Source: an uncultured Acidimicrobiales bacterium (GTDB lineage: Bacteria; Actinomycetota; Acidimicrobiia; Acidimicrobiales; JAHEJN01). Taken from it: a DNA stretch of 64,000 bases. Where the stretch lies: positions 69,544 through 133,543 of the forward strand of contig CAVOZP010000006.1 in the NCBI GenBank assembly GCA_963700995.1. Reading direction: 5' to 3'. The position numbers and the translations under genes are program-made. Each line of letters opens with the position of its first letter. The first letter of the stretch is position 1. Positions 1 to 64,000 of the stretch are shown one piece after another. Below the pieces are notes generated by a model, which saw only the letters and a list, made by a program, of their open reading frames with translations, was not told where the DNA came from and searched no databases.

Positions 1-170
1 AAGGGGATGCTGAGCAGGAAGGCAGCCAGCCGAGCCGACCAGCCGATCGCACCAGGCATCACATGACTGACCGGTGCGCCGGGTGAACGGTGCAGCTTCA
101 GCTTGTACTTGTCTTCGGAGCCGGGCGGCTCCGGTGGGTACGGTGGGGGTAGAGGTCGCCGGCTGCTCAT
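1..170 (-). CDS. hypothetical protein, 5' part only (continues past left edge)
   Basis: Minus-strand frame is open from ATG at 168-170 to base 1; it is absent from the ORF track because it is truncated. Reads MSSRRPLPPPYPPEPPGSEDKYKLKLHRSPGAPVSHVMPGAIGWSARLAAFLLSIP. No family recognised. Confidence 0.3.
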   Translation of the reverse strand, partial: MSSRRPLPPPYPPEPPGSEDKYKLKLHRSPGAPVSHVMPGAIGWSARLAAFLLSIP

Positions 171-321
171 GTACTGAGCGTCACCCGACCCGTTCCAGGA
201 GTCGAGAGGCAAACGTCATGACCGGGCCGCGTGAGTGGTCCCGCACGCGATGGTCGTTGGCCTCTACCGACGCAGGGGCATGGCACGGACACTCGGAGTG
301 TCTCCCAGCCGGGGTGTCGTC

Positions 322-450
322 ATGGCGCGCTCGATTCATCTCACAGTTTCCGTAGTGCTGGCGCTCGTTCTCATCGGTGCCTTGGCCACATCACCTCCCG
401 ATGATCACCGCTGGTCTCGATACCTGTCTGCGCCGGGAATGGTGAACTGA
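322..450 (+). CDS. small hypothetical membrane protein (uncertain)
   Basis: Last in-frame ATG of track ORF 235..450. MARSIHLTVSVVLALVLIGALATSPPDDHRWSRYLSAPGMVN has one hydrophobic helix. Its stop abuts the ATG of the next gene at 452. Confidence 0.25.
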   Translation: MARSIHLTVSVVLALVLIGALATSPPDDHRWSRYLSAPGMVN

Positions 451-451
451 A

Positions 452-1669
452 ATGCGGCGCTCACCGAAGCTCACCCCTCCGGGGCCAGCTTGGCGGTTCT
501 GGTTGCCGTGGTGGGGGTGGGTGCTCGTGGGCTTGGCGGTGCTGGGAGCGGTGTTCTATCTCGGCGGCGGCTGGTACTTCGCGAACGTGTTGGAAACCGA
601 CGCGCTCGATGCCGAGCAGCGCCGGTCGGACCTTCTTTCGCCTGGGTTCGGCCGCATGGTCGTCGAAGTGGACGAGCAGAGTGTCCAGATCGGTCTCGGG
701 GACGATCCCGGTGAACTGCTGACCGACGGTGTCTGGGGCCTGGAATGGGCCGACGGCTATGGACAGGTCGGTGCGATCATCAACCACGACGATCAGGTCG
801 TGGTTCGCGAGTTCCGCCACCTGAGCGGTTCGAGCTTGGTCGCGGGCACGATGACGCGCCTTGATGAACATGGGTATAAGGGGGACCCGGGGTCGGCACT
901 CGATCTTGCCTTCAGCGAGGTGAGCTACTCCGGCGAGCTCGGCGAGTATCCGGCATGGCTGGTTGACGGCACCGCCGACACGTCGATCATTCTGGTCCAT
1001 GGAAACGGCATGACCCGCGAGGACGCCCTACGCGTGTTGCCGGTGTTCCACCGGGAGGGATACCCCACGTTGACGATCACTTTCCGCAACGACCCGGGCG
1101 CGCCCAAAGACCCTAGTGGCAGGCTGGGCTACGGCACCACCGAGTGGAAAGACGTCGAGGACGCCGTGCGCTTTGCGCTGGGCGAAGGTGCCTCGGAGGT
1201 AGTCCTGTTCGGCTACAGCATGGGCGGCGGAATCGTGACGAGCTTCCTCTACGAGTCGGCTCTGGCCGATGACGCGGTCAGTGGCGTCATCTTGGACGCC
1301 CCGATGCTCGACTTCGGCCGGACCGTCGACTTCCACGCGGGCCAAGAAAAGCTCCCTGTCGTAGGGCTCGGAGTGCCGCAGTCGCTGACCAGCGTGGCGA
1401 AGTGGATGGCGGGATGGCGCTTCGACCTGAACTGGGCAGCCCTCGACTACCTCGACCGGGCCGACGAGTTGAACGTGCCCATCCTGTTGTTCCACGGCAC
1501 CGCAGACCAAGACGTACCCATCGCAACGAGCGATGACCTCGCCGCGGCCCGACCCGACCTGGTGACCTATCGGTCAGTCATCGGGGCCGGCCACATGGAG
1601 AGCTGGAACGTCGACTCCGCCGCCTACGAGACGGCCATCGTAGAGTTCCTGACCCGGATCGCCCAGTAG
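452..1669 (+). CDS. alpha/beta-hydrolase fold protein with N-terminal membrane anchor
   Basis: Track ORF of 405 aa. Hydrophobic N-terminus WVLVGLAVLGAVFYLGGGWYF, ILVHGNGMT motif and nucleophile elbow GYSMGG (G-x-S-x-G). Overlapping antisense ORFs are Arg/Pro-rich. Confidence 0.85.
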   Translation: MRRSPKLTPPGPAWRFWLPWWGWVLVGLAVLGAVFYLGGGWYFANVLETDALDAEQRRSDLLSPGFGRMVVEVDEQSVQIGLGDDPGELLTDGVWGLEWADGYGQVGAIINHDDQVVVREFRHLSGSSLVAGTMTRLDEHGYKGDPGSALDLAFSEVSYSGELGEYPAWLVDGTADTSIILVHGNGMTREDALRVLPVFHREGYPTLTITFRNDPGAPKDPSGRLGYGTTEWKDVEDAVRFALGEGASEVVLFGYSMGGGIVTSFLYESALADDAVSGVILDAPMLDFGRTVDFHAGQEKLPVVGLGVPQSLTSVAKWMAGWRFDLNWAALDYLDRADELNVPILLFHGTADQDVPIATSDDLAAARPDLVTYRSVIGAGHMESWNVDSAAYETAIVEFLTRIAQ

Positions 1670-1866
1670 TGCAGAGTGCTCCCAGCCGGTTCGGTCCCTC
1701 GAGACTGCCGGTGACTGAAGCCTCTGGCGGGACGTCGAGGTGGATCGTACGGTTCGCGTTGACAGAAGGCCGGAGGCGGTGAGTGTCATGCGCGGACCCT
1801 TGGCTTCATTGATGGTGCTCGGAATGTCTCGCGTCGGGCTGTGCCGGTGAGGATGCGGGTGTCGAG

Positions 1867-2990
1867 GTGATCGAGCCCACGCCTGTGGTCGAGGCGACGG
1901 CAACACCCGAGTCCGTCGAGACCGATGAGCCTTCGCCCACCGAAACTGAGCCGAGCCCGACGCCAGATCGTGTGCCAACGGTCGAGGCGGCTCCAACTCT
2001 CGAATCGGCCGCCACCGCCGATGCGCCGTCGTACTTGATTGCGGGACCTGACGGCGTGTTCAGAGTTGTCGATGGGACACGAACCCCGGTGTCGGACCGC
2101 AACGACATTCTGGTCGCCTTCGATGACGGCGCCGGTGGTGTCGTCACCTATGCCGGTGATGACGAAACGGAGATCGTTGAGCATCTGCGAGCGGGCACAG
2201 ACGTGCCGGTAGTGCTGGCCACAGACGCCTACCCGGTGTTCACTTCGCTGGTTGCAGGGCGTCCGACGCTGGCGCTGTCCGGAGTGAGGACGGGGGCCTG
2301 TGATGACGCCGACGCGTTCGATTTCGTGCTGGTCGACCTTGCCACGACCAACAGCCGTGTGTATCGGTCCTGCATCCCCCTCGAGTCGGGTGAGAGCCCA
2401 CCGCAATCGATGGCGGCGAGTTGGCGGTCTCTGTCAGCTACGACGGGTGGCCGGACGAGGCTCCCATCTCGTATGGGATCGTGTTCCGAGACCTCGCCGG
2501 CGACGAGGTCGAGATGGCCGCCAATCCGTGGTCACAACGGTGCCAGTGGTGCACCCTCCAGCCGCGTCTTTCACCCGACGGGCGCTTGCTCGCTCTCCGG
2601 GAGCTCACGCCTGACCCGGTCGATCTGGGTGCAGACGATTGGGACGATTTCGCTGCCTTGCCCCTCGACGAGCAATGGCGTCGATGGGACCAGCCGTGGA
2701 CCTCGACGGTGCTCCACTTTCGTGTGATCGATCTCGAAACCGCGCAGGTGCTGTTCGAAGAAGATCGAGTCGTGGACTCCGGGTCACGTTGGAATGGGGC
2801 CCTTGTCGACTTCGATGGCCGATTCCTCCTCTGGCGAGACGAATACTTCGACGAGGAATACGTGAAGGGCGAGATGCACATCACCGACACCGTGACCGGC
2901 GAGGAGGTCACAGTGCGGCCCGATGCCGGGCCCACCGAGACGAACACCTATGAGATTCGGTTCCTGCTACCCGGCGATCCCGAAAGCTGA
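1867..2990 (+). CDS. secreted or lipoprotein-like hypothetical protein, frame broken near 2394-2420
   Basis: Track ORFs 1867..2727 and 2421..2990 read as one protein if the frame changes between 2394 and 2420 (..CIPLESGESPP / AIDGGELAVSVSYDGWPDEAP..). Pro/Thr/Glu-rich linker at the N-terminus. A lipobox-like LASGC lies in frame just upstream (1828-1842), but the signal peptide appears to sit in another frame. Confidence 0.5.
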
Positions 2991-3006
2991 CAACGCTCTC
3001 GTCGCG

Positions 3007-3155
3007 CATCCCATCCGCCATCCCATCTACTCCACGGGATTCGCGTCACCAGCCGGACGGGGCATCACGGGATCGCACGGTTTCGCAGCTCCTGGGCGGT
3101 TGTCGGTGTCTTGCCAAGGTTGAGGTCGCCGGTTCGAACCCGGTCATCCGCTCCA
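3007..3155 (+). repeat. tRNA-Gly(GCC) 3'-half-containing repeat, copy 1
   Basis: About 150 nt shared by eye with 9750-9898 and 16004-16152. Bases 3110-3155 (CTTGCCAAGGTTGAGGTCGCCGGTTCGAACCCGGTCATCCGCTCCA) match the anticodon loop (GCC), variable loop, T arm (GCCGG/TTCGAAC/CCGGT), 3' acceptor strand and CCA of a tRNA-Gly. No complementary 5' acceptor strand (GCGGATG) or D arm lies upstream and the anticodon stem is mismatched. The repeat starts with the double box CATCCCATCCGCCATCCCATC. Confidence 0.8.
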
Positions 3156-3307
3156 GGTAAAAGCCCAGGTCCCGCCCGGTTTTCCGAGCGGGGCCTGGTG
3201 ACTTTGGGCGCTCATCCCGTCCAGCCATCCCCTCCACTGCAGCTGTTTGCTTGCTGAAGTCCTCACAACTGAGGTAGGCGCTCGAGTGGGCCGGATCGCG
3301 ACACGAT
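3153..3307 (+). repeat. module B repeat, copy 1 (hairpin + CATCCC boxes + 33-nt conserved core)
   Basis: Aligns by eye with 12395-12549, from CCAGGTAAA.. through ..GCGACACGAT. Includes an identical 33-mer TCCTCACAACTGAGGTAGGCGCTCGAGTGGGCC at 3260-3292 and 12502-12534. Confidence 0.8.
3164..3198 (+). terminator. GC-rich hairpin directly after the tRNA-like end
   Basis: CCCAGGTCCCGC / loop CCGGTTTTCCGA / GCGGGGCCTGG. There is no long T tract (I-shaped, as is common in actinobacteria). Confidence 0.5.
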
Positions 3308-3386
3308 TTTCGGAGAATCTTCGATCTCGAACCCAGCAGATGGCTCGCGTGGTTCCGCGATTTTGAGCTTGGCGGGAGCGATGGTT

Positions 3387-4171
<785 letters not shown>

Positions 4172-4729
4172 AACGACACCCCAATCTCAACTGCACTCGA
4201 ATCATCCCGACGGCGATACGCCACCGGTAGAGGCCAAGGTCAACAGTGCGTGGCCGGCCACCTCGTAGGACCAACGTTGTGCGCTCAGCCGCTTCGGCTG
4301 TAGTGAAGTCCTGAGGTTTGGAGGCCGCTGCTGCTGCCTGGCTTTCCGCAGGTGGCTGAGCGGCCCAGTCGCTCCAGTGCTGGCTCCGCTCCGCCAGCCA
4401 ACGGCGTCGAACGGACAGGCGTGGATGTCACCGGTGGGCGGGTCAGAGAGCGTCGCTGTCGGGGGATTCGCCTATCCCATATGTCAGCCGATATTCGGTA
4501 TCGGATGCGTGTCACGGTTCGAACGGGGAGCACCACGTCGCACGGCTCGAGTACGGGATGGATCTCGGCCCGGGTGAGGCGTGGCTCGTTCGTCAGTAGT
4601 CGCAGGACGTGTTCGTCTAGAGATCGAACGAAGAACGTCGAGCAAGGGTTTGAGTGTGGCCACCAGCCAAGTCGCAACACTCGTATGGTGTCGTTCGGTA
4701 AGGAGTCGTTGCCAAAGGAGTGCTCGCAG

Positions 4730-6037
4730 ATGACCGCCCCACTGGCCCACGGGAGCAGCCGGCAACCCCAACCGCCGCTGCCTCACTGGGACGCCACTCC
4801 CACCGACCTCAAGGCCGCGATCCGGGAGGTGAAGGTCGCAATCCGGGCACGCATCGAAGGCTCCGGTCGCACGGTCGAGCAGGTGTTCGCCGCTGTCGAG
4901 GAACGGATCGCCGAACGGGTCGCTGAGATTCGGGCCAATGGGGTTCGGGGCGAGAGTCCGTGGACAGTGATCGACTTCGACGACATCGCGAACGGCGCCG
5001 TCACAACGGGACAGTTCGTACATCTCCGTCGGAGCGGTTGCCTCGTCGTGCGCGGTCATTTCCAACGCGACCAGGCGTCGCGGTGGGACGCTGAGATCGT
5101 CGAGTACGTCGAGTCGAACGGGTTCTTCGACGGCTACCGCGGTCCGGGCGACGACTTCTTCGGCAGCGTCGGCTCGAGGCCGGAGATCTACCCGATCTAC
5201 TGGTCCCCCGCCCAGATGGAAGCGCGCCAGAGCGAACGAATGGCCGCCGTGCAATCCTTCCTCAACCACCGCTGGGCCTTCGAGTCCAACGGGGTGCGCT
5301 GGTTCGACCCCGACCGCCACGCGCTGTACCCAGACCGCATCCGCCGCCGCCCGCCCGGTACCGACTCGGCCGGGCTCGGCGCCCACGCCGACCCGGGCAC
5401 GCTCGACCTGTGGATGACCGACGCCTACCAATTGGCCTTCCGGCACCTGTTCGACGGCACCATCGAGGGCTACAACCCCTGGGACGCATCCCACCGCACC
5501 ACCGGGCCCCAGTACCCCGGATCCACCATGTGCTCGGCGTTCCGCACCTTCCAAGGCTGGACCGCGCTGTCGGACATGAACCACGACCAAGGCGTGCTCC
5601 ACGCCGTGCCGATCCCGCACGCCATCGCCTACCTCCTCCTGCGACCACTTCTCGACGACGTCGCCGACGACGACATGTGCGGCGTCACCGTCAACCAGGT
5701 GTTCCCCATCAACCACACCTGGCACCCGCTCCTCCTGGAAGCCCTCAGCCCGATCCCCGACGTCCGCGTCGGAGACTCAGTCTGGTGGCACTGCGACATC
5801 ATCCACGGTGTCGCGCCTGTCGAGAACCAACAGGGATGGGGCAATGTGATGTACATACCCGCCGCGCCGTGGTGTTCCCGCAACGAACAGTACGCCACCA
5901 GCGTGCGCAACGCCTTCCTCACCGGATTCAGCCCCACGGACTTCCCCGACGAACACTACGAGAGCACCTGGACCAACCGATTCCAACCCGAACAACTCAA
6001 CGACATCGGACGACACGGTCTCGCACTCGAATCCTGA
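4730..6037 (+). CDS. DUF1479 (YbiU-like) family protein
   Basis: Start moved to ATG 4730, which has AAGGAG about 10 nt upstream. Length and motifs recall E. coli YbiU-type proteins (..YWSPAQMEARQ.., ..GLGAHADPGTLDLWM.., ..WWHCDIIHGV..). The 126 upstream codons of the track ORF are Arg/Ser-rich. Confidence 0.75.
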   Translation: MTAPLAHGSSRQPQPPLPHWDATPTDLKAAIREVKVAIRARIEGSGRTVEQVFAAVEERIAERVAEIRANGVRGESPWTVIDFDDIANGAVTTGQFVHLRRSGCLVVRGHFQRDQASRWDAEIVEYVESNGFFDGYRGPGDDFFGSVGSRPEIYPIYWSPAQMEARQSERMAAVQSFLNHRWAFESNGVRWFDPDRHALYPDRIRRRPPGTDSAGLGAHADPGTLDLWMTDAYQLAFRHLFDGTIEGYNPWDASHRTTGPQYPGSTMCSAFRTFQGWTALSDMNHDQGVLHAVPIPHAIAYLLLRPLLDDVADDDMCGVTVNQVFPINHTWHPLLLEALSPIPDVRVGDSVWWHCDIIHGVAPVENQQGWGNVMYIPAAPWCSRNEQYATSVRNAFLTGFSPTDFPDEHYESTWTNRFQPEQLNDIGRHGLALES

Positions 6038-6241
6038 CGAGCTGAGCGCCTTCGATTCGGCGTTCGGAGGCGGCACTCGAACCCGCGCGGGGCACAGGGC
6101 CACCTCGGCTGTCGTAAACCGGTGTCGGTGTGACGATCCGATCAGCTTGTTCTGCGGCGTCGACCTCGGCCCGGGCAGGATGCGAGAGCCACCTCGGACA
6201 CATGTTCAGCGCGACTGTGATCTCGCAAGCGTTGTCAGGGC

Positions 6242-6846
6242 TCAAGTACGTGCCAATAGGTACCACCTCGGCTCGATTCGCTTGAGTGGAAACGGTAGGG
6301 CAGCCTCGTAGTCGAACTCGTCCACGATCGTCCAGCTGGGAAATGAGCGTGTGAGATCGTCCCGGCTGGCGCCAGGCGGTAACGGCCCACGGTGTGCCCT
6401 TCTCCACATCAGGATGAGCATCTCGGCATCAGGCCCAGCGACGGCGTTCACTCCTCGACCGAAAGCCATCCGCTGGTCGTCGTTCAGATGGTTGAAGCAT
6501 TCAGCATCGAGGAACAGCCTGAAGCCGTCGCCGACTCCGGCTTGTTCGAGGTCGGCGACGTCCCCCTCGAAGAACCTGGCCGTGACGTTCGCAGCACGGG
6601 CGCGTTGCGCGCGAGTTCGACGGCCTTCGGGACGACGTCGACGCCCACGACGTCCCAGCCTCGCTTCGCGAGTTCGATCGAGTATCGGCCGGTCCCGCAG
6701 CCGAGATCGAGCGCTGTTCGACGAGGAGTGTCGCAGCCGTCTTCGATCCGCTCCAGCAAGGAGCGCAGTTGGGCGAGCTGTGACTCGGTGTCGTCTTCCC
6801 ACGGGTGAAGTCCAAGCTTGTACATGAAGCGGTACCAGCGACTCAT
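6242..6846 (-). CDS. class I SAM-dependent methyltransferase, frame broken near 6600-6610
   Basis: [19 protein letters not shown].. then SAM motif [27 protein letters not shown]. The C-terminal half continues in track ORF 6242..6802 (..[22 protein letters not shown]..). Confidence 0.7.
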
Positions 6847-7025
6847 TCCGTCGAACCTAGAACACGACGACCGGGTCTCGCTCAGAGCATGCGCTTGTCC
6901 GCCTTTGCGACCCCTGCTCTGCACAACTCCTCACTAATGGCGGTCAAGGCGACGGATGGCTCGGTCGAGACGGGTCCGGCGTCGCCGGCAAGTGATCGAT
7001 GTTGCGCATGCGCTGCATCCGCCTG

Positions 7026-7775
7026 CTAGCTGTACTGGCGGAGTCGAGCGACGGTTCTGCCGTCGGGCTGGCGATAGTAGGTGAGGATTCCTGTTTCGGT
7101 CCGGTGTGATGAGAGCGCGACCTGTGGGCGTCTCGTGGCGTCGGGATCGTCGCGATCGACTCTGTTGACTCGGTCGATGGCGACTGTCGCGCCGTGACCA
7201 GCGGTTTCGGGTCCGATGTGAGAAGACGCATTTTGCGGCTCGACTCGCTGTCGGTGTTCGGCCATCCATGCGGAGCGTTCGGTGAACGCAGGCATCGATG
7301 CGACATGCTCTCTCGTGCTGCGACGAACGTTGAGTTCGGCATCGTCGAGGTCGACGGGCCATCGGGCGGGTTGTCTGACGTGCCACGGCGTGTCGCAGAA
7401 GAACTCGAGTCGGTTGTGCTCGGGGTCTGTCACGTACACCGACCACGAGGTCCCATGAGACACGGTCTCGGTCTGGAGCGGCTCGATGCGGTGCCGGTAC
7501 GCACGCAGGTCGTGGAGCGAGGCGAGCCGAAAGGCGATGTGGTCGATGCGTCGGGGCGTGCCACTGTCGCGGTCCTCGGTAAGGACGAGCTGATGGTGTT
7601 CGTCGGGAGATCGGCTCAGGAACACCATCGGACTCGGTCCGCTCGACGCGTCGGTGACGACGAATCCCAACATGTTGGTGTAGAAGTCGACCATCGGAGC
7701 GAGACGTTCGACCCGGATCTCGATATGCGCCAGCTGGAGCGCCGGTGCATCCGCTCCATGTTCAGCAGTTGACAT
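7026..7775 (-). CDS. VOC (glyoxalase/bleomycin-resistance/dioxygenase) family protein
   Basis: ..LAHIEIRVERLAPMVDFYTNMLGFVV..DEHHQLVL..IDHIAFRL..GTSWSVYVTDPEHNRLEFF. Start at 7775 or 7793. The upstream codons of the track ORF overlap marR. Confidence 0.75.
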   Translation of the reverse strand: MSTAEHGADAPALQLAHIEIRVERLAPMVDFYTNMLGFVVTDASSGPSPMVFLSRSPDEHHQLVLTEDRDSGTPRRIDHIAFRLASLHDLRAYRHRIEPLQTETVSHGTSWSVYVTDPEHNRLEFFCDTPWHVRQPARWPVDLDDAELNVRRSTREHVASMPAFTERSAWMAEHRQRVEPQNASSHIGPETAGHGATVAIDRVNRVDRDDPDATRRPQVALSSHRTETGILTYYRQPDGRTVARLRQYS

Positions 7776-7829
7776 CACTTCAGTAGTTGACATGACATCT
7801 AATCTACGCGAACTGGATGATATGTCAAC
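7768..7829. promoter_or_regulatory. candidate MarR operator: GTTGACAT x2 plus inverted ATGTCAAC
   Basis: GTTGACAT at 7768-7775 and 7786-7793, with its reverse complement ATGTCAAC at 7822-7829. These lie between, and overlap, the divergent VOC and MarR start codons. Confidence 0.4.
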
Positions 7830-8352
7830 CACATTGCTGAAAGTGGCGTACGATGCCGGGGTGGACAATGTCGACTGGCTCGATCCGCTCGAAGAGCGGG
7901 CTTGGCGCGGATTCCGACGCATCATCACGCTGATGCCACCCAGGATCGAACGCGATCTGCGAGTTGACGCTCAGCTCTCGGCTGCCGACTACGAAGTGCT
8001 CTCGAACCTCTCCGAACAGGAGAATCACTCCTACCGACTGATGGACCTTGCCGAACGACTTCTCTGGTCACGCAGCCGACTATCGCATCACCTCGAGCGG
8101 ATGGAAGCGCGCAACCTGATCACGCGACGTAGCAGTCCCGAAGACGGTCGAGGCGCAGTCGCAGAGTTGACCGAACATGGCCTTGCGACCGTCGTCGCGG
8201 CCGCGCCGAGCCACGTGGCATCCGTCCGCTCGCACTTCATCGATCTGCTCACACCATCTGAGCTCCAAGTGCTCGGAGACCTGTCCGAACGCGTCGTAGG
8301 ACACCTCGAGTCAAGCGCGCAGTCTGACGGCGACCGCGACACTGAGAGCTAA
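7792..8352 (+). CDS. MarR family transcriptional regulator
   Basis: Winged-helix core ..YRLMDLAERLLWSRSRLSHHLERMEARNLITRRSSPEDGRGAVAELTEHG... Alternative start at 7822. Confidence 0.9.
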   Translation: MTSNLRELDDMSTTLLKVAYDAGVDNVDWLDPLEERAWRGFRRIITLMPPRIERDLRVDAQLSAADYEVLSNLSEQENHSYRLMDLAERLLWSRSRLSHHLERMEARNLITRRSSPEDGRGAVAELTEHGLATVVAAAPSHVASVRSHFIDLLTPSELQVLGDLSERVVGHLESSAQSDGDRDTES

Positions 8353-8822
8353 CCGCGGACCCGCTTGTTCCATCGACGGTCTCAAGGGATCAACGCACAC
8401 ACCCGATTCGGCCCGTCAAAGTGCGGCCTGCGGCTTGGGCCGTTCCCCGAGGTCCTGGTCGGGGTTGCTCGCGAAGTGCCTGCCGGCTTGCCGTGTTGGT
8501 GTGTCTGGCTTTCGATCGAAGAGCGCTCCGGTCGGGGTCTCGCTGCGGGGTGGCGATCGGCCGTCCGCCGGGCCGATGACCGGCCTGTTGGTCGGCCCGG
8601 CGTCTGTTGGTTCGTCGTGAGACAGTTGATGTTGCGACGGTATCGAATGGCCATGGGCGCTTCCGTTTCGTGTTGATCCCTGTGGTAACAGGAGTCGCAG
8701 GGAGGCTCGGTGACAGTTGCGGCCGCGGCTGGGCCATTGACCCGACGCCCCAGCCGGAAGTTCCGGTCAGGGACACTCATCGTGGGTCCGGATCTGCCGG
8801 CGATCGTGCCGGAGCGGATGAG

Positions 8823-8852
8823 TTGACGCACCAACCATTGTGGCCGTACAAT
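8823..8852 (+). promoter_or_regulatory. sigma70-type promoter candidate for the TA operon
   Basis: TTGACG (8823-8828), 18-nt spacer, TACAAT (8847-8852). It sits 23 nt upstream of the antitoxin ATG, which is preceded by GGAGG. CCGTACA is directly repeated around the -10. Confidence 0.4.
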
Positions 8853-8874
8853 GTCCGTACAGTTTGGAGGCGAG

Positions 8875-9165
8875 GATGGCTACGAGCACGAAACGGACGC
8901 GGCAGTGAACGGCTCGAGGTTCGTACGACGCCACAGGACCGTGCGCTCATTGACAGCGCGGTGGCAGCGTCAGGTACTGATCTCACCGAGTTCGTTGTTG
9001 CCAATCTGACGGTCGCTGCTCGCCGGGTTCTGGCGGACCGGTTGGAGTTCTCTCTCGACGCCGAGGCTCGGGAGGCGTGGGAGAGGATCAATCGCCGCGA
9101 CGCCGCGGGACCTCGCTGGGCTTCGCGAGCTGATGGTTCGGCCGTCGCCGTTCGTCGACGGGTGA
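8875..9165 (+). CDS. DUF1778 (TacA-like) antitoxin, two frame breaks
   Basis: MATSTKRTR.. / ..ERLEVRTTPQDRALIDSAVAASGTDLTEFVVANLTVAARRVLADR..AWERI.. / ..PRDLAGLRELMVRPSPFVDG*. The three frame segments join near 8905 and 9100. The stop overlaps the toxin GTG (GTGA). Confidence 0.7.
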
Positions 9166-9680
9166 CGCGGCAGTATCTCCGCCCGAGGCTCCTAGGTCTC
9201 GACGACCAGCTCGACGGCTTCGTGTGTCGCTCCCCGGAGCAGAGCCAGTGGTTGCAGCATCATGCCCGGCAGGCGAACGCGACCGGAACTGCCCGAGTTC
9301 TTGTCGTGACTCAGCCAGGGAACGCCGAGGTGGTGGCGTACTACGCGTGGTCGATGGCGAGCATCGACGTGGCTGATGCGCCGGCACGGTTGCGGAAGGG
9401 CGCTGGGCGCTACCCGCAGCCGGTCGCGTTGTTGGCTCGCCTGGGCGTGTCGGTCGACCACGAGGGCCAGGGACTCGGTGCTGGCCTGGTGAACGACGTG
9501 GTCGCGAGAGTGGTCGAGGTTGGAATCGAGATCGGGTGCCGGGGGCTGCTGGTGCACGCCGAGACGAGTGAGGCCCGGGACTTCTATATGCACCTGATCC
9601 CGGAATTCGAACCGTCGCCAACCGACGAATTGCATCTCGTGTTGTTGATGAAGGACATCGTCCGAACCCTCGCGACGTGA
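9162..9680 (+). CDS. GNAT-family acetyltransferase toxin (TacT-like)
   Basis: ..VVAYYAWSMASIDV..RYPQPVALLARLGVSVDHEGQGLGAGLV..GCRGLLVHAETSEARDFYMHL... Shows the typical pairing with a DUF1778 antitoxin. Confidence 0.8.
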   Translation: MTRQYLRPRLLGLDDQLDGFVCRSPEQSQWLQHHARQANATGTARVLVVTQPGNAEVVAYYAWSMASIDVADAPARLRKGAGRYPQPVALLARLGVSVDHEGQGLGAGLVNDVVARVVEVGIEIGCRGLLVHAETSEARDFYMHLIPEFEPSPTDELHLVLLMKDIVRTLAT

Positions 9681-9737
9681 CCGTCCGGAGCGGAACCCCA
9701 AGGACGGAAGGGTCGAGCGGCATCGGTTGGCGCCCGC

Positions 9738-10007
9738 CGGGCACGATCTCATCCCATCCGCCATCCCATCTACTCCACGGGATCGGTGTCACTGGCCGGA
9801 CGGGGCATCACGGGATCGCACGGTTTCGCAGCTCCTGGGCAGGTATCGGTGTCTTGCCAAGGTTGAGGTCGCCGGTTCGAACCCGGTCATCCGCTCACAT
9901 AAGCGCAGGTCACGGCCACTTTTGGCCGTGACCTGACGCGTGGCCGGATTGGCGTCATCCCATCCGCTGTCCCATCCGCGTAACTTGACAGCGAAAACAT
10001 GGCACCG
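9738..10007 (+). repeat. tRNA-Gly(GCC) 3'-half-containing repeat, copy 2 (long form)
   Basis: Shares about 270 nt with 15992-16250: double CATCCCATCC box (from 9750), tRNA-like half 9853-9895 (followed by CAC, not CCA), perfect hairpin, second box TCATCCCATCCGCTGTCCCATCCGCGTAACTTGACA. Begins about 58 nt after the TacT stop. Confidence 0.85.
9906..9935 (+). terminator. perfect 13-bp hairpin after tRNA-like end
   Basis: CAGGTCACGGCCA CTTT TGGCCGTGACCTG. Confidence 0.6.
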
Positions 10008-10403
10008 CTCACAGGTCCGACTCGGGTGAAATCGAAGATCGCCAACCGGGCTGTCAGATCGACATCGGATCTGGTGCTGTTCCTCTCTTGAGCCACGACG
10101 CAGCTCTTGAGCCACGACGCAGCGAAGTCCGATCGAGTTGCCCTTCGTTCGATAGCCAGACCCACCAACGGGCCGGCAGGTCTTCGCGAGCAACCGCAGC
10201 TGGGTCCTCCCGAACGATACGGAACGCTGGCAACGCCCACCGAAAGCCCCGAGTAGGAACCTCTTGGATGCTCTGTGCGGGTCCGAGCCGGGCACACTTG
10301 TGGCGTGGGGTGGTTCGATCGAAATCGGCAGCGCTTGTACCGTAGGGCGGCGGAGCGGCAGGACAAGGGCTATCCCTCTTCTCTGCGGCGGCGGGTCGTC
10401 AGG

Positions 10404-10634
10404 GTGACGGACGCGGAATGGATGAGCCAATTCGACGCCGCCGAGCAGCTCCAGATCTCGATGTGGGCGATCGGGAGCTACATCTCTACCGGTCGATTGA
10501 CTCCAGCCGAGAATCCGGCGGGTCAGGCAGGGGTTACCCGGGTGAGTGTCGACACGGAAGCCGAGTGGCGACACGGCCGCCCTCTTCACGGGCGGTTCTG
10601 GCGCCGCGTAAAGGACCAGCTTCGGATCTTCTGA
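10404..10634 (+). CDS. small helix-turn-helix protein (excisionase/MerR-like)
   Basis: VTDAEWMSQFDAAEQLQISMWAIGSYISTGRLTPAENPAGQAGVTRVSVDTEAEW resembles Xis-type HTH proteins. Start is uncertain (GTG 10404 or ATG 10422). Confidence 0.45.
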   Translation: MTDAEWMSQFDAAEQLQISMWAIGSYISTGRLTPAENPAGQAGVTRVSVDTEAEWRHGRPLHGRFWRRVKDQLRIF

Positions 10635-10739
10635 CCATCTCGGAACGTCTGGAGTGGTCAGTGCAGCCCATGGCTGTCCCATCCAGGCACTTAACACTTG
10701 CAGCATGGGGGTCTGCCGCGGATAGCGGTGACAGGTTGG

Positions 10740-10988
10740 TTATGCGGCCAGGGCGGCCGGTGGGGTCATGATGGTTTCGTATTCGGTGGGGGTCAATCGG
10801 CCGAGGGCGTCTTGGCGTCGTCGGCGGTGGTAGGTGCGTTCGATCCAGGTGATGATCGCGATGCGTAGGTCGCGCGGGTCTCCCATCGGCAGGCGGGCCT
10901 TCATCCGCTCATCGATGGCCCAGCCGACGATCCGGTTCGACCACAGATCCTTGATCGCCGACGGCCCGATCTCGGGGCACCTGATCGG
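10740..10988 (-). mobile_element. IS3-family transposase (OrfB/rve) remnant with internal deletion
   Basis: My minus-strand translation is PIRCPEIGPSAIKDLWSNRIVGWAIDERMKARLPMGDPRDLRIAIITWIERTYHRRRRQDALGRLTPTEYETIMTPPAALAA*. An early rve motif (DLWSNRIVGW) is joined directly to the typical C-terminal tail (YHRRRRQDALG.LTP.EYE). There is no start codon, and no inverted repeats were seen. Confidence 0.7.
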
Positions 10989-11525
10989 TCAGCGTGCTCG
11001 GGCCTCGACGTCGAGCTGGTGGTGCGTGTACTCGTGGGCGAGCCAGCGCAGACCGTCAGCAACGGTGCCCGCACCCCAGTCACCGTGTTCGAACGGGGTG
11101 GCGTGGTCGAGCTCCCTGCTCAAGTGCACGAAACTGGCCGTGGCCTGATCCAGTGCCCACAACGCCGGAACCGTCGGCAGGTTGCGGTAGTTCCGGGCCG
11201 CTGCGAGCACGTCGGGGTCCCAGCCGGCCAGCAGCGAGCCGGGGGTGTCCTCGATCTGCACCCAGCGCTCCGACCAACTACGAGCCAGGTCGGTCAGGTG
11301 CCAGAGGTAGGCGGTGGCGTTCCAGCCTCCATCGTCGGGGGCGACCATGCCGTCCCGATCCGCGAGAAGCGCCGCATACCGATCGGGCGCCGCCTCGATC
11401 GCATCGACTGCCGCAGCGGACTGCATTGTCCAATCGAGGGCGCAGACGTCGCATCGGTCCCGGATAGTCCCGTTGTCGATCCAGGCCAGAGCACCGTTGA
11501 GGAACGGGGAGCGGGTCGCGTCCAT
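10989..11525 (-). CDS. DinB-family (mycothiol-dependent-enzyme-like) protein
   Basis: 178 aa from ATG 11525: ..AAVDAIEAAPDRYAALL..GWNATAYLWHLTDLARSWSERW..WLAHEYTHHQLDV. The N-terminal 240 codons of track ORF 10989..12251 are Arg/Ser-rich and rejected. Confidence 0.7.
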   Translation of the reverse strand: MDATRSPFLNGALAWIDNGTIRDRCDVCALDWTMQSAAAVDAIEAAPDRYAALLADRDGMVAPDDGGWNATAYLWHLTDLARSWSERWVQIEDTPGSLLAGWDPDVLAAARNYRNLPTVPALWALDQATASFVHLSRELDHATPFEHGDWGAGTVADGLRWLAHEYTHHQLDVEARAR

Positions 11526-12028
11526 AGACCGAGTGTCGCGCACAGAACGGCCCAAGCCGAGCACTGCATAGTCCTGGCCAGCGGTGACCGACGACAACGC
11601 CGAAGCGCTCGATCCACCGCCGTCCACCGACCGCCGACATCGCTTCTCCCTCGTAGCGGGTGCCAATAACGACCGCGCGACTGTCAGATCCTCGGTGTAG
11701 GTGGTCTGGCCTGAACGCTGCACCGACATGGCTCGGCCGAAAAGGACAGACCACGATGTGACGGTGGCGACACCGTCGGACGACACGGGCCAGGAGCGGC
11801 CGGACCGGTCGCTCGCAGAGCAACTCGTCGATGAGACCCCCGCTGATCTCAAGGTCGCTGGCCGATCCGCAACGCTCCGCTCGTCTCCCAGGCCGGCCGT
11901 TCGCGACGAACGCTCACGCCCGGCCATCCCCCAACGCTCGGAACACCTTGGCGGGCAACGCGCCTCAAAGTGTCGGTCAAGGGCACCCCATATCACGCGC
12001 ACCCCGGATACTTCTGCTCCAGCTGCTT

Positions 12029-12253
12029 CTAGCGACCCGAAGTCCCCCGACCCCGGCGAAATCCGACGGCGACGAAACCGACGAATACCGCTAGTCCCAT
12101 AGCGAAGGCGCCTACCGTGAGGACGGCCTCGGCCCAGCCAGGCCACGGGTCGTCGCCAAACAGCCAGAGCCAGTAGACGCCGGCTCCGAAGGCCATCACG
12201 GCCACGGTCACTCCAATGCCGGAAGCAAGGCCCAACAGGACGTAGCGCCACAT
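12029..12253 (-). CDS. small two-helix membrane protein
   Basis: MWRYVLLGLASGIGVTVAVMAFGAGVYWLWLFGDDPWPGWAEAVLTVGAFAMGLAVFVGFVAVGF.. No family recognised. Confidence 0.45.
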   Translation of the reverse strand: MWRYVLLGLASGIGVTVAVMAFGAGVYWLWLFGDDPWPGWAEAVLTVGAFAMGLAVFVGFVAVGFRRGRGTSGR

Positions 12254-12394
12254 GGGCGCATTATCGCCGAGAACCTCGGGTGCAGGTTCGTCGGGGTGAT
12301 CGGGAGTGCCGATGCGAGCGGATGCGTCGCGGGCTGGGGGTTGGCGTTCCTGAGCGGGTGTCGCGAGCGCACGACCTGGGATTTCGTGGTGGCA

Positions 12395-12549
12395 CCAGGT
12401 AAAGCCCAGGTCCCGTCCGGTTTCCGGTGCGGGGCCTGGTGCGTTTCGGCGCTTGTCCCATCCAGGCATCCCATCCACGGCAGCGATTCGCTAGCTGGAA
12501 ATCCTCACAACTGAGGTAGGCGCTCGAGTGGGCCAGAACGCGACACGAT
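12395..12549 (+). repeat. module B repeat, copy 2
   Basis: See 3153-3307. Hairpin at 12405-12439, box TGTCCCATCCAGGCATCCCATCC, 33-mer core at 12502-12534. No tRNA-like half precedes this copy. Confidence 0.8.
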
Positions 12550-12719
12550 ATGGCTGGAAGTCCCATCGAGCCCATTCCACCTGGGCCGGTCAGCGGGCTA
12601 TCACGATTCCTCACCTGCCAACGACTCGAACACGCGTTGTGCCAGCAAGCGGCTGCTGGGCGTCTTGACCAGAGTCTCAAGTCCCTTCACGTACGCACAT
12701 GACGATGCGATGGTGATTA

Positions 12720-15176
12720 GTGGCTGACTGCTGGTGGCGGTGCCGAAAGTTGACGGGGGGTGTCGTGGTGGTTCGACGGATCGCGGTGGTGGCGGGGGTG
12801 CTGTTGTTGGCGGGTGTGCTCGCCTTTGTCGGTGGAGGTGCGGTGAGCGCCCAGGACGGCGGGGGGGATCTGTCAGGGGCCGATGCCAATGAGGGCGGCC
12901 CGGGATTTGTGCTGCCTGCGAGCCGCATCACCGCCGGCAGCCTCCATTCGTGTGCCTTGTTGAACAACGGGACGGCCCGCTGCTGGGGCGTGGGCGATGT
13001 GCTCGGGTATGGGAACACCGAGTCGATCGGTGATGACGAGGTGCCGGCCTCGGCAGGGCCGGTTGATCTGGGCGTTGGCCGTACCGCCACCGCCATCAGC
13101 GCCGGCGGCTCATTGAATGGCCATTCGTGCGCCTTGTTGGACAACGGGACAGTCCGCTGCTGGGGCAGCGCCTTCTCTGGTGAGCTGGGCTATGGCAACA
13201 CCGACTGGATTGGGGATGACGAGGTGCCGGGTTCGGTGGGGCCGGTCGATCTGGGTGCGGGTCGCACGGCGACCGCTATCGCGGCGGGCGGGGACCATTC
13301 GTGTGCGTTGTTGGACAACGGAACGGTCCGTTGCTGGGGCCGCGGTGACAGCGGTCAGCTCGGCTACGGCAACACCGACTGGATTGGTGACAACGAGACA
13401 CCGGGTTCGGTGGGGCCGGTCGATCTGGGCATGGGCCGCACCGCCGTCGCGATCACCGCCGGCAGCAGTCATACATGTGCGGTGCTCGATGATGGGACGG
13501 TCCGCTGCTGGGGTGCCGGCATTTCCGGCAAGCTGGGCTATGGCAACACGAGCGACATCGGCGACAACGAAACCCCTGGCAGCGTTGGGCCCGTCGACCT
13601 CGGCTCTGGCCGCACGGCTCTGGCGGTCACTGCTGGTGGCAGCCACACGTGTGCGTTGTTGGACAACGGAACGGTTCGCTGCTGGGGTGAGGCCGGCGAC
13701 AGCACCACCCCCAGTGGGGCGCTCGGGTATGGCAACACGAACGACATCGGCGACGACGAGACCCCCGGCAGCGTAGGTCCTGTCACCCTTGGCCCTGGCC
13801 GGACGGCCGTAGCGGTCACCGCCGGTCTGTCTCATACGTGCGCCTTGTTGGATGACGGCAACGTTCGCTGCTGGGGTGCCAACTTCAATGGTGAGCTGGG
13901 CTATGGCAACACGAACGTCATCGGCGATGACGAGACCCCCGACAGCGTAGGTCCCGTCAGCCTTGGCCCTGGCCGGACGGCAGTAGCGATCACTGCCGGT
14001 GCTTCTCAGACGTGCGCTGTTCTGGATGACGGCACTGTTCGCTGCTGGGGCTACGGCCTTTACGGAGCACTGGGTTATGGCAACACGAACAACATCGGCG
14101 ACAACGAGACCCCGGGTTCGGTGGGGCCGGTTGACCTGGGCGGGCTCTTGGTGGAGGACACTGACGGAGACGGGGTGGCCGACGTCTCGGACAACTGCCC
14201 GGCGGTGGCCAACGCGAACCAGCTCGACACTGACGGTGACGGCGCTGGCGATGTGTGTGACGCTGATGACGACAACGACGGTGTGGCCGACGTCTCGGAC
14301 AACTGTCGCGTTGTGAAGAACGCCGATCAGGCCAACAACGACGGTGACAGCCTGGGCGACGTGTGTGACCCTGATGATGACAACGACGGGGTGGCCGACG
14401 GTGTCGACAACTGTCCGTTGACTGCGAATCCCGCCCAGTCCGATGTCGATGGTGACGGCCCCGGCGACGTATGCGACTCGATCGACAATCGTCGAAACCG
14501 GATCTTTGTCACCAACGTGATCCAGTCCGGGCCTGCCGAATACGACTTCGTGTTCGGCAACGCATTCGAAGAACTGTTCACTGGTGACTGGGACGGCAAC
14601 GGTCACGACGGCTTCGCCCGGCGGCTGGGGAGAACCATCGTCGAAGTCGATGAACGCGGCCGAGCGATCCGCAGGATCACCTTCGGCACCGCCACTGACA
14701 TGTTGTACCGGGTCGGTGACTGGGACGGCGACAACATCGACACGTTCGCGGTTCAACGGGGCAACGTCTTCTTCGTGACCAATTCGCCGACCGGCGGCCC
14801 CGGGCCCGCTCCCATCGGGTACGGGAGGGCCGGCGATGAGGTCTTCGTTGGCGACTGGAACGGCAACGGCCAAGACACCTTCGCGGTGCGCCGCGGCAAC
14901 GTCTTCTATGTCCGCAACTCGGTCACCACCGGGCCGGCCGACATTGTGTTCGGCTACGGGAGGGCCGGCGACGAGGTGCTGATCGGGGACTGGGACCAAG
15001 ATGGCGTCGACACGTTCGCGGTGCGCCGCGGCAATGTGATCTTCATCCGCAACGATTTCCAGACCGGGATCGCCGAGACCGTCATCGGCTATGGCAGAGC
15101 CGCCGACACGCTGTTGGTTGGCGACTGGAACGGCGACAACGTCGATACCTTCGCCGTGCAGCGCAGAGAACTCTGA
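12720..15176 (+). CDS. secreted RCC1-repeat / thrombospondin-type-3 Ca-binding repeat / FG-GAP-like repeat protein
   Basis: Signal-like RRIAVVAGVLLLAGVLAFVGGGAVSAQ. About 8 RCC1-type blades (HSCALLDNGTVRCWG..G.LGYGNT..IGD.E.PGSVGPVDLG.GRTA). About 5 DxDGDGxxDxxDNC units. Five C-terminal GDW(D/N)G.G.DTFAVRRGN.F units. Confidence 0.85.
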   Translation: MADCWWRCRKLTGGVVVVRRIAVVAGVLLLAGVLAFVGGGAVSAQDGGGDLSGADANEGGPGFVLPASRITAGSLHSCALLNNGTARCWGVGDVLGYGNTESIGDDEVPASAGPVDLGVGRTATAISAGGSLNGHSCALLDNGTVRCWGSAFSGELGYGNTDWIGDDEVPGSVGPVDLGAGRTATAIAAGGDHSCALLDNGTVRCWGRGDSGQLGYGNTDWIGDNETPGSVGPVDLGMGRTAVAITAGSSHTCAVLDDGTVRCWGAGISGKLGYGNTSDIGDNETPGSVGPVDLGSGRTALAVTAGGSHTCALLDNGTVRCWGEAGDSTTPSGALGYGNTNDIGDDETPGSVGPVTLGPGRTAVAVTAGLSHTCALLDDGNVRCWGANFNGELGYGNTNVIGDDETPDSVGPVSLGPGRTAVAITAGASQTCAVLDDGTVRCWGYGLYGALGYGNTNNIGDNETPGSVGPVDLGGLLVEDTDGDGVADVSDNCPAVANANQLDTDGDGAGDVCDADDDNDGVADVSDNCRVVKNADQANNDGDSLGDVCDPDDDNDGVADGVDNCPLTANPAQSDVDGDGPGDVCDSIDNRRNRIFVTNVIQSGPAEYDFVFGNAFEELFTGDWDGNGHDGFARRLGRTIVEVDERGRAIRRITFGTATDMLYRVGDWDGDNIDTFAVQRGNVFFVTNSPTGGPGPAPIGYGRAGDEVFVGDWNGNGQDTFAVRRGNVFYVRNSVTTGPADIVFGYGRAGDEVLIGDWDQDGVDTFAVRRGNVIFIRNDFQTGIAETVIGYGRAADTLLVGDWNGDNVDTFAVQRREL

Positions 15177-15412
15177 ACACCGCAATCGACAGTGGCCAAG
15201 GTGACGGCGCCGATGCTCGCGGACTACTAGGCGGGTGGCGCCGAGGTTGGTGACGTCGCGGATCTCGGCCGGTAGGGAGTTTGAGCGCCCTGGAGTCGAC
15301 CGTCCTCCGGTCCGTGTCGGTCGGGTCGGTTCAGCAGAAGCCGCCAAAGATGAGGCAGCCCGCTCGGCCGCTGACGATTGTGGCAATGGCATGAACGTGG
15401 CATAATTATGGC

Positions 15413-15653
15413 ATGGCTCGTACTCGACTCAGCACCACCGTGGACGGCGAACTCCTCGAGACGGCACGAAGGGTGCGGACGGGCGGGACCGACGCCGAGC
15501 TCATCGATGAAGCATTGCGGGCACTGGTTGCGCGCTATCGCGCCGCGGAGATCGATGGAGCCTACGATGCCCGCGTACCGCGCTCATCCCATCGACGAGC
15601 CAGACGAGTGGGGCGATCTCGCATCGTTCCGCGACGCATCGGCAGCGACATGA
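15413..15653 (+). CDS. ribbon-helix-helix type II antitoxin (MazE-like), frame broken near 15565-15575
   Basis: [48 protein letters not shown] / [26 protein letters not shown]. The stop overlaps the toxin ATG (ATGA at 15650-15653). Confidence 0.65.
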
Positions 15654-15978
15654 CGGATCTGCCGAGGCGCGGCGAGCTGTGGTGGTGCGAACCACCCGAG
15701 ATTGGCCGACGACCTGTGGTGGTGCTGTCGCGCGATGTTGTCATCCCAATGATGAGGCGCGCGCTCTGATCGCGCCGTGCACGACGACCATTCGAGGTTT
15801 GCCGAGCGAAGTCGTCCTCGAACCTGGCGACGAGCCGATCGGACGTCGAAGCGCCGTCAACCTCGACTCGGTCGAATCGGTGTCGATCGCCGTGCTCGTC
15901 GAGCGAATCGGCGCGCTCAGCGGAGAGCGTATGCGTCAGATCTGTGGCGCGCTGGAAGTCGCGACCGATTGCGAATGA
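15650..15978 (+). CDS. mazF: MazF/PemK-family endoribonuclease toxin, frame broken near 15745-15765
   Basis: [33 protein letters not shown].. / ..[66 protein letters not shown]. Confidence 0.75.
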
Positions 15979-15991
15979 CGACTTGGTTCCC

Positions 15992-16250
15992 CGGGCACGA
16001 TCTCATCCCATCCGCCATCCCATCTGCTGCACGGGTTCCGCGTCACCAGCCGGACGGGGCAACACTGGATCACACGGTTTCGCAGCCCCTGGGCAGTTGT
16101 CGGTGTCTTGCCAAGGTTGAGGTCGCCGGTTCGAACCCGGTCATCCGCTCGCAAATACGCAGGTCACGGCCACTTTTGGCCGTGACCTGACGCGTGGGCA
16201 GATTGGCGTCATCCCATCCGCGTAACTTGACACCTGCAACATGGCGCCGC
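15992..16250 (+). repeat. tRNA-Gly(GCC) 3'-half-containing repeat, copy 3 (long form)
   Basis: Collinear with copy 2: box from 16004, tRNA-like half 16107-16149, hairpin, single downstream box TCATCCCATCCGCGTAACTTGACA. Begins about 14 nt after the MazF stop. Confidence 0.85.
16160..16189 (+). terminator. perfect 13-bp hairpin after tRNA-like end
   Basis: Same CAGGTCACGGCCA CTTT TGGCCGTGACCTG as at 9906-9935. Confidence 0.6.
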
Positions 16251-16306
16251 GTCGAGCGTGTCATGCTGGCGCATGACCAGCTGGTTCCACGAGAAGGCTC
16301 GCAATC

Positions 16307-17927
16307 GTGGCGATGCCTGATCAGCTCTACGAACGATTGGCAACAGCACTCCGGCAAGCCGGATGCACAGCCTTGTTCGGTCTCCCCGGTGGCGGTCCGA
16401 ACCTCGACGTCGTCGGTGCTGCACTGCAGGAAGGGATCGAGTTCGTGCTCGCCCACGGCGAAACCGAGGCCGCGATCATGGCGGGCACCTACGGGCTGTT
16501 GACCGGCACTCCCGGCGCAGTGGTCGCGACACGTGGCCCAGGCGCCACGTCGCTCGCAAACGGAGTCGCCCAGGCAACACTCGACCGCTTCCCGCTGGTC
16601 GCGATCACCGACACCGTTCCCGCTGCACAGTCTTCGAGAGTTGCTCATCAGCGGATCGATCAACGATCGTTCTTTGCGCCGATTTCGAAGACGAGCGCAA
16701 CGATCGGGCAACACGCCAGCGTGCAGCACCTCACGGAGTTGATCAACGAATCGACCCTCTGGCCGTACGGCACAGTCCACCTCGACTACGACCCCACCGA
16801 CACCACACCTCGGCGCGACCGCTCCCGGAACCGTGTGGTTCGTGAACCGACGACAAGTGACATTGCGGCGGCCACCGAGCTGCTCGCGCGAGCCGCCACC
16901 CCTGTCGTCGTGCTTGGTGCCGAAGCCGTCCCGCACGCAGCGGCGCTGCGGCCGCTTCTCGAACGAGCCGGCGCTCCGGTTCTCGACCACCTATCGCGCC
17001 GTCGGTGCGGTGCCGACCGAGGGCTTTCTCAACGCCGGTCTGTTCACGAACGGCAAGCTCGAGTCCGCAGTCCTCGGTGACGCCGACCTGATCGTCACCG
17101 TCGGACTGGATCTCGTCGAACCGATCCCTCGACGATGGGGCTACGACGCTCCGGTGATTCGGGTTTCTGCGGTTGACCAGGTCGACGATTACCTACCTGC
17201 CACGGTCGATCTCGTCGGTGCAATCGAGTCGACCTGCAAGGAGCTGTTCGGTCGCGTTGCCCCAGGTGCTGCTCGCGCCCAACCCAGGTACGCATCCGAC
17301 GCACGCGAAGCGGGGCGTCGGCAGATCCGCCAATGCGACACCACCGCGTTCGGACCCACCACGCTGGTCGATGCCGTGGCCAAAGCCCACCCTCGAGACT
17401 CCATCGTCACGGTGGACGCCGGGGCGCACTTTCTTGCGGTGATGCCGCTCTGGAGCGTCGACCGGCCGAACAGGCTGCTGATCTCGAATGGGCTGGCCAC
17501 CATGGGATTCGCGGTACCTGCGGCGATCGGGGCCGCAATTGCCACTCCCGGATGCAACGTGATCGTGTTCACCGGAGACGGCGGCATGTCGATGATGCTC
17601 GCTGAGCTCGAGACGATCGCCCGACTACAACTGCCGATCACCGTCGTGGTGTTCAACGACGCGACGCTCAGCCTGATCAAGATCAAACAGACGGCCCGAC
17701 ATGGCGGCCACCGGTCCGTCAGCTACGCCCCGGTCGACTTCGCCAAGATTGCCGAAGCAAGCGGTCTACGAGGCGTCGTGGTGACATCGTCAGACGAACT
17801 CGACGCCGAACTGGCACTTCACAAATGGGGAGAACCGCGTGTGATCGACGCACGAATCGACCCATCCGCCTATCCGGCAATCATCGACGCGACCCGTGGC
17901 GCGACCAGCCGGGGCGCATCGGCATGA
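16307..17927 (+). CDS. thiamine-diphosphate-dependent enzyme (acetolactate synthase large-subunit-like), frame broken near 16980
   Basis: N-terminal ..LFGLPGGGPNLDVV..VLAHGETEAAIMAGTYG..ATRGPGATSLANGV.. ThDP motif ..VFTGDGGMSMMLAELETIARLQLPITVVVFNDATLSLI in track ORF 16833..17927. Confidence 0.8.
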
Positions 17928-17958
17928 GTCCGAAGCGGCGAGTCGGTTGGGCGTGGCT

Positions 17959-19899
17959 TCACTCGGGAAGCTCCATGACGTACACGTCCTGTTGTCCGTT
18001 GGTGTCGCCGTCGACCAGCCCGCTCGACGTCGAGAAGGTCGCCGAACGGCCGTCGCCGCTCAGCTCGAGCCGATCGAGCCCGAGCGAGTTACTCAGTTGA
18101 ACGGTGCTGCCGTCGAGAGTGTCCAGGACGAGGCTCTGTCCATTTTGAGTGGCCATCGCGATGTAACGACCGTCGGAGCTGATCGAGCTGGGTGAGGTCC
18201 AGAAGTCGGGTGCGAGCTCCAGAATCATCGTGTACTCGCCGATCGACCGGTCGTACACGAAGATGTCGTAGAAGCCGTTTACGTCATCGGGCACGAGACC
18301 TGGTGTGAATGACGGAAACACGAACCGCTCACCGTCGGGGTAGGGGAGGAGGCCGCCCTCCACGTCGGGAATACCGTCGAGTTTCGTGACGCTCCCCGTG
18401 TCGCGTTCGAAGATGAAGGCTCTGCTGTGGAGCTCGGATGTCACGACAAGGGAGCCATCGGGGGTCACCGCTGGTGGCGACACGCTTGCCCCCTCTCGCG
18501 TCATGTCGAATTCGGCGACCAGGGTGGTGGCGCCCGTCGTGGTGTCGTGGACCCAAACTGTATATACCGGCGGACGACCGTCCTCCCCCTGGGCAGCGGG
18601 GACGCCGCCCGGAGCAAGTTGGCCCCCGGGGTAGGTTGCGTAGGCGATGAGGGTGCCGTCGTCGCTCATATCGGGGTCGATGCTTTCTGACGGATGTTCC
18701 TGACCGTTGGGCATGAAGCTGATGTAACTGTTGCGTCCGGTCTCACGATCGTGGAGGTAGATGTCGCCGGGGCTTGTCTGTTCGTAGTCGGGATCGAGGT
18801 TTGTGGCGTCGGATGCAAACGCGATGTAGCGGCCATCTGCGGAGATCTGGGGGTCATGGCTGGCTCCCTCGGCCTCTTCGACTCGGTCGCCGAACACGAC
18901 TTGGCTGACTCGGGTGGTTTCGCCGGTCTCTCGGTCGTGGACGAACACGTCCCTGTTCCCGTTGGTGTCGCCGTCGACCAGGTTCGATGCCATCGAGTCG
19001 AATGCGACGTACCGGCCGTCGGCCGAGATGACCGGGTTGACGCTGTGGCCGTCACCCTGGGTCCCGTCGCTGGCGACGCTGACTCGGAATATCGTTTCGT
19101 TTTCGGCGGCCCCGAGTGCGGATTCGTCGCCCTGCTCGGAGACCAGTGGTTCGCTGCCGCCGGGTTCCTCCGAGACCAGCGGTTCACCCTCACCCGGTTG
19201 CTCGGCAACCAGCGGTTCACTTTCACCTGCAACGTCGACGGTTGCACGCTCGCTCGACCCCTGGTCGTTGCCCGCCAGAATCAAGCCGATACCAACGCCT
19301 CCGGCAACCAGAGCCGCGGCCGCCAGGCCAACGAGCGCAGTTCGAGGGATCCGGAGCTTCCGCCGCGAACGTCTTGGCGATGGGGCAGCGGGCGGCGCGA
19401 TACCGCGCTCGGCCAACATCGAACCGACCATGCCCTGCAACGAAACGGCGTGATCAGCGATCGATCCGGGGAACAGGTCGATCCACTGGGCGAGACGCAA
19501 CAGGTAGTTCAGGGTGCCGGTCGGGGCTACGTCCTCGACTCGGACCGGTAGCAGTGGCTTGGCTCGCTCCACCGCCAGATCGACCTCACGGGCGACATGC
19601 GCTGAGCCGCTCGCGTTCGCCGAGACGACGATCAGCATCACGTCGCACGATTCGATCGCTGCTTCGATCTGTTCGGGCCACGGTGTGGGGCCGGCGACAT
19701 CGTCAGGAGCCATCCAACAGGCAAATCCACCTGCTTCGAGATGGGCCCGAATCTCGCGGGCCAGGCCGTCGTCGGTCTTCTCGTGACTGATGAACACCAC
19801 ACCAGGGCGCAACGGCGACACGGGCGACGGCTGATCGCTCGGCGTGTGTGGCACTGCGTGTGGGCGCGAGATCTGCTCGGTGGGGTTGGAGTCGTCCAT
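17959..19899 (-). CDS. TIR domain - TM helix - PD40/TolB-type beta-propeller protein (TIR-A)
   Basis: From ATG 19899: TIR-like VVFISHEKTDDGLAREIRAHLEAGGFACWMAPDDV..VMLIVVSANASGSAHVAREVDLAV. TM helix TALVGLAAAALVAGGVGIGLILAG. Three 12-aa linker repeats. Propeller repeats SADGRYVAFDS, SADGRYIAFAS, SDDGTLIAYAT, SSDGRYIAMAT with DGDTNG..DV(F/Y)V. The 308 upstream codons of the track ORF overlap TIR-B and are rejected. Confidence 0.8.
   Translation of the reverse strand: MDDSNPTEQISRPHAVPHTPSDQPSPVSPLRPGVVFISHEKTDDGLAREIRAHLEAGGFACWMAPDDVAGPTPWPEQIEAAIESCDVMLIVVSANASGSAHVAREVDLAVERAKPLLPVRVEDVAPTGTLNYLLRLAQWIDLFPGSIADHAVSLQGMVGSMLAERGIAPPAAPSPRRSRRKLRIPRTALVGLAAAALVAGGVGIGLILAGNDQGSSERATVDVAGESEPLVAEQPGEGEPLVSEEPGGSEPLVSEQGDESALGAAENETIFRVSVASDGTQGDGHSVNPVISADGRYVAFDSMASNLVDGDTNGNRDVFVHDRETGETTRVSQVVFGDRVEEAEGASHDPQISADGRYIAFASDATNLDPDYEQTSPGDIYLHDRETGRNSYISFMPNGQEHPSESIDPDMSDDGTLIAYATYPGGQLAPGGVPAAQGEDGRPPVYTVWVHDTTTGATTLVAEFDMTREGASVSPPAVTPDGSLVVTSELHSRAFIFERDTGSVTKLDGIPDVEGGLLPYPDGERFVFPSFTPGLVPDDVNGFYDIFVYDRSIGEYTMILELAPDFWTSPSSISSDGRYIAMATQNGQSLVLDTLDGSTVQLSNSLGLDRLELSGDGRSATFSTSSGLVDGDTNGQQDVYVMELPE
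19129..19227. repeat. 36-nt x about 3 in-frame tandem repeat in the TIR-A linker
   Basis: Encodes GESEPLVAEQPG / EGEPLVSEEPG / GSEPLVSEQGD. Coordinates derived by codon counting from 19899. Confidence 0.7.
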
Positions 19900-20094
19900 G
19901 GTGCCGACCTGAGACAATCGTTCTGCACGGCTGCTGAACTTCGATCTTCCACCATCAATTGAAGGATGGAAGGGCACCTTGCTGGTAGAGCACTTGGGCC
20001 CGATTCTCCGGCGAGTCGTGCACGCTCCGAGGGTCGCGTCGGTCTGGTGACGAAAGGCACTTCCGTGGGGCATCCGCATCGTCACATGATGTGG

Positions 20095-20874
20095 ATGAGT
20101 CCAGACAGGCGCGCGCCTTGGCAGCCGGTCATGTGGAGGGAGGCGCACGTGGCGCATGACGTGTTCATCAGTTACTCGTCTACCGACAAGGCCGTGGCAG
20201 ATGCTGCGTGCGCCACGCTCGAGAAGCGGAGGATTCGTTGCTGGGTGGCCCCACGCGATGTGCCGGCCGGTGTTTCGTGGGCCTCGTCTCTGGTCGAGGC
20301 CATTGGTGGCAGCAGGGTTGTCGTCCTGATCCTCTCGAAGGGATCGAACAGCTCGCCGCAAGTCATCCGTGAGGTGGACGAGGCGGTCGGGACGGGGATC
20401 CCGGTCGTGCCGCTGCGTATCGACGACGTCGAACCGTCGGACCAGATGCGCTTCTACATCAAGTCGGTGCACTGGCTCGATGCCCTCAGCCCGCCGATGG
20501 AAGAGCACCTGAAACGCTTGGCCGACTCGGTCGAGGCCTTGTTGGCGGTGGGCGACGACCGACGGCCGCCGCTCGGAGAGCAGCCCGGCGACAGCCCGAC
20601 CACGCCTCGTGCCGTTTCGGCTCAAATCCTCGAGACCGGCAGAGTCGTCGATGCGGTCGTCACGAAAACGTCGATGGACATGGCGACACTCAGCCTTCCC
20701 GACGGCAACATCGGCAAGATCATCCTGCCCGACTATCGGCTGCTCCTCGTTTTCAAGCCGCTCAAATGGCTGAGCCGCAAGTACGCGGTGGGAGACCGCC
20801 TCACGGTCAGGATCAAGCGGCACATGCGGACCGGGAACTACTCGTGTGAGCCCTACATCGATCCAACCGTGTGA
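20095..20874 (+). CDS. TIR domain protein with C-terminal OB/S1-like module (TIR-B)
   Basis: HDVFISYSSTDKAVADAACATLEKRRIRCWVAPRDVPAGVSWASSLVEAIGGSRVVVLILSKGSNSSPQVIREVDEAV..HWLDALSPP. C-terminus GRVVDAVVTKTSMDMATLSLPDGNIGKIIL..GDRLTVRIK. Start is 20095 (by analogy with TIR-E) or 20131. Confidence 0.8.
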   Translation: MSPDRRAPWQPVMWREAHVAHDVFISYSSTDKAVADAACATLEKRRIRCWVAPRDVPAGVSWASSLVEAIGGSRVVVLILSKGSNSSPQVIREVDEAVGTGIPVVPLRIDDVEPSDQMRFYIKSVHWLDALSPPMEEHLKRLADSVEALLAVGDDRRPPLGEQPGDSPTTPRAVSAQILETGRVVDAVVTKTSMDMATLSLPDGNIGKIILPDYRLLLVFKPLKWLSRKYAVGDRLTVRIKRHMRTGNYSCEPYIDPTV

Positions 20875-20884
20875 TCAGTCGCGG

Positions 20885-22576
20885 CTATCTCGCTGAGGAC
20901 CCTCCACAGTAGGAAACGATCTGATAGCCGGCGCGCGCCAGAAACGCTGGGATCCCTCGGACGGCCTGGCGATCCTGCTCCTTGACACCGTCGCTCAGCT
21001 CATTCCATGGCACCAGGTACGGCGAGGTCTTCGCGTCGACGTCTCTGGGGCCCGAGGTCCATCCGTTGCGTCGACGTTCGTGCACCCATCGTTCGTGCTC
21101 CATCTCCGAGAGCATCTCCACCTCCGCGTCGGTGAAGGTCACTTCGTGGGCGTCCCAGTCGGTGAGCGGAGCGATTCCCCGGCCGATGGCGGCGAGCTTG
21201 GTGCCGATGTGGCCGGCCTGGTCTCGGTTCGACTCCTTGAGCGATGCCGCGAGCTTCTCCCACGGCGCCATGGAGGGATTCGTTTCCGGCCGTGCCCCTC
21301 GGAGTCGTTGCTGGGCCACGTACTCCTCGTGGGTCGCTCGAGCCAAGATTTCGTACGTGCCACCGAGAAGGAGATCGGTCTGCATGGTTCGGTCGAGGAC
21401 GCTGAACGCCCGAATGCGGCCGGAGTGAGTCGGCCGGTCGACCAATCGGCCGAGCGCGCCGGTGTGGCTCAGTTCGACCACGATGAGGGCGTCGGGCATC
21501 TCCAGGCAGCGTTGGATCGCAAGGCCGGCTCGGACAGAGCGCGAGTCGTCGTCGATGCAGATGTAGATCGTCTTCGCGGCTGATTCTCCGATGGCATCGG
21601 TGTCGACCGGGTCGATGGCGGCGACCACCGGGTTGATGTTCGCGGCGTGGTCGAGCTGTGGGTAGCGGCGGCACAGTCGGTCGATGATCGTGTTGGCGTC
21701 GGGATCCACGACCGTGATGTCGATGGGCCGGCCTCGGGCGGTGGGGTGAGCTCTCCATTGGCGGGCGAGCTCGGCCACCAGGGTCTGACCGAGCCGATTC
21801 AACCCGACCACCATGACGGCAGTGAGGCCATCGTCGAGTTCGTCGGCCGGAAACGGCGAGAAGTCGCGGAGCATGAGCCGGGCACCCTGCTCGTCGATGT
21901 TGAAGAAGTCGAGACGCGTGCCGGCGGGATGACTCGCGGCGAGCTCGTCGGATCGCATGAGCACGCAGAGATCCGGATCTCGGATGCGGGCGAGACACGA
22001 CAAACCGGGGCCCTGCCGCTCGGCGACCAGGTCCATGGCGTCGAGGACCACTTCGGCGTTGGTCTCATCACTGCCGGTGAGACAGACGAGATGCGCGGCA
22101 CGAGCCAAACGGGCCCGTCGAAGCGTGTCACGGTCGCGCGCATCGCCGACGATCACGGCGGCACCTCGGTGACGACTGGCCACGATGGCGGGGTTGAGCC
22201 CATCGGCCTCGATTCCCACGACACGTTGACCTGCGTCGAGGAGTTGTGTCACGAGCCTGGTACCGGCTGTGCCCAGGCCGCAGACGACGACGTGGTTGCG
22301 GGTTCGCCCGAGACGCCACTCCCGTATCTGCTCGCTGAAGGCCGTCGAAACTGCGGCAATCAGTGCCGTCGCCGAAGCCGCCGGCGCTGCGAGCCGCGCC
22401 ACTTCGAGCTGCCACGGTGCGCCGGTCGCCGGGACGCTGCCGGACTCGAGCGTGAAGAGTTGAAGGCTCAGGTAGACGACGTCGGATGTCGACTTGGCGA
22501 TACCCGCCTCATCGAAGTACTCACGGAAGCCGACGTAGCCGAGGACGAAGGCGGTCACGGTGAAGGCGGCCAGCAA
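20885..22576 (-). CDS. 2-TM pore-loop channel-like / tandem TrkA-N (RCK) Rossmann / tandem RyR-repeat protein
   Basis: TM1 AAFTVTAFVLGYVGF. Pore-helix-like VVYLSLQLFTLESGS, with no TVGYG filter. TM2 LAAPAASATALIAAVSTAF. GxGxxG motif VVVCGLGTAGTRLV and a second VMVVGLNRLGQTLV. C-terminal RyR-type repeats THEEYV..APWEKL..SNRDQA and MEHERWVHERRRNGW..YLVPWNELSDGVKEQDRQAVRGIP. Confidence 0.8.
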   Translation of the reverse strand: MLAAFTVTAFVLGYVGFREYFDEAGIAKSTSDVVYLSLQLFTLESGSVPATGAPWQLEVARLAAPAASATALIAAVSTAFSEQIREWRLGRTRNHVVVCGLGTAGTRLVTQLLDAGQRVVGIEADGLNPAIVASRHRGAAVIVGDARDRDTLRRARLARAAHLVCLTGSDETNAEVVLDAMDLVAERQGPGLSCLARIRDPDLCVLMRSDELAASHPAGTRLDFFNIDEQGARLMLRDFSPFPADELDDGLTAVMVVGLNRLGQTLVAELARQWRAHPTARGRPIDITVVDPDANTIIDRLCRRYPQLDHAANINPVVAAIDPVDTDAIGESAAKTIYICIDDDSRSVRAGLAIQRCLEMPDALIVVELSHTGALGRLVDRPTHSGRIRAFSVLDRTMQTDLLLGGTYEILARATHEEYVAQQRLRGARPETNPSMAPWEKLAASLKESNRDQAGHIGTKLAAIGRGIAPLTDWDAHEVTFTDAEVEMLSEMEHERWVHERRRNGWTSGPRDVDAKTSPYLVPWNELSDGVKEQDRQAVRGIPAFLARAGYQIVSYCGGSSAR

Positions 22577-22686
22577 GAGCCAGCCGCGTCGAGCGCCAGG
22601 CTGCGGTCAACTTGACGCCTACTGAGCGACGAAGGGACCGGCGCCGGGTGACCGGGTCGTTGGGGTTCACCGGACGTCACCCCTTC

Positions 22687-25315
22687 TCACGCATCGAGGG
22701 TGACGACGCGCAGGCCGACCGTTGCGAGGAGCTCGGGGATTGCCTGCACCACCAGCCGATCCTTGTTCCGTGCGCGTTCGTTCCCAGCCAGCGATCCCGG
22801 ACCCAGCCGGCGTCTGACCGAGTAGGGATAGCGGGCGATCCGCTCGGCGTCGGTCATCGGGGCCCAGGGCACCAGATCCGGGTCGGTCCAGGGTGCCTCA
22901 CCGTCGTTGCCCCAGCAGAAGCCCTCGGCGACCCTTTCCGCGATCCAGCGGTCGTGTTCGAGTTGAGCGAGTCGTTCGATGATCTGGGGAGACAGGTCGA
23001 CCACGGGTTCTGCGCCGTTCCCGAGCGGGGCGAGGGCGTGACCGATGATGGCGAGCTTTCTGGGGATGTCGAGCACGGCGGCCCGGCTGGCCGACCGCTC
23101 GGCGTCGCTCAGCTCGTCCCAGGGAGGCCAGGAACCCCAGTCGTTGTCGGCTGCGGCGGTTCGGAAGCGCTCGTGCAGGCCCTTGGCGAGCTTCTCGGCG
23201 AGGGGCCCAACGACTGGAACCCGGCGTGCGAGCGTGAGGAACTCCTCGTCGTCGACGTGGAGGCGCAGCTGGGTTGCCGGAGGCAGGGCCGACCGGTGGT
23301 AGTGCTGTTCGCCGGCGAGGCGGCTGCCGGCCACGATCGACTCCATCGAGCGAACGCCGTGGCGGAATCGGCGCACATCCAGGAAGGCGCCGGCGACGTC
23401 CGGGTCGACGGCGAGCTCGCGGACTCCGTCGGCTCGCGGACGCCAGAGCTGCGGCCACGTCCGAGTGAGCAGGGATTGCAGCACGATCGCGCGACGAATG
23501 ACGTGCTCGGGGTCAGCCGCGGGGTCGTCGGTGCCGGGATCGGGGCCGAGGATGTCGACGGTGGCCCGCAGTCGGCTCAAGAAGTCGGGCCCCTTCACGC
23601 TTCGGAATCGAGCCGTGCGTTCCTCGCCGGATCGGCCCAGATCGCGTCCGAGGTCGTCGAGGCGTTCTGCTGTTCCGCCGGCGAAGACGAAGATCGCCCG
23701 GCCGAACGGATGGACGACTGGCCCGTCGTGGAACTCGCCGTCCTGCATCGGGGCGAGGAAGTGCGGACAACCGAGCGGTTGGCTCCGCGGTGGTATCGAA
23801 CTCGTCCCAGAAGACCAGCGGCACGGGGCCGACAGACCGGCGTCACGTACGAGATGGAACGCGGTGATGGAGCTCGTCGGGTCTTTCGACCTGCGACAGG
23901 TTGAAGGTCAGCTTCTCCACCTCACCGGCGTGCAGCGAGCGAGCGAGCTGTTTGACGGCGAACGACTTGCCCGACCCTGGCGGCCCGAAGACAGCGATCG
24001 ACAGCGGTCGCGGTGGTCGGGGCAGGGCGCAGTATTCGGCAATCAGGTTCTGGACACTTCGGAACCCCTCGATCTCGCGACGATCGGCAGTGAGGAGGGC
24101 ACCGAATCGACCAACGGGCATGCCCTTCAGCGCGGGCCCCGGGCCGAGCCGCACGATCTGCCTTGCGAGGTGATCGAAGCCGCCGATGTGGTGCTCTCGC
24201 AGGATCGACCACTGGCCATCGTGGCCGGTGGGTGGTGGCACGACGGTCGTGGCGAAATCGTCTGGCTCGCGTTGGAGCGCGGCCGCGACGGTTTCGTGGG
24301 GGAACCGGATGGCGGTGCTTCCGGGCTCGGGAGCGATGAAGCCGGTCTCGTGCAACGCGCGCAGCGCAGTCAAGCCGCGTCGAGCGCCGTCGACGAGCGC
24401 GACTTCGGCCGACATCGTGGTGAGCGTCGACGCCAAGCCGACCGTGAGGCAGGTCGTTCCCCCGATCATGCCGCCTGGCCGATTGGCCTCCCAGGTCCCT
24501 TCCATCTCGCGCGGATCGAAGACCAGCTTCGAGTCGAGCTCGAGGTCGGGGCTGCGGCGGTGGGCAACGAATGCGCCTGCCGCCCCGAACGATACGACGA
24601 CGTCTGCGGCCTGCGCGAGCGGAGCCAGCTCCGTCGCTGACGAGAGCGCCCGGGCGAGGTCTTGGGCCGAGGCCTCCCAGGACATGCCCCGGCTCACCTC
24701 CACACCCGAACGCCGGACGTCGCCGACGGTGGTGACGACGACGAGGCGCTCGATGTCGAGGTCGAGCAGGCGCCGGAACAGGGCGCTGCGACCGAACAGG
24801 TCGGAGGTCTTCAACACGACGACCCGCGGCGCCGCGGCGGCCTGCTCACGGATGGACGACGGCCACAGCTGCGGGTCTTCGCTGAAGCCCAGTCCGCCGT
24901 CGTCAAGGAGCGCGACGTCGGGGCTCGCAGCATCATCCTCGACCTGCGCCCACTCGGCGGCAGGCGGGCACATGTCGTCTCGGCGCGCCAAGCCGAGGTA
25001 GTCGCCCATCCGCCAGACGGGCTCCTTCGAAGTGTGGGTGAAGGGGTAGGGCGCCCACGCCGCGCTCGAGTGATGGAAGCGCCGATCGTCGGGTCGCGGG
25101 GGTGCGCCGGTGGGAATCGACCGAACATCGGCCTCGATTGCCGCTCTCGTGAGTGAGGCGAGCAGGCACGCACCACCGGGCTGCAGGCTGATCGATGCGT
25201 ACTGTTCGCCCGACCAGGACACTGTGGTCGAGGTCGGGCTCATGTCGGCCACGTTCCAGTCGAGGGTGACGTCGCCGGCGATTACCAGGGTCGGCACGGG
25301 AGTGGCCGATGTCAT
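22687..25315 (-). CDS. PfkB/ribokinase-like domain + AAA+ ATPase + tandem RyR-repeat protein, three frame breaks at 23770-23870
   Basis: N-terminus TLVIAGDVTLDWNV..QPGGACLLA..LLDDGGLGF..FGAAGAFV..RPGGMIGGTTCL is ribokinase-like but lacks the GAGD anion hole. Walker A AVFGPPGSGKSFAV, Walker B PLVFWDEFDT, then FLAPMQDGEFHDG..AIFVFAGGT. C-terminal RyR-type repeats LHERFRT..PPWDELSDAERSASRAAVLDIP and LEHDRWIAERVAEGF..DLVPWAPMTD..NKDRLVVQAIP. Pieces are track ORFs 23843..25675, 23513..23824 and 22687..23748. AFHLVRDAGLS reads in the third frame. Confidence 0.75.
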
Positions 25316-26532
25316 GTCGAGGCTCCCTCGGGCGGGGCTGTCATGGTGAAGTAGTCGAAGCCCAAACCGTCGATGTCGTCCCCGAAGTCCTTCGCGGCCG
25401 TGGTCGGCTCCGGCGACGAGTCGAAGCGGATGTTGGAATAGGTGACCGGGGCACTCTGGCCGTATTTGACGAGCGCGATGCGGCCACTCCGGTTCATTTC
25501 CGGTGACAGCACGACCGAGGCGACCTTCTGGTCGTCGACGAGAAGACTGCCGAAGTCGCCCACCACCTCGATCTTCATGGTGAAGGTGTCGCTCGTCTCG
25601 CCGTCGAGCACCATTTGATTCTCGAAGAGCCACTCGGTGCCGTCGTAGATCGTGTGGGCTCGTACGGCCTGCCAAGCACCTGTGATGTTGAAGATGAGCG
25701 AGCCCTGCGACCAGCTCGGCCCGTCTCCATAGACCACAACCATGCCCTCGCCGAAGCCCGTGAAGTCACTGGTCACGTCGATCTCGAGCGCGAAGTCACC
25801 CTCGATGGTCTCTTCGGTCCAGGCGAACGTGTCATCCGAGCCGGTCGCCCGGTACGTCTCGGGAGCAGGACTCGACCATTGACTGTCGTTGGGCACGACG
25901 AACGACAGGGTCTGTCCTTCGTCGCCGGGGTCCGACCCCGATCGGGAGAGTGCGAAGACGAGCGATCCGACGACAACCATGGCCAGCGTCGCGCCGATGA
26001 CGGCCAGGGTTCTCGCCGGGAGGCGGCGTCGGGGCCGAGGAGCCGCAGTCGTGATGTCCGGTGCGGGAGCGACGGTGTCTGCGGCCGACTCCACCTCCAA
26101 CGCGGCGTCGACGAGGGCGGAGAGCCTGCTCAAGTGGCGCTCGAGGGGCGGGGTCAACGCGTCGAGCCAGTGGATCGACTTGATGTAGTAGCGCATCTCG
26201 TCGGAGGGTTGAACGTCCTCGATCCTGAAGGGGATGATGGGCAGGCCGTTGTCGACTGCTTCGCCGACCTCTCGGTTCACCTGGGGCGACGCGTTGGAGC
26301 CCTCGGACAGGATCAGAACCAAGATGCGGCTGCGGCCGATCGCTTCGACGAGCGAGGCCGCCCAGGATCGACCCGGTGGTACGTCGCGAGGCGCGATCCA
26401 GCACCTGGTGCCGTTCGCTTCGAGAGCCGCACACGCAGCATCTGCGACGGCCTTGTCTCGCGCTGAGTAGCTGATGAACACGTCGTGAGTCACGGGTTGC
26501 CTCCCGGCGCCGCCAGGCCTCCTTGAGTTCAT
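25312..26532 (-). CDS. TIR domain - TM helix - DUF1080/concanavalin-like jelly-roll protein (TIR-E)
   Basis: HDVFISYSARDKAVADAACAALEANGTRCWIAPRDVPPGRSWAASLVEAIGRSRILVLILSEGSNASPQVNREVGEAV. TM helix TLAVIGATLAMVVVGSLVFAL. C-terminus ..FALEIDV..GMVVVYGDG..TMKIEVVGDFGSLLVDDQKV..GRIALVKYGQSAPVTYSNIRF. The stop overlaps the next gene's ATG (ATGA). Start taken at ATG 26532. Confidence 0.8.
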   Translation of the reverse strand: MNSRRPGGAGRQPVTHDVFISYSARDKAVADAACAALEANGTRCWIAPRDVPPGRSWAASLVEAIGRSRILVLILSEGSNASPQVNREVGEAVDNGLPIIPFRIEDVQPSDEMRYYIKSIHWLDALTPPLERHLSRLSALVDAALEVESAADTVAPAPDITTAAPRPRRRLPARTLAVIGATLAMVVVGSLVFALSRSGSDPGDEGQTLSFVVPNDSQWSSPAPETYRATGSDDTFAWTEETIEGDFALEIDVTSDFTGFGEGMVVVYGDGPSWSQGSLIFNITGAWQAVRAHTIYDGTEWLFENQMVLDGETSDTFTMKIEVVGDFGSLLVDDQKVASVVLSPEMNRSGRIALVKYGQSAPVTYSNIRFDSSPEPTTAAKDFGDDIDGLGFDYFTMTAPPEGAST

Positions 26533-26769
26533 GGAACCCAGAGCTGGTCCTCCCGACCAGAGGCTTTTGGCCACGCCGAAGCTCGCGCGCGCAGTGTTGA
26601 GCGGCAGAGGGCCCTCGACACCGACAGCCCATCCCATCGGGTCTGTCGATGTTTGGCCAGCTCAGCTCGCTTCGCCCAGAGGCCAAGGTCCACGCAATGG
26701 GGGTCATGCTGCTTGGCTCTGTGTTGATCTCGGTTTGGTACCTGGCAACCGGCGACGAGGGCGTTGTCG

Positions 26770-27807
26770 TCAGCTGCGGAGGTCGCCCAGGGGCATCGAG
26801 GCCAGCGTGTGGCCCTGGTCCAGGCGGATGATCCGCCGGTCGGTGACGATGGCGGTGATGAGGTCGGCGGGTGTGACATCGAAGGCCGGGTTGAGGGCGT
26901 CGGTGCCCTTTGGGGCGGTCGCCACGCCGGCCAGCGACACGACCTCGGCTGGACCCCGGTCCTCTATGTCGATCTCGCTTCCGGTGGCGGTAGCGGAGTC
27001 CACAGTCGATTCGGGCGCCACCACGATGAACGGGACGCCGGCATGTCGGGCACCGAGGGCCAGCGAGAACGTGCCGATCTTGTTGGCGGTGTCGCCGTTG
27101 GCCGCGATCCGGTCGGCACCGGTGAGGACGACATCGGCCGCGCCGCGAGACAGCAGGAACGGACCGGCCGAGTCGACGATGAGGCGATGGGCAGCACCCA
27201 TGTGGTCGAGCTCCCAGGTGGTGAGGCGTGCCCCCTGCAACAAGGGCCTGGTCTCCAACGGCAGAGCCTCTCGGAGACAGCCCCGCTCGTGCAGCGTTTG
27301 GACCACCGCGAGTGCGGTGCCCCGCTCGACTGCGGCCAGGCCTCCGGTGTTGCAGATGGTCATGGCCCGGACCTCGGCATCGGGCACCAGGTCGGCCACG
27401 AGGTCGGCGCCGTACTCTCCCATCGAGACCGACGCGGCCAACTCCTCGTCGCGGATGGCCATGGCCTCCGCCAGCACGTGGGGGAACCCCTCGCCGGCAA
27501 CGCCTGCAACTCGATCGACCATCCGAGCAAGGTTGACCGCAGTGGGGCGAGCGGCGCGCAGCGACGCAACGGCTTCGTTCAACAGCTCGCCGCCGGTGCC
27601 GTGGGCCCTGACCGCCAGGGCGACACCGAACGCACCGGCAACACCGATGGCGGGAGCACCCCTCACCGAGAGCCGTTGTATGGCATCGACCATCTCGGGC
27701 ACGGTCTCGATCCGCAGGATCTCGAAGCGATGCGGCAGCTGCGTCTGGTCGATCAGCTCGACGGCATCGTCCACCCAGTCCAGCGTGCGGGTCGTGGTTG
27801 GTGCCAT
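26770..27807 (-). CDS. mtnA: S-methyl-5-thioribose-1-phosphate isomerase
   Basis: ..LIDQTQLPHRFEILRIETV..AIQRLSVRGAPAIGVAGAFG..RPTAVNL..CNTGGLA..TRPLLQGARLTTWEL..GADRIAANGDTANKIGT... GGGAGG lies upstream of ATG 27807. Confidence 0.9.
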   Translation of the reverse strand: MAPTTTRTLDWVDDAVELIDQTQLPHRFEILRIETVPEMVDAIQRLSVRGAPAIGVAGAFGVALAVRAHGTGGELLNEAVASLRAARPTAVNLARMVDRVAGVAGEGFPHVLAEAMAIRDEELAASVSMGEYGADLVADLVPDAEVRAMTICNTGGLAAVERGTALAVVQTLHERGCLREALPLETRPLLQGARLTTWELDHMGAAHRLIVDSAGPFLLSRGAADVVLTGADRIAANGDTANKIGTFSLALGARHAGVPFIVVAPESTVDSATATGSEIDIEDRGPAEVVSLAGVATAPKGTDALNPAFDVTPADLITAIVTDRRIIRLDQGHTLASMPLGDLRS

Positions 27808-27888
27808 GTGTCCTCCCGATTGGCCTGCGACCGGAACCGTCGCTCGACGCCAGCTTCTATGGTGGTCCAGATTCCGAAGGGAGGGAGT

Positions 27889-29196
27889 ATGGATCGGTAC
27901 GTCTGTGACCTGTTGCTCACCATGGCCGACGACGAGACGACTCCCATCCACGGGGGCGTCGTCGACGTCGAGGACGGCGCAGTGGTGTGGTCAGGGCCGT
28001 CGAGCGACGCGCCCGACCGAACCGAGGCGGCGCGCCACCACATCGACGGCGTGTTGATGCCGGGCATGATCGACGTCCACTGCCACACCCCGATGGTGCT
28101 CCTCCGTGGCGCCGGTGAAGGCCTCCCGGTCGACCGCTGGCTGCACGAGGTGATGTGGCCTCGCGAAGCTCAGCTCACTCCCGACGATGTCCGGATCGGC
28201 ATGCAGGTCGGTGGCGCCGAGCTGCTGGGCAACGGCATCACCACCTCGGTCGAGATGTACTTCCACGGCGATGCTGTGGCCCAGGGCGCAACCGATGTGG
28301 GGTTGCGTTGCGTAGTCACTGCTCCGGTGATCGAGGAAGACCAGCTGAAACGCTTCGGCACCTGGGAGGAACAACTCGACGAGATGGTGGCCACCCGCGA
28401 CCGCTGGCGGAACAACGACCTCATCGGGGTGGGTCTCGGACCCCATGCCGCGTACTCCGTGTCGGATGCCTGTTTGCGGCGAATCGCCGAGATCGCTCTC
28501 GATCAGGACATGTTGGTTCACATCCATCTGGCCGAGGAGGAATGGGAGGACGCCGCGGTCCGAGAACGCGCCGGCCTTTCGGCACCCGAGTACCTCGAGT
28601 CGATCGGCCTCTTCGACGCCGACGTCCTGGCGGCGCACGGAGTGTGGATGTCCGAGACCGACATCGCCATCCTGGCCCGCAACGACATCGCCGTGGCTCA
28701 TTGCCCGTGCTCGAACACCAAGCATGCGTCGGGCATGGCGCCCGTCGACGAGCTCCTGAACGCCGGGGTCCGCGTTGGCATCGCCACCGACGGGCCCGCC
28801 TCCCACCATCGGCTCGACCTGTTCGAGGAGATGCGCATGGCCATTCGTCTGTCCCGGCTCCATTACCGCGACGCTCAACACTTCCCGACCACCAAGGCGC
28901 TCCGGATGGTCACCGCCGAAGCCGCCGACACCATCGGCCGGCCCGATCTGGGTCGCCTCACGGCCGGCTGTCGGGCCGACATGGTGGCGCTGTCCCTGTC
29001 CGGCTCCGCTTTCCAACCCGTCGTCGAGGCCGAAGACGACCCCATTGCTCGCATCGTATGGTCGGGGTCGCCCGCAGCGGTGGCGGGAGTCTGGGTCGAC
29101 GGCCGTCAGGTTGTCGCCGGTGGTCAGGTCTCGACCATCGACATCATCGACGCCACCGAGCAGATGACGAAGACGGCACGGCGGCTGGCCCGATGA
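27889..29196 (+). CDS. mtaD: 5-methylthioadenosine/S-adenosylhomocysteine deaminase (amidohydrolase)
   Basis: ..LMPGMIDVHCHTPMVLLRGAGEGLPVDRWL..VHIHLAEE..HGVWMSETDI..VAHCPCSNTKHASG..IATDGPASHH... Start is codon 376 of the track ORF and is preceded by GGGAGGGA. Confidence 0.85.
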   Translation: MDRYVCDLLLTMADDETTPIHGGVVDVEDGAVVWSGPSSDAPDRTEAARHHIDGVLMPGMIDVHCHTPMVLLRGAGEGLPVDRWLHEVMWPREAQLTPDDVRIGMQVGGAELLGNGITTSVEMYFHGDAVAQGATDVGLRCVVTAPVIEEDQLKRFGTWEEQLDEMVATRDRWRNNDLIGVGLGPHAAYSVSDACLRRIAEIALDQDMLVHIHLAEEEWEDAAVRERAGLSAPEYLESIGLFDADVLAAHGVWMSETDIAILARNDIAVAHCPCSNTKHASGMAPVDELLNAGVRVGIATDGPASHHRLDLFEEMRMAIRLSRLHYRDAQHFPTTKALRMVTAEAADTIGRPDLGRLTAGCRADMVALSLSGSAFQPVVEAEDDPIARIVWSGSPAAVAGVWVDGRQVVAGGQVSTIDIIDATEQMTKTARRLAR

Positions 29197-29648
29197 ACGC
29201 CGAAGACGTTGCCGACCTGTTGGGGCTCGAACCCCTCGCCCGCGAGGGTGGGCGATGGGCCCAGACGTGGCGAGACCGCGACAGCTGCGCCATCTACTTC
29301 CTCTTGGCGCCCGGCGACTTCTCGGCGCTGCACCGGCTCGACGCCCCCGAGATGTGGCACCACTACGCCGGCGCCCCGGTGGCGATGCTGTTGTTGGGGG
29401 GCGAGCCTCTTGTAGCCCGACCTATCCTGGGCGACGACCTTGCGGCCGGCCAACGTCCGTTCGTGCCGGTGCCGATTGGAGTCTGGATGGGCGCGGCGAC
29501 AACCGGCGAGTGGTCGCTGGTCGGGACCACCATGGCACCACCGTTCGAGGAGGATGGGTTCGAGCTCGGCACGCTCGACTCGCTCGTCGAGCAGTACCCG
29601 TCCGCCGCGGCCGACATCGCCAGCTACATCAGGCCCGAGGAACCATGA
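29193..29648 (+). CDS. cupin-fold protein (DUF985-like)
   Basis: 151 aa. ATGA overlaps with both neighbours. ..AIYFLLAPGDFSALHRLDAPEMWHHYAG..WSLVGTTMAPPFEEDGFEL. Confidence 0.65.
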   Translation: MNAEDVADLLGLEPLAREGGRWAQTWRDRDSCAIYFLLAPGDFSALHRLDAPEMWHHYAGAPVAMLLLGGEPLVARPILGDDLAAGQRPFVPVPIGVWMGAATTGEWSLVGTTMAPPFEEDGFELGTLDSLVEQYPSAAADIASYIRPEEP

Positions 29649-30418
29649 GCGACCTGCCCTCTCCGTCCGACATGATCGATCTGACCGGACGGGTCATCGT
29701 CGTCACCGGTGCCGCCGGCGGGATCGGGTCTGGCATCACCCGTCGCCTGGCCCAGGCGGGGGCGTCGGTTGTAGCCCACACGCGCACCACTCCACTCGAC
29801 GAGCTCATGGACGAACTGCCCGACGTGGTCACGCCCGTCACTGTTGATCTCACCACGCCCGAGGGTCCCGCCGTGGTGGTACGGGCTGCGGTCGAGCATC
29901 ACGGGCGCATCGACGGTTTGGTGAACAACGCCGGTATCCAGCCCGTGGTCCCGTTCAGCGACCTCACCGACGACCAATGGACCGAGATGATCGACACCAA
30001 CCTCACCGCAGCGCATCGGCTCACCCACGCCGTGGCGGCAACCATGCGTGAAGGCGGCGCACCCGGCTCGATCGTGCACATCGCCTCGATCGAGGGCCGA
30101 CATCCCACCGCGGTGCACGGGCACTACGCAACGTCGAAGGCCGCGCTCATCATGCACGCCAAGGCCGCAGCGCTGGCCTACGGGCCGAACCACATCCGGG
30201 TGAACAGCGTTTCGCCGGGCCTGATCGGACGCCCGGGGCTCGAAGACGCCTGGCCCGACGGGGTGAAGCGCTGGCTCGCGGCCGCTCCGCTGGCTCGGCT
30301 CGGAACTCCCGAAGACGTCGGCGACGCATGTGTGTTCTTGTGTTCCGACCTCGCTCGATGGATCACGGGCCACGACCTCGTGGTCGACGGGGGCGTGCTC
30401 ACACACCCAACATGGTGA
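29645..30418 (+). CDS. short-chain dehydrogenase/reductase (SDR)
   Basis: TGAAGGIGSG cofactor motif, NNAG, and catalytic YATSK. Confidence 0.9.
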   Translation: MSDLPSPSDMIDLTGRVIVVTGAAGGIGSGITRRLAQAGASVVAHTRTTPLDELMDELPDVVTPVTVDLTTPEGPAVVVRAAVEHHGRIDGLVNNAGIQPVVPFSDLTDDQWTEMIDTNLTAAHRLTHAVAATMREGGAPGSIVHIASIEGRHPTAVHGHYATSKAALIMHAKAAALAYGPNHIRVNSVSPGLIGRPGLEDAWPDGVKRWLAAAPLARLGTPEDVGDACVFLCSDLARWITGHDLVVDGGVLTHPTW

Positions 30419-30442
30419 TCCCGCTCACACCGAGGAGGTCCG

Positions 30443-32410
30443 GTGCAACATTGGAATGAGACAGACGCCGCAGCGCAAACGGGGCATCTCGCGGAGTGCG
30501 TCTACGGGTCCCGACTGATCGGATCGGATCCAGATCTGGTGCTCCATGGCGGCGGTAACACCTCGGTGAAGGACGCCTTCACCGACATCACCGGCCGGCT
30601 GATCGATGCGTTGTACGTCAAGGGTTCGGGCTGGGATCTGTCGACCATCGAGGCTCAGGGCTTCACCCCGCTACCGGTTGCACGACTACACGAGTTGCTG
30701 GCGCTGCCCAGCCTCTCCGACTCCGACATGATGCGAGAGCTTTCCGCAGCCAGGCTCGACCCCACCGCTCCGCAACCGTCGGTGGAGACGCTCCTCCACG
30801 GGCTCCTGCCCCACAGGGCCATCCAGCACAGCCACGCCGACGCCATCATCACCTTGACCAACGTGACCGACGGCGAAGCTCGGGTCCGGGAGATCTACGG
30901 CGACTCGGTGGTGGTGATTCCCTACGTGATGCCCGGGTTCGACCTGGCCAAGCTGGTGTCCGAGCTCTGGGAGGCCCAGTTCCACGCTGGCACCGTCGGG
31001 ATGGTGCTGTTGAACCACGGTTTGTTCACCTTCGCCGAGACCACCCGCGAAGCGTACGAACACCACGCCGAACTGATCGGGCTCGCCACCCGCTGGATCG
31101 ACGAACACGCCCCCGTCCCGCCTCCATCCGACGAGATCCTGCCAGTGGTGCCGTGCGGCGAGTTGGCGGAGCTGCGGCGGCAGATCTCGGCTGCGGCCGG
31201 CAGGGTGATGGTGATGACTCGGCACACCGATGCCGCGAGCACCCGATTCGTGCACCGGCCCGATCTGGCCGGTCTGGCTTCCCGGGGGCCTCTGACCCCC
31301 GACCATGTGATCCGCACCAAACGGCATCCGATGGTGGGCACCGACGTCGACGCGTTCGTGCAGGAGTACCGCCGTTACTTCGACGAGCACGAGCATCGGG
31401 GTCGAGTCGACCTGACCATGCTCGACCCGGCGCCCCGGGTGGTCGTTGATCATCGGCTCGGTGTCCTGACCGTGGGCGAGACGGCAAAGGCGGCCGACAT
31501 CGCCGCCGACATCTACCGGCACACGATGCCCGTCCTCGAACGCGTCGAGGATCATCTGGGGGGCTACCGGGCTCTGAGCGCCGGCGACCTGTTCGATGTG
31601 GAGTACTGGGATCTCGAGCAGGCCAAGTTGCGCCTCGGGGGACCGCCGCCGGAGCTGGCCGGGGCCGTGGCGGTGGTCACCGGGGCCGCTTCGGGCATCG
31701 GTCGCGCTTGCGCCGCCGAGCTTCTGACCAGGGGCTGCGCGGTCATCGGACTCGATCGCGACGATGCGGTAGTGGAGGTCTTCTCGGGCCCTACGTGGAT
31801 GGGCGTGCCGGTCGACGTCACTGACCACGAGGCGCAACAGGCCGCCATCGAGCAGGGCGTCGAGCGCTTCGGCGGCGTCGACATCGCCGTCGTGGCCGCA
31901 GGCGTCTTCGGTGCGAGTGTCCCGATAGCCGAACTGGATGCCGACGCGTGGCGAAGCGTGCAGGCGGTGAATGTCGACGCGGTGGCGTCGCTCTTTGCCA
32001 CGCTGCACCCGCTCCTCGCCTTGTCTCCGATCGGGGGTCGGGTGACCATCATCGGCTCGAAGAACGTGACGGCTCCCGGCCGCGGCGCGGCGGCCTACTC
32101 GGCCTCCAAGGCGGCGCTCACCCAACTCGGTCGGGTGGCCGCGGTCGAGTGGGCCGACGACGGGATCCGGGTCAACACCGTGCACCCCGACGCCGTCTTC
32201 GACACCGGGTTGTGGAGCGACGAGCTCATCGCCGAACGTGCGAGCAAGTACGAGATGACCGTCGACGAGTACAAGGCCCGCAACCTCATGGGCACCGAGG
32301 TGACGTCGGCGATGGTGGCGGGGGTCGTTGCCGAGCTGTGCGGTTCCAGGTTCGCGGCGACCACCGGGGCGCAGGTCCCGATCGACGGAGGAAACGAGAG
32401 GGTCATCTGA
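30443..32410 (+). CDS. bifunctional class II aldolase / short-chain dehydrogenase (RhaD-type fusion)
   Basis: N-terminal aldolase-type region ..DLVLHGGGNTSVK..YVKGSGWDL... C-terminal SDR with VTGAASGIGRA and YSASKAAL. Confidence 0.85.
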   Translation: MQHWNETDAAAQTGHLAECVYGSRLIGSDPDLVLHGGGNTSVKDAFTDITGRLIDALYVKGSGWDLSTIEAQGFTPLPVARLHELLALPSLSDSDMMRELSAARLDPTAPQPSVETLLHGLLPHRAIQHSHADAIITLTNVTDGEARVREIYGDSVVVIPYVMPGFDLAKLVSELWEAQFHAGTVGMVLLNHGLFTFAETTREAYEHHAELIGLATRWIDEHAPVPPPSDEILPVVPCGELAELRRQISAAAGRVMVMTRHTDAASTRFVHRPDLAGLASRGPLTPDHVIRTKRHPMVGTDVDAFVQEYRRYFDEHEHRGRVDLTMLDPAPRVVVDHRLGVLTVGETAKAADIAADIYRHTMPVLERVEDHLGGYRALSAGDLFDVEYWDLEQAKLRLGGPPPELAGAVAVVTGAASGIGRACAAELLTRGCAVIGLDRDDAVVEVFSGPTWMGVPVDVTDHEAQQAAIEQGVERFGGVDIAVVAAGVFGASVPIAELDADAWRSVQAVNVDAVASLFATLHPLLALSPIGGRVTIIGSKNVTAPGRGAAAYSASKAALTQLGRVAAVEWADDGIRVNTVHPDAVFDTGLWSDELIAERASKYEMTVDEYKARNLMGTEVTSAMVAGVVAELCGSRFAATTGAQVPIDGGNERVI

Positions 32411-33235
32411 TGAGCGATTTGTACGAGCGTCTCGTTGGCTGCCGCGATGTGTTGGCCGAGCGCACTGGATGCGAGCGCCACGATGTGGTCGCCGTTCTGG
32501 GATCGGGCCTGGGCCTGTACCCCGACACGCTGAACGACGCAGTCGCCGTCCCCTACGGCGACCTTCCCGGGTTCCCCATCCCCGCCGCCGCGGGCCACGC
32601 AGGCACTGCGTATTCGGCGCAGATGGGCGACAACCGCGTTCTGTTGCTCTCTGGCCGGGCCCACGCCTACGAAGGGCACGCGATGGACGTGGTGACCTTC
32701 CCTGTGCGAACCGCGATCCTGGCCGGGTGTCGATCGGTCCTGTTGTACCAATGCTGCCGGGGGCTGCGGCGACGGCATCGCCCCCGGAGACCTGGTGCTC
32801 ATCACCGACCACGTGAACATGGCTGGGTTCAGCGCCTTGAAGGGCCAGAACGACGATCGTCTGGGGCCCCGGTTCCCCGACATGTCCGATGTCTACACAC
32901 CCGAGCTGCGCAGCCGGGCTCGCGCCGCCGCCGAACGAGCCGGGGTGGCGCTGAAGGAGGGCGTCTACTTCTGGTGGCAGGGGCCCATGTTCGAGACTCC
33001 GGCCGAGGTGCGGCTCTCCAGACAGCTGGGTGGGTCACTGGTGGGCATGTCGACGGTGCCCGAGGCCACCGCGGCCCGGCACATGGGTGCCGACGTGTTG
33101 GGGATCTCGCTGTGCACCAACTTCGCGGCCGGCATCGCCGCGCACCGGCTGTCGGGCGAAGAGGTGATGGAGACCGCAGCGGTCGCGGCCGAGAAGTTCT
33201 GCACGCTGTTCGACGAACTGCTCCCCGCTTTGTGA
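32410..33235 (+). CDS. purine-nucleoside / methylthio-nucleoside phosphorylase (PNP family 2), frame broken near 32745
   Basis: ..VLGSGLG..GFPIPAAAGHAGT..LLSGRAHAYEGH.. / (TNAAGGCGDGIAPGD)LVLITDHVNM..GPRFPDMSDVY..GPMFETPAEV..GMSTVPEA... The start A is the last base of the upstream TGA. Confidence 0.8.
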
Positions 33236-33305
33236 TTGATGTCTGGCGGGACTGATCGTCGGAACGTGAGCCGGTGGCAGCCATGGCGCGAGGTAGCTTC
33301 GATTC

Positions 33306-33768
33306 ATGCAAACCGAGGGCTCGATCCGCACCGCTGCGAGGGAGCTCGACGACGCCCTTCAAGCCGGTGACGCTGAGCGGGTCGTCGTCTGCTTCGCTCC
33401 GGACTGCACCGTCGAGCTGCTGGGCGTTCGCCTCGACGGGCACGACGGAGTGAGACGTTGGCTCGCATGGGTGTTCGACCACGTCGAGCGGATCGAGTTC
33501 GTGCCGCGAGTGATCAGCGTCGACGGGGACACTTTCATCGAGGAGTTCGGGGTCATCGGAATCTTGGGCCGACGGCCGACGACTCGACAGCCAGTGGGCG
33601 GAGATCCTCACCTATCGAGACGACATGGTCACCAGCCTGCGTCTGTATTTCAACCCGATCGACTTGGCCCCGGCGCTCGGAATCGTCGGCCGGCTCGTCA
33701 GCCCAGCCGCAACCCGCCTCGCCCGCGGTGGACTGGAACCCTTCGAGCTCCTCGACCTTCGCCCATAG
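33306..33768 (+). CDS. SnoaL/NTF2-like small protein, frame broken near 33570
   Basis: ..VVCFAPDCTVELLGVRLDGHDGVRRWLAWVF.. then, in another frame, ..DSQWAEILTYRDDMVTSLRLYFNPIDL..*(TAG 33766-33768). Confidence 0.55.
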
Positions 33769-33839
33769 TCGAACCTCCTCGCGCCCGACATGCCTCGATC
33801 CACGCGGCGGCCGGCCTCATCCAATCTCGTCGCGGATGC

Positions 33840-35057
33840 TCAGGTTGTCGAGATCTGCGGCGCTCGAGTTGCGGGCTGCTCGTCCGACGGCGGGGTGGCG
33901 TGGACGACCCAGGTCGCGAGCGTGGTGGTGATCGGCACGGCAGCGATGAGGCCGATCCCGCCGACGAGGGCGCGGACGATTTCGATGGCGATGATCTCGC
34001 TGGTGAGGGCGCGGCTGAGGTCGAGTTGGGCTTGGGTGAGCAGCATGAGGAGCGGGAGTGCCGCCCCGGCGTAGGCGAAGACGAGCGTGTTGGTGGTGGA
34101 TCCGATGTGGTCGCGGCCCACACGTAGCGCGGCGCGATAGAGGCGGGTTGCGCCCATGGTGGGATTGGCGTCGTGGAGCTCGGCGACGGCCGACGATTGG
34201 GTGACGGTGACGTCGTCGAGGATGCCGACGGTGCCGATGATCATGCCGGCGAGAAGAATGCCTCGCAGATCGATGGCCTCGTTGCCGGCGAGGAGGTACA
34301 GGGCGTCCTCGTTCGACAGCCCGGTGAGATTGGTGGCTTCGACGAAGAACCAGGCGAGCGTGCCGGTGAGGCCCAGACTGGCGAGTGAGCCCAGGAGTGA
34401 CACGGTCGACAGGTGGCTGATTCCATGGGTGAGGTAGAGGGTGACGGTGGCGACTCCGGCTGATCCGACGATGGCGACCAGCACCGGCGACGAGGTCTCG
34501 AGCAGTGCAGGCAGCGTGAAGCCGACCAGGATCACCGCGTCGATGCCGAGGGCGACGAGTGAGCGCAGACCCTGCAGCCGCCCGAGCAGGATGACCGCAG
34601 CCGCGAAGATCCCGGCCAGCAGCAGCAGCGCCCGGGTTCGTTGGAAGTCGAGGAAGTAGAAGCGGAAACGGGCGTCGATGTTGGGATCGGTCTGGTTGGC
34701 GACGACGATCTCGTCGCCCGGTTCGATGACGGCGGTGTACACCGACGGTGTCTGTTGGAATGACCCGTTGGTGCCGTCGGGTAGGCGGATGGTGATGGTG
34801 TCGCACTGGATGTCGACGGGGGAAGCGAAGCACTGCTCTCTGACGACGTCCTCGACGGTCACGTCGAGACGGTCGACGCCGACGTTGTCGAACACGGCAG
34901 GAATCACGGTGTCCTGGTCGGGCCACAGCACCACCGTGCCGATCAGCGCTACCCCAAGTGCGACCAGCGCACCGATCCCGAGACGGATACCCGCTCGGTC
35001 GAATCGATAGTTCCACCAGGGGGAGGAACTGGCGTGAGAGTGGCCGTGGCCATGCAC
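33840..35057 (-). CDS. YibE/F-family integral membrane protein
   Basis: His-rich N-terminus MHGHGHSH, multiple TM helices, conserved GILDDVTVTQSSAVAEL. Confidence 0.8.
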   Translation of the reverse strand: MHGHGHSHASSSPWWNYRFDRAGIRLGIGALVALGVALIGTVVLWPDQDTVIPAVFDNVGVDRLDVTVEDVVREQCFASPVDIQCDTITIRLPDGTNGSFQQTPSVYTAVIEPGDEIVVANQTDPNIDARFRFYFLDFQRTRALLLLAGIFAAAVILLGRLQGLRSLVALGIDAVILVGFTLPALLETSSPVLVAIVGSAGVATVTLYLTHGISHLSTVSLLGSLASLGLTGTLAWFFVEATNLTGLSNEDALYLLAGNEAIDLRGILLAGMIIGTVGILDDVTVTQSSAVAELHDANPTMGATRLYRAALRVGRDHIGSTTNTLVFAYAGAALPLLMLLTQAQLDLSRALTSEIIAIEIVRALVGGIGLIAAVPITTTLATWVVHATPPSDEQPATRAPQISTT

Positions 35058-35157
35058 TGTGGCGTTTGGATCCGTTGTCTCGGGGGCAGCGACGAACGAG
35101 GATTCACGCTACCCGCGATGGAGATCAGGATCGGTGACCGATCCGGCCGAGAATGGC

Positions 35158-35373
35158 TCAGGTGTCGAGATCGGCCGAGTTCATGTCGATCTCGATGGCG
35201 AACTCGGGACAGTTGTCGGCCGCCAGACGGGCCTTCTCCTCGAGGTCGGGCGGCACGTCGCCCTCGACCCGCAGCACCGCGTACCCCTCGTCGTCGGTGT
35301 CGAACAGCTCTGGGGCCAGGATGTAGCAGCGGTTGTGGCCCTGGCAGAGCTCTCGGTCGAAGCGAATCCTCAT
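35158..35373 (-). CDS. small ferredoxin (single-cluster, P450-associated type)
   Basis: MRIRFDRELCQGHNRCYILAPELFDTDDEGYAVL..AADNCPEFAIEI. It has its own GGAGG 6-10 nt upstream of ATG 35373. Confidence 0.8.
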   Translation of the reverse strand: MRIRFDRELCQGHNRCYILAPELFDTDDEGYAVLRVEGDVPPDLEEKARLAADNCPEFAIEIDMNSADLDT

Positions 35374-36594
35374 GCTGCGGCCTCCGATGTCGACACGATA
35401 CGGACGGGCAGCTCGTCGTGGACCGCGGATCTGACCGGTCGACCAGCGAACCTGTTCGGGGTCGGCGAGCTCGAAGTCGGGAATGCGCCGCAGCCACTCC
35501 TCGACCGCCACCGTGAGCTCGAGCCGGGCGAGGTTCGATCCGATGCAGCGATGGATCCCGAGGCCGAAGGCGAGGTGGCGGTTGCGTTGGCGGTCGATGA
35601 CGAACTCGTCGGCCCGTTCGAACGCCTCGGTGTCGCGGTTGGCCGCCGGGAACGGAAGCAGGACCCAGTCGTCGACCTTCATGGGACAGCCGCGCACCTC
35701 GACTGGCTCGGCGACCAGGCGGGCCATCGTGACCGGCGCGTAGAAGCGGAGCAGCTCCTCGATCGCGAACGGTCGCACGCCAGGGTCGTCGATCCAGCGG
35801 CGGCGGTCGTCGGGGTGCTGGGCGAAGTGCCACAGGCTCGCGCCGATGGCCGACCAGGTCGTGTCGATCCCGGCGAGCAGCAACAGCGCACACGGTTCCC
35901 TCGGACGTGCGCCGCCGGTGAGCGGCTCGCCGTCGATGGTGGACCGGGTCAGGTAGGTGATCAGGTCGTCGCGTGGCTCGGCCTGTCGTTGGGCGATCAG
36001 CGCATCGAGGTAGGCATCGAGCGTGTCCTCGGGTGCGACCTCGACAGCACCCGGGTTCTCGAGGATGCGATGGATGAATCCGCGGAAGAGGTGGCCGTCC
36101 TCCTTGGGCACGCCCAACATGTCGGCGATGACCCGCACCGGAATGTGCTGGGCGTACTGCACCGCCGCGTCGACGGTGTCGCTGCCGGGGGCGAGCAGAT
36201 CGTCGATGAGCTCGTTGCACATGACGCGAGCCGGTTGTTCGAGTGCAGCGATCGCCTTCGGCGAGAATGCCGTGAGCAGGAACTGGCGAGCGATCTTGTG
36301 GAACGGCGGGTCCGACGTGATCGGCGGTGCGTACCCCATCGGCTTCGGGATGTCGGGGCGCCACTCGGTGACGACCACTCCCTGGGAGCTGAAGTGGTCG
36401 GTGTCCTTGGCGATCGCGCTCACGTCGTCGTGGCGAACCGGCAGCCATGTGCCGCCGAAGCGGTCGGAGTGCGCTACCGGACACGAGGGACGCAGCTCGT
36501 CCCAGATCTCGGGGGCGCGAGCCGCATACTCCGCCTTCGTGTGGTCGAAGTCGGTGGCCCAGTCGGCCACCGGCGGGCGTTCGGGTTCGGTCAT
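35370..36594 (-). CDS. cytochrome P450, frame broken near 35415-35425
   Basis: Heme loop FGLGIHRCIGSNLA and I-helix LLLLAGIDTTWSA. In the alternative frame the C-terminus reads HDELPVRIVSTSEAAA*, with TGA overlapping the ferredoxin ATG. Confidence 0.85.
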
Positions 36595-36743
36595 CGTCGA
36601 AACCTCCGGGTGCCCGTCAGTCTGGCCCAGGCCGGTCGCCGCCGCCACGACCCGTCACCCGTACCCATCCCACCAGCGAAATTGGTTTCCCCAGGCCCAC
36701 AGGTGGTCATGCCGGAACCAATTTCGGCGGGGGAGGGGTCGGA

Positions 36744-39292
36744 TCACTCGTGGGCGATCGCGTCCAACACGTTGAGGCGAGCGGCCCGCCGCGCGGGGAA
36801 CGACGCGGCGACGAGTCCCGCGATCGTGGCGATGATGACGTAGATCACGAGCGTCGTCGTGGGGATCGCAAGCCGGTTGATGACCGACTCGGGGATGGCG
36901 AGAACGGCCAGCCACCCGAAGAGCAGACCCACCACGACGCCCAACAGTGCTCCGAACAGCGACACGATGGCGGCTTCGAGACGGATCATGACGCGTGTCT
37001 GTCGGCGGGTCATGCCGATCGCTCGCATCAGACCGATCTCTCGGGTCCGTTCGAGCACCGACAGCGCCATCGTGTTGGTGATGCCCAACAGTGCAATGAC
37101 GATCGCCAGCCCGAGGAATACGTTGATGATCACGAGGAACGAGTCGAGCGCACCCTCCAGTCGGTCGGTCCACTCCGACTGTGTCTCGAACTGCAGCTGG
37201 GGGAGTTCCGATTCGAGCGGCGCCAGCGCCGCGTCGGCGGTCGCCAGATCGACCCCTTCGGCCACCCGGGCCGAGATCACGCTGTCGTTCTGGGAGTCGA
37301 AGTTGGCGTCCCAGCTCGACAGGTCGACGACGTAGTGCCCGATGAGGAACTCGTTCTCGTAGATGGCCCCGACGGTGAGGGTCTGCACGCCGGTCGCTGC
37401 GAATTCGACGTCGATGGTGTCGCCGACAACCACGCCCTCGTCGTCAGCCGCTTCTTGCGACAAGACAATGGAGCGGGGCTCGGCACTGGCGGCCGGGTCG
37501 CCGGAGAGCACGCGAACGTCGAGCAAGTCGGTGAGCACCGTCAGATCGGTACCGGCAAGGCCCTTTTCCGCTCCCGTCGATGCGGATGTTGCCCCAGCGC
37601 ACCGCCGAGACCGTGTCGAACTCGGGGAGCTCGGCGACCTGTGCGGCGATCTGGTTGCTGAAGCCGACATCATCCTCCGAGGTGATCACGTAGTCGGCGA
37701 TCATCGTGGATCCGAGCTCGGATCTGAAGGTTGCTTTGAGCGACTCGGCGACCACGCTCGCCATGGCGATCAGAGCCAGCCCGATCATCAGGCCGGCGGC
37801 CGTGGAGGCAGTACGTTTGTTGTTGCGGGCCGCGTTCTCACGGGCCATGTGACCGGTGAAGCCGCTGCCGGGTACGTGCTCGAGTGGTGCACCGAGCAGC
37901 GACGCCGACGGGCTGGAGAACAGCGGCGCGTACATCGACACGGCCACGAATACCAGGACCGCGCCAACGCCGAGTGCCATCAGGAGCAGGGCGGTGTTGT
38001 CCGACCCGCCGAACAGGCCGTAGGCCATCGCGGCCACGCCGAGCACCGAGAGGATGATGGCGATGATCGTGCGGCGCGTGCCCTCGCCGGAGCCGAATCG
38101 GAAGCCGGACCGCATTGCGGCAATCGGTGGCACCTTGGCCGCGCGGCGGGCCGGTGCCAGCGAGGCGAGGAGGGTGACGCCGATTCCGACGATCAGCGCA
38201 ATGATGATGGTGCGCGAGGAGATGATGATGTCCATGCTCGGCAGGGTGAAGCCGAGGCTGTCCATGAGGCCGCGGAGACCGAGGGCAAGGAGCACCCCGC
38301 CGCCGAGGCCGAGCACCGAGGCGATCACGCCGACGACGATGGACTCGAAGATCGAGCTGAACCGCACCTGCCCTGAGCTCGCCCCGAGTGCCCGCAGCAG
38401 GGCGAGTTGGCGGACCCGCTGGCCGAGAATGATGTTGAAGGTGTTGCCGATGATGAACGTACTCACGAACACGGCCACCAGTGCGAACGCCAGCAGGACG
38501 GTACCGAAGATGTCAACGATGGCGGTGAAGTCTTCCTGGGCCTCGTCGACGACGACATCGCCGCTCACGGCTTCGACATCGGCGGGCAGCACCGCTTCGA
38601 GGCGATCGATCAACACATCGGGCTCGACGTCGGCGGCGATGTCGATGTACTGGACCAAGCCCTCGGTGCCGTCGAGCCGCTGAATCTCGTCGAGGCTGAA
38701 CGAGGCCATCACGGCTCCGGCCAGCCCGTTCTCCTCACCGAAGCTGTTGAGGCCGACGAGCTCGAACGGTTCGCGACCGTCGACCCCGACGATGTCGTAG
38801 GTCTCGCCCAACACGAAGCCCTCGCGTCGGCGGTGCCGACGTCGAGTGCGAACTCGTTCGGACCGTCGGGAATCCTTCCCTCCACGAGCGTCAGCGTGTC
38901 GAGAGAGGAGTCGCCCCAGTTGATCGCGAAGATCGGTGCGAGCACGTCGATGGTCGTGCCGTCGCCCTTCAAGGGAATGACCTTCAGGCTCGTCGTGATG
39001 GGGATGGCCTCACGGACGCCGTCGACGCTCTCGACGACCTCCAGGAGACCTTCGTCGAACGGGCGGTCGCTGAGATCGATCTCGGAGAATTCGTCGCGCG
39101 CGCGTGGACCTCCACGTCGACCTCCGCGTTGGCCTCCTCGATGATGGTGTCGAACGTGCGGGTGAGCCCATCGGTGAGGACGAAGGAGGCTACGACGAAG
39201 CTGACGCCGAGGAGCACGGCGAAGGTGGTCAGGGAGAATCGCAGCTTGTTGTGGGTCAGGCTGCGGATGCTGAGCTTGAACATCGTGCGCAT
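36744..39292 (-). CDS. ABC transporter permease with two FtsX domains (MacB-type), at least 3 frame breaks
   Basis: Pieces are track ORFs 38984..39292 (MRTMFKLSIRSLTHNKLRFSLTTFAVLLGVSFV), 38709..38972, 37444..38814 (..LRALGASSGQV..) and 36744..37673 (..MRAIGMTRRQT..SFPARRAARLNVLDAI). Confidence 0.8.
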
Positions 39293-39293
39293 G

Positions 39294-40013
39294 TCAGACC
39301 TCGAGTTCCTTGATCCGATCGAGCACCTGATCGGCGGTCGGCGACTCCAGCGTTCCGACCAGGGCGCCGTCTCGCAGGAAGATCACTACGTCGGCGTAGG
39401 AGGCGGCACCCGGGTCGTGGGTGACCATCACCACCGTCTGTCTCAGGTCGTCGACCGCGCGCCGCAGAAAGCCGAGCACCTCGTGGCCACTCTTGGAGTC
39501 GAGGTTGCCGGTCGGCTCGTCGGCGAAAATGATGTCCGGTTGCGACACCAGCGCGCGGGCGACGGCGACCCGTTGTTGTTGGCCGCCGGAGAGCTCGTCG
39601 GGATGGTGCTGCAATCGGTCGTCGAGCTGCAGGCTCTCGATCACCTGGTTGGCCCACATTTCGTCGGCCTCGCGGTTCCCGAGCAGCAGTGGGAGAAGGA
39701 TGTTCTCCTCCGCGGTCAGGGTCGGCACGAGGTTGAACGCCTGGAAGATGAAGCCGAGTCGCTGGCGGCGCAGCAGCGTCAGCTCTTTGTCGGACAGCTC
39801 CGAGATCAGCGTGTCGCCGACCCGTGCCTGGCCGTCGCTGACCGAATCGAGCCCGGCCATGCAGTGTAGAAGGGTCGATTTCCCGGAGCCCGACGGCCCC
39901 ATGATCGCGGTGAGCTTGCCCGATTCGAATCCGATGTCGACGTGGTCGAGGGCGACGACCTGGGTGTTGCCCTCGCCGTAGATCTTGGTGAGTCCATCGG
40001 CGCGTGCGGCCAT
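39294..40013 (-). CDS. ABC transporter ATP-binding protein
   Basis: Walker A GPSGSGKST, signature LSGGQQQRVAVARAL, Walker B IIFADEPTGNLD. Confidence 0.95.
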   Translation of the reverse strand: MAARADGLTKIYGEGNTQVVALDHVDIGFESGKLTAIMGPSGSGKSTLLHCMAGLDSVSDGQARVGDTLISELSDKELTLLRRQRLGFIFQAFNLVPTLTAEENILLPLLLGNREADEMWANQVIESLQLDDRLQHHPDELSGGQQQRVAVARALVSQPDIIFADEPTGNLDSKSGHEVLGFLRRAVDDLRQTVVMVTHDPGAASYADVVIFLRDGALVGTLESPTADQVLDRIKELEV

Positions 40014-40279
40014 CGTTCCCGGTCTGTCCGGTGGCTGCAGCGCGCCCGAGACCCTCCCGCATGGAGTCAGTCATGAGCGGTCCTTTCGCCATCTCCCAGT
40101 GCCGCATTTCCGGGCTTCGATCACCAGGGCACAAGGTCCTTGCGCCCATGGGCGATGACGGATCGAGGGCGCGAACCTCGTCGACCGTGCCATTGGTTCC
40201 CAGCGATGCCGTTCCTTGCGCGAGGTTCGATTGCAGCTTCCCTCAGCGAGGAACGTGTTACCGGTCCTGAGGGCCGCGA

Positions 40280-41488
40280 TCAGTTGCCGTGGCGGCTGCC
40301 CGGGTCGGTCCGGTATTCGCCGAACACCGCGGCGAAAGCCGACGCAGCGAGGTCCGGATCGTCCCACCGACCCGAAACCATGAGGTTGGCGGCCAGGGCT
40401 CCGATCGCGTCGGCGCTCTTGGCAGCGTGGCCGTTGCCGCCCATGGCGACAAACAGCCCGTCTTCGACCTGGTCCACGAACGGCAGGCCATGGACCGTGT
40501 CGGTGATCAGGCAGGGTTTCATGGTGAGGCTCTCGAAACTGACCTTGGGAAGCAGTTTCTCCAGGACCTCGCGGATCGAGTTGCGCTGTTCATCGGCAGC
40601 GTTTCCTGCCATCCACAGTCGCTTCGCTTCGGCGGTGGAGAGAGCATTTGCCGGTGAGTACGAGCCCCCCAGCTTCAGGTAGTAGTGGCCATCCGGATAG
40701 CGGACCGGCGGAACGAGATACACGTCGTCGTGGAGCGGATGGTCGAGGAGGTAGATCAAGGTGGGCAGGCCAGAGAGGCGTTTCGCCTCTTCGGGAGTGA
40801 CCCGCGCGAGCACTATCGCCTCGGGGACGACTCGGCCCGCCAGCGGATGGGGCAGCAGATCATTGAGATACGGCCCGGTGGCGATGAGCACCCGCTCGAC
40901 GTCGACCGGGCTGTCCCCGGCACACTCGACTCGGTAACGGCCGGATTGGCGACGGACCGCCGTGACCGATGTCCTGCGAACCGTGGCTCCCATCTGAAGA
41001 GCGACCGCCAGTTGTGCTTGGGCCATGCGGCGGGGATCGATGTAGCCGGCCGGGCCGGGCTCGTGCAGGAGCGTCCAACCCGACGGGAAAGCGAACTCGG
41101 GAAAGTCACCTCCCCTCTCGTCGGTGGAACCGATGGTGACCGGCAAATCGAGCTCGTCGATCACCAGTCGCTGGTTGGCGACGCCTGCGGTGTCGTTGCG
41201 GACGAACACATGCCCGACCGGATGATGAAAGGTGATTCCCGAGGCGGCTTCGATCACCGGGTACTGCTCGATCGACCGGCTCGCCAGCACGGCCCATTCC
41301 CGTCGAGCGTCGAGCCGTCGGGTCACTCGCCCCGAGTCGTAGTGGCTGGCGAAGGGACCGGTGTGGGTGGCCCAGACGTCGGGCTCGGCCGGTCCGATCC
41401 CGATGGCTGACACTCCCCGCTGAGAGAGATGACGCAGAGCAGCGCTTCCCATCAGGCCCAAGCCCACCACGGCCACGTCGAAGGTCAT
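40280..41488 (-). CDS. FAD-dependent oxidoreductase (sarcosine/N-methyltryptophan oxidase-like)
   Basis: Dinucleotide fold FDVAVVGLGLMGSAAL. The length and C-terminal ..GGNGHAAKS.. region fit the DAO family. Confidence 0.8.
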   Translation of the reverse strand: MTFDVAVVGLGLMGSAALRHLSQRGVSAIGIGPAEPDVWATHTGPFASHYDSGRVTRRLDARREWAVLASRSIEQYPVIEAASGITFHHPVGHVFVRNDTAGVANQRLVIDELDLPVTIGSTDERGGDFPEFAFPSGWTLLHEPGPAGYIDPRRMAQAQLAVALQMGATVRRTSVTAVRRQSGRYRVECAGDSPVDVERVLIATGPYLNDLLPHPLAGRVVPEAIVLARVTPEEAKRLSGLPTLIYLLDHPLHDDVYLVPPVRYPDGHYYLKLGGSYSPANALSTAEAKRLWMAGNAADEQRNSIREVLEKLLPKVSFESLTMKPCLITDTVHGLPFVDQVEDGLFVAMGGNGHAAKSADAIGALAANLMVSGRWDDPDLAASAFAAVFGEYRTDPGSRHGN

Positions 41489-41623
41489 CCAGCGACGTTA
41501 GGCCACTGCTCGGACGCCAGAGCGGCAGTCCACTGGCTCTACCTCGGCGTAGGAATAAGCGGCCGCCCGCAGGCGAGAATCGAATGAAGCTGGGTCGACC
41601 GGCCTCTGGAGAAGTCAGCGGAT

Positions 41624-42094
41624 CTAATGGAGCTGCCCGGTGATCACGTATGTCAGCACGTGGGAGACCTGCTCAGGCGTTTCTGCCACCGCAAATGCGG
41701 CTGCGTCGACCTCCTTGAGCGCGTGACGGTGCTCTTCGGGATGGAGAATGACGAGCGGCTTGCCGAGGGCCGCAGCAAAGCCGGCGTCGAACGCCGCGTT
41801 CCACTGCCGGTACTTCTCACCGAAACGCACGACGACGACATCGGCATCTTGGATCAGCGTGCGGGTCCTGATCGCATTGAGCTGCGCGCCCTTGCGGTCA
41901 TGCCAGACCGGGTCCGTCTCACCGCCGAGGATCTTGGCGCCGCAGTCGTCGGAGGCCTCATGATTCGTGACAGGCGACGAGTACACGACCGGTAGGCCTG
42001 CTTGCGCAGTCATCGACTGGATCTGCTCGCGCCAGTCGCTGTGGATCTCGCCCGACAGGTAGACGTTCCACATTTTCGTCACATCGTCCTCCAT
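41624..42094 (-). CDS. YtoQ-family (nucleoside 2-deoxyribosyltransferase-like) protein
   Basis: MWNVYLSGEIHSDWREQI..WHDRKGAQLNAIRTRTLIQDADVVVVRFGEKYRQWNAAFDAGFAAALGKP. Start is 42094 or 42073. Confidence 0.7.
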   Translation of the reverse strand: MEDDVTKMWNVYLSGEIHSDWREQIQSMTAQAGLPVVYSSPVTNHEASDDCGAKILGGETDPVWHDRKGAQLNAIRTRTLIQDADVVVVRFGEKYRQWNAAFDAGFAAALGKPLVILHPEEHRHALKEVDAAAFAVAETPEQVSHVLTYVITGQLH

Positions 42095-42152
42095 GGCCAG
42101 GGGTAATCGACCCTACCGGGAGTCTGGGCCACCGTTCTCTACGTCGTGTGTC

Positions 42153-42400
42153 TCACGGGTCGTAGGCGATCATCTCGCTCAGCTCAGGTTTTGGATACCA
42201 GGCGCCGGCCGCCATGACGCCGCGGAGCTCTTCGTCGATGTGGGGCACGTCTTCGAGCGGGTTGCCGCCAACCGGCAGGAGGTCGGCGTCCGGATCGGCG
42301 AGTACACGTCGCACCCTGATCAACCTCTCCTCCGGCCGGCACCGCGCCAGGAGCGTCGCCTTCCCCGGACAAATGGCCCGGTTCGGTCCGAACGGACCAG
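42153..42400 (-). pseudogene. C-terminal fragment of an amidohydrolase
   Basis: Only the tail ..ADPDADLLPVGGNPLEDVPHIDEELRGVMAAGAWY.. is recognisable, as the typical amidohydrolase C-terminus. Upstream codons of track ORF 42153..42971 are low-complexity. Confidence 0.4.
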
Positions 42401-42773
42401 AGGTCAAAGACCCCGTGCGCCCGACGGCTGCGCCGTAGCCTCGCTCGAAGCTTCGGAGCGAGGCTGTGTGGATCTCTTCAAGGCTCGAAGAAGCTCCGGA
42501 AGCAGACGAAGGCGCTGAGCAAGCAGGCTTTGGAGCAGTCCGGCGTGGATACAAGCCTGCGCCAGGTCGGAGTCCGTGCCACGGAGCGTCTCGTCTCGAT
42601 CCGGGACACGGGAATGACCTTGGGCGGTTCGGCGCTCGGCCACCACGTCGAGGGCTACGTCGAAGAGGTCGACGATCGCGTCCCCGTCGGAGAGCGCGCG
42701 CTGACGGTCGTCCCTCCGCCGCGGGACGCCGAGCGACATTGTGTGGCACCGAGCGGGGTGAGAGGGTTGGGGG

Positions 42774-45038
<2,265 letters not shown>

Positions 45039-45039
45039 G

Positions 45040-46268
45040 ATGAGCGAATTCACCGTCAAGCTCCCCGATGTCGGCGAAGGCGTGGCCGAGGCCGAGATCG
45101 TCGAGTGGCACATCGCGGTCGGCGACACCATCGACGAGGATGCGGTGATGGTCGACGTGATGAGCGACAAGGCGACGATCGAGCTGCCGTCGCCGGTCAG
45201 CGGCACGGTTCGGTGGATCGCCGGCGACGTCGGCGACGTGATCGCGGTCGGAGCAACCTCGTCGTGATCGACATCGACGACGGCGCGCCGAACGACGCCG
45301 ACGGCGGATCGCCGAGCCTCGCTCGACGCCATCACCGATTCGCCATCGCCGTCGAACGGGCAGGGTATCGCCGCCATCGGCGACGAGCGACACAGCGCCG
45401 GCCGACCGCTGCTCCCGCCGTTCGAGCGCGCGCCCGCGAGTCTCGACGTCGACCTCGGTTCGGTCACCGGCACCGGCCCCGACGGTCGCGTCACCCACCG
45501 CGACCTCGACGCCGTCCTTGGCTCCGCCACTCGGCACCCGCGCCACGCTCGGCATCAGCCGCTGGCGCACGACGGCGTCGACGAGGTGAAGGTCACCGGG
45601 CTGCGCAGGAACATCGCCGAGCGGATGCAGGCCTCGAAACGGCGGATTCCGCACTTCACCTACGTCGAGGAGGTCGACGTCACCGAGGTCGAGCGACTCC
45701 GGCATGAGCTGAACGCCGCGAGGACCGACGATCAGCCCAAGCTCTCACTGTTGCCCTTCCTGATGCGAGCGGTGGTCGTTGCGGTGCGAACCCATCCCGA
45801 CATGAACGCCCGTTTCGACGACGACGAGCTGGTGGTTCGCCGGCATCGGTCGGTCCATCTCGGCATCGCGGTGCAGACCGACCGCGGTCTGATGGTTCCC
45901 GTGGTCCACCACGCCGACACGCCTCGACGCTGTGGGCCAGCGCGAGCGAGGTTGCCCGCCTGGCCGAGGAGGCCCGCACGGCGCAAGATCTCCTCGATGA
46001 GCTCAGCGGTTCGACCGTGACGATCACCAGCCTCGGGGCACTGGGCGGTATCGTGTCGACCCCGGTGATCAACGCGCCCGAGGTCGCCATCGTCGGGGTC
46101 AACAAGATCGTCGACCGACCCGTCTACGTCGGCGACGACGCTCGTGCGGCGTCAGATCATGAACCTGTCGTCGTCGTTCGATCACCGGGTGATCGACGGC
46201 GCCGATGCTGCCGCCTTCGTGCAGAGATCAAGCAGAAGCTCGAGACCCCTGCCCTCCTGTTCATCTGA
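45040..46268 (+). CDS. dihydrolipoamide acyltransferase E2, several frame breaks
   Basis: Lipoyl domain ..VMVDVMSDKATIELPSPVSG... E3-binding ..VTGTGPDGRVTHRDLD... Catalytic ..RRIPHFTYVEEVDVTE.., ..TITSLGALGG.. and (in another frame) SSSFDHRVIDGADAAAF. Confidence 0.8.
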
Positions 46269-46342
46269 ACTGGGCCGGCAAAATCAGAAACCCATGTCAG
46301 CCTCGGGTGTCGCAGGCTGAGGGCCGCCACTACGGTAGGGGG

Positions 46343-46720
46343 ATGAACGAATCTCAGCCCGACAGTGACCTGCGTCCGAAAGAGCGCGTGATCAAGCGGC
46401 TGGCCGAGGAGGGCATGAGCGACTCGGAGATCGCGTGGAGGTTCAGGAGCTCGCCGGGCCACATCCAGCGAATTCTGCGGCTCATCGAGGTTCCCCGTTC
46501 GCCGCGTGACAGCGCCGCCCGGTCGGAGCCGACCGCCCTGGAGCGCACGGTGCTCAAGGCCCGTACACGGGGTGTGACCCACGCCGAGATCGGTGCTCGG
46601 ATGCGCCGCTCGCCCGGTTTCGTCGCTCGTGTCGAACGGTTCCGCGACCCTGCACGAAGAGCGGGGCTACACGTCCTGAAGGCTGGGGAGTACGAGAATG
46701 ACCTTCGGCACTTGCCGTGA
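46343..46720 (+). CDS. DNA-binding protein with two internal HTH-like repeats
   Basis: Internal duplication ERVIKRLAEEGMSDSEIAWRFRSSPGHIQRILRLIE / ERTVLKARTRGVTHAEIGARMRRSPGFVARVERFRD (sigma-70 region-4/LuxR-like). Confidence 0.5.
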   Translation: MNESQPDSDLRPKERVIKRLAEEGMSDSEIAWRFRSSPGHIQRILRLIEVPRSPRDSAARSEPTALERTVLKARTRGVTHAEIGARMRRSPGFVARVERFRDPARRAGLHVLKAGEYENDLRHLP

Positions 46721-46773
46721 GGGTGCGCCGCGCCGACGCTGAAGGGTAGGACAGCGAGCGAGAAGAGGCCGAC

Positions 46774-47698
46774 ATGACTCGGCTGAACCATCGGCGACTG
46801 GTCGCCACGGCGGCGGTCGCTTTCCTCATCGTCCTCACCGTGCCTGGCTGCGGGTCCGACGGCGTCGACCGCGCCGTCGAGCCGACCCCGACGGCCACTG
46901 TCGAGCCAACCGTGGAGCCCACTGCATTGCCGGAACCCACACCGGAGCCGTCACCGACCATGACGCCGACCCCCGACACGTCAGCCGCGAGCGTCGGCTG
47001 CGAGGCGGTGACCGTGGGCACCGGCGAGACGACGATTCCGGGTGAGCGCTGCGCATCCGACGAGTTGGTTTCCCCGCGGCCGGCAGTGATCGTGCTCAAC
47101 GGCTGTGGCGGCTACGAGTCCGACACCGAGATCACCGCCGCCCTCGTGCGCACGCTGGCCGAACGCGGCGTGGTCGCGCTGCGCATCGACTACCTGGCCG
47201 CCGAACCGGCACCCCCGGACACGTACTGCGAGGCCGGGCCGGTCATCGGTGCCGCCCAACCGCTCCTGCAGGCCATCGTCGACGGTGTGGCCACCCTGCG
47301 GGCCGACCCGTCGGTCGACCCCGATCGGATCGGTACCGCGGCCTACTCGCTCGGCGCGCTGGCCGCGATGGCGGCCGAGATCGGTGGCGGGGGACTCACC
47401 ACTGTCGAGCCCATCGGGCTCTCCGTCGCGGCGCTGCTGTCGTACCCCGACCAACTGCCGACCGTTCCGGCGGCGGCACGAGCCGGTCAGCTACCGCCGC
47501 TCTTGCTGATGACCGGTGAGGACGACACAACGGCACCCCCTTCCGACGCGAACACGCTGGCCGACGCGGCCACCGAGGGCGGGACGCCCGTCGATGTGAT
47601 CCTCGTGCCCGGCCAAGAGCACCCGTGGCGGGGTGAGGCCGCGCTCGACCGCCGCCGCGGTCATCGCCGACTACGTCGCCGCCCAGCTCGACGCCTGA
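46774..47698 (+). CDS. lipoprotein, dienelactone-hydrolase-like alpha/beta hydrolase, frame broken near 47650
   Basis: Lipobox LTVPGCGS, PT/PE linker, ..AVIVLNGCGGYE..AYSLGALAA..LLLMTGEDDTTAPP... The tail AAAVIADYVAAQLDA* ends at TGA 47696-47698. Confidence 0.65.
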
Positions 47699-47729
47699 GG
47701 CGTGCGAGGCCTATCGCAGTCGATCGATG

Positions 47730-48368
47730 TCACACCAGCGCACGCTCGATGAAGTCGCCGAACGCCTCGTGGTCGATGGTGATGTGGAGGTGCTCGCCTC
47801 GGCGCTGGATGTCGAGCGTCGGGCAGAAGAACTCGTGCCCATCGACGACGAAGTACGGCGAGCCCACCACGCCACGCGCCCTGCCCGCGGCGAGATCGGC
47901 TTCGGCAGCAGTCCGAGCGGCGGCATCGTCGGCGACGGTCACGCCATGATCGGCGGCAATGGAGGCAAGGACGTCGGGTCGGCCGATCGCCTTGCCCTGT
48001 TCGAACAGCGCGTCTCGTCTCGCGAGGCTGAATGCCTCGCCGATGTCGATTCCGTGTTGGTAGGCGAGCGTGGCCGTGCCGATGATGCCGATGGTGCTCT
48101 CCGGGAAGGCCGATGCTTCGAAGCCGATGAACAGGTCGTCGGCGACCTGGGCACGCAAGTCGTCGATCTCGTCGGCCACTGCATCGACACCGAGTGGATG
48201 GCCGTTGACCAGCTCGAGCGGCCAGGCGTGCACCCGGAGATGCACGTGATCGGCTCCGGCACGGGTGCGCCGGTCGACGAATCGCTTCAAGCTGAAGTGG
48301 GCGAAGGGACACGAGACGTCGGCGAAGACGTCGATGACCCGATCCTGTCGGTGGTTGGCATCACTCAC
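47730..48368 (-). CDS. DsbA-like thioredoxin-fold protein (single-Cys CPFA variant)
   Basis: VIDVFADVSCPFAHFSLKRF.., ..GSPYFVVDGHEFFCP... Confidence 0.7.
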   Translation of the reverse strand: MSDANHRQDRVIDVFADVSCPFAHFSLKRFVDRRTRAGADHVHLRVHAWPLELVNGHPLGVDAVADEIDDLRAQVADDLFIGFEASAFPESTIGIIGTATLAYQHGIDIGEAFSLARRDALFEQGKAIGRPDVLASIAADHGVTVADDAAARTAAEADLAAGRARGVVGSPYFVVDGHEFFCPTLDIQRRGEHLHITIDHEAFGDFIERALV

Positions 48369-48385
48369 GAGGCATCTCCGGTGGT

Positions 48386-50083
48386 CTAGGGCGGCGGCCG
48401 ACGCACGGCGAAGGTGTCGACGCCGTCACCGTTGTAGTCGCCGACGAGGAGCTGGTCACCGGCTCTGCCGTAGGCGATGACGGTCTGGGCGATGCCGGTC
48501 TGGAGGTCGTTGCGGATGAAGATGAGGTTGCCCCGGCGCACCGCGAAGGTGTCGACGCCGTCCTGGTTCCAGTCGCCGACGAGTACCTCGTCACCCGCTC
48601 TGCCGTACCCGAACACGACGTCGGCGATGCCGGTGGTGGGCGTGTTGCGGACGAAGAAGACGTTGCCGCGGCGCACGGCGAAGGTGTCCTGGCCGTTGCC
48701 GTTCCAGTCGCCGACGAAGATCTCGTCGCCGGCCTTCCCGTAGCCCAGGACCACGTCGGCAGGGCCCGACGCGATGGTGTTCTTCAGGAAGAAGATGTTG
48801 CCGCGGCGTACGGCGAGCGTGTCGGTGGCGTTGGCGTCCCAGTCGCCGACGTAGACGTCGTCGCCGGCCTTCCCGTACCCGACGACGGCAGAGACCGTGC
48901 CGAACTGGTTGGCGAGGCTGTACCTGTTGCCGGTTCGTGCTCCGAACCCATCGGCGCCGTTGCCGTCCCAGTCGCCGACGATGACCTGCTGGTCGGGACG
49001 GCTGAACAGGATCGCGTAGTCGGCGGGACCGGAAGCGATCCGGTTGGAGACGTAGATCCGGGACAACGATCCCTGTGCGAGATGCGGCACGGTCACGATC
49101 ACCCGGGCCGGCCCGGTGGCGGTGGTGACGGTCACGTCGGTCGGGGTGCTCAGACCGATGACCCACGTGAGCTGCGCTTCGAAGTCCTCGAGCTGGCTGG
49201 CCTGCGTCACGTTCACGCTCGGGCCGGTGACGGTCTCGGGGCCGGTGTAGGTCACCGAGAACGTGGCCGAAGCCCCGTCGCTCGGGCTGCGAGGCGTGCA
49301 TCCGCGCTGCAGGAAGCCGAAGAAGGCGGCGCAGCTTCCCCCGAATGCGTAGGTCGCCGACGTGACGTCGAGGAACTGGAACACGGTGGCATCGAGCTCA
49401 CGCAGCAGCGCCGCGCTTCCAGCACTCGAGCTGGCGTTCGGGATGAGGGTTGCCAGCGCCGGGTCGAAGTCGATCGTCGCGGCGCCACCGGGTGCGATGG
49501 TGGCCGAGAGCAACGCGTTGGCGGTCGCGCTCGAGAAGAACGATCCGAGGCCCGCTGCGGTGTCGCCGGCCGAAGGCCCGGCCAACAACTGCCCGATGGT
49601 GGCGGCGAGGATCTGGCTGCTGGTACCGGTCGACACCAGGCGTGCCGACGGGACGACCGGCTCGGTGACGGTCAGACCCTCGGAGCAGGTGAAGTAGGCG
49701 GCGACCGCCGTTTGGCCCGCCGACGGAGTGGGTGGCGGACCGAGCGCGTTGGCGCAGCTGGCGCCGAAGCTCGCCCCGCGTGCAGGGAACATCCGGAGGT
49801 TGATGAACGAGGCGCCGGGCACGGTCACGGCGTCGTCCGCGATCGTGACGAACGGTGGACCGCTGAAGGTCGCGTCGACGGTCGGCACAGCGTCGCCGGC
49901 GAAGGTGAACACGACCTCGTCGGCGGACCCGGTGTTCGACACGGTCACGTCGACGAGCGAGCTCTCGATCGTGCTGGTGCCGGGGAGGGTGACCGGCACA
50001 GTGGCGCTCGACGTCGTTGCTGCGACCAGAGCGGTCACCATGAGCACGGGAATCAAGAAGGCGGTACGTCGGACTGACTGCAT
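48386..50083 (-). CDS. secreted GerMN-like domain protein with the same 5-unit FG-GAP-like C-terminal module as 12720..15176
   Basis: Signal peptide MQSVRRTAFLIPVLMVTALVAATTSSA, with GGAGG upstream of ATG 50083. Middle region ..LLAGPSAGDTAAGLGSFFS..ATIDF... C-terminal GDWDGNG.., GDWDANATDTLAVRRGNIFF, GDWNGNGQDTFAVRRGNVFF, GDWNQDGVDTFAVRRGNLIF, GDYNGDGVDTFAVRR. Confidence 0.8.
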   Translation of the reverse strand: MQSVRRTAFLIPVLMVTALVAATTSSATVPVTLPGTSTIESSLVDVTVSNTGSADEVVFTFAGDAVPTVDATFSGPPFVTIADDAVTVPGASFINLRMFPARGASFGASCANALGPPPTPSAGQTAVAAYFTCSEGLTVTEPVVPSARLVSTGTSSQILAATIGQLLAGPSAGDTAAGLGSFFSSATANALLSATIAPGGAATIDFDPALATLIPNASSSAGSAALLRELDATVFQFLDVTSATYAFGGSCAAFFGFLQRGCTPRSPSDGASATFSVTYTGPETVTGPSVNVTQASQLEDFEAQLTWVIGLSTPTDVTVTTATGPARVIVTVPHLAQGSLSRIYVSNRIASGPADYAILFSRPDQQVIVGDWDGNGADGFGARTGNRYSLANQFGTVSAVVGYGKAGDDVYVGDWDANATDTLAVRRGNIFFLKNTIASGPADVVLGYGKAGDEIFVGDWNGNGQDTFAVRRGNVFFVRNTPTTGIADVVFGYGRAGDEVLVGDWNQDGVDTFAVRRGNLIFIRNDLQTGIAQTVIAYGRAGDQLLVGDYNGDGVDTFAVRRPPP

Positions 50084-50215
50084 CGGGGCCTCCTCTGTTA
50101 CGGCGACCCTCCACCAGCCGTGCGCGGGTGTCAAGGGTTGGAGGTCCCTGATCGGTCGCGCGATTCGGGTCAATAGGCCCTACAGCCACCCAACGATGGG
50201 TCGGAGACTGAACGC

Positions 50216-51127
50216 ATGATTGCTCGACCGCCGACGGTCACCTGCGTCGGCATCTCCGTTCAGGACACGGTGTTCTCGGTCGACTGCGCCCTGCAGCCGG
50301 GGGCAAAGAACCTGGCTTCGTCGCTCTGCGTCCGCGGCGGGGGTCCCGCCGCCAACGCCGCGGTCGCCGTCGCCGCCCTTGGCGGCAACGCTCGACTGGT
50401 CGCGAACCTCGGCACCGACGCCATCGGCCAGTCGATCGTCGAAGACCTCGTCCGATTCGGCGTCGACGTCGCCGGGGTCCGCCGGATCGATGGCGTGCCG
50501 TCGCCGCAGTCGAGTGTTGCAGTCGATGGCACGGGGGAGCGGACGATTCTCAACCACACCGATGGCCGCCTCATCGACTCGTCCCGGCCGGTGACAAACG
50601 CCGAGATCGACCAGTCCGACGCCATCGTCGTCGATCTCCGGTGGCCAGAAGGCGGGCGGTCAGCCATCGACGCGGCGAACGCGCTCGGCATTCCGTCCAT
50701 CGTCGACTTCGATCTCACGACGACCGAGACGCCCGCCGACATCCTCGGATCCGCGTCGCATGTCATCTTCTCCCGACCGGCGCTGGTGACGCTCACCGGA
50801 ACCGCCAACATCGACCGTGCTCTCCACCAGGTGGCCGCAACGTCCGACGCATTCGTCGCCGTGACGCTCGGCGGACGAGGGGTCAAGTGGGTGGAGCACG
50901 ACAGCATCCGCTTGCTCCCGTCGCTCCCGGTCGCGGTCGTCGACACGCTCGGGGCCGGCGACGTCTTCCACGGCGCGTTCGCCTTCGCCATCGCCATCGG
51001 CCAGTCGCCGGTGGACGCCCTCCGGTTCGGGTCGGCGGCTTCGGCCATGAAGTGCTCACGGCCCGGCGGCCGGGATGGTTTCCCGAGTCGAGCTGAGGTC
51101 GACGCGCTGCTCGGGGTGAACCCGTGA
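50216..51127 (+). CDS. PfkB-family carbohydrate kinase
   Basis: ..CVGISVQDTVF..GGGPAANAAVA.. and anion-hole motif DTLGAGDVFHGAF. Confidence 0.9.
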   Translation: MIARPPTVTCVGISVQDTVFSVDCALQPGAKNLASSLCVRGGGPAANAAVAVAALGGNARLVANLGTDAIGQSIVEDLVRFGVDVAGVRRIDGVPSPQSSVAVDGTGERTILNHTDGRLIDSSRPVTNAEIDQSDAIVVDLRWPEGGRSAIDAANALGIPSIVDFDLTTTETPADILGSASHVIFSRPALVTLTGTANIDRALHQVAATSDAFVAVTLGGRGVKWVEHDSIRLLPSLPVAVVDTLGAGDVFHGAFAFAIAIGQSPVDALRFGSAASAMKCSRPGGRDGFPSRAEVDALLGVNP

Positions 51128-51158
51128 CGCTCACGCCAGGCCAGCTCTGGGGCATCCG

Positions 51159-52559
51159 GTGATGAAGCTCGGCATCGTCGCCATTGCCCGACCGACCTTC
51201 GACGTCGACTTTGCCAGGGCGAACGCCGAGGGCGCCGTCGCTGGGCTGGCGCGCGCCGGCCATGACGTCGTCGGCACGTCGGAGCCCGTCATGGACGCAG
51301 ATGCGATGGCCCGAGCGCTCGACGGGTTGAGCGACTCGCCGATCGATGGACTGATCATCCTTCAGGCCACGTTCTCCAGCACGTCCCTCGCGGTTCAGGC
51401 CACTCAGGTCGACGTTCCGGTCGTGCTGTGGGCCTTCCCGGAGGAGCGAACGGGCCGGAGGCTGCGCCTGAACTCGTTCTGCGGCATCAACCTCGCCGGC
51501 TTCGCCCTGACCAACCTCGAGCGGCCCTATCGGTGGATCTACCGGTCACCCGATGATCCAAGGGCTGCGACGGACATCGCGTCGTTGATCACTGCTCCGT
51601 CGGCTCGTCCCACGATCGCGCCGGTTGTGGACTTCGACGCGTTCTCACCTGCGGCCCGACAAGCCGCTCTCGCCGTGCGAGACCGGCTGCAGGCGACGAC
51701 CGTGGGAAGGGTGGGCGAGCACCCCGTCGGCTTCCAGCCGTGCAGCTACGACGCCATGGTGCTGCGCGACGAGCTGGGTGTTCGTGTCGACGACCGGCCA
51801 CTGCCCGAGCTGTTCGCTCGGGCCGAGAGCGCAACCGCATCGGAGGTGTCGTCGATTCGCGAGGAGGCAGCCGCGTCCCTGGTGGGGATCGACGACGTCG
51901 ACCAGCTCGCGCTCGATCGGAGCCTGCGGCTGAAGGCCGGCCTCGAATCGCTGGTCGACGAGGGGCACTGGGCCGGCGTGGCAACCCGCTGTTGGCCCGA
52001 GACGTTCACCGAGTTCGGTGGCGCGGTCTGCACCCCCATGGCGATGCTGACCGAGGCGCACACGCCGGGATCGTGCGAGGCCGACGTGTACGGCAACATC
52101 ACCAGCCTCATCCTCCAGTGGCTCGGCGATCAGCCCTCGTTCGTGGCTGATCTCGTTCATCTCGACGCGACCGACGACACCGGCGTGTTCTGGCACTGCG
52201 GGCTGGCTCCGGTTTCGATGGCCGATCCCGATGCGACCGCGCGGGCGACCATCCACTCGAACCGCCGCAAGCCGCTGCTGAACGAGTTCCCGCTCAAGCC
52301 CGGCCGGGTCACGCTGGCGAGGGTGAGTCGGTCGCGGCACCGGCATCGACTGGTGATCGGGGGCGCCGACATGCTGGCCGAGCCGTTGGCTTTCAGTGGC
52401 ACCGCCGGGGTCGCACGGTTCGACCGTCCCGTGGATGACGTCATGGCGACCGTGCTCGATGAAGGTCTCGAGCATCACTACGGCATCGTCTACGCCGACG
52501 TCGGAGACGAACTGCGGGCCCTGGCGAGCCTCCTCGACTGGCCGGTTGTCGAGCTGTAG
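51159..52559 (+). CDS. L-fucose/L-arabinose isomerase-family protein
   Basis: The size and ..GSCEADVYGNITSLILQWL..FVADLVHLD..GVFWHCG.. recall the FucI/AraA C-terminal domain. Assignment is from memory only. Confidence 0.55.
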   Translation: MMKLGIVAIARPTFDVDFARANAEGAVAGLARAGHDVVGTSEPVMDADAMARALDGLSDSPIDGLIILQATFSSTSLAVQATQVDVPVVLWAFPEERTGRRLRLNSFCGINLAGFALTNLERPYRWIYRSPDDPRAATDIASLITAPSARPTIAPVVDFDAFSPAARQAALAVRDRLQATTVGRVGEHPVGFQPCSYDAMVLRDELGVRVDDRPLPELFARAESATASEVSSIREEAAASLVGIDDVDQLALDRSLRLKAGLESLVDEGHWAGVATRCWPETFTEFGGAVCTPMAMLTEAHTPGSCEADVYGNITSLILQWLGDQPSFVADLVHLDATDDTGVFWHCGLAPVSMADPDATARATIHSNRRKPLLNEFPLKPGRVTLARVSRSRHRHRLVIGGADMLAEPLAFSGTAGVARFDRPVDDVMATVLDEGLEHHYGIVYADVGDELRALASLLDWPVVEL

Positions 52560-52585
52560 CCGCGAGATGGGCGACACTTGAATTC

Positions 52586-52990
52586 ATGACCCCGTTCCGC
52601 CGTCGTCGACATCGCCCCTGGATGCGCTCGATGCTGGTCGCCCTCGTGTTCGTCGCGGCCTGCGGCAGCGACACGTCGCGTCCGAGCGACGAATCGTGGC
52701 GGGTCGGGTGGGAGAGCCAGCAGGCGCTGGTGCCCACCGCCGACGACGTTCTGGCTGGAGGGTCCGACCTGTGCGGCGAACTGGTGGGGAAGTTCCGATC
52801 GAGCCGCGACGAGCTGCTCCCGACCCCGAACGAGGCGCTCGACGCCGCAGTGGAGACCTGGATCGCCGACGCCGAGGGCATGGTCTTCGATTGTTCGAGC
52901 GATCGGGCAATCCTGGAGGATCAGCTGGCCGCGCTCGACGTACTGGTCGCCGAGATCGACGCAGGACTGATCGCCGACGAGGGCAGCTGA
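52586..52990 (+). CDS. small lipoprotein
   Basis: MTPFRRRRHRPWMRSMLVALVFVAACGSD (lipobox VAAC). Confidence 0.6.
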   Translation: MTPFRRRRHRPWMRSMLVALVFVAACGSDTSRPSDESWRVGWESQQALVPTADDVLAGGSDLCGELVGKFRSSRDELLPTPNEALDAAVETWIADAEGMVFDCSSDRAILEDQLAALDVLVAEIDAGLIADEGS

Positions 52991-53007
52991 GACCGCTTCG
53001 AAGGAGG

Positions 53008-53634
53008 TCAGCGAGCGGGTGTGGCGATCACCTGGACGACTGCGCCGTCGCCGGTGTGGCCCGGACCCTCGATGACGGGCCGGGTCTTCTCGACGCCATG
53101 CTCGATGGTCATGCCCGTGAGCTCGCGACGCAGTCCGGCGAGGGTCATGGTGAGCTCGGGTATCGGTGGCCCGCCCGTGCCGCGACCGATCTGGTCGGGT
53201 GTGTAGGCCTCGAGGATGAAGCGCCCGCCGGGTCGAAGCGCAGTGGCGACGGCGGCGTGCAGGCGGGCCCGAACCGGCGGCGGCGTGTGCGCGAACACCG
53301 AGACGATGAGGTCCCACCGGTTCTCGCCCAGGTCGAAGTCGGCCAGGTCGGCGAGGATCGTGATGAGCTCGACGCCTCGGACCTCGGCCAGGCGGGCGGC
53401 CTTCGCCAAACCCGTCGCGGCGACATCGACCGACGTGACGTGGTGGCCGAGCTCGGCCAGGTACACGCCGTTGCGGCCTTCTCCGTCGGCGAGACACAAC
53501 GCGTCGCCGATCGGGAGACCGACCACCGATTCCGCGACGAAGTCGTTGGGCTCGGTGCCGTAGAGGTAGCCGTCGGCGGCGCGATAGCGCGCTTCCCACA
53601 TCTGGTCCGGCGTGAGCGGGACGGATTCGGTCAT
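53008..53634 (-). CDS. class I SAM-dependent methyltransferase
   Basis: From ATG 53634: ..DALCLADGEGRNGVYLAELGHHVTSVD..DLIVSVF..LRPGGRFILE. Confidence 0.8.
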   Translation of the reverse strand: MTESVPLTPDQMWEARYRAADGYLYGTEPNDFVAESVVGLPIGDALCLADGEGRNGVYLAELGHHVTSVDVAATGLAKAARLAEVRGVELITILADLADFDLGENRWDLIVSVFAHTPPPVRARLHAAVATALRPGGRFILEAYTPDQIGRGTGGPPIPELTMTLAGLRRELTGMTIEHGVEKTRPVIEGPGHTGDGAVVQVIATPAR

Positions 53635-53716
53635 GGCGCCAACCGTACTCAGCGGCGAATTGGATGTATTGTCCGAATGTGAGGGCAAACCTCGTAGTGA
53701 GGTCAAAGGAGTCGTG

Positions 53717-54478
53717 ATGACGCTCACGCCGCTCGATCGCAACAGTCCCATGCCGCTCTGGGCCCAGCTCGAGATCGACCTGCGGCGCCGACTCGAAGCC
53801 GACGAGTTCGCCGAGTCGTTCCCCACCGACCTCGAGCTCACCGAGGCCTACGAGGTGAGCCGCCACACGGTGCGGGAGGCGGTACGGCATCTCAACAAGG
53901 CCGGGGTGCTCAAGCGAGAGCGGGGGAGAGGCACGATCGTCAATCGCTCGGAGTTCGAGCAGTCCCTCGGCACCCTCTACAGCCTCTTCCAGTCGGTCGA
54001 GTCGGCTGGCGTCGAGCAGACCAGCGAGGTTCTCGACCTCGGTGTCGTGACCGACTCGGTTGCGGCCTCGAATCTCGAAGTCGACGACGACGCCGAGCTC
54101 GTCCTGATCGCACGACTCCGGCTCGCGGGCGGCGCTCCCCTGGCCATCGATCGGGCATGGATGGCGCACGACATCGCCGCGCCGTTGCTCGAGGTCGACT
54201 GGACCCACACCGCGCTGTACGCCGAGCTGGCCAAGGCCGGTGCGCCGGTGCCCAACCAGGGATGGGAACGACTCACACCCATCGTCCCCACGCCGGCGGA
54301 TCGATCGCGCCTCGGCCTGGGAAAGACCGACGCGGCGTTCTTCCTCGAACGTCTCGGGTGCCGGGACGGCCGACCGATCGAATGGCGCACCAGCATCATC
54401 CGCGGCGACCGGTACCGGTTCGTCACCGACTGGTCCGCCGGCAGCAGCCACAGTGGGCTCCGCCCGGCGGCGTCCTGA
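53717..54478 (+). CDS. GntR/HutC-family regulator with UTRA domain
   Basis: ..PLWAQLEIDLRRRLE..FPTDLELTEAYEVSRHTVREAVRHLNKAGVLKRERGRGTIV... Confidence 0.9.
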   Translation: MTLTPLDRNSPMPLWAQLEIDLRRRLEADEFAESFPTDLELTEAYEVSRHTVREAVRHLNKAGVLKRERGRGTIVNRSEFEQSLGTLYSLFQSVESAGVEQTSEVLDLGVVTDSVAASNLEVDDDAELVLIARLRLAGGAPLAIDRAWMAHDIAAPLLEVDWTHTALYAELAKAGAPVPNQGWERLTPIVPTPADRSRLGLGKTDAAFFLERLGCRDGRPIEWRTSIIRGDRYRFVTDWSAGSSHSGLRPAAS

Positions 54479-54577
54479 CCGGCCCATGGGCTCCTTTCGC
54501 CTGTTGACCGGCACTCCGAAAGGACGTACATTTCGGAAGCGGCGCCCGAACGACAACCGAGGACCCTGGAGAAGCAC

Positions 54578-56131
54578 GTGACCCGTCTCGGATTCCTGCT
54601 CGACAGCGACAGCTGCATCGGCTGTCACGCGTGCACGGTGGCGTGCAAGAGCGAACACGACGTGCCCCTCGGCGTGAACCGCACCTGGGTGAAGTACATC
54701 GAGACGGGCACCTTCCCCGATGTGGCCCGCAAGTTCAACGTCATGCGCTGCAACCAATGCGACGACGCACCCTGTATGACGATCTGCCCCACGTCGGCGC
54801 TGTTTCGCGCCGACAACGGTGTCGTCGACTTCCAGGACGACAACTGCATCGGCTGCAAGTCGTGCATGAATGCCTGTCCGTACGACGCGCTCTACATCAA
54901 CCCCGAGACCAACACCGCCCACAAGTGCAACATGTGCAATCACCGGCTCGAGGTCGGGCTCGAGCCGTCGTGCCAGATCGTGTGCCCCACCGAGGCCATC
55001 AAGATCGGTGATCTCGACGACCCCACCTCCGAGATCAGCCGCATCATCGCCCGCGACGACGTTGCGGTCCGTTCGCCCGAACAGAACACCAAGCCGAAGG
55101 TGTACTACCGGGGCGCCGATCAGGCCTCGCTCGATCCGACCCGCACCGCCATCGCCAACGACGGCATGATCTGGGCCGACACCCTGCGCAACGCGTCCGG
55201 AACCCGCCATCCCACGGTTCCCGTTCATCTCGGCAACAAGCCCTCCGACGAAGTCGGCGTCGTTGCCCGTACCGCCTACACCACCGCCCACCAGATGACC
55301 TGGAAGGAGAAGGTGTCGGCCTACCTCGTCACCAAGGCCGTTGCGGCCGGGGTCATGGCCGTGGCCGCCCTCTTGGTCCTGCTGGGCAACAGCGACAGCC
55401 AGGCCGCTGTCGGTGTGGTCCCGCCCGTCGTCGCCGGCGTCTTCCTCGGTCTCACCGGCGTGTTGTTGGTCGCCGATCTCAAGCAGCCGACCCGATTCCA
55501 CTACCTCATCACCCGGGGAAACTGGTCGTCGTGGCTGGTCAAGGGCGCCTACGTGCTCATGGCCTTCTCCGCGGTCTGTGGGCTGTGGTTCCTCGGCGGC
55601 ATCGCCGATTCGCCCGGACTCCTCGAGATCCTCGCCGTCCCGGCCGCGCTCGGCGCCGCGGGCACGGCCGGATACACGGCCTACCTGTTCGGGCAATGCG
55701 AAGGTCGAGACCTCTGGCAGACGCCCCTGCTGTTGCCGGTCCTGCTCGCCCAGGCCGTGACCGCGGGTGGCGCTGCCTACGCCGTCCTCGACGTGTTCAT
55801 GGCCGTTCCCGATGTCACCGCAATCCGCTGGGTCCTGCTCGGTGGTGTCGCGGCCACCGGGGCGCTGATCGCCATCGAGCTCTCGGCCCACGGCAGTCGG
55901 CATGTCGAGCTCGCCGTCGAGGCCATGACCAGGGGCCGCTACGCCCGCCAGTTCTGGTGGGGCGGTGTCGGTCTCGGTCTCGTCGTCCCGGCCGCCGCCG
56001 TCGTGGTCGCACTGGCCGCCGACATCGACAATCCCGCCCTCGCCGCCTTCGCCGGGGTGTCGGCGCTCGTCGGCATGTTCGCCTACGAAGACTCCTTCAT
56101 CCGGGCCGGCCAGTCCGTCCCGCTCTCCTGA
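54578..56131 (+). CDS. 4Fe-4S ferredoxin (PsrB/DmsB-like) fused to NrfD/PsrC-like membrane anchor
   Basis: Cys clusters CIGCHACTVAC, CNQCDDAPC..CP, CIGCKSCMNACP, CNMCNHR..C..CP, then about 8 hydrophobic helices. GTG start. Confidence 0.8.
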   Translation: MTRLGFLLDSDSCIGCHACTVACKSEHDVPLGVNRTWVKYIETGTFPDVARKFNVMRCNQCDDAPCMTICPTSALFRADNGVVDFQDDNCIGCKSCMNACPYDALYINPETNTAHKCNMCNHRLEVGLEPSCQIVCPTEAIKIGDLDDPTSEISRIIARDDVAVRSPEQNTKPKVYYRGADQASLDPTRTAIANDGMIWADTLRNASGTRHPTVPVHLGNKPSDEVGVVARTAYTTAHQMTWKEKVSAYLVTKAVAAGVMAVAALLVLLGNSDSQAAVGVVPPVVAGVFLGLTGVLLVADLKQPTRFHYLITRGNWSSWLVKGAYVLMAFSAVCGLWFLGGIADSPGLLEILAVPAALGAAGTAGYTAYLFGQCEGRDLWQTPLLLPVLLAQAVTAGGAAYAVLDVFMAVPDVTAIRWVLLGGVAATGALIAIELSAHGSRHVELAVEAMTRGRYARQFWWGGVGLGLVVPAAAVVVALAADIDNPALAAFAGVSALVGMFAYEDSFIRAGQSVPLS

Positions 56132-56153
56132 CCTCCTCGAGAAACGATCTGCC

Positions 56154-59014
56154 GTGACCGATCTCAACAAGTACCCTCCGCATGACCAGTGGCACGACTG
56201 GCACGAGCTCGATGCCAAGGCGTGGCCCGACAAGGTCGAGCGCAAGTACACCATGGTGCCCACCACCTGCTTCAACTGCGAGGCGGGTTGTGGTCTGGTC
56301 GCCTACTTCGACCAGGACACCGACCAGATCACCAAGATCGAGGGCAATCCCGAACACCCGGCCAGCCGCGGCCGCAACTGCGCCAAGGGTCCGGCCACGC
56401 TGAACCAGGTCTATGACACCGAACGCATCCTGTACCCGATGAAGCGCGTCGGTGAACGCGGGTCGGGCCGTTGGGAGCGGGTGAGCTGGGACGATGCGCT
56501 CACCGACATCGGTGCCCGTATCCGAACCGCCATCGAGGAAGACCGCCACAACGAGGTGATGTGGCACGTCGGGCGACCGGGGGAGGAGGGCTACACCGAG
56601 CGGGTCCTCAAGGCCTGGGGGGTCGACGGCCACAACAGCCACACCAACATCTGTTCGTCGAACGCCCGCATCGGCTACCAGTCGTGGATGGGGCACGACC
56701 GGCCGTCGTCGGACTTCGCCAACGCCGAGGTCATCTTCTTGATCTCGGCCCACCTCGAGGCGGGCCACTACTTCAACCCGCACGCTCAGCGCATCATGGA
56801 GGCCCAGAAGAAGGGGGCCAAGATCATCTGCGTCGACCCCCGGCTCTCGAACACGGGCGCCAAGGCCGACTACTGGCTCCCCACCTGGCCCGGAACCGAG
56901 CCCTTCCTCTTGCTTGCCATTGCTCGCCTCCTGGTCGCCGACGAGACATGGAACGCCGAGTTCTTCCGGCGGTGGACCAACTGGGAGACCTACCTGAGCG
57001 AGACCCGGCCCGATCTGCCCGTCGAGTGGGAGGCGGTGCGCCCGGCCATCCTCGACGAGTACGCCGAGTACACCCCCGAGGCCGCCGAGCAGAAGACCGG
57101 GATCTCCGCCGACACGATTCGCGAGATCGCCGTTCTCATCGGCAACCATCCGACGAAGTTCGCCAGCCACAACTGGCGTGCGGCCGGAGCCGGCAATCTC
57201 GGCGGCTGGCAGGTGGCCCGCTGCCTGTTCTTCCTCAACGTGCTCACCGGTTCGGTGGCCACCAAGGGAGGCACCGCCGGCAACGGCATGAACAAGTTCA
57301 AGCCGGGCGACCCCATCGGGGCGCCGGGCCTCGACACGTGGAACGAGCTCGAATGGCCCAAGGAGTACCCGCTCGCGTACCACGAGATGTCGATACTGCT
57401 GCCGCACTTCCTCAAGGAAGGAAGGGGCAAGCTCGAGGTCTACTTCAGCCGGGTCTACAACCCCATCTGGACCAACCCCGACGGCTTCACCTGGATGGAG
57501 GCGCTCAAGGACGAGTCCAAGGTGGCCTGCCACGTGGCGCTGACGCCCACGTGGAGTGAGACAGCGTGGTTCGCCGACTACGTGTTGCCCATGGGCGTGT
57601 CCGCCGAACGCCATGACATCACCAGCTACGAGACCCACGCCGGCCGTTGGATCTCGTTTCGCCAGTCGGTGTTCCGGCGCTACGCCGAGATCAAGGACCG
57701 CCAGAACGGCGGAACCGGCGACCTCGGCCCCGATGCCCGCAGCTACGACTACAACCAGGGCGAGGTGTGGGAGGAGAACGAGTTCTGGATCGATCTGTCG
57801 TGGAAGATCGACCCCGACGGTTCGATGGGCATCCGGAAGTGGTTCGAGAGCGAGCTGTACCCGGGCAAGCCGCTGACCATCGACGAGTACTACGGCAAGA
57901 TGTTCGCCGAGAAGGTTCCCGGCCTGGCCGAGGCGGCAGCGGAAGCCGACCAGACCCCCCTCGAGTACATGCGCGATCGCTCGGCCTTCGCCGTTCCCGG
58001 TGACCCCTACGAGCCCTACGAGCATGTGGTCGACGAGGCCGCACTCGCCGGGACGATCAAGGACGAGAGCGGCGTCTACCGAAAGCCGGGCACGGCAGGT
58101 ACGTGGTCGGGTGATCTCGATGAGCTCGACGACATCACCCTCGCCCCCCTCGGCGACGGGTCACCGGCCGTCGACGTCGAAGGCGTCGCCCGGGAAGGGT
58201 TTCCCACGCCATCGAAGAAGCTCGAGTTCTACTCGTCGACTCTGGCCGACTGGGGTTGGAAGGATGTCGCCACTCCCAAGTGGATTCCGTCGCATGTGCA
58301 CTGGGAAGACCTCGACCTGGCCGGGACCGAGCGGATCCTCCTCCCGACGTTTCGCATCCCGACGCTCATCCACACCCGCTCGGCGAACTCGAAGTGGCTC
58401 AACGAGATCAGCCACCGGCATCCGCATGTGGATCCACCCCGAAGATGCCGAGAAGCTCGGCATCGAGGAGAACGGCCTGGTCCGGATCTCGACCCGGATC
58501 GGCCACTTCGTCATCAGTGCCTGGCGCACGCGAGGGCATTCGCCCCGGCATCGTGGCCGTCTCCCATCACATGGGCCGCTGGCGGTTGGAGGAGGGTGAG
58601 GCTCGCTCGTGGGCGGCGGGGAAGGCCAAGATCACCAACGACGGCACGACGTGGAAGCTCGAGCGTGAGCACGGCATGGAGCCGTATGCCTCGGATGATC
58701 CCGACACTGGTCGCATCTGGTGGACCGACACCGGTGTGCACCAGAACGCCACCTTCGCCGTCCAGCCCGACCCCGTCTCGGGGATGCAGTGCTGGCACCA
58801 GCGGGTCCACGTCACGCCCGCCGCAGTCGGGGACGCGTACGGCGATGTCGTGGTCGACACCGACAAGTCACGCGAGGCCTATCTCGACTGGCTCACCAAG
58901 ACTCGTCCCGCCGGCTCCGGTGACCCCGCAGCACGGGAGCACGGTCTGCGCCGGCCGCTCTGGTACGCCCGGCCGATGAAGCCGGCCGCAACGGCGTACC
59001 GACTCCCGGATTGA
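56154..59014 (+). CDS. molybdopterin oxidoreductase catalytic subunit (DMSO-reductase family), no Tat signal, frame breaks near 58425 and 58530
   Basis: FS0 motif CFNCEAGCG, ..NPEHPASRGRNCAKG.., ..HNSHTNICS.., ..IICVDPRLSNT... The N-terminus VTDLNKYPPHDQWHDW lacks twin arginines. The C-terminus continues through track ORFs 58000..58599 and 58256..59014. Confidence 0.8.
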
Positions 59015-59030
59015 AGGCGATGGGCCGTCG

Positions 59031-59276
59031 TCAGCTCAGCTTGAGGAACAGTTTCTCGAGCTGGTCGAGGTCGGTGTCGGAATCGGCCTCGCCGATGGCC
59101 GCGATCATGAGTCGGAATCCGACACGGTCGAGCGCGCCCTTGGCGGCGGCGAGCTGGGTGACGATGTCGCGGCACTCCGACTGCTCTTCGACCATGCGCT
59201 GGAGGCCGCGGATCTGGCCCTCGAGTCGTCGGAGGGCCACGATCGCCTCGGTCGAGGTCTCCGTCGGGAACTGCAT
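59031..59276 (-). CDS. CsoR/RcnR-family (DUF156) repressor, single-Cys variant
   Basis: ..IVALRRLEGQIRGLQRMVEEQSECRDIVTQLAAAKGALDRVGFRLMIAAI... Only one Cys, and no H-x3-C. Confidence 0.8.
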   Translation of the reverse strand: MQFPTETSTEAIVALRRLEGQIRGLQRMVEEQSECRDIVTQLAAAKGALDRVGFRLMIAAIGEADSDTDLDQLEKLFLKLS

Positions 59277-59285
59277 GGCTCGAGC

Positions 59286-59333
59286 ATACCCGTAGGGGTA
59301 TGGGTTGACGATTCGACCAAATGTACGTATATT
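59286..59333 (+). promoter_or_regulatory. CsoR-type operator plus promoter of sulP (possibly leaderless)
   Basis: Inverted repeat ATACCCGTAGGGGTAT (59286-59301) abuts TTGACG (59305-59310), a 17-nt spacer and TATATT (59328-59333). The ATG at 59341 lies 7 nt after the -10. Confidence 0.5.
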
Positions 59334-59340
59334 CGGTCAT

Positions 59341-61089
59341 ATGGCCAAACTCGCACAGTTGCTCCCCATCCTCGACTGGGCCCCTCGATACGAGCGCACC
59401 GACCTCCGCAGTGACCTGGCGGCGGGCCTCACGGTCGGCGCGATGCTCGTCCCCCAGGCCATGGCCTATGCCCTCCTCGCGGGACTGCCACCCGAGGTCG
59501 GCCTGTACGCCGCCACCATTCCGGTGGTGGTCTATGCCCTGTTCGGCACGTCACGCCAGCTCGCCGTCGGTCCGGTGGCCATCGTCTCGCTGCTCACCGC
59601 GTCGGCCCTCGCTCCGTTGGTGGAGGAGGGCACGTCGGGCTATCTGGCCGCGGCGGCGCTCCTCGCGCTCATGGTCGGTGTCGTCCACATTGCGCTCGGC
59701 GTCGGCCGACTCGGGTTCCTCGTGAACTTCCTCTCGCACTCCGTGCTCGTCGGCTTCACCGCGGCTGCCGCCATCATCATCGGGTTCTCACAGGCCAAGC
59801 ACCTCTTCGGGATCTCGACCGAGCGCAAGGATCACTTCTACGAGACGGTGGTCGAATTCTTCGACAATGTCTCGGACACGAACACCACCACGTTGCTCCT
59901 CGGCGTGCTGGCCCTGACCGCACTCTTCACCATGAAGCGCTTCGCACCGAGAGTGCCGGCCGCGCTGGTGGTCGTGGTCGGATCGATCATGGCCGTCCAG
60001 CTCTTCGGCCTCGAGGATCGCGGCGTGAGGGTCGTCGGTGACATCCCCGACTCGCTGCCTGCCTTCGGTCTTCCTGAATTCGGTGGGTCCCTCGTCGGCG
60101 ACCTTGCCGCCACCGCGTTGGTCATCACCATCGTGGGATTCATGGAGTCGATTGCCGTCGCCAAGGTCTATGCCCGTCGCCATCGCTACGAGGTGGTCGC
60201 CAACCGCGAGCTGATCGGCTTGGGTGCCGCCAACGTCGCGGCGGGTCTCTTCGGCGGCTATCCGGTCACCGGCGGGTTCTCCCGCACCGCCGTCAACGAC
60301 ACGGCGGGTGCCCGGACGCCGTTCGCCTCGCTGGTCACCGCTGGCGTCGTCCTGGCCACCATTGCGTTCTTGACGCCCTTGTTCGCGTCACTGCCCAACG
60401 CAGCCCTCGGTGCCATCATCATCATGGCCGTCGTCGGCCTGGTCGACGTCGCCGAGATGCGCCACATCGCCCAGGTGAAGAGGAGCGATCTCATCGGGCT
60501 GTCGGTCGCCTTCTTCGCCACGCTCATCCTCGGAATCGAGCTGGGAATCCTCGTCGCGGTCGTGGCCTCGATGCTGGTGGTCTTCGCCCGCATCTCGAAA
60601 CCCCACAGCGCAGTTCTCGGTCACGTCGAGGGCACAACCAGCTACCGCAACATCACTCGCTTCCCCGAGGCCCACGTCATCGACGGCGTGCGGATCTTGC
60701 GCATCGACGCGGCGCTGTCGTTCGTGAATGCCTCGAACGTGAAGAAGCTGATCCTGTCGCACGTGGCGGCGATCGACGCCGAGCCGCGCGCGCTCGTGCT
60801 CGATGCATCGGGCATCAACGACCTGGACGTCACGGGCGCCGAGATGCTCCAGGAGCTGCTGGCCGAGATCGACGAGCGCGGCGTCACGGTGCACTTGACC
60901 GACGTGAAGGGCCCGGTGCGCGACGTCCTCCGCCGCTCGGGCCTGTGGGACCGACTCGGCGACCGGGTCCACACATCGACCAACGACGCCCTCGACGCCA
61001 TCGCCACCCGCCGGCCGGCTCCGTGCGACCAACGCCGATACGGCATCGACGAGCGGTTTGGCGCATCGACGATCGACAGTCATGTCTGA
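59341..61089 (+). CDS. SulP-family anion transporter with STAS domain
   Basis: ..[44 protein letters not shown]... C-terminal STAS region ..[19 protein letters not shown]... Confidence 0.9.
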
Positions 61090-61648
61090 TCGCGCCTGGC
61101 ACCGACTGGTCGAGGCCCACGCCCGGGCCGAGGTCCCCGCGACCGCAGCCGTTCCGGCCCACCGACCGATGGCGGCCATCCTGGCCTGCTCCGACGCTCG
61201 CGTACCGCCGTCAGTGGTCTTCGACCAGCCGGCCGGATCCCTCTTCGTCGTGCGCATCGCCGGCAACACCGCCGGCGATGCCGCGCTGGCCAGTCTCGAC
61301 TATGCGGTCGACCAGCTCGGCGTGGACCTCGTCGTCGTTCTCGGCCACACGGGGTGTGGCGCGGTCCGCGCGGCAGCTTCGGGAGCATGTTCGGGCGACC
61401 TCGCGCCGATCGTCGAGCCGATCTGCCGGATCGCCCGCACCCGACCGGGCGCCGATGTCGACGAGATCGTGCGTCTCAACGTGGTCGGCACCATCCGTGC
61501 CCTCGAACAACATGTCGGGCCGGCGGGCACGGCGGCGCGTTCCGGACGGCTCGACCTACGTGGCGCCGTGCACGACCTGCGGTCGGGCCGCCTCGAGACC
61601 ATCACCTTCGATCCCATTCACCTACCATCCTCCGTGGAGGCACCATGA
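61082..61648 (+). CDS. beta-class carbonic anhydrase
   Basis: Zn ligand motifs CSDARVPP and GHTGCGAV. Overlaps the sulP stop. Confidence 0.85.
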
Positions 61649-62235
61649 CAACAACCACCATCCCTGCGACCGACACCATCAACACGAGCCAGCTCCGCCA
61701 GCTTCGCCACGAAGACCCCGACATCCGGATCCTCGACGTGCGCACCGGCGGAGAGTACGAGACCGTTCACATTCCGGGGTCGTACAACGTGCCGCTCGAC
61801 ACCCTCGGCGAACACGTCCGCGATCTCGCCGAGGTGGCCCATCCGGTGGTTCTCGTCTGTCAATCGGGCGGCCGCGCCACGCAGGCTCACGGGAAGCTCA
61901 CCGCAGCCGGCAAGGACACCCTGCACATCCTCGAGGGCGGAATGGCCGCATGGGAGAACGCCGGTGGCGACGTCGTGCGAGGTCACACCGATCGGTGGGC
62001 CATGGATCGTCAGGTGCGCCTGGTCGCCGGCTCGCTCGCATTGGCCGGCGTCGTCGCCAGCATCGTTGTCCCGCGTGCCAAGTGGCTCGCCGGGGGAGTG
62101 GCCGCAGGCCTGACGTACTCGGCGGTCTCGAACACCTGCACCATGGGAACGGTCCTCGGCAAGCTGCCGTACAACCGCACGGACAAGTGCGATATCGCAG
62201 GAGTGCTCGCCGAACTCAACACGCAGGCGGCGTAA
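61645..62235 (+). CDS. rhodanese domain + DUF2892 (YgaP-like) membrane protein
   Basis: ..[34 protein letters not shown] (active-site Cys loop), then hydrophobic ..[36 protein letters not shown] overlaps the upstream stop. Confidence 0.8.
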
Positions 62236-62239
62236 ACGG

Positions 62240-62266
62240 TTGACAGGGTACCCCTGGGGGTATAAT
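62240..62266 (+). promoter_or_regulatory. promoter with embedded CsoR-type operator
   Basis: TTGACA (62240-62245), palindrome TACCCCTGGGGGTA (62249-62262), TATAAT (62261-62266). The spacer is only 15 nt, or 17 nt if TAATGT is the -10. Confidence 0.5.
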
Positions 62267-62297
62267 GTCCGTACATATCAGGAGAAAGGGTTCAGCC

Positions 62298-63680
62298 ATG
62301 AAGTTCGTGCAGTACTACCTCGATTGCCTGTCGCAGGCGTCGTATCTCATCGGTGACGAGACGACGGGGCGGGCGGTGGTCGTCGACCCGCGTCGCGACA
62401 CCGACGAGTACGTGAGAGATGCCGAGGCGGCTGGACTCACGATCGAGATGGTGATCGAGACCCATTTCCACGCCGACTTCCTCTCGGGGCACCTGGAGCT
62501 CGCCGCCGCGACCGGAGCCGAGATCGCGTTCTCCGCGGTCGCCGAGACCGAATTCCCCTCACGAAAGGTGGCCGACGGTGAGCGCCACTCGCTCGGCGAG
62601 GTCGAGCTCGAGTTCCTCCACACCCCCGGGCACACACCCGAGTCGCTGAGCATCGTCGTTTACGAACACGCCGGTGACGAGGTCCCTTACGGGGTCCTCA
62701 CCGGCGACACGCTGTTCATCGGCGATGTCGGTCGCCCCGATCTGTTGGCCTCGATCGGCTTCACCAGAGACGAGCTGGCCGACAAGCTGTACGACAGCCT
62801 GCACGACAAGCTGCTCCCGCTACCCGACGCAACGCGCGTCTACCCCGCCCACGGTGCGGGCTCCGCGTGCGGAAAGAACCTGTCGACCGACACGTGGTCG
62901 ACCATGGGTGAGCAGCGGCTCACCAACTATGCCCTCCTGGCCCCCGACAAGGAGACCTTCGTCGGTCTCGTGACCGAGGGCCAGCCCCCGGCACCCGAGT
63001 ACTTCGTCTACGACGCGGTCCTGAACCGCAAGGACCGTGGCCTGCTCGACGAGACCGCCCGGCCCGAGGCTCTCGACCTGGCCACTGTCGAGCGCCTCGT
63101 CGCGGCCGGCGCGATGCTGGTCGACGGTCGTGATCCCGACGAGTTCGCCCACGGCCATCTGGTCGGTTCCATCAACGTCGGGCTCAACGGCCGCTACGCC
63201 GAGTTCGCCGGCTCGGTCGTGCCTTCCGACGCCGACATCGTCCTCGTCGCCGACGACGGCTTCGAGGTCGAGGCCAAGAACCGGCTGGCCCGCATCGGGT
63301 TCGACCGGGTCGTCGGGTATCTCGAGGCACCCCTCGAGGCGATGACGGCCCATCCCGAGAAGGTGGAGCAGGCCTCGCGCATGACCGCCCTCGAGTTCGA
63401 GGGCTGCAAGGCCGACATCGAAGGGTTGCAGCTCATCGACATCCGCAACCCCGGTGAGATCGCGCTCGGGACGATCGAAGGGGCCACGACCATTCCGGTC
63501 GGTCAACTCCCGGCTCGACTCGACGAGCTCGATCCCCGTGCTCCCACCGTCGTGTTCTGTGCCGGCGGCTATCGCTCGTCGGTGGGTGCGAGCGTGCTCC
63601 GTCAAGCCGGTTTCGACGACGTCTCGGACATTCTCGGCGGCTACGGAGCCTGGGCCGAGCTGGTTCCCGCCTCGGCCTGA
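62298..63680 (+). CDS. MBL-fold persulfide dioxygenase fused to two rhodanese domains (CstB-like)
   Basis: HFHADF, ..LHTPGHTPES.., ..TGDTLFIGDVGRPDL.., then rhodanese modules ending in ..VVFCAGGYRSS... GGAGAAAGG lies upstream of the ATG. Confidence 0.85.
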   Translation: MKFVQYYLDCLSQASYLIGDETTGRAVVVDPRRDTDEYVRDAEAAGLTIEMVIETHFHADFLSGHLELAAATGAEIAFSAVAETEFPSRKVADGERHSLGEVELEFLHTPGHTPESLSIVVYEHAGDEVPYGVLTGDTLFIGDVGRPDLLASIGFTRDELADKLYDSLHDKLLPLPDATRVYPAHGAGSACGKNLSTDTWSTMGEQRLTNYALLAPDKETFVGLVTEGQPPAPEYFVYDAVLNRKDRGLLDETARPEALDLATVERLVAAGAMLVDGRDPDEFAHGHLVGSINVGLNGRYAEFAGSVVPSDADIVLVADDGFEVEAKNRLARIGFDRVVGYLEAPLEAMTAHPEKVEQASRMTALEFEGCKADIEGLQLIDIRNPGEIALGTIEGATTIPVGQLPARLDELDPRAPTVVFCAGGYRSSVGASVLRQAGFDDVSDILGGYGAWAELVPASA

Positions 63681-63776
63681 GACTTTCGACCCTGGTGCTG
63701 CGTTCTTCCACGGTGCAGGCTTAGGGCGAAGGGTCAGGAGCCTTCAACTTCTGGCGCGCAGCATCGAGGTGACGAC

Positions 63777-64000
63777 ATGCAGGTCCTGAACACCAGTTTC
63801 AGCGAGCTCAAGAAGAAGAAGGTCCGCGATGCCGACGGGTTCGCCATCGGGAACGTCATCGACATCGACTTCGACGAGAACGGCAAGGAGTGGTTCGTTC
63901 TCGGTGGAGGTTTCGTCGAGGAGACCCTCGAGATGCTTCACATCCGGACCGACATCGACCTCCTCGTACCCATGGACTGGATCGAGACCATCGGCGACGA
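63777..64000 (+). CDS. PRC-barrel-like protein, 5' part only (runs off right edge)
   Basis: MQVLNTSFSELKKKKVRDADGFAIGNVIDIDFDENGKEWFVLGGGFVEE... GAGG lies upstream. Confidence 0.5.
   Translation, partial: MQVLNTSFSELKKKKVRDADGFAIGNVIDIDFDENGKEWFVLGGGFVEETLEMLHIRTDIDLLVPMDWIETIGD

Follow-up and report, generated by a model that had tools for sequence, protein, structure and literature searches.

In a 64,000-nucleotide stretch of DNA (the window) from an uncultured Acidimicrobiales bacterium, three genes for TIR-domain proteins (A, B and E) are adjacent to two genes (C and D) for proteins that end in a pair of RyR repeats. This locus raises the question of what TIR and RyR-repeat proteins may do together in a bacterial cell. 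A preliminary description of this DNA had proposed that the TIR proteins generate a signal and that the RyR proteins receive it, and had stated that no system of such composition was described. The latter statement agrees with PADLOC v2 and with the literature that we examined: a description of a cellular TIR-RyR system was found in neither. The cluster is an undescribed one, which pairs TIR enzymes with channel-like and ATPase RyR proteins. The stop codon of gene E overlaps the start codon of gene D by ATGA at 25312-25315 (ACATGACA), as had been noticed earlier. As indicated by this overlap, genes E, D and C share one direction of transcription.

Gene A (17959-19899, minus strand) encodes a protein of 646 aa with an N-terminal TIR_2 domain (about 19465-19797; Pfam, 7e-21), a single transmembrane helix (about 19285-19341; hydrophobic residues 187-205, with RRSRRK just before them) and PD40 repeats. 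Its C-terminal region is probably an extracytoplasmic, PD40/WD40-like β-propeller. An identical 646-aa protein, the counterpart of gene A, is encoded on contig L081 of a 94%-identical relative. Gene B (20095-20874, plus strand) encodes a soluble protein of about 241-259 aa with a TIR_2 domain at about 20161-20520 (Pfam TIR_2, 7e-21; TIR, 2e-8); its C-terminal region of about 110 aa matched no Pfam family, even at E = 10. Gene E (25312-26532, minus strand) encodes 406 aa with a TIR_2 domain (about 26155-26481; Pfam, 3e-22) and a single transmembrane helix (about 25957-26013). These Pfam matches agree with the first assignment of all three proteins to the TIR family. The C-terminal domain of E (about 200 aa) reappears in TIR proteins near C-family genes (L114, L148 and L031) and weakly matched a DUF1080/3-keto-disaccharide-hydrolase-like family (PF06439, E = 0.01, 16 bits). 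Thus, the suggested PD40 was found in A, and the suggested DUF1080 in E is a weak match only. A and E are thus membrane proteins with the TIR domain inside and, probably, a β-propeller or lectin-like domain outside, and B is soluble. The TIR domain of B is a paralogue of that of E (69% identity in alignment A2), and the DNA that encodes the two domains forms an inverted repeat (I1). The glutamate of the "REV" motif, which had been proposed to occupy the NADase catalytic position, was invariant across 16 aligned D-linked TIR domains and aligns with the glutamate that Cat1 and oyster TIR-STING have in their W/C..E motif. In NADases of the TIR type, this glutamate is the catalytic one. The TIR profile also retrieves SARM1, AbTIR and RUN1.

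Gene C (20885-22670, minus strand) encodes 563 aa as read from TTG at 22576, or about 594 aa without an extra G at 22585. This +1 insertion is seen in comparison with L081. Therefore, the true start is probably GTG at 22670, which would yield 594 aa as in L081. The architecture has four parts: a pore-like N-terminus with two transmembrane helices (2TM; about 22301-22670), an RCK/TrkA_N domain (about 21932-22300; Pfam TrkA_N, 76 bits), a second RCK-like domain (about 21365-21931) and the RyR repeat pair (about 20909-21364; Pfam RyR, 54 bits against a cut-off of 27.4 bits). The repeats of RyR1, RyR2 and RyR3 in the PDB also match C by sequence at 1e-16 (R12/R34). The TrkA_N and RyR assignments made at the outset are confirmed. 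With an AF2 model of C (pLDDT 88.5), Foldseek retrieved the GsuK K+ channel at 2e-10 and also the TrkA gating ring, MthK and RyR3 Repeat12; the TM-scores of C against channel folds were modest (0.33-0.39 on the query). Where K+ channels have TVGYG, the C family conserves LESGSVPG, and no Pfam ion-channel model matched C. The label "channel" for C is therefore based on a modest fold similarity. The C family comprises 4637 clusters at 50% identity (E <= 1e-30).

Gene D (22687-25315, minus strand) encodes, when repaired, a three-part protein of about 875 aa: a ribokinase-fold domain (24131-25315; AF2 and Foldseek), an AAA+ ATPase (23194-24130; domain match and Walker motifs) and an RyR repeat pair (22690-23193; D-family profile). 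The AF2 model (pLDDT 90.4) matched PfkB/ribokinase structures at 2e-9 in Foldseek. Thus, the initial guess of PfkB holds at the level of the fold, and that of AAA was confirmed by a domain match. The Walker A (GPPGSGKS) and Walker B (VFWDEFD) motifs do not vary across the D family. In the ribokinase-fold domain, when the motifs were read by eye, GG and the sugar-binding Asp seem to be kept and the catalytic Asp of GAGD seems to be missing, so that this domain may have a second ligand or a part in processing of the signal. The C-terminus of D alone scored 25.9 bits against Pfam RyR, slightly below the cut-off; the D-family profile, in contrast, matched R12 and R34 at 2e-29 and covered both repeats. 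The proposed RyR pair of D is confirmed in this way. D had also been taken as one open frame, which is not the case: as sequenced, it is split into two ORFs (23843-25315 and 22687-23748), and Walker B is read in a third frame. Each homologue of D is encoded as one protein (830-857 aa) with PF02026.

A candidate ligand of these repeats is suggested by phage proteins. [quoted passage not shown] Among eight other phage homologues of RyDEP, which are highly conserved, none cleaved and six bound signals (PMC13232231). The RyDEP contacts H75 and W78 align with EH(E/D)RW in C and D, and across the C family the histidine of this motif is conserved to at least 90%. H100 is replaced by Ser in C and by Asp in D. 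The equivalent of D117 is ambiguous in the alignment, and a conserved Asp lies at most two residues away. The exchange of H100 and the ambiguity at D117 count against these repeats as receivers of such a signal.

The preliminary description had expected orthologues of C and D to be linked to TIR genes above chance, and the linkage is far stronger than the local background. Within a distance of 1 kb, 22 of 80 D-family loci have a TIR gene (21 of 63 among loci flanked on either side by 1.5 kb or more), as do 17 of 80 C-family loci (12 of 37 with the same flanks). As judged against the local background of the same loci 5-10 kb away, where TIR density is about 1 per 100 kb, the densities within 1 kb of D and C are 16 and 13 per 100 kb. 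TIR and C occur as pairs without D (L082, L083, L088, L090, L092, L104, L105, L121 and L138), and a JGI contig (L162) has four TIR genes with C and D, the same multi-TIR composition as our locus. Roughly two in three loci of the C and D families lack a TIR neighbor, and many such D loci have DUF4062-NACHT. RyR proteins are not the exclusive partners of the clade to which the E TIR domain belongs: when close homologues of this domain were sampled solely by their presence on long contigs, 2 of 8 adjoined RyR genes and the other six had other partners or none. The commonest partner of D, at 51 of 80 loci, is a protein of about 190 aa with a probable SLOG fold, which is sometimes fused to SLATT-like 2TM regions and is absent from the window. 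DUF4062-NACHT-WD40/TPR proteins (32 of 80 D loci) and RelA_SpoT-TPR-LSDAT(SLOG)-RyR proteins also recur. This repertoire of SLOG-like, SLATT, DUF4062-NACHT and RelA_SpoT-SLOG-RyR partners is typical of nucleotide-signaling conflict systems. Of 68 TIR proteins whose genes are linked to those of C or D, 34 have one transmembrane helix after the TIR domain, followed by WD40, PD40, PPC or other domains. Both families are concentrated in metagenome-assembled genomes (MAGs) of Chloroflexota, Acidobacteriota, Planctomycetota and Actinomycetota from soil and sediment, and 2.9 million viral contigs gave one distant match for C and one for D. Thus, C and D are cellular proteins and not viral ones. On these sequence comparisons, the linkage of TIR and RyR genes recurs across phyla and the cluster is widespread in bacteria. 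With this linkage, and with the TIR and RyR assignments confirmed by profile searches, the interpretation of TIR signaler and RyR receiver is supported at the level of in silico tests.

The surroundings of the locus were also analyzed. On the left, the previously noted toxin-antitoxin modules are present (VapB and PemK, plus a TacA-like antitoxin). On the right, the genes are housekeeping ones (MtnA-like, amidohydrolase). No att-like direct repeats bracket the locus, so that the att-like repeats mentioned before were not substantiated, and there is no tRNA gene in the window. No PADLOC v2 model matches C or D. When 140 random neighbor ORFs were compared with PADLOC at 1e-8, twelve families were matched, with at most 15 member matches. 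Given the housekeeping right flank, the lack of att repeats and the few PADLOC matches, the argument for a defense island is weak.

From the domain matches, the TIR/RyR linkage, the partner repertoire and the ligand data for phage RyR proteins, we propose, with a probability of roughly 0.55, that the locus is a conserved and widespread Thoeris-like signaling system with the RyR pairs as receiver. A trigger, which A and E would sense outside the membrane, would drive assembly of the TIR domains, and the assembled TIRs would turn NAD+ into a nucleotide of the cADPR-isomer type. The RyR pair of C would bind this nucleotide, as homologues of RyDEP do, and act on the RCK gating ring, so that the pore opens; ion gradients would then collapse, with growth arrest or abortive infection as the outcome. 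The RyR pair of D would bind the same signal and switch its ATPase, and the ribokinase-fold domain may have the additional role suggested above. Against this proposal stand several observations given above: the loci without a TIR neighbor, the other partners of the TIR clade, the exchange of H100 and the ambiguity at D117, the modest channel fold of C, the weak island signal and the missing SLOG-like partner. In addition, a TIR with an extracytoplasmic sensor differs from the build of known Thoeris ThsB, and Walker B of D is out of frame in this assembly.

Whatever the mechanism, the copy in this genome could be a decaying, non-functional pseudogene cluster with real indels. An indel cluster (23768-23870, minus strand), located by three-frame translation, homologues and alignment with the 94%-identical L081, breaks D with +1 at 23870, -1 at 23826, -2 at 23789 and an in-frame -3 at 23768. 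Three frame-breaking indels thus fall inside about 80 nt around Walker B and push it out of frame, a further one affects C at its 5' end, and another four are found between A and B. However, L081 has none of these indels, although its own D carries a different 1-nt insertion, and a flanking housekeeping gene for a TPP enzyme is likewise frame-shifted in the window and intact in L081. Moreover, other split genes occur in sister assemblies whose contigs are likewise named "contig_N" (for example, PALP in three pieces, L164), several of the indels adjoin an identical base, as in long-read consensus errors, and the rest of each gene shows full-length similarity to homologues and no stop codons. 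Because the relative lacks the frame breaks, long-read assembly errors most likely account for those in D and at the 5' end of C, and we regard decay as unlikely. Somewhat less doubtful is the idea that the same wiring serves transmembrane signaling or programmed dormancy and not anti-phage defense: membrane TIRs would sense envelope or extracellular cues (neighboring cells, polysaccharides or damage), and a TIR-made second messenger would gate the channel-like C and the ATPase D. The 34 TIRs built like A and E, the prevalence of both families in soil and sediment MAGs of four phyla, the frequent NLR-like DUF4062-NACHT-WD40 neighbors and the weak island signal beside a housekeeping flank all fit such a role. 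Nevertheless, SLATT, SLOG-like, TIR, NACHT and patatin partners form the repertoire of known immune and conflict systems, all experimentally characterized bacterial operons of TIR and effector in the literature examined are anti-phage, and the left flank carries toxin-antitoxin modules.

The remaining alternatives concern what the RyR modules do. They may be enzymes or sinks that hydrolyze or sequester 2'/3'cADPR, and so serve as an off-switch or threshold for a true effector elsewhere. The glycosidase activity of RyDEP with its dyad, the histidine kept in C and D and the nearby conserved Asp agree with this idea. It is, however, improbable, given that the other phage homologues mostly bind and never cleave despite their high conservation, that C and D join the RyR pair to large domains of the output type (RCK channel-like, AAA+ ATPase), as Thoeris and CBASS effectors do with their sensors, and that two-gene modules of TIR and C contain no other candidate effector. 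Still harder to sustain is a shared stress response without a messenger, in which TIRs deplete NAD+ as effectors and RyR repeats bind ATP or ADP and report the energy state. NADase effectors are indeed common among bacterial TIRs, human RyR3 Repeat12, on which the RyR of C superposes, was crystallized with ATP, ADP and AMP-PCP (6uhh, 9l9b and 9ls7), and RCK domains of the GsuK type bind ADP and NAD+ (4gx1 and 4gx2). In contrast, signaling Thoeris systems are defined by the kind of tight adjacency, in many cases within a two-gene operon, that TIR and RyR genes show, and phage RyR proteins bind cADPR isomers at nanomolar affinity.

The Thoeris-like proposal can be compared with known systems. 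In animal cADPR/RyR signaling, RyR repeats likewise occur together with a protein that conducts ions and with enzymes that produce cyclic ADP-ribose species (the last two are predicted for our locus); however, the homology spans the repeats only, the pore domain of C has no relation to that of the RyR channel, and direct action of cADPR on RyR repeats is not established in animals. C resembles GsuK, MthK and TrkA in that two RCK (TrkA_N) domains follow a pore-like 2TM segment at its N-terminus. Structurally, it comes closest to the ADP- and NAD+-binding GsuK and to the gating ring of TrkA; it differs in having LESGSVPG for TVGYG and an extra C-terminal RyR pair, and in matching no Pfam ion-channel model. 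RyDEP and phage RyR proteins (PMC13232231) share the PF02026 family and a four-helix, R12-like module with C and D, but they are small stand-alone proteins that destroy or sequester a host signal, whereas C and D are large, cellular and multidomain, and H100 is not conserved. The neighbors of D (SLOG-like proteins, SLATT fusions, DUF4062-NACHT-HTH_NWD1-WD40/TPR and TIR-WD40/TPR) recall NLR-like and nucleotide conflict networks; three comparative genomics papers on these (PMC7159879, PMC9503650 and PMC8195603) mention no RyR repeats, ribokinase-fold-AAA protein or TrkA_N-RyR protein. In Thoeris (types I-XI), one or several TIR genes adjoin an effector gene, the catalytic-position Glu of the TIR is kept, and the partner joins a small nucleotide-binding module to an output domain, as in our locus. 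Types III and IX use several TIR genes, and type X pairs TIR with an ion-channel effector (10.64898/2025.12.03.692087). Among the annotations in the Thoeris survey text and supplements examined, none has RyR as sensor or effector. The TIRs of our locus also differ in being TIR_2, often with a transmembrane helix and extracytoplasmic domains, and not of the cytoplasmic ThsB/DUF1863 type, and the partners here are two RyR proteins (one channel-like, one an AAA+ ATPase) with frequent SLOG-like and DUF4062-NACHT proteins. The TIR-RyR pairing in cells is most likely a variant of Thoeris-type signaling in which RyR acts as the sensor.

The five genes at 17959-26532 lie on mixed strands and encode three TIR proteins (A, B and E) and two proteins (C and D) that carry a tandem pair of ryanodine-receptor-type (RyR) repeats. 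Gene A (17959-19899, minus strand) encodes a TIR_2 domain followed by one transmembrane (TM) helix and a PD40 beta-propeller; gene B (20095-20874, plus strand) encodes TIR_2 and about 110 aa without a family match; gene E (25312-26532, minus strand) encodes TIR_2, one TM helix and then a domain of about 200 aa. The preliminary description had called all three as TIR proteins from the sequence, and their scores with Pfam TIR_2 (75, 75.5 and 80 bits for A, B and E, respectively, against a cut-off of 28) confirm this. Its guess of a DUF1080 domain holds at most for E: the C-terminal domain of E gives only a weak match to the 3-keto-disaccharide-hydrolase family (DUF1080; E = 0.01). The same domain recurs in TIR proteins close to C-family genes on three comparison contigs (L114, L148 and L031). 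Because basic residues precede the TM helices of A and E, we infer that their TIR domains are cytoplasmic and their C-terminal domains outside. As had been noted, the stop codon of E overlaps the start codon of D (ACATGACA); therefore, E, D and C are read in the same direction. A and B are divergently oriented. Promoter and terminator scans gave numbers at or below shuffle expectation. The Glu of 'REV', said earlier to be retained in A, B and E, was followed with a profile built from 16 TIR domains that adjoin D-family genes. This Glu is invariant in the 16 domains and coincides in the alignment with the W/C..E-motif Glu of Cat1 and oyster TIR-STING, and the profile also matched SARM1, AbTIR and RUN1. 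We take this residue to be the catalytic Glu of the TIR alpha-C helix. A, B and E are TIR_2 proteins with a Glu at this position and are predicted to be competent as NADases.

Protein C matches TrkA_N (76 bits) and RyR (54 bits against a cut-off of 27.4) in Pfam, and its C-terminal 146 aa match the repeats of RyR1-3 in the PDB at 1e-16, as well as the Bacteroides 3NRT protein. In the AF2 model of C (pLDDT 88.5), a helix, a short helix, a loop and a long helix at the N-terminus are followed by two tandem RCK-like Rossmann domains and then by a four-helix RyR module. The best Foldseek match was the GsuK K+ channel (2e-10). Matches also came from MthK, the TrkA gating ring and human RyR3 Repeat12, onto which the C-terminus of C was superposed. 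The loop at the place of the K+ filter is LESGSVPG and is conserved in the family. Neither a TVGYG-type selectivity filter at the pore loop nor an Ion_trans-type Pfam match was found in C. Because the filter loop is LESGSVPG and not TVGYG, the word channel refers here to the fold, and we infer from the model that C is a channel-like protein. The C family comprises 4637 clusters at 50% identity (E <= 1e-30), and the best named relatives of C are from Acidimicrobiia and Actinomycetota MAGs (50-59% identity).

Homologues of D are single proteins, either of about 700 aa without RyR repeats or of 830-857 aa with PF02026. The N-terminal 400 aa of D were modelled with an AF2 pLDDT of 90.4. Foldseek matched this region to 2abq (2e-9), 7c1x, 2f02 and ribokinases, with E values from 2e-9 to 1e-6, a probability of 1.00 and TM-scores on the target of 0.48-0.59. 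The model thus argues for a ribokinase fold. The PfkB assignment proposed earlier therefore stands as a fold, and it does not stand as a profile match, since PfkB was not found in D in Pfam at E <= 0.01. In motifs placed by eye, the D family keeps GG (QPGGAAL) and an N-terminal GDVTxD, and PGxMIGYT replaces DTxGAGD. The middle of D is a classical AAA+ ATPase by its Walker A (GPPGSGKS), Walker B (VFWDEFD) and SRH-like Arg region (KGPDFVSRLRG), all invariant or nearly so in the family; D homologues carry a pre-computed PF00004 annotation. The C-terminus of D alone reaches 25.9 bits for RyR, below the cut-off of 27.4, and with the D-family profile a match to RyR R12/R34 at 2e-29 covers the two repeats. 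Thus, the RyR pairs first read by eye were recovered in both proteins, in C by its own score and in D by the family profile.

The D family has members in at least 575 GTDB species genomes, from which the best 80 loci were kept with flanks of 10 kb. In 22 of these 80 loci, D has a TIR gene within 1 kb, as it does in 21 of the 63 loci in which both flanks reach at least 1.5 kb. The density of TIR genes per 100 kb is 15.9 within 1 kb versus 0.9-1.2 at 5-10 kb. The TIR domains linked to D are mostly N-terminal in proteins of varying length, with WD40, TPR or PPC downstream. In a sample independent of the D census (80 metagenome loci with C), a TIR gene is found within 1 kb of C in 17 loci (12 of the 37 with adequate flanks), at 13.3 per 100 kb nearby versus about 1. 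Plain pairs of TIR and C are frequent in this sample, and D is present in 12 of its 80 loci; C is present in 15 of the 80 D loci. Thus, orthologues of C and D are linked to TIR genes above the local background, as the preliminary description expected, and the domain architecture and the strong TIR/RyR linkage, with adjacency conserved across phyla, are direct observations.

A further check was centred on TIR genes. Eight close homologues of the E TIR were picked solely for their long contigs: two adjoin RyR genes, one lies by SLATT_1 and patatin genes, one by DUF4062, and four are without such a partner. Therefore, despite the strong linkage, the E-type TIR clade is promiscuous, as is also reported of Thoeris TIR clusters (10.64898/2025.12.03.692087). 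One of the two RyR-adjoining homologues belongs to L162 (JGI Ga0568915_0000081, 103141-115815), a locus that looks intact and has genes for C (598 aa), a TIR-TPR protein (522 aa), a 398-aa protein and a D-like RyR protein (905 aa). Further TIR genes there encode proteins of 224, 740 and 814 aa, the last with FGE-sulfatase and SH3_3, so that four TIR genes accompany C and the D-like gene. The homologue by SLATT_1 and patatin genes lies on L167 (3483-6669); therefore, this TIR clade also has effectors of other kinds wired to it.

Three other partners recur in the comparison loci, and none of these occurs in the window. A protein of about 190 aa (GxTGHR...LAEGADR...WDG...GGTG) is encoded directly downstream of D in 51 of the 80 loci (for example, L007 12620-13198 and L001 12139-12690, plus 49 others). 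In 46 of these 51 it is within 300 nt of D or fused to D, and some members are fused to SLATT-like 2TM regions. Repeated Pfam matches of this protein are limited to sub-threshold ones to families of the SLOG clan (YpsA, YAcAr, DprA or NDT, in 9 of 24 members), and its family profile gave nothing significant against the PDB. It is a probable, weakly assigned SLOG-fold protein. In 32 of the 80 D loci (L026 13227-17621, L017 12648-17672, L012 3565-6597 and about 29 others), the neighbours include NLR-like proteins that begin with DUF4062 and continue with NACHT, an NWD1-type winged helix (HTH_NWD1) and WD40 or TPR arrays. Such proteins flank D-family genes about as frequently as TIR proteins do; TIR or DUF4062 is present at 53 of the 80. 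C-family genes are also adjoined by a third family of RyR-repeat proteins, about 830-930 aa long (L089, L095, L100, L109, L113 and L117). Its members at L089 5062-7629 and L095 3457-5943 combine a RelA_SpoT nucleotidyltransferase, TPR, LSDAT_prok (SLOG) and an RyR pair; size and the RyR profile alone place the other four in the family. LSDAT_prok is the SLOG domain known from TRPM channels. Directly upstream of D, L013 (8689-9888) and L162 (1923-3119) encode a protein of about 400 aa. The L013 protein weakly matches nucleoside 2-deoxyribosyltransferase models and TIR-like models of CAP12/Pycsar, and the L162 protein has no Pfam match on record; this protein may be a further partner with a TIR or SLOG fold.

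Of eight phage RyR homologues tested besides RyDEP, six bind 2'/3'cADPR, and the two characterised in detail do so with nanomolar affinity (PMC13232231, bioRxiv, May 2026). The fold of the phage RyR-domain protein RyDEP and its ligand contacts H75, W78, H100 and D117 match RyR3 Repeat12, and binding of cADPR isomers within PF02026 is known for phage members only (PMC13232231). Using the RyDEP sequence from the supplement of that paper, we found that H75 and W78 align with the EH(E/D)RW motif of C and D. At the H100 position, C has Ser and D has Asp, and the alignment leaves an ambiguity of two residues at D117. A tblastn search of the C RyR module against 50,697 phage records gave three weak matches only, and C and D are nearly absent from 2.9 million viral contigs, with one distant match each.

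We favour, at a probability of roughly 0.55, a Thoeris-like system in which the TIR proteins would make an NAD-derived nucleotide and the RyR pairs of C, a channel-like effector, and of D, an ATPase, would receive it. The preliminary description had likewise cast the TIR proteins as makers and the RyR proteins as receivers of a signal, and domain profiles and gene linkage support this in silico. The identity of the signal, its binding, gating and an anti-phage role are put forward as predictions. The same wiring might instead serve outside-in or developmental signalling; A and E carry putative extracytoplasmic domains, and we consider this use rather unlikely. That the RyR modules are off-switches that degrade the signal seems quite improbable. 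The chance that the repeats are sensors of ATP or ADP beside NAD-depleting TIR proteins is slimmer still; Repeat12 was crystallised with ATP or ADP, and the phage members bind cADPR isomers. Homotypic contacts between C and D through RyR repeats as adaptors were dropped as the main idea because pairs of TIR and C occur without D and because ligand binding is what the biochemistry of the phage proteins suggests.

A separate matter, independent of mechanism, is the state of this copy. D is read in frame 1 until ...RPDEL, then in frame 2 (ITAFHLVRDAGLSA), again in frame 1 (PVPLVFWDEFDTTAE, Walker B) and then in frame 2 (QPLGCPHFLAPMQDGEF...), and its Walker B codons are out of frame in the window. 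The contig of a close relative, L081 (ENA, 10.1 kb), is 94.4% identical to window 16314-24376. Alignment with it places indels in D at 23870 (+1), 23826 (-1), 23789 (-2) and 23768 (-3), and at the 5' end of C at 22585 (+1); the true start of C is probably the GTG at 22670, and C has 594 aa in L081. Thus, the domains and the E/D overlap of the preliminary description stand, and the interruptions of D and C had been overlooked. The neighbouring acetolactate-synthase-like TPP-enzyme gene (16307-17927, plus strand) appears as two overlapping ORFs split by a 1-nt insertion at 16985, and is unbroken in L081 (537 aa, TPP_enzyme_N/M/C). The divergent spacer between A and B (19948-20033) has four +1 insertions relative to L081 within 86 nt, a second local cluster of indels resembling that in D. 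L081 has an extra base of its own in D, at the equivalent of window 23409, and sister 'contig_N' assemblies also contain split genes. We read the indels as probable long-read consensus errors; that the copy in this genome is a decayed pseudogene cluster, whatever the mechanism, is unlikely.

On the left, the locus is flanked by a VapB-type antitoxin overlapping a PemK/MazF-type toxin ORF (15413-15978, plus strand), a TacA-like antitoxin domain within an unusually long ORF of 357 aa (8607-9680, plus strand) and an 818-aa protein (12720-15176, plus strand) with RCC1 repeats (beta-propeller) and thrombospondin type 3 (TSP3) repeats. The C-terminal repeats of the latter resemble FG-GAP/VCBS by eye, and it is probably secreted or surface-located. 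The right flank is housekeeping (an MtnA-like IF-2B protein and an amidohydrolase). Colinearity with L081 is lost left of the TPP gene (window 10260-16314 versus L081 8067-8645). L081 fuses the equivalents of window 10639-10260 and 15982-15786 straight onto the TPP gene; therefore, in the relative, part of the toxin-antitoxin region and the genes for the DinB-like and RCC1-TSP3 proteins are elsewhere or absent. Of the island context suggested earlier, the toxin-antitoxin modules remain, on the left. No direct repeats bracket the locus, those found being paralogous TIR or RyR coding sequence, and the window contains no tRNA gene; the idea of att sites and an integrated island was dropped. PADLOC search of 140 random D-neighbour ORFs at 1e-8 gave, without a baseline, 12 families with at most 15 member matches, a weak defence-island signal at D loci.

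If the Thoeris-like reading is true, these loci add a large family of TIR-signalling systems, mainly in phyla scarce among laboratory models, and give bacterial RyR repeats a cellular role, the sensing of TIR products, which would complement the part in counter-defence that was reported for phages in 2026. Bacterial TIR signalling would then also gain a new type of input, TIR proteins anchored in the membrane that carry extracytoplasmic sensor domains. In animals, the axis in which cADPR opens ryanodine receptors is disputed, and to our knowledge, whether RyR repeats transduce cADPR-type ligands into gating has been unsettled for animal RyRs for decades. The bacterial modules are small, soluble and tractable, and their outputs are simple, in C a 2TM/RCK channel-like protein and in D an AAA+ ATPase, which allows a direct test of whether RyR repeats turn such ligands into channel gating. 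A bolder proposal, which we offer tentatively and with the odds against it, is that a cADPR isomer from the neighbouring TIR proteins gates the RyR-bearing channel-like protein as a bacterial prototype of the animal axis. Animal R12/R34 would then have their origin in receptors for ADPR nucleotides made by TIR proteins or cyclases and may still serve as such, and the membrane TIR proteins with extracellular propellers would form a Toll-like outside-in pathway.

PADLOC v2 gave weak TIR matches only for the six ORFs of the locus, and no model matches C or D; therefore, no named system applies, as had been anticipated. A survey from 2025 describes 29 putative Thoeris types, among which type X has an ion-channel effector and ThsB-type TIR proteins from Vibrio and Bacillus (10.64898/2025.12.03.692087). 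RyR, PF02026 and TrkA are unmentioned in the portions of its text and supplements available to us, and none of the other papers available to us ties RyR domains to bacterial TIR systems. On the paper's descriptions, as far as these portions go, the locus is unlikely to be type X. RCK-gated K+ channels (GsuK/MthK/Kch) share RCK/TrkA_N domains and a 2TM pore layout with C, but the TVGYG-type filter is absent in C. Similarly, D has its fold in common with ribokinase/PfkB kinases but lacks the PfkB profile match and the GAGD motif. RyDEP-type anti-Thoeris proteins are small, stand-alone and encoded by phages, whereas C (about 594 aa) and D (about 875 aa) lie on cellular contigs. In Thoeris, a TIR gene is adjacent to an effector gene with a domain able to bind the TIR product; TIR genes adjoin C and D here and in part of the comparison loci, and the locus may represent TIR signalling to effectors with a new receiver domain and new effector types.

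Follow-up and report, generated by a model that had tools for sequence, protein, structure and literature searches.

We find that all TIR_2 genes of the genome, exactly three in number, lie at a single locus in the window, by which we mean the whole 64,000-nt stretch of DNA analysed. The locus is placed between housekeeping genes and also contains two genes for RyR-domain proteins. TIR-A (P0001; 17959–19899, with all its features on the minus strand) encodes a protein of 646 aa composed of a TIR domain, a transmembrane (TM) helix, an acidic linker and a PD40 beta-propeller, and the gene call on a strain contig of 94% identity (L092) is likewise 646 aa. Its TIR_2 domain (residues 35–145; 19465–19797) is matched by Pfam with an E of 7.2e-21, scoring 75.4 bits against the gathering threshold of 28 bits for PF13676. 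A single TM helix follows at residues ~186–209 (19273–19344; hydropathy 2.31), where the AlphaFold2 model has a helix at 186–201, and then an acidic linker (19099–19272) that appears disordered, with pLDDT <50 over residues 198–267 in AlphaFold2. A (G)SEPLV(A/S)E(Q/E) unit occurs three times in the linker sequence, at residues 225–258, and TRF detected no tandem repeat at the DNA level beneath the linker. Residues 268–646 (17962–19098) make up a PD40/TolB-type beta-propeller, which is predicted to be extracytoplasmic. PF07676 is matched here at 41 bits, above the Pfam cut-off of 20.9, the AlphaFold2 model has a single propeller with pLDDT mostly >90, and Foldseek matches include oligogalacturonate lyase (3c5m), G-beta, TolB (1crz) and tricorn; the repeat consensus is SADGRYVAF..NLV..DTN..DVFVHD. 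The domain order given for TIR-A in the initial annotation (TIR, one TM helix, acidic repeat linker, PD40/TolB propeller) is thus borne out by Pfam, hydropathy, AlphaFold2 and Foldseek.

TIR-E (P0002; 25312–26532, with all its features on the minus strand) is 406 aa long when read from ATG 26532, and the true start is probably GTG 26493, which gives 393 aa and matches the database gene call P0123. A TIR_2 domain at residues 18–126 (26155–26481; Pfam E 2.7e-22; 79.9 bits, above the PF13676 gathering threshold of 28 bits) is followed by a single TM helix at residues 172–198 (25939–26019; hydropathy 2.45; modelled helix 173–197) and by a ConA-like (CBM66/DUF1080-like) beta-sandwich at residues 205–375 (25408–25920; pLDDT 86–97), which is again predicted to be extracytoplasmic. 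The best PDB match of the beta-sandwich is CBM66 (4b1m/4azz; E 2e-10, target TM-score 0.77–0.80), and further PDB matches are the levanase C-terminal domain, GH16, galectin and the 'putative glycosyl hydrolase' structures 4jqt/3imm/3u1x, which we take to be DUF1080 members. Judged from the model, the outer domain belongs to the Concanavalin-A-like lectin/glucanase fold. Pfam gave no match for it at E<=0.01, and at E<=5 gave DUF1080 alone, below threshold (PF06439, DUF1080 / 3-keto-disaccharide hydrolase; 16.2 bits, E 0.011, threshold 26.8; profile positions 39–186 of 187). RyR-linked relatives (L012, L015, L028) reach 23–24 bits against the same profile. The earlier description of TIR-E as TIR, TM helix and DUF1080/concanavalin-like jelly roll therefore stands for the TIR_2 domain, the one TM helix and the ConA-like fold, whereas we do not file the outer domain as a DUF1080 member, because its Pfam score is below threshold and the model supports such membership at the level of the fold only.

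TIR-B (20149–20874, plus strand) encodes 241 aa from GTG 20149, with a GGAGGGAGG ribosome-binding site 5 nt upstream, and the database gene call is likewise 241 aa. It consists of a TIR_2 domain (20161–20520, plus strand; 75.1 bits against the gathering threshold of 28 bits), which with 70% identity across 134 residues resembles that of TIR-E, and an orphan tail of 110 aa. Hydropathy finds no TM helix, in agreement with the initial view of TIR-B as the soluble member. The tail, which the initial annotation read as OB/S1-like, has no Pfam match at E<=5, and a homologue search restricted to it returned one relative only, a 95% identical copy. All three proteins have a Glu at the canonical NADase position (after beta-C, motif S..x..E), and this residue aligns with the matching Glu of TIR-STING chain 6wt6. 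It is Glu105 in TIR-A (codon 19585–19587; motif HVAREVD, aligned with the near-invariant Glu of the family), Glu88 in TIR-E (codon 26269–26271; invariant in 59 orthologues) and Glu75 in TIR-B (codon 20371–20373, plus strand; listed as E136 in P0003 numbering). From the sequence, the TIRs of TIR-A and TIR-E would be of the NAD-cleaving type, each probably an enzyme and not an adaptor scaffold.

The two RyR-domain genes are a large cytoplasmic P-loop ATPase with a C-terminal RyR domain (22687–25315, minus strand), whose ATG overlaps the TIR-E stop codon (ATGA), and a membrane TrkA_N (RCK) plus RyR channel-like protein of 594 aa (20885–22669, minus strand; TrkA_N E 3.6e-21, RyR E 1.9e-14), which starts 18 nt past the stop of the large gene. 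In the assembly the large gene has three reading-frame changes within 23750–23900, and its relatives are intact (~870 aa; 867–924 aa); partial decay of the system in this genome or indel errors in the assembly could account for the breaks. RyR (PF02026) domains of phages are able to bind 2'/3' cADPR or to cleave it (PMC13232231), and the HxxW motif of the 2'/3' cADPR binding site is present in both RyR domains of the window (EHERW, EHDRW). The initial annotation had envisaged an intracellular output for the TIRs, and the RyR-domain proteins, identified by Pfam and conserved in relatives, provide a cytoplasmic read-out candidate in the same operon. Reading both domains against the residues quoted in PMC13232231, without alignment to RyDEP, we note that the phosphate-binding His of RyDEP is apparently replaced, and that the His and Asp of its catalytic dyad are seemingly present.

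PADLOC has no match for the three proteins neighbouring the TIRs, and no defence-system model fits them. TIR-E receives only partial, weak ThsB1 matches (E 2.5e-4 and 9.4e-3), TIR-A and TIR-B receive no ThsB match from PADLOC, and TIR-A scores 18.6 against Pfam ThsB_TIR, under the cut-off of 21.2. PADLOC and NCBIfam together return generic TIR and TrkA matches only for the locus. A tRNA-flanked mobile island was rejected as an explanation of the locus, as a housekeeping TPP-enzyme gene lies between the tRNA-Gly-like repeats (16004–16152) and TIR-A, and ARAGORN found no tRNA gene in the window.

TM helices and topology were called from hydropathy and flanking charge. The TM helix of TIR-A is preceded by RRSRRKLRIPR (7 K/R per 20 residues) and followed by an acidic stretch with a single K/R on the C-side; that of TIR-E is preceded by RPRRRLPAR, with five K/R before and one after. 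Over the first 40 residues the hydropathy maximum is 0.04 in TIR-A and 0.69 in TIR-E, which agrees with the initial claim that neither protein has an N-terminal signal peptide; in the family the TIR beta-A strand begins at residue 2–5 (consensus MAHDVFISY). As there is no signal peptide and basic clusters stand ahead of both TM helices, the TIR end should be cytoplasmic. We therefore predict both proteins to be type II (N-in/C-out) single-pass proteins, with no cleavable signal peptide, one hydrophobic helix and a positive N-flank. The same charge bias is seen in relatives, where K/R are commoner on the N-side flank in 91% of 120 homologues. Among 73 single-TM proteins from the loci the N-side is richer in 75% and the C-side in 5%, and the mean flank K/R in single-TM TIR ORFs of 80 loci is 3.2 on the N-side versus 1.7 on the C-side. 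A signal-like N-terminal segment is found in 93 of 108 TIR-less homologues of the TIR-A propeller (86%), which by sequence marks this propeller as an exported type, and domain types that are clearly extracytoplasmic (SBP_bac_3, choline-binding repeats, C-type lectin, CBM-like folds) occur at the same position in relatives. As a prediction, the topology first proposed, with the TIR inside and the C-terminal domain outside, thus fits the positive-inside rule in window proteins and relatives as well as the exported type of the propeller.

The TIR subfamily to which these proteins belong has the motifs HDVFISYS and RCWIAPRD. At E<=1e-30 it runs to 4,393 clusters of 50% identity, and at least 583 of its loci are spread over numerous bacterial phyla and archaea. 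Exactly one TM helix follows the N-terminal TIR in 120 of 127 TIR-bearing homologues, and exactly one is likewise found in 73 of 87 TIR ORFs (80 genome loci) and in 80 of the 130 top representatives. Of 392 domains, 387 have the canonical catalytic Glu, and among 59 orthologues mean identity is 71% in the TIR and 40% in the ectodomain. Fused to TIR and TM helix we find Lectin_C, DUF1349/GH43_C2, FGE-sulfatase, Kelch, LVIVD, WD40, SBP_bac_3, choline-binding/PPC, TPR, Sel1 and Ank. Judged by sequence, then, the TIR-TM-ectodomain architecture is a family trait, in which the TIR head is conserved, a single TM helix follows and the C-terminal domain can be swapped. The 'ecto' domains of some relatives are ankyrin, WD40 or TPR domains, which are more usual in the cytoplasm.

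Profiling of TIR-TM-sensor genes beside RyR genes shows the association to be recurrent. An RyR gene lies within 10 kb in 13 of 80 TIR loci, including 7 of the 12 closest, and the large RyR gene and/or the TrkA_N-RyR gene adjoins relatives of TIR-E at L001/L002, L003, L005 and L009. All three TIR-A relatives with readable flanks adjoin a TrkA_N-RyR or RyR ORF, one of them with a stop/start overlap. RyR is rare in the phylum (7 of 201 genomes), and five of these seven RyR-bearing genomes have a TIR_2 gene no more than 10 kb away from RyR. L005 and L008 carry arrays of TIR-TM-X genes, with X differing, beside one RyR pair. The second recurrent neighbour, at 14 of the 80 TIR loci, is a SLOG-like plus SLATT protein; effectors of the SLATT type have been linked to TIR signalling before (preprint 10.64898/2025.12.03.692087). 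Neither RyR nor SLATT is nearby in 56 of the 80 loci, which could mean that many members act alone. Transporter, phosphatase and similar genes are also found beside relatives.

TIR-A and TIR-E share an operon with proteins whose RyR domains belong to a type shown, in phage proteins, to bind TIR-made cyclic ADP-ribose, and this suggests an immune-type pathway that listens outside the cell. We suggest that the two proteins perform outside-in, Thoeris-like TIR signalling to RyR-domain effectors, a reading to which we give a probability of about one in two, and for which we infer the topology, ligand sensing, product, RyR binding and defence role. The outward domain, a lectin-like beta-sandwich in TIR-E and a PD40 propeller on a flexible acidic stalk in TIR-A, would bind a multivalent ligand on the envelope side, with glycans, fragments of the cell wall and phage surfaces as candidates. 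Binding would cluster the receptors, so that the cytoplasmic TIR domains meet. TIR enzymes require oligomerisation for activity, and the clustered TIRs could then turn NAD+ into a cyclic-ADP-ribose-type nucleotide. The RyR domains of the TrkA_N/RCK channel-like protein and of the large P-loop ATPase would read this signal and alter ion flux or membrane state, and the soluble TIR-B could serve as a third, cytoplasmic sensor or as an amplifier recruited into TIR assemblies. The logic would be that of Thoeris, with several TIR sensors and a shared signal-binding effector, and with sensing moved outside the cell.

Alternatively, the TM helix and outer domain could do no more than hold the TIR at the membrane or cell wall, for instance near the channel effector, while a cytoplasmic cue such as a phage protein activates it, as in ThsB. 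In favour of such an anchor, every characterised Thoeris TIR reacts to infection from within the cell (preprint 10.64898/2025.12.03.692087), co-localisation alone could be of use with effectors that are membrane proteins, as they are here, and the soluble paralogue TIR-B suggests that the same TIR needs no TM helix in order to function. A plain anchor, however, needs neither dozens of different, well-folded binding-type domains on one conserved TIR nor arrays of paralogues that differ just in the outer domain (L005), and the long flexible stalk of TIR-A is not expected of it, why we find it unlikely that the outer domains are anchors and not sensors. The same outside-in pathway from TIR to RyR could also serve physiology and not immunity, with an environmental or cell-wall glycan being sensed and K+ or ion flux tuned through the RCK-RyR channel, e.g. 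in osmotic or community behaviour of filamentous soil or sludge bacteria. TrkA_N/RCK domains are classical regulators of K+ transport, some relatives have solute-binding ectodomains, and the housekeeping surroundings, the lack of a PADLOC defence-system model for the neighbours and the transporters and phosphatases beside relatives point the same way. On the other hand, multiple paralogous TIR sensors whose outer domains evolve fast or are swapped, and pore-type SLATT partners in other members, are hallmarks of conflict systems, and the TIR-plus-effector operons tested so far are anti-phage (preprint 10.64898/2025.12.03.692087), which makes a purely physiological role improbable in our view.

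Many bacterial TIRs kill by depleting NAD+ (reviewed in preprint 10.64898/2025.12.03.692087), and the TIRs could be terminal effectors of this kind, with the RyR proteins acting as regulators or as clean-up enzymes, e.g. cADPR glycosidases in the manner of phage RyDEP. RyR domains of the RyDEP type can act as hydrolases (PMC13232231), the dyad His and Asp are seemingly kept in the window, and the 56 of 80 family loci with no recognisable signal-reading neighbour would suit this explanation; we nevertheless hold it to be quite improbable, since the operon coupling is tight and recurrent and involves a channel-like RyR protein or, at other loci, SLOG-like/SLATT proteins, which fits sensor-to-effector signalling better. 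That the topology is reversed, or that the hydrophobic segment does not span the membrane, so that both domains share one compartment, is in our view very unlikely: the calls come from hydropathy and charge bias only, and Ank, WD40 and TPR 'ecto' domains of some relatives are typically cytoplasmic, but the segment of at least 19 residues scores 2.3–2.45, the basic cluster is on the TIR side in TIR-A, TIR-E and 75–91% of relatives, no signal peptide could export the N-terminal TIR, NAD+ and the RyR partners are cytoplasmic, and 86% of the TIR-less homologues mark the propeller type as exported.

We thus favor outside-in signalling through TIR-A and TIR-E. A wider generalisation is possible, and we put it forward tentatively, as doubtful: bacteria and archaea may have a very large, so far undescribed repertoire of transmembrane TIR pattern-recognition receptors, with swappable ectodomains (lectins, propellers, solute-binding proteins) that detect threats or ligands beyond the cytoplasm, clustering that activates the inner TIR, a cADPR-type messenger gating RyR-domain channels, and proteins such as TIR-B acting like adaptors or amplifiers. 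Such a repertoire would parallel, in prokaryotes, both the Toll-like-receptor architecture and the animal axis from cADPR to the ryanodine receptor. To our knowledge, the bacterial immune systems known to signal by nucleotides (CBASS, Pycsar, Thoeris, type III CRISPR) all perceive infection within the cell. If outside-in signalling holds, bacteria would also use innate-immune-type signalling that acts ahead of genome entry or does not depend on it. It would also give a testable prokaryotic context for animal receptor-type TIR proteins and for cyclic-ADP-ribose control of RyR-domain channels. As the TIR family is large (thousands of clusters in many phyla, and archaea) and modular, its ectodomains could catalogue what microbes sense at their surface. 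We found no description of a bacterial TIR-TM-ectodomain receptor in literature searches that took in the TIR survey (PMC7075850), Aravind-lab papers, a DGR paper and a TIR atlas preprint.

Thoeris couples a TIR protein, ThsB, to a signal-binding effector and has been divided into types I–XI, with ~29 predicted configurations (Yirmiya et al., preprint 10.64898/2025.12.03.692087). Closest to the window locus are type X, whose effector is an ion channel, type VII, where it is SLATT, and a '4TM SLOG' configuration that is so far untested. Common to Thoeris and the window locus are several catalytic-Glu TIR genes beside shared membrane-acting effectors with a nucleotide-binding-type domain, and members of the subfamily elsewhere pair with SLOG-like/SLATT proteins. 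The several ThsB genes per effector in Thoeris (preprint 10.64898/2025.12.03.692087) are matched by the TIR-TM-X arrays of L005 and L008. With regard to TIR genes in an operon with a signal-binding effector, the operon with two RyR-domain proteins is conserved, and cADPR binding by RyR domains has been demonstrated for phage proteins only (PMC13232231). Whereas ThsB is soluble and triggered inside the cell, TIR-A and TIR-E are predicted to be membrane-anchored TIRs with a large outward domain. The window subfamily (HDVFISYS, RCWIAPRD) differs from ThsB, with weak PADLOC matches only, and the motif CWIAPRD does not occur in the part of Table S1 covered (preprint 10.64898/2025.12.03.692087). The putative signal reader also differs: the RyR domain is not among the readers in the portions of the preprint covered, where neither RyR nor TrkA is mentioned in the text and supplements (preprint 10.64898/2025.12.03.692087).

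The initial annotation likened TIR-A and TIR-E to Toll-like receptors, and the architecture is indeed alike, in that a single-pass protein would hold a repeat- or lectin-type ligand-binding domain outside and a TIR in the cytoplasm. Ligand-induced clustering is a natural activation model for both. The likeness fails in orientation, as Toll-like receptors have a signal peptide, an N-terminal LRR ectodomain and a C-terminal TIR, whereas TIR-A and TIR-E are type II with an N-terminal TIR, no signal peptide and no LRRs. They furthermore retain the catalytic Glu, are probably enzymes and not adaptor scaffolds, and have no MyD88-type adaptors. The resemblance is one of domain shuffling around a shared TIR fold and not of orthology.

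Among bacterial receptors, PknD of M. tuberculosis consists of a kinase, a TM helix and an extracellular beta-propeller, and PknB of a kinase, a TM helix and PASTA. TIR-A and TIR-E would share with them the type II arrangement, in which a catalytic domain at the cytoplasmic N-terminus is followed by one TM helix and by a propeller or binding domain outside the cytoplasm, so that TIR-A resembles PknD with a TIR in place of the kinase. The output differs, being a kinase in PknD and PknB and a TIR (NAD+ chemistry) here, with RyR-domain proteins as downstream partners. These partners share with phage RyDEP the Pfam domain PF02026 and the HxxW motif of the ligand pocket (PMC13232231). RyDEP proteins are small, come from phages and serve counter-defence by destroying or sequestering 2'/3' cADPR (PMC13232231), whereas the RyR of the window is a C-terminal module of host channel-like and ATPase proteins. 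Finally, Kaur, Iyer, Burroughs and Aravind described conflict systems in which TIR effectors are combined with lectin folds (NPCBM, FGS), for which binding of invader molecules is proposed (PMC8195603); the combination of TIR and lectin fold is also found here. The authors place those systems in the cytoplasm, under the control of STAND or other NTPases, and a TM-separated outward sensor with RyR read-out is not described there, whereas variable-domain logic and the diversification of paralogues are common to them and to the TIR family of the window.

We find that TIR-A (17959-19899, minus strand, 646 codons) carries a TIR_2 domain at residues 35-145 (Pfam, E 7.2e-21), with PD40 repeats downstream that score 41 bits against a cut-off of 20.9. 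The single hydrophobic segment in a Kyte-Doolittle scan lies at about residues 186-209, preceded by RRSRRKLRIPR (7 K/R per 20 residues) and followed by an acidic stretch. A peptide repeat at 225-258 (GESEPLVAEQPGEGEPLVSEEPGGSEPLVSEQ, with three SEPLV(A/S)E(Q/E) units) lies in a region, 198-267, that is disordered in an AlphaFold2 prediction with 34 homologues as input; the same prediction folds 268-646 as one beta-propeller, with pLDDT mostly above 90, which Foldseek matched to oligogalacturonate lyase, G-beta, TolB and tricorn. Pfam, hydropathy, AlphaFold2 and Foldseek agree on the order that the initial annotation had given, namely TIR, TM helix, acidic repeat linker and PD40 propeller.

TIR-E (25312-26532, minus strand, probably starting at GTG 26493) has a similar plan, with TIR_2 at residues 18-126 (Pfam, E 2.7e-22) and one hydrophobic helix at 172-198 preceded by RPRRRLPAR. 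From an alignment of 58 orthologues, AlphaFold2 models residues 205-375 with confidence as a beta-sandwich (pLDDT 86-97). Among PDB structures it is matched best by the fructan-binding module CBM66 of B. subtilis SacC (E 2e-10, target TM-score 0.77-0.80) and by the levanase BT1760 C-terminal domain. It also matches three structural-genomics entries annotated as putative glycosyl hydrolases (4jqt, 3imm and 3u1x), which we take to be DUF1080 members, as well as GH16 enzymes and galectins. Pfam DUF1080 (PF06439) aligns to this domain nearly end to end at 16.2 bits, below the threshold of 26.8, and three relatives reach 23-24 bits. The earlier description of a DUF1080/concanavalin-like jelly roll thus holds for the fold and is borderline for the family.

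The third TIR protein, TIR-B, is soluble by hydropathy. Its true start is GTG 20149 on the plus strand, with the ribosome-binding site GGAGGGAGG 5 nt upstream, giving 241 aa, and the database gene call has equal length. TIR-B and TIR-E are 70% identical across the TIR domain and the following helix and diverge completely beyond it; TIR-A has 32% identity over the same span. The divergent TIR-A and TIR-B genes are separated by a 250-bp spacer (19900-20148) that is likely a shared regulatory region. These three are the only TIR_2 genes in the whole assembly (2.5 Mb, 58% complete).

The architecture of TIR-A and TIR-E is the rule in a very large family, in which a TIR domain and one TM helix are followed by a variable outer domain. 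In two homologue searches, 120 of the 127 TIR-bearing proteins have exactly one TM helix after the N-terminal TIR and none before it. Scanning one genome per species with the peptide patterns HDVFIS[YH]S[ST] and RCWIAPRD placed the TIR subfamily at at least 583 loci, including ones in Chloroflexota, Acidobacteriota, Alphaproteobacteria, Verrucomicrobiota, Planctomycetota, Actinomycetota, Bacillota and several archaea; among the best 80 of these loci, exactly one TM helix is found in 73 of 87 TIR ORFs. When the 134-residue TIR head of TIR-E was compared by phmmer with 1.84 billion representatives, 4,393 matched at E<=1e-30 and 14,042 at E<=1e-10, and 80 of the top 130 matches have one TM helix. 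The best-scoring representatives also include four proteins of 620-880 aa (P0244, P0245, P0246 and P0248) with 4-5 tandem TIR domains and no TM helix. In relatives, what follows the TM helix is freely swapped: C-type lectin, DUF1349/GH43_C2 (ConA-like), FGE-sulfatase and SBP_bac_3 solute-binding proteins occur there, as do Kelch, LVIVD and WD40 propellers, choline-binding repeats with PPC, DUF4189, DUF4440, TPR, Sel1 and ankyrin. Across 59 orthologues of TIR-E, mean identity is 71% in the TIR domain versus 40% in the outer domain.

The initial annotation also held that neither protein has a signal peptide, which would keep the TIR end inside and place the C-terminal domain outside. The hydropathy scan detected no N-terminal hydrophobic segment in TIR-A or TIR-E, and the beta-A strand of the TIR family begins at residue 2-5 (consensus MAHDVFISY), so that a signal peptide has no room. 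Lys and Arg are richer on the TIR side of the TM helix in 91% of 120 one-TM homologues, and this bias is shared by the window proteins, the homologue set and the 80-locus set. Propellers of the TIR-A type are normally exported, since 93 of 108 TIR-less homologues have a signal-like hydrophobic segment at the N-terminus, and relatives carry modules of extracytoplasmic type, such as solute-binding proteins, choline-binding repeats and CBM-like lectins, at the same post-TM position. NAD+, the TIR substrate, is cytoplasmic, as are the RyR domains of the operon partners. Taken together, the charge bias, the missing signal peptide, the exported propeller type, the modules of relatives and the cytoplasmic NAD+ and RyR support the orientation proposed earlier, and it is a strong prediction from sequence that the TIR domains are cytoplasmic and the C-termini extracytoplasmic. 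We put the probability of this topology and family architecture at roughly 0.85.

The TIR-E stop codon overlaps the start of the large RyR gene (22687-25315, minus strand) in an ATGA at 25312-25315. The product of that gene, in which a P-loop ATPase stands between an N-terminal domain and a C-terminal RyR domain, is homologous over its full length to 867-924-aa proteins of relatives. Eighteen nt past its stop begins the TrkA_N-RyR gene (20885-22669, minus strand), which is convergent with TIR-B and encodes 594 aa with N-terminal TM helices, TrkA_N/RCK (Pfam, E 3.6e-21) and RyR (E 1.9e-14). Profiling for TIR-TM-sensor genes beside RyR genes, as had been proposed, revealed recurrent adjacency: an RyR gene lies within 10 kb of 13 of the 80 TIR loci and of 7 of the 12 closest TIR-E relatives, against a background of 7 RyR-bearing genomes among 201 from across the phylum of the window and 1 among 14 controls. 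In five of the seven RyR-bearing genomes of the phylum, the RyR gene has a TIR_2 gene no more than 10 kb away, and the linkage is far above chance. In an Anaerolineales MAG (L001/L002) the large RyR gene, the TrkA_N-RyR gene and a TIR-E orthologue stand in a row, with a divergent TIR-WD40 gene as well, and locus L003 has TrkA_N, RyR and then a TIR-E orthologue. A Chloroflexia MAG (CAVRYZ010000004.1; L005, 3243-14898) has an operon-like row of the large RyR gene, the TrkA_N-RyR gene and three consecutive TIR-TM genes that differ in outer domain (LVIVD propeller, ConA-like sandwich, double WD40 propeller); upstream of the row is a small SLOG-like ORF, and loci L008 and L009 are arranged similarly. 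All three TIR-A relatives with readable flanks (L004, L090 and L091) adjoin a TrkA_N-RyR gene or RyR ORF, one of them with a stop/start overlap. At L088 (G178:C23:213000-232900, 7947-11933), which comes from a different genus in the phylum, the gene for a 4-TM RyR protein (793-aa ORF) is directly followed by one for a TIR_2 protein with its TM helix about 175 residues past the TIR domain. This may represent another TIR-RyR pairing, independent of the first. In two genomes of the same genus (G069 and G139), a 1,400-aa TIR protein is encoded 4-7 kb from the RyR gene.

Unbiased clustering of neighbours identified a second partner in 14 of the 80 TIR loci, archaeal ones included (L043, 9866-15231; also L032, L018, L059, L063-L066, L074, L077 and L083). 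It is a 600-660-aa protein with DUF4231/SLATT_1 2TM modules, SLATT_1 being above the cut-off in three members, and its N-terminal domain faintly resembles the SLOG-fold families DprA and YpsA and has the motif GVTGHR...PLAEGAD. The TIR-TM gene and the partner gene of L043 and L065 are separated by a TrkA_N-RyR-like gene; the window has no SLOG-like/SLATT partner gene.

As the most likely reading, we suggest that TIR-A and TIR-E are the sensor-synthase parts of a Thoeris-like pathway whose sensing module now lies beyond the membrane. The receptors would be brought together by a multivalent ligand at the envelope side, and the clustered TIR heads would become active because TIR NADases and cyclases need oligomerisation. 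The active heads would then make an ADPR-derived messenger, and the channel-like protein and the ATPase would read it through their RyR domains. We give this chain as a whole even odds. Ligand-driven activation of TIR-A and TIR-E is tentative, a shade below even. An alternative is that the outer domain is an anchor only and the TIR is triggered from the cytoplasm. The same TIR-to-RyR pathway could also serve physiology instead of defence, or the TIRs could be terminal NAD+ depleters, with the RyR proteins as regulators. The initial annotation is confirmed in its observation of the architecture and supported in part in its receptor-type interpretation.

The canonical NADase-position Glu is retained, as E88 in TIR-E, invariant across 59 orthologues and aligned with its counterpart in a TIR-STING chain of solved structure, and in 387 of 392 distinct subfamily domains, including the three window TIRs and all TIR-A relatives, where the motif is [HQ]V.REV. 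This argues against the window TIRs being pure scaffolds and would fit enzymatic activity. Phage RyR domains (PF02026), RyDEP among them, bind or cleave 2'/3' cADPR, and the ligand is held by an H..W pair together with one more His and an Asp (PMC13232231). Both window RyR domains have the pair (EHERW and EHDRW), and the phosphate-binding His seems to be replaced in both when they are read against the residues named in that paper. That the topology call is wrong is the weakest alternative, given the charge bias and the exported propeller type.

TIR fused to the lectin-fold NPCBM and FGS domains has been described as a cytoplasmic invader sensor by the Aravind laboratory (PMC8195603). A December 2025 preprint catalogues about 29 TIR-plus-effector configurations (10.64898/2025.12.03.692087), among them the validated Thoeris types VII, with a SLATT effector and canonical cADPR, and X, with an ion-channel effector and no assigned signal, and a predicted '4TM SLOG' configuration. 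Its text and the supplements covered do not mention RyR or TrkA, and the motif CWIAPRD is absent from the portion of Table S1 searched. The type X TIRs belong to a ThsB-like subfamily different from that of TIR-A and TIR-E, and the Thoeris arrangement of several ThsB per effector is mirrored here by several TIR genes with different sensors and one effector pair. We read the locus as a variant of TIR-based signalling, distinguished by a predicted extracytoplasmic sensor on a catalytic-type TIR. The literature searched yielded no description of bacterial TIR proteins that span the membrane and carry an outward sensor domain, and the architecture is widespread and directly testable.

The large RyR gene contains three frame changes within about 150 nt (23750-23900, minus strand), between Walker A (GPPGSGKS) and Walker B. 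They sit between GPPGSGKS and FLAPMQDG, and the homologous pieces ITAFHLVRDAGLS, PLVFWDEFD and FLAPMQDGEF lie there in alternating frames. In a 94%-identical strain contig (L092) the equivalent stretch is in one frame and a frame shift occurs elsewhere, at about 9150-9190. The TPP-dependent (acetolactate-synthase-like) gene upstream of TIR-A (16307-17927, plus strand) is split into two ORFs (16307-17080 and 16833-17927) that overlap and are read in different frames, and its L092 counterpart is a single 537-aa gene, which points to either an assembly indel or a pseudogene. The breaks in both genes look like indel errors of long-read assembly, with pseudogenisation as the alternative. A few kb upstream of the TIR locus are an RHH/MazF-type toxin-antitoxin pair (15413-15978) and a gene for a large secreted RCC1-propeller/thrombospondin-type-3 repeat protein (12720-15176, RCC1 by Pfam).

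Follow-up and report, generated by a model that had tools for sequence, protein, structure and literature searches.

A putative RCK-type channel with tandem RyR repeats encoded next to TIR genes in an uncultured Acidimicrobiales bacterium

TIR-derived nucleotides are an immune language common to bacteria, plants, and animals. To our knowledge, binding of cADPR isomers by the RyR Repeat12 fold was first shown in 2026, in two preprints and for phage anti-defence proteins only. The phage protein RyDEP (mycobacteriophage DyoEdafos) cleaves or sequesters 2'/3'cADPR, and the majority of the tested phage homologues proved to be binders and not enzymes (PMC13232231). RyR Tad (Pectobacterium phage CB1 gp68) binds 1''-3' gcADPR (10.64898/2026.06.04.730250). 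In type X Thoeris, a TIR protein is paired with the "ion channel" effector ThsK; defence by this pair has been demonstrated in experiments, though not the signal involved (10.64898/2025.12.03.692087). The dual-RCK K+ channel GsuK from Geobacter sulfurreducens (PDB 4gx0/4gx1/4gx2/4gx5) is activated by ADP and NAD+ (PMC3510474).

Here we analyse a gene from a stretch of 64,000 nt (contig CAVOZP010000006.1, termed "the window") which probably codes for a channel that is opened by a signal and belongs to an immune system not yet described. Its product (below, "the channel") and GsuK are alike in having a 2-TM pore (predicted for the channel) and, after it, two RCK/Rossmann domains in each subunit. 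GsuK differs by its canonical K+ filter, by having no RyR repeats and no known link to TIR proteins, and by a sequence identity to the channel of just 12-17%. With type X Thoeris, the locus shares a TIR gene adjoining a pore-loop-like membrane effector, and ThsK likewise has a degenerate P-loop motif (AIYLSVANAFTLTYGGFSP). However, ThsK has only 208 aa and is devoid of RCK and RyR domains, and its TIR belongs to the ThsB/DUF1863 type as opposed to TIR_2 at the channel locus. An identification of the channel as ThsK was rejected, because BLASTP between the channel and ThsK (L082:3369-3995, the neighbour of the published type X TIR) resulted in E = 48. Neither RyR nor TrkA occurs in the text or supplements of the 29-type Thoeris catalogue, and the text of three surveys from the Aravind group (eLife 2020, eLife 2021, Viruses 2022) contains no mention of RyR/ryanodine or TrkA. 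In the eLife 2021 survey, ryanodine-receptor papers occur in the reference list only.

The RyR repeats of the channel have the same PF02026 fold as RyDEP and RyR Tad, and H-x-x-W, a basic residue, and D-R are conserved at positions where the phage proteins contact ligand. While the phage proteins act in counter-defence as small, soluble homodimers, the channel carries a covalent tandem pair on a host membrane protein, and H154 of Tad (which corresponds to H100 of RyDEP) is Ser/Thr in the channel. RyR repeats on a cation channel are also found in the animal ryanodine receptors (Repeat12/Repeat34). The ADPR-binding modules of TRPM2, SLOG (LSDAT_prok, TRPM-type) and NUDIX, occur in genes neighbouring members of the channel family. 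The animal RyR and TRPM pores, however, are 6-TM and unrelated to the predicted 2-TM RCK-gated pore of the channel, and animal RyR has about 5000 aa compared to about 600 aa for the channel, which is devoid of SPRY, EF-hand, and other RyR domains.

The channel gene and its operon

The first-pass annotation had described the channel ORF without stating its strand, which is minus. The ORF exists, and every peptide that had been quoted from it is found in the 563-aa translation (AAFTVTAFVLGYVGF, residues 3-17; VVYLSLQLFTLESGS, 33-47; LAAPAASATALIAAVSTAF, 62-80; VVVCGLGTAGTRLV, 96-109; VMVVGLNRLGQTLV, 254-267), but it is N-terminally truncated as assembled.

20885..22576, minus strand: channel ORF, TTG start, with pore-loop domain, RCK1, RCK2, and tandem RyR repeat
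22584..22670, minus strand: intact channel N-terminus, 29 codons (VNPNDPVTRRRSLRRSVGVKLTAAWRSTR), in another frame, with an extra C at ~22583 between it and the ORF

The truncation became evident from a relative with at least 90% identity to the ORF (P0121), which has 594 aa and begins MNANDPVNRRRSVRGSVDVQLTAVWRSTRWLLLAAF. Its N-terminal stretch is encoded in the window from a GTG at 22670, though in a different frame. The +1 frameshift caused by the single extra C removes the first 31 codons of the channel, and the intact form would have 594 aa, as has P0121. A database protein (P0001) is identical to the channel, and P0017, with 83% identity, has a frameshift of its own at the C-terminus. 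The channel ORF itself has no premature stops, and its GC3 of 0.79 is usual for coding sequence in the window.

The channel gene is the last of an operon which starts with a TIR gene and continues with an AAA/STAND-like NTPase-RyR gene; the first two genes overlap (ATGA) and a 16-nt gap separates the third. Two further TIR genes are located on the other side of the channel gene.

25312..26637, minus strand: first operon gene, 441 aa, with TIR_2, one TM, and an extracytoplasmic domain at the C-terminus; stop codon overlapping (ATGA) with the ATG of the second operon gene
22687..25315, minus strand: second operon gene, upstream of the channel, with an N-terminal domain of unknown type, an AAA/STAND-like P-loop, and an RyR pair
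19966..20874, plus strand: convergent TIR_2 protein, 302 aa, ending 10 nt from the channel stop
17959..19899, minus strand: protein with TIR_2, a single TM, and a PD40 beta-propeller, ATG start at ~19899

By eye, the motif S..x..(N/I/A)-R-E-V is recognized at the position of the expected catalytic Glu in all three TIR proteins of the window. The NTPase-RyR gene is a single gene of ~860-915 aa in related loci. Here, it is split by a frameshift near 23860 into two ORFs (25675..23843 and 23748..22687), so that both RyR genes of the window carry frameshifts. Two unrelated genes in the window, coding for a TPP enzyme (16307-17927) and an FtsX permease (36744-38814), are split alike, which indicates assembly indel errors. 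The frameshift at ~22583 is probably such an error.

Domains of the channel protein

The domains of the channel, all encoded on the minus strand, are as follows.

22505..22573, minus strand: TM1 (residues 2-24), terminating in G-x-x-G-F as does TM1 of MthK
22451..22489, minus strand: predicted re-entrant "pore helix" (residues 30-42, TSDVVYLSLQLFT; AF2), with Y35 and Q39 invariant in 65/65 homologues
22415..22450, minus strand: filter-position loop (residues 43-54, LESGSVPATGAP), aligned with GYGD of the canonical-pore paralogues
22340..22414, minus strand: TM2 / inner helix (residues 55-79; AF2)
21857..22300, minus strand: RCK1 / TrkA_N Rossmann domain (residues ~93-240), with GLGTAG and E123
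21386..21829, minus strand: RCK2-like second Rossmann domain (residues ~250-397), with G258 and G263 invariant and D291 in 63/65 homologues
21155..21364, minus strand: RyR repeat 1 (residues ~405-474), with H416, Y419, W439, E448, S449, and R451 invariant
20906..21124, minus strand: RyR repeat 2 (residues ~485-557; Pfam RyR match), with H494, W497, R511, D535, and R536

The N-terminus had been read as the TM1 / pore-helix / TM2 layout of 2-TM cation channels, and structure modelling led to the same arrangement. In the AF2 monomer model of the channel (pLDDT 89.5, pTM 0.83), a helix (2-24) is followed by a short helix (30-42), a loop (43-54), a further helix (55-79), two Rossmann domains, and a helical RyR module. 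The predicted topology thus includes the re-entrant helix between TM1 and TM2. When the N-terminal 92 residues were modelled alone (pLDDT 91.7), TM1, P-helix, loop, and TM2 were obtained again. A Foldseek search of PDB with this isolated pore domain retrieved pore-loop channels almost exclusively, with about 45 of the 50 best matches being tetrameric ones, at E-values (0.26-2) which are singly not significant. The pore of MthK is matched with a TM score of 0.55-0.60 and an rmsd of 3.4 Å over 80 columns, and NaK, KcsA, GsuK, and K2P are also among the matches. The predicted fold supports an assignment of the channel to the wider superfamily of tetrameric pore-loop cation channels.

Seven related loci (L067, L069-71, L076-78) code for proteins which have the same RCK-RCK-RyR body and a canonical TT[IV]GYGD pore. 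In an unbiased MAFFT alignment, FTLESGS is placed in the columns of TTVGYGD from these paralogues and from MthK, which agrees with the earlier claim that TLESG sits in place of TVGYG. The channel and the canonical-pore paralogues have identical spacing between the G-x-x-G-F of TM1 and the filter, and between the filter and HVVVCGLG. As to the proposed check against Ion_trans_2/MthK-type pores, MthK is part of the MAFFT alignment above, and the Pfam scan of the channel returned no match to Ion_trans_2. The pore was also not detected by sequence-profile searches of PDB. The filter position reads T-L-E-S-G, and the K+ signature T-[VI]-G-[YF]-G is absent. Because of this, and of the missing Ion_trans_2 match, the protein is by signature not a K+-selective channel.

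An alternative register had been obtained from an N-terminal-only profile search of PDB, in which LGYVGF was positioned on the K2P filter TIGFGD by non-significant matches (E ~1). LGYVGF was ruled out as filter, since it falls at the end of TM1 in the structure models, in the comparison with the canonical-pore paralogues, and in the alignment with MthK.

Across 65 homologues, Y35 and Q39 are invariant (65/65), and W55 (64/65) and G46 (62/65) nearly so. In their degree of conservation, the P-helix and the loop equal the RyR domains and exceed TM1. The filter-position loop varies in the family (LESG, LQSG, LEGG, ISAP, and others); E44 is found in 57/65 homologues and is replaced by D or Q in the remainder. 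In a comparison with the bacterial voltage-gated Na+ channels NavAb/NaChBac, which have the filter TLESW, the motif YLtLQLFvLESGs resembles YTLFQVMTLESWS. In hhalign, this likeness is at the level of a motif and statistically insecure (P = 0.0024, 28 columns, probability 12%). It suggests that a ring of Glu residues may be present at the channel filter. In contrast to NavAb/NaChBac, the channel has no voltage sensor and no predicted P2 helix.

Two Rossmann/RCK modules had also been claimed in the first-pass annotation and are confirmed by Pfam (RCK1), by the AF2 model, and by the GxGxxG motif and the acidic residue at the end of beta2, which are kept in both domains. The Pfam TrkA_N match (3.6e-21; 76.1 bits at a cut-off of 23.8) directly follows the inner helix, and the family profile matches TrkA structures in PDB at 4e-18. 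In RCK1, G100, G102, and G105 are found in 64-65 of the 65 homologues and E/D123 in 64. In RCK2, both G258 and G263 are found in 65/65 and D291 in 63/65; the protein from the window has N260 at the position of the middle Gly. With the full channel model, which has two Rossmann domains per subunit, GsuK is the best Foldseek match in PDB (E = 2e-11, ~583 columns), followed by TrkA, MthK, Slo1, and RyR3 Repeat12.

The presence of two RyR repeats, also part of the first-pass annotation, is evident from several lines of analysis. Pfam RyR (PF02026) matches at 1.9e-14 (54.1 bits at a cut-off of 27.4), residues ~407-474 align with ~490-557 at E = 2e-8, and the tandem pair covers 188/206 residues of human RyR3 Repeat12 (TM 0.56). 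When the family profile was compared to PDB, repeats from RyR1-3 were matched at 1e-21 to 5e-25. The best viral structural matches of the channel are phage RyR proteins, and a tblastn search of phage genomes with the RyR pair returned three matches, all of them weak. We base the link to phage RyR proteins on Pfam, on structure, and on a direct alignment with CB1 gp68. In this alignment, H129, W132, K147, and D171 of Tad correspond to H494, W497, K/R511, and D535 of the channel. Repeat 2 thus retains four of the six Tad ligand-contact positions, the differing ones being H154 (S/T518) and K170 (the variable residue 534). Repeat 1 retains H416 and Y419 and has N450 where Asp is expected. The equivalents of the H...D dyad of the RyDEP glycosidase are retained in most homologues (H494 in 63/65, D535 in 60/65), so that the RyR module might degrade a signal instead of sensing it. 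We consider the RyR pair the likeliest signal sensor, ahead of the RCK domains which had been stressed in the first-pass annotation. The Rossmann sites of the RCK domains may be additional readers of NAD(H) or adenine nucleotides.

Distribution and gene neighbourhoods of the channel family

The channel family is large (more than 2000 clusters at 50% identity) and phylogenetically patchy. Among 185,579 species genomes, 166 relatives were found, scattered across many phyla. Longer family members owe their added length to extra RyR repeats, and no channel-TIR protein fusions were found among them.

Neighbourhoods were counted for 80 related loci from many phyla, covering 10 kb around the channel gene. 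Counted together with TIR was DUF4062, which we take to be a TIR-like NADase. One or the other was found in 44/80 loci (TIR in 35, DUF4062 in 11), and a TIR gene is directly adjacent (<600 nt) in 19/80. When only loci with at least 8 kb of flank on both sides are considered, ~17/25 have TIR or DUF4062 and about a third do not. The density of TIR/DUF4062 drops from 2.3 genes per 10 kb at distances of up to 1 kb around the channel gene to 0 at 8-10 kb. This distance-dependent linkage, together with the coupling of genes in the operon from the window, supports a link to TIR genes.

Other repeated neighbours are NUDIX proteins and RelA_SpoT-SLOG(LSDAT)-RyR proteins. A further recurrent neighbour, "C4", has the motifs GVTGHR...LAEGADR...GGT and, in its long forms, C-terminal TM helices. 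It was not matched in Pfam, PADLOC, or a PDB profile search and may be SLOG/SLATT-like. PADLOC returned no match for the channel, its partners, or its paralogues. Some JGI records label homologues as "voltage-gated potassium channel Kch".

Interpretation of the locus

On balance, we lean towards the channel being an RCK-type cation channel which is gated, via its RyR repeats, by a TIR-derived ADPR nucleotide; its gating and ion selectivity we infer, as we do its ligand and immune role. It would be a tetrameric, GsuK-like, RCK-gated pore-loop channel, with the Glu-containing T-L-E-S-G loop replacing the K+ signature and with a tandem RyR Repeat12-like module as C-terminus of each subunit. Upon a trigger, neighbouring TIR proteins would use NAD+ to make a signal derived from ADP-ribose, either a cADPR isomer or a related molecule. 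Candidate sensors are the two TIR proteins of the window with a TIR-TM-extracellular-domain layout and, at other loci, STAND-WD40/TPR proteins. The signal would be bound by the RyR repeats at the cytoplasmic face, which would act on the RCK ring and open the pore. The resulting cation flux may collapse ion gradients or the membrane potential, and the infected or stressed cell would stop growing. All computational tests that were run agree with the first-pass interpretation and none contradicts it; in that interpretation, non-selectivity, depolarisation, and abortive infection are what we infer.

Four other explanations were considered. The protein might be a housekeeping cation or K+ channel under the control of cellular NAD(H) or adenine nucleotides (like GsuK and Kch), with RyR as an accessory regulatory or oligomerisation module and with incidental TIR neighbours. 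Such a role would fit the regulation of its best structural match (GsuK) by NAD+/ADP, the Kch naming in JGI records, and the ~8/25 well-flanked loci without TIR or DUF4062. We nevertheless think it unlikely, given that TIR/DUF4062 crowd within 1 kb of the channel gene and vanish by 8-10 kb, that the operon in the window is translationally coupled, that the repeated partners (NUDIX, SLOG-RyR, STAND-WD40) are typical of conflict systems, and that just 166 relatives occur, across many phyla, in so many species genomes. Slightly less probable still is that the RyR module serves to clear TIR-made signals, as an enzyme or a sponge in the manner of phage RyDEP and Tad. The protein would then be a membrane-tethered negative regulator (a sink or reset) and not an effector, and the role of effector would fall to the neighbouring NTPase-RyR, RelA_SpoT-SLOG-RyR, or C4 proteins. 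The retained dyad equivalents and the several further candidate effectors in the same loci are in line with this, but a sink would have no need for a conserved pore domain or for two RCK domains that bind nucleotides, the constraint on the pore helix equals that on the RyR repeats, NUDIX genes already provide a plausible reset function, and the phage homologues tested were mainly binders (PMC13232231).

We consider it improbable that the N-terminal helices are a membrane anchor alone, on a non-conducting, membrane-associated, NAD-binding sensor or scaffold. The missing Ion_trans_2 match, the missing K+ signature, and the variable loop are compatible with an anchor; the isolated domain, however, folds in the model into TM1, P-helix, loop, and TM2, matching the pores of MthK, NaK, and KcsA, the paralogues have a canonical TTIGYGD pore at the same place, and Y35, Q39, G46, and W55 are invariant or almost so. 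Just as little probability is assigned to a decaying pseudogene cluster without function in this Acidimicrobiales genome. Frameshifts are indeed found in the channel gene (~22583) and in the NTPase-RyR gene (near 23860), and likewise in P0017, but unrelated genes of the window are split in the same manner, the channel ORF retains its coding-type GC3 and is free of premature stops, and P0121 is an intact, near-identical copy of 594 aa.

Returning to a channel opened through its RyR repeats, a bolder and distinctly more doubtful proposal is that the family represents in prokaryotes what the "cADPR to ryanodine receptor" axis is in animals: a TIR-made cyclic ADP-ribose isomer would bind to the Repeat12-type RyR module and thereby directly open a cation channel. 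The RyR repeat, SLOG, and NUDIX of animal RyR and TRPM2 would then derive from one bacterial TIR/NADase-linked conflict system, and Repeat12 of animal RyRs would be suggested as an ancestral sensor of ADPR signals. A host channel with the RyR fold, encoded in TIR operons, would supply the receptor that the phage RyR story has so far lacked, and Thoeris-like immunity would be extended by a sensor domain and an effector class (an RCK-gated pore plus RyR) that are both new. It would also offer a tractable bacterial system of ~600 aa for the decades-old question of direct cADPR-type gating via RyR repeats. The occurrence of RyR repeats, TRPM-type SLOG, NUDIX, TIR, and DUF4062 in one neighbourhood bears on the origin of the sensing modules of animal Ca2+-release channels.

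The channel-like gene, its operon and the assembly

A channel-like protein had been annotated at window positions 20885-22576. This observation is confirmed: a single ORF of 563 aa with a TTG start exists there on the minus strand, every peptide quoted was found, and its GC3 of 0.79 is typical for coding sequence in the window (65-68% GC). The gene is the final member of a closely spaced minus-strand operon.

Genes of the operon and adjoining TIR genes
26637..25312, minus strand: TIR_2-TM-extracytoplasmic domain protein, operon member
25315..22687, minus strand: protein with a ~450-aa N-domain, an AAA/STAND-like P-loop and a RyR pair (NTPase-RyR), operon member
20885-22576, minus strand: channel ORF
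19966-20874, plus strand: second TIR protein, 302 aa, converging on the channel stop
~19899..17959, minus strand: third TIR protein (TIR-TM-PD40 propeller), beyond the second

The ATG of the NTPase-RyR gene overlaps the TIR stop (ATGA), with an RBS (GAGGGAG) present, and the channel start (GTG 22670) lies 16 nt past the NTPase-RyR gene. Judged by eye, all three window TIRs carry a (N/I/A)-R-E-V motif at the expected catalytic Glu position. Those at 25312-26637 and 17959-19899 (both minus strand) begin with a cytoplasmic TIR, cross the membrane by a single TM helix and end in an extracytoplasmic domain (beta-rich or PD40 propeller). This inverts the arrangement of Toll-like receptors and suggests that both sense at the envelope. 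The TIR at 19966-20874 ends in a tail of ~100 residues (…GRVVDAVVTKTSMDMATLSLPDGNIGKIIL…GDRLTVRIKRH…) that looks like a candidate OB/S1-type fold. Also near the locus, all on the plus strand, are genes for a Gig2-like (PF07350) protein (4352-6037), a protein with a TacA1 antitoxin-like domain (8607-9680) and an RCC1-repeat protein with thrombospondin-type-3 repeats (12720-15176).

Homologues typically have 590-600 aa and a basic N-terminal tail ending in ...W-R-x-x-R-W-P-L-L; compared to these, the ORF is N-terminally truncated, which we attribute to an assembly-level frameshift. P0121, a 594-aa member of its 90% cluster, starts with MNANDPVNRRRSVRGSVDVQLTAVWRSTRWLLLAAF. The window codes for VNPNDPVTRRRSLRRSVGVKLTAAWRSTR from GTG 22670 in a frame differing from that of the ORF, and one surplus C at ~22583 parts this stretch from WLLLAAF.... 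Single-base frameshifts split four genes: the channel gene at its N-terminus, the NTPase-RyR gene (near 23860), a TPP-dependent enzyme (16307-17927; N domain on one ORF, M+C on the next) and an FtsX/MacB-type permease (36744-38814). Because the latter two are unrelated, we read the frameshifts as probable indel errors and not as specific decay; the assembly, possibly a MAG from long reads, would then be prone to indels. The GC content of the first ~22 kb (0.64-0.66) is slightly below that of the rest (~0.68).

Protein architecture and the probable N-terminal pore

An AF2 model built from 65 homologues was confident (pLDDT 89.5, pTM 0.83).

Segments of the AF2 model
res 2-24: TM1 helix
res 30-42: short helix (TSDVVYLSLQLFT)
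res 43-54: loop (LESGSVPATGAP)
res 55-79: TM2 helix
res ~95-240: Rossmann domain 1
res ~253-397: Rossmann domain 2
res 400-555: helical RyR module

The annotated order of two Rossmann/RCK modules and two RyR repeats was recovered in the model. Pfam detected TrkA_N (res 96-208, 3.6e-21) and RyR (res 485-553, 1.9e-14), and the two RyR repeats align with each other (E = 2e-8). NCBIfam gave only sub-threshold TrkA/Kch/Kef RCK matches, and PADLOC gave none. The top Foldseek match in the PDB and the closest structure is the dual-RCK K+ channel GsuK (E = 2e-11; ~583 columns with full-length chains), followed by TrkA, KtrA, MthK, Slo1 and human RyR3 Repeat12 (188/206 residues, TM 0.56). The family profile matches RyR1-3 at 1e-21 to 5e-25. 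Longer members reach 1298 aa by additional RyR repeats; P0245 (1298 aa), P0248, P0272 and P0297 array at least three to four Pfam-detectable RyR domains behind the RCK pair, and the RyR module is thus expandable.

Three independent lines indicate that the N-terminus is a pore. The TM1/pore-helix/TM2 layout proposed in the first-pass annotation is reproduced by the model as helix, short helix, loop and helix. Modelled in isolation (pLDDT 91.7), the N-terminal 92 aa retrieved tetrameric pore-loop channels as about 45 of the top 50 PDB matches, with individually weak Foldseek E-values (0.26-2); these include the MthK pore (TM 0.55-0.60, rmsd 3.4 A, 80 columns), NaK, KcsA, GsuK, K2P, Slo2.2 and KvAP.

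In seven related loci, the RCK-RCK-RyR body is preceded by a classical K+ pore (...WWA.VT.TT[IV]GYGD[IF].P...).

Sister proteins with the canonical TT[IV]GYGD filter
L067:9065-10873
L069:2924-4747
L070:9761-11536
L071:9779-11581
L076-L078:9758-~11485

These sisters, from Armatimonadota, Abditibacteriota and Vicinamibacterales, likewise adjoin TIR genes and genes of a recurrent neighbour family, "C4". The claimed replacement of TVGYG by TLESG is borne out by MAFFT, which sets F-T-L-E-S-G-S on the T-T-V-G-Y-G-D columns of the sisters and MthK; the filter's distances to the G-x-x-G-F of TM1 before it and to the HVVVCGLG strand after it agree. The alignment to MthK-type pores held in MAFFT and in structure. 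A Pfam scan gave no match to any ion-channel family, and sequence-profile searches of the PDB likewise left the pore undetected.

Conservation of the short helix and loop equals that of the RyR repeats and exceeds that of TM1 and RCK2 (Y35 and Q39 65/65, L40 64, G46 62, W55 64; E44 in 57/65, otherwise 4 D and 4 Q), a constraint which argues against a mere anchor. The YLtLQLFvLESGs motif resembles the BacNaV filter YTLFQVMTLESWS (NavAb sequence verified in the PDB; hhalign P = 0.0024 over 28 columns), which points, at motif level only, to a possible Glu ring and to selectivity other than for K+. An alternative filter register, taken from non-significant K2P matches, was rejected.

Neighbourhood in related loci

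Scanning a single genome for each species yielded 166 relatives, from which 80 loci were retrieved; when the library was searched exhaustively, matches at E <= 1e-30 fell into 2076 clusters at 50% identity. The 80 loci stem from Actinomycetota, Chloroflexota, Gemmatimonadota, Acidobacteriota, Bacteroidota, Planctomycetota, Pseudomonadota, Armatimonadota and others, and from the archaea Methanoperedens and Methanomassiliicoccaceae. In 35/80 loci, a TIR_2 gene lies no more than 10 kb to either side of the channel gene; DUF4062-NACHT-WD40 giants are found in this range in 11, and 44 loci have one or the other. A recent study demonstrated that DUF4062 is an NADase of TIR-like type (10.64898/2026.05.01.722283). 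By a manual tally, about 17/25 of the loci with >=8 kb on each of the two sides have a TIR or DUF4062 gene. In 19 loci, <600 nt separate the channel gene from a TIR gene next to it. The distance profile served as internal control, and density drops steadily.

TIR/DUF4062 density by distance from the channel gene
0-1 kb: 2.3 per 10 kb
1-2 kb: 0.97 per 10 kb
2-6 kb: ~0.4 per 10 kb
6-8 kb: 0.17 per 10 kb
8-10 kb: 0 per 10 kb

Giants of this kind (DUF4062-NACHT/STAND-WD40) flank the channel gene in loci devoid of TIR_2 (L006:2495-7270, L014:8546-12187, L036:8999-15472, L010:1557-4586, L047:15755-18781, L029:5983-8331). In Methanoperedens (L036:2983-6186), HsdM_N+N6_Mtase is instead the N-terminal module fused to NACHT-WD40.

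A second RyR protein recurs beside the channel, either the NTPase-RyR type of the window or a RelA_SpoT (alarmone-synthetase-like)-TPR-SLOG "LSDAT_prok" (TRPM-type)-RyR pair protein (L013:6871-9441, L025:13883-16372, L059:7625-10531 and 8 more loci). Behind the latter there is usually a small NUDIX gene, found immediately upstream of the channel in about 10 loci, and then the channel gene; the SLOG-RyR partner and NUDIX gene are reminiscent of TRPM2 with its SLOG and NUDT9H modules. Other recurrent neighbours are a ClpB-like double AAA+ protein (10 loci) and "C4" (16 loci, among them L046:7596-8243, L032:2101-2685, L070:11533-13365, L071:11502-13733 and L048:8256-9884). "C4" has the motifs GVTGHR...LAEGADR...W-D-G...GGT and is found as a stand-alone protein (~200 aa) or extended at the C-terminus by several TM segments (~540-740 aa). 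It had no match by Pfam, PADLOC or PDB sequence profile; only at motif level does it look SLOG/SLATT-like.

Proposed ligand sensing, precedents and interpretation

The dinucleotide-binding signature is present in each Rossmann domain: GxGxxG (64-65/65) and, at the beta2 end, a conserved acidic residue (E/D123 in the first, D291 in the second). GsuK is activated by ADP and NAD+ (PMC3510474). In a viral structure library, the top matches were phage RyR-domain proteins. According to two 2026 preprints, mycobacteriophage RyDEP has an RyR fold and acts on 2'cADPR and 3'cADPR as glycosidase or sponge (key residues H75, W78, H100, D117; PMC13232231), and Pectobacterium phage CB1 gp68 ("RyR Tad") binds 1''-3' gcADPR through H129/W132, K147/H154 and K170/D171 (10.64898/2026.06.04.730250). 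The gp68 sequence was fetched and aligned to map these contacts.

Ligand residues of gp68 (Tad) and their counterparts in the channel protein
H129: H494 (63/65 in the family)
W132: W497 (aromatic 65/65)
K147: R511 (K or R 64/65)
D171: D535 (60/65)
H154: S/T518 (differs)
K170: residue 534 (variable)

In RyR repeat 1, H416 and Y419 are each kept in 65/65, and the Asp position is N450.

As functional precedents, Thoeris systems with membrane effectors come closest, in particular "type X", in which a TIR is paired with the ion-channel effector ThsK (10.64898/2025.12.03.692087). The ThsK gene was found via the published TIR sequence (L082:3369-3995). ThsK has 208 aa and no Pfam domain; its degenerate pore-helix/filter motif AIYLSVANAFTLTYGGFSP is similar at motif level to VVYLSLQLFTLESGSVP of our protein. 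Because ThsK shows no sequence similarity to it and lacks the RCK and RyR domains which our protein has, we rejected an assignment as type X effector. The paper on type X, a catalogue of 29 Thoeris types, contains neither TrkA nor NUDIX, and "ryanodine" only in a Discussion aside on animal cADPR signalling. Neither of the two phage-RyR preprints refers to an RyR channel of the host, and RyR/ryanodine and TrkA are absent from the text of the Aravind-group surveys. RCK-gated channels, effectors of TIR signalling and the RyR ADPR-binding fold are each known kinds; their combination, as proposed for this protein, appears to be undescribed in the searchable literature.

The most economical reading is that the protein is a membrane effector, or one of several, of a TIR/NADase-based signalling system, presumably in defence. 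An ADPR-derived product would bind the RyR pair and the pore would open; the RCK ring would transmit the signal and possibly integrate NAD(H) or adenine-nucleotide status. A rival reading is a housekeeping NAD-regulated channel, which we consider unlikely given the distance decay of the TIR/DUF4062 linkage. That the RyR module degrades or sponges the signal, as in RyDEP, is slightly less likely still, as the pore and RCK domains are conserved. An N-terminus serving only as anchor is improbable in view of the canonical-pore paralogues, and we give just as little credence to a dead pseudogene, despite the interrupted frame, since unrelated genes have like frameshifts. The channel interpretation of the first-pass annotation is supported, in agreement with all available computational tests: these establish the architecture, the fold, the conserved residues and the linkage within operon and neighbourhood, from which the ligand, gating, selectivity and a role in defence are inferred.

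The channel family brings RyR, TRPM-type SLOG, NUDIX, TIR and DUF4062 into one neighbourhood. Its RyR repeats may let a cADPR-type ligand gate the channel, which makes the family a small bacterial model for gating of this kind.
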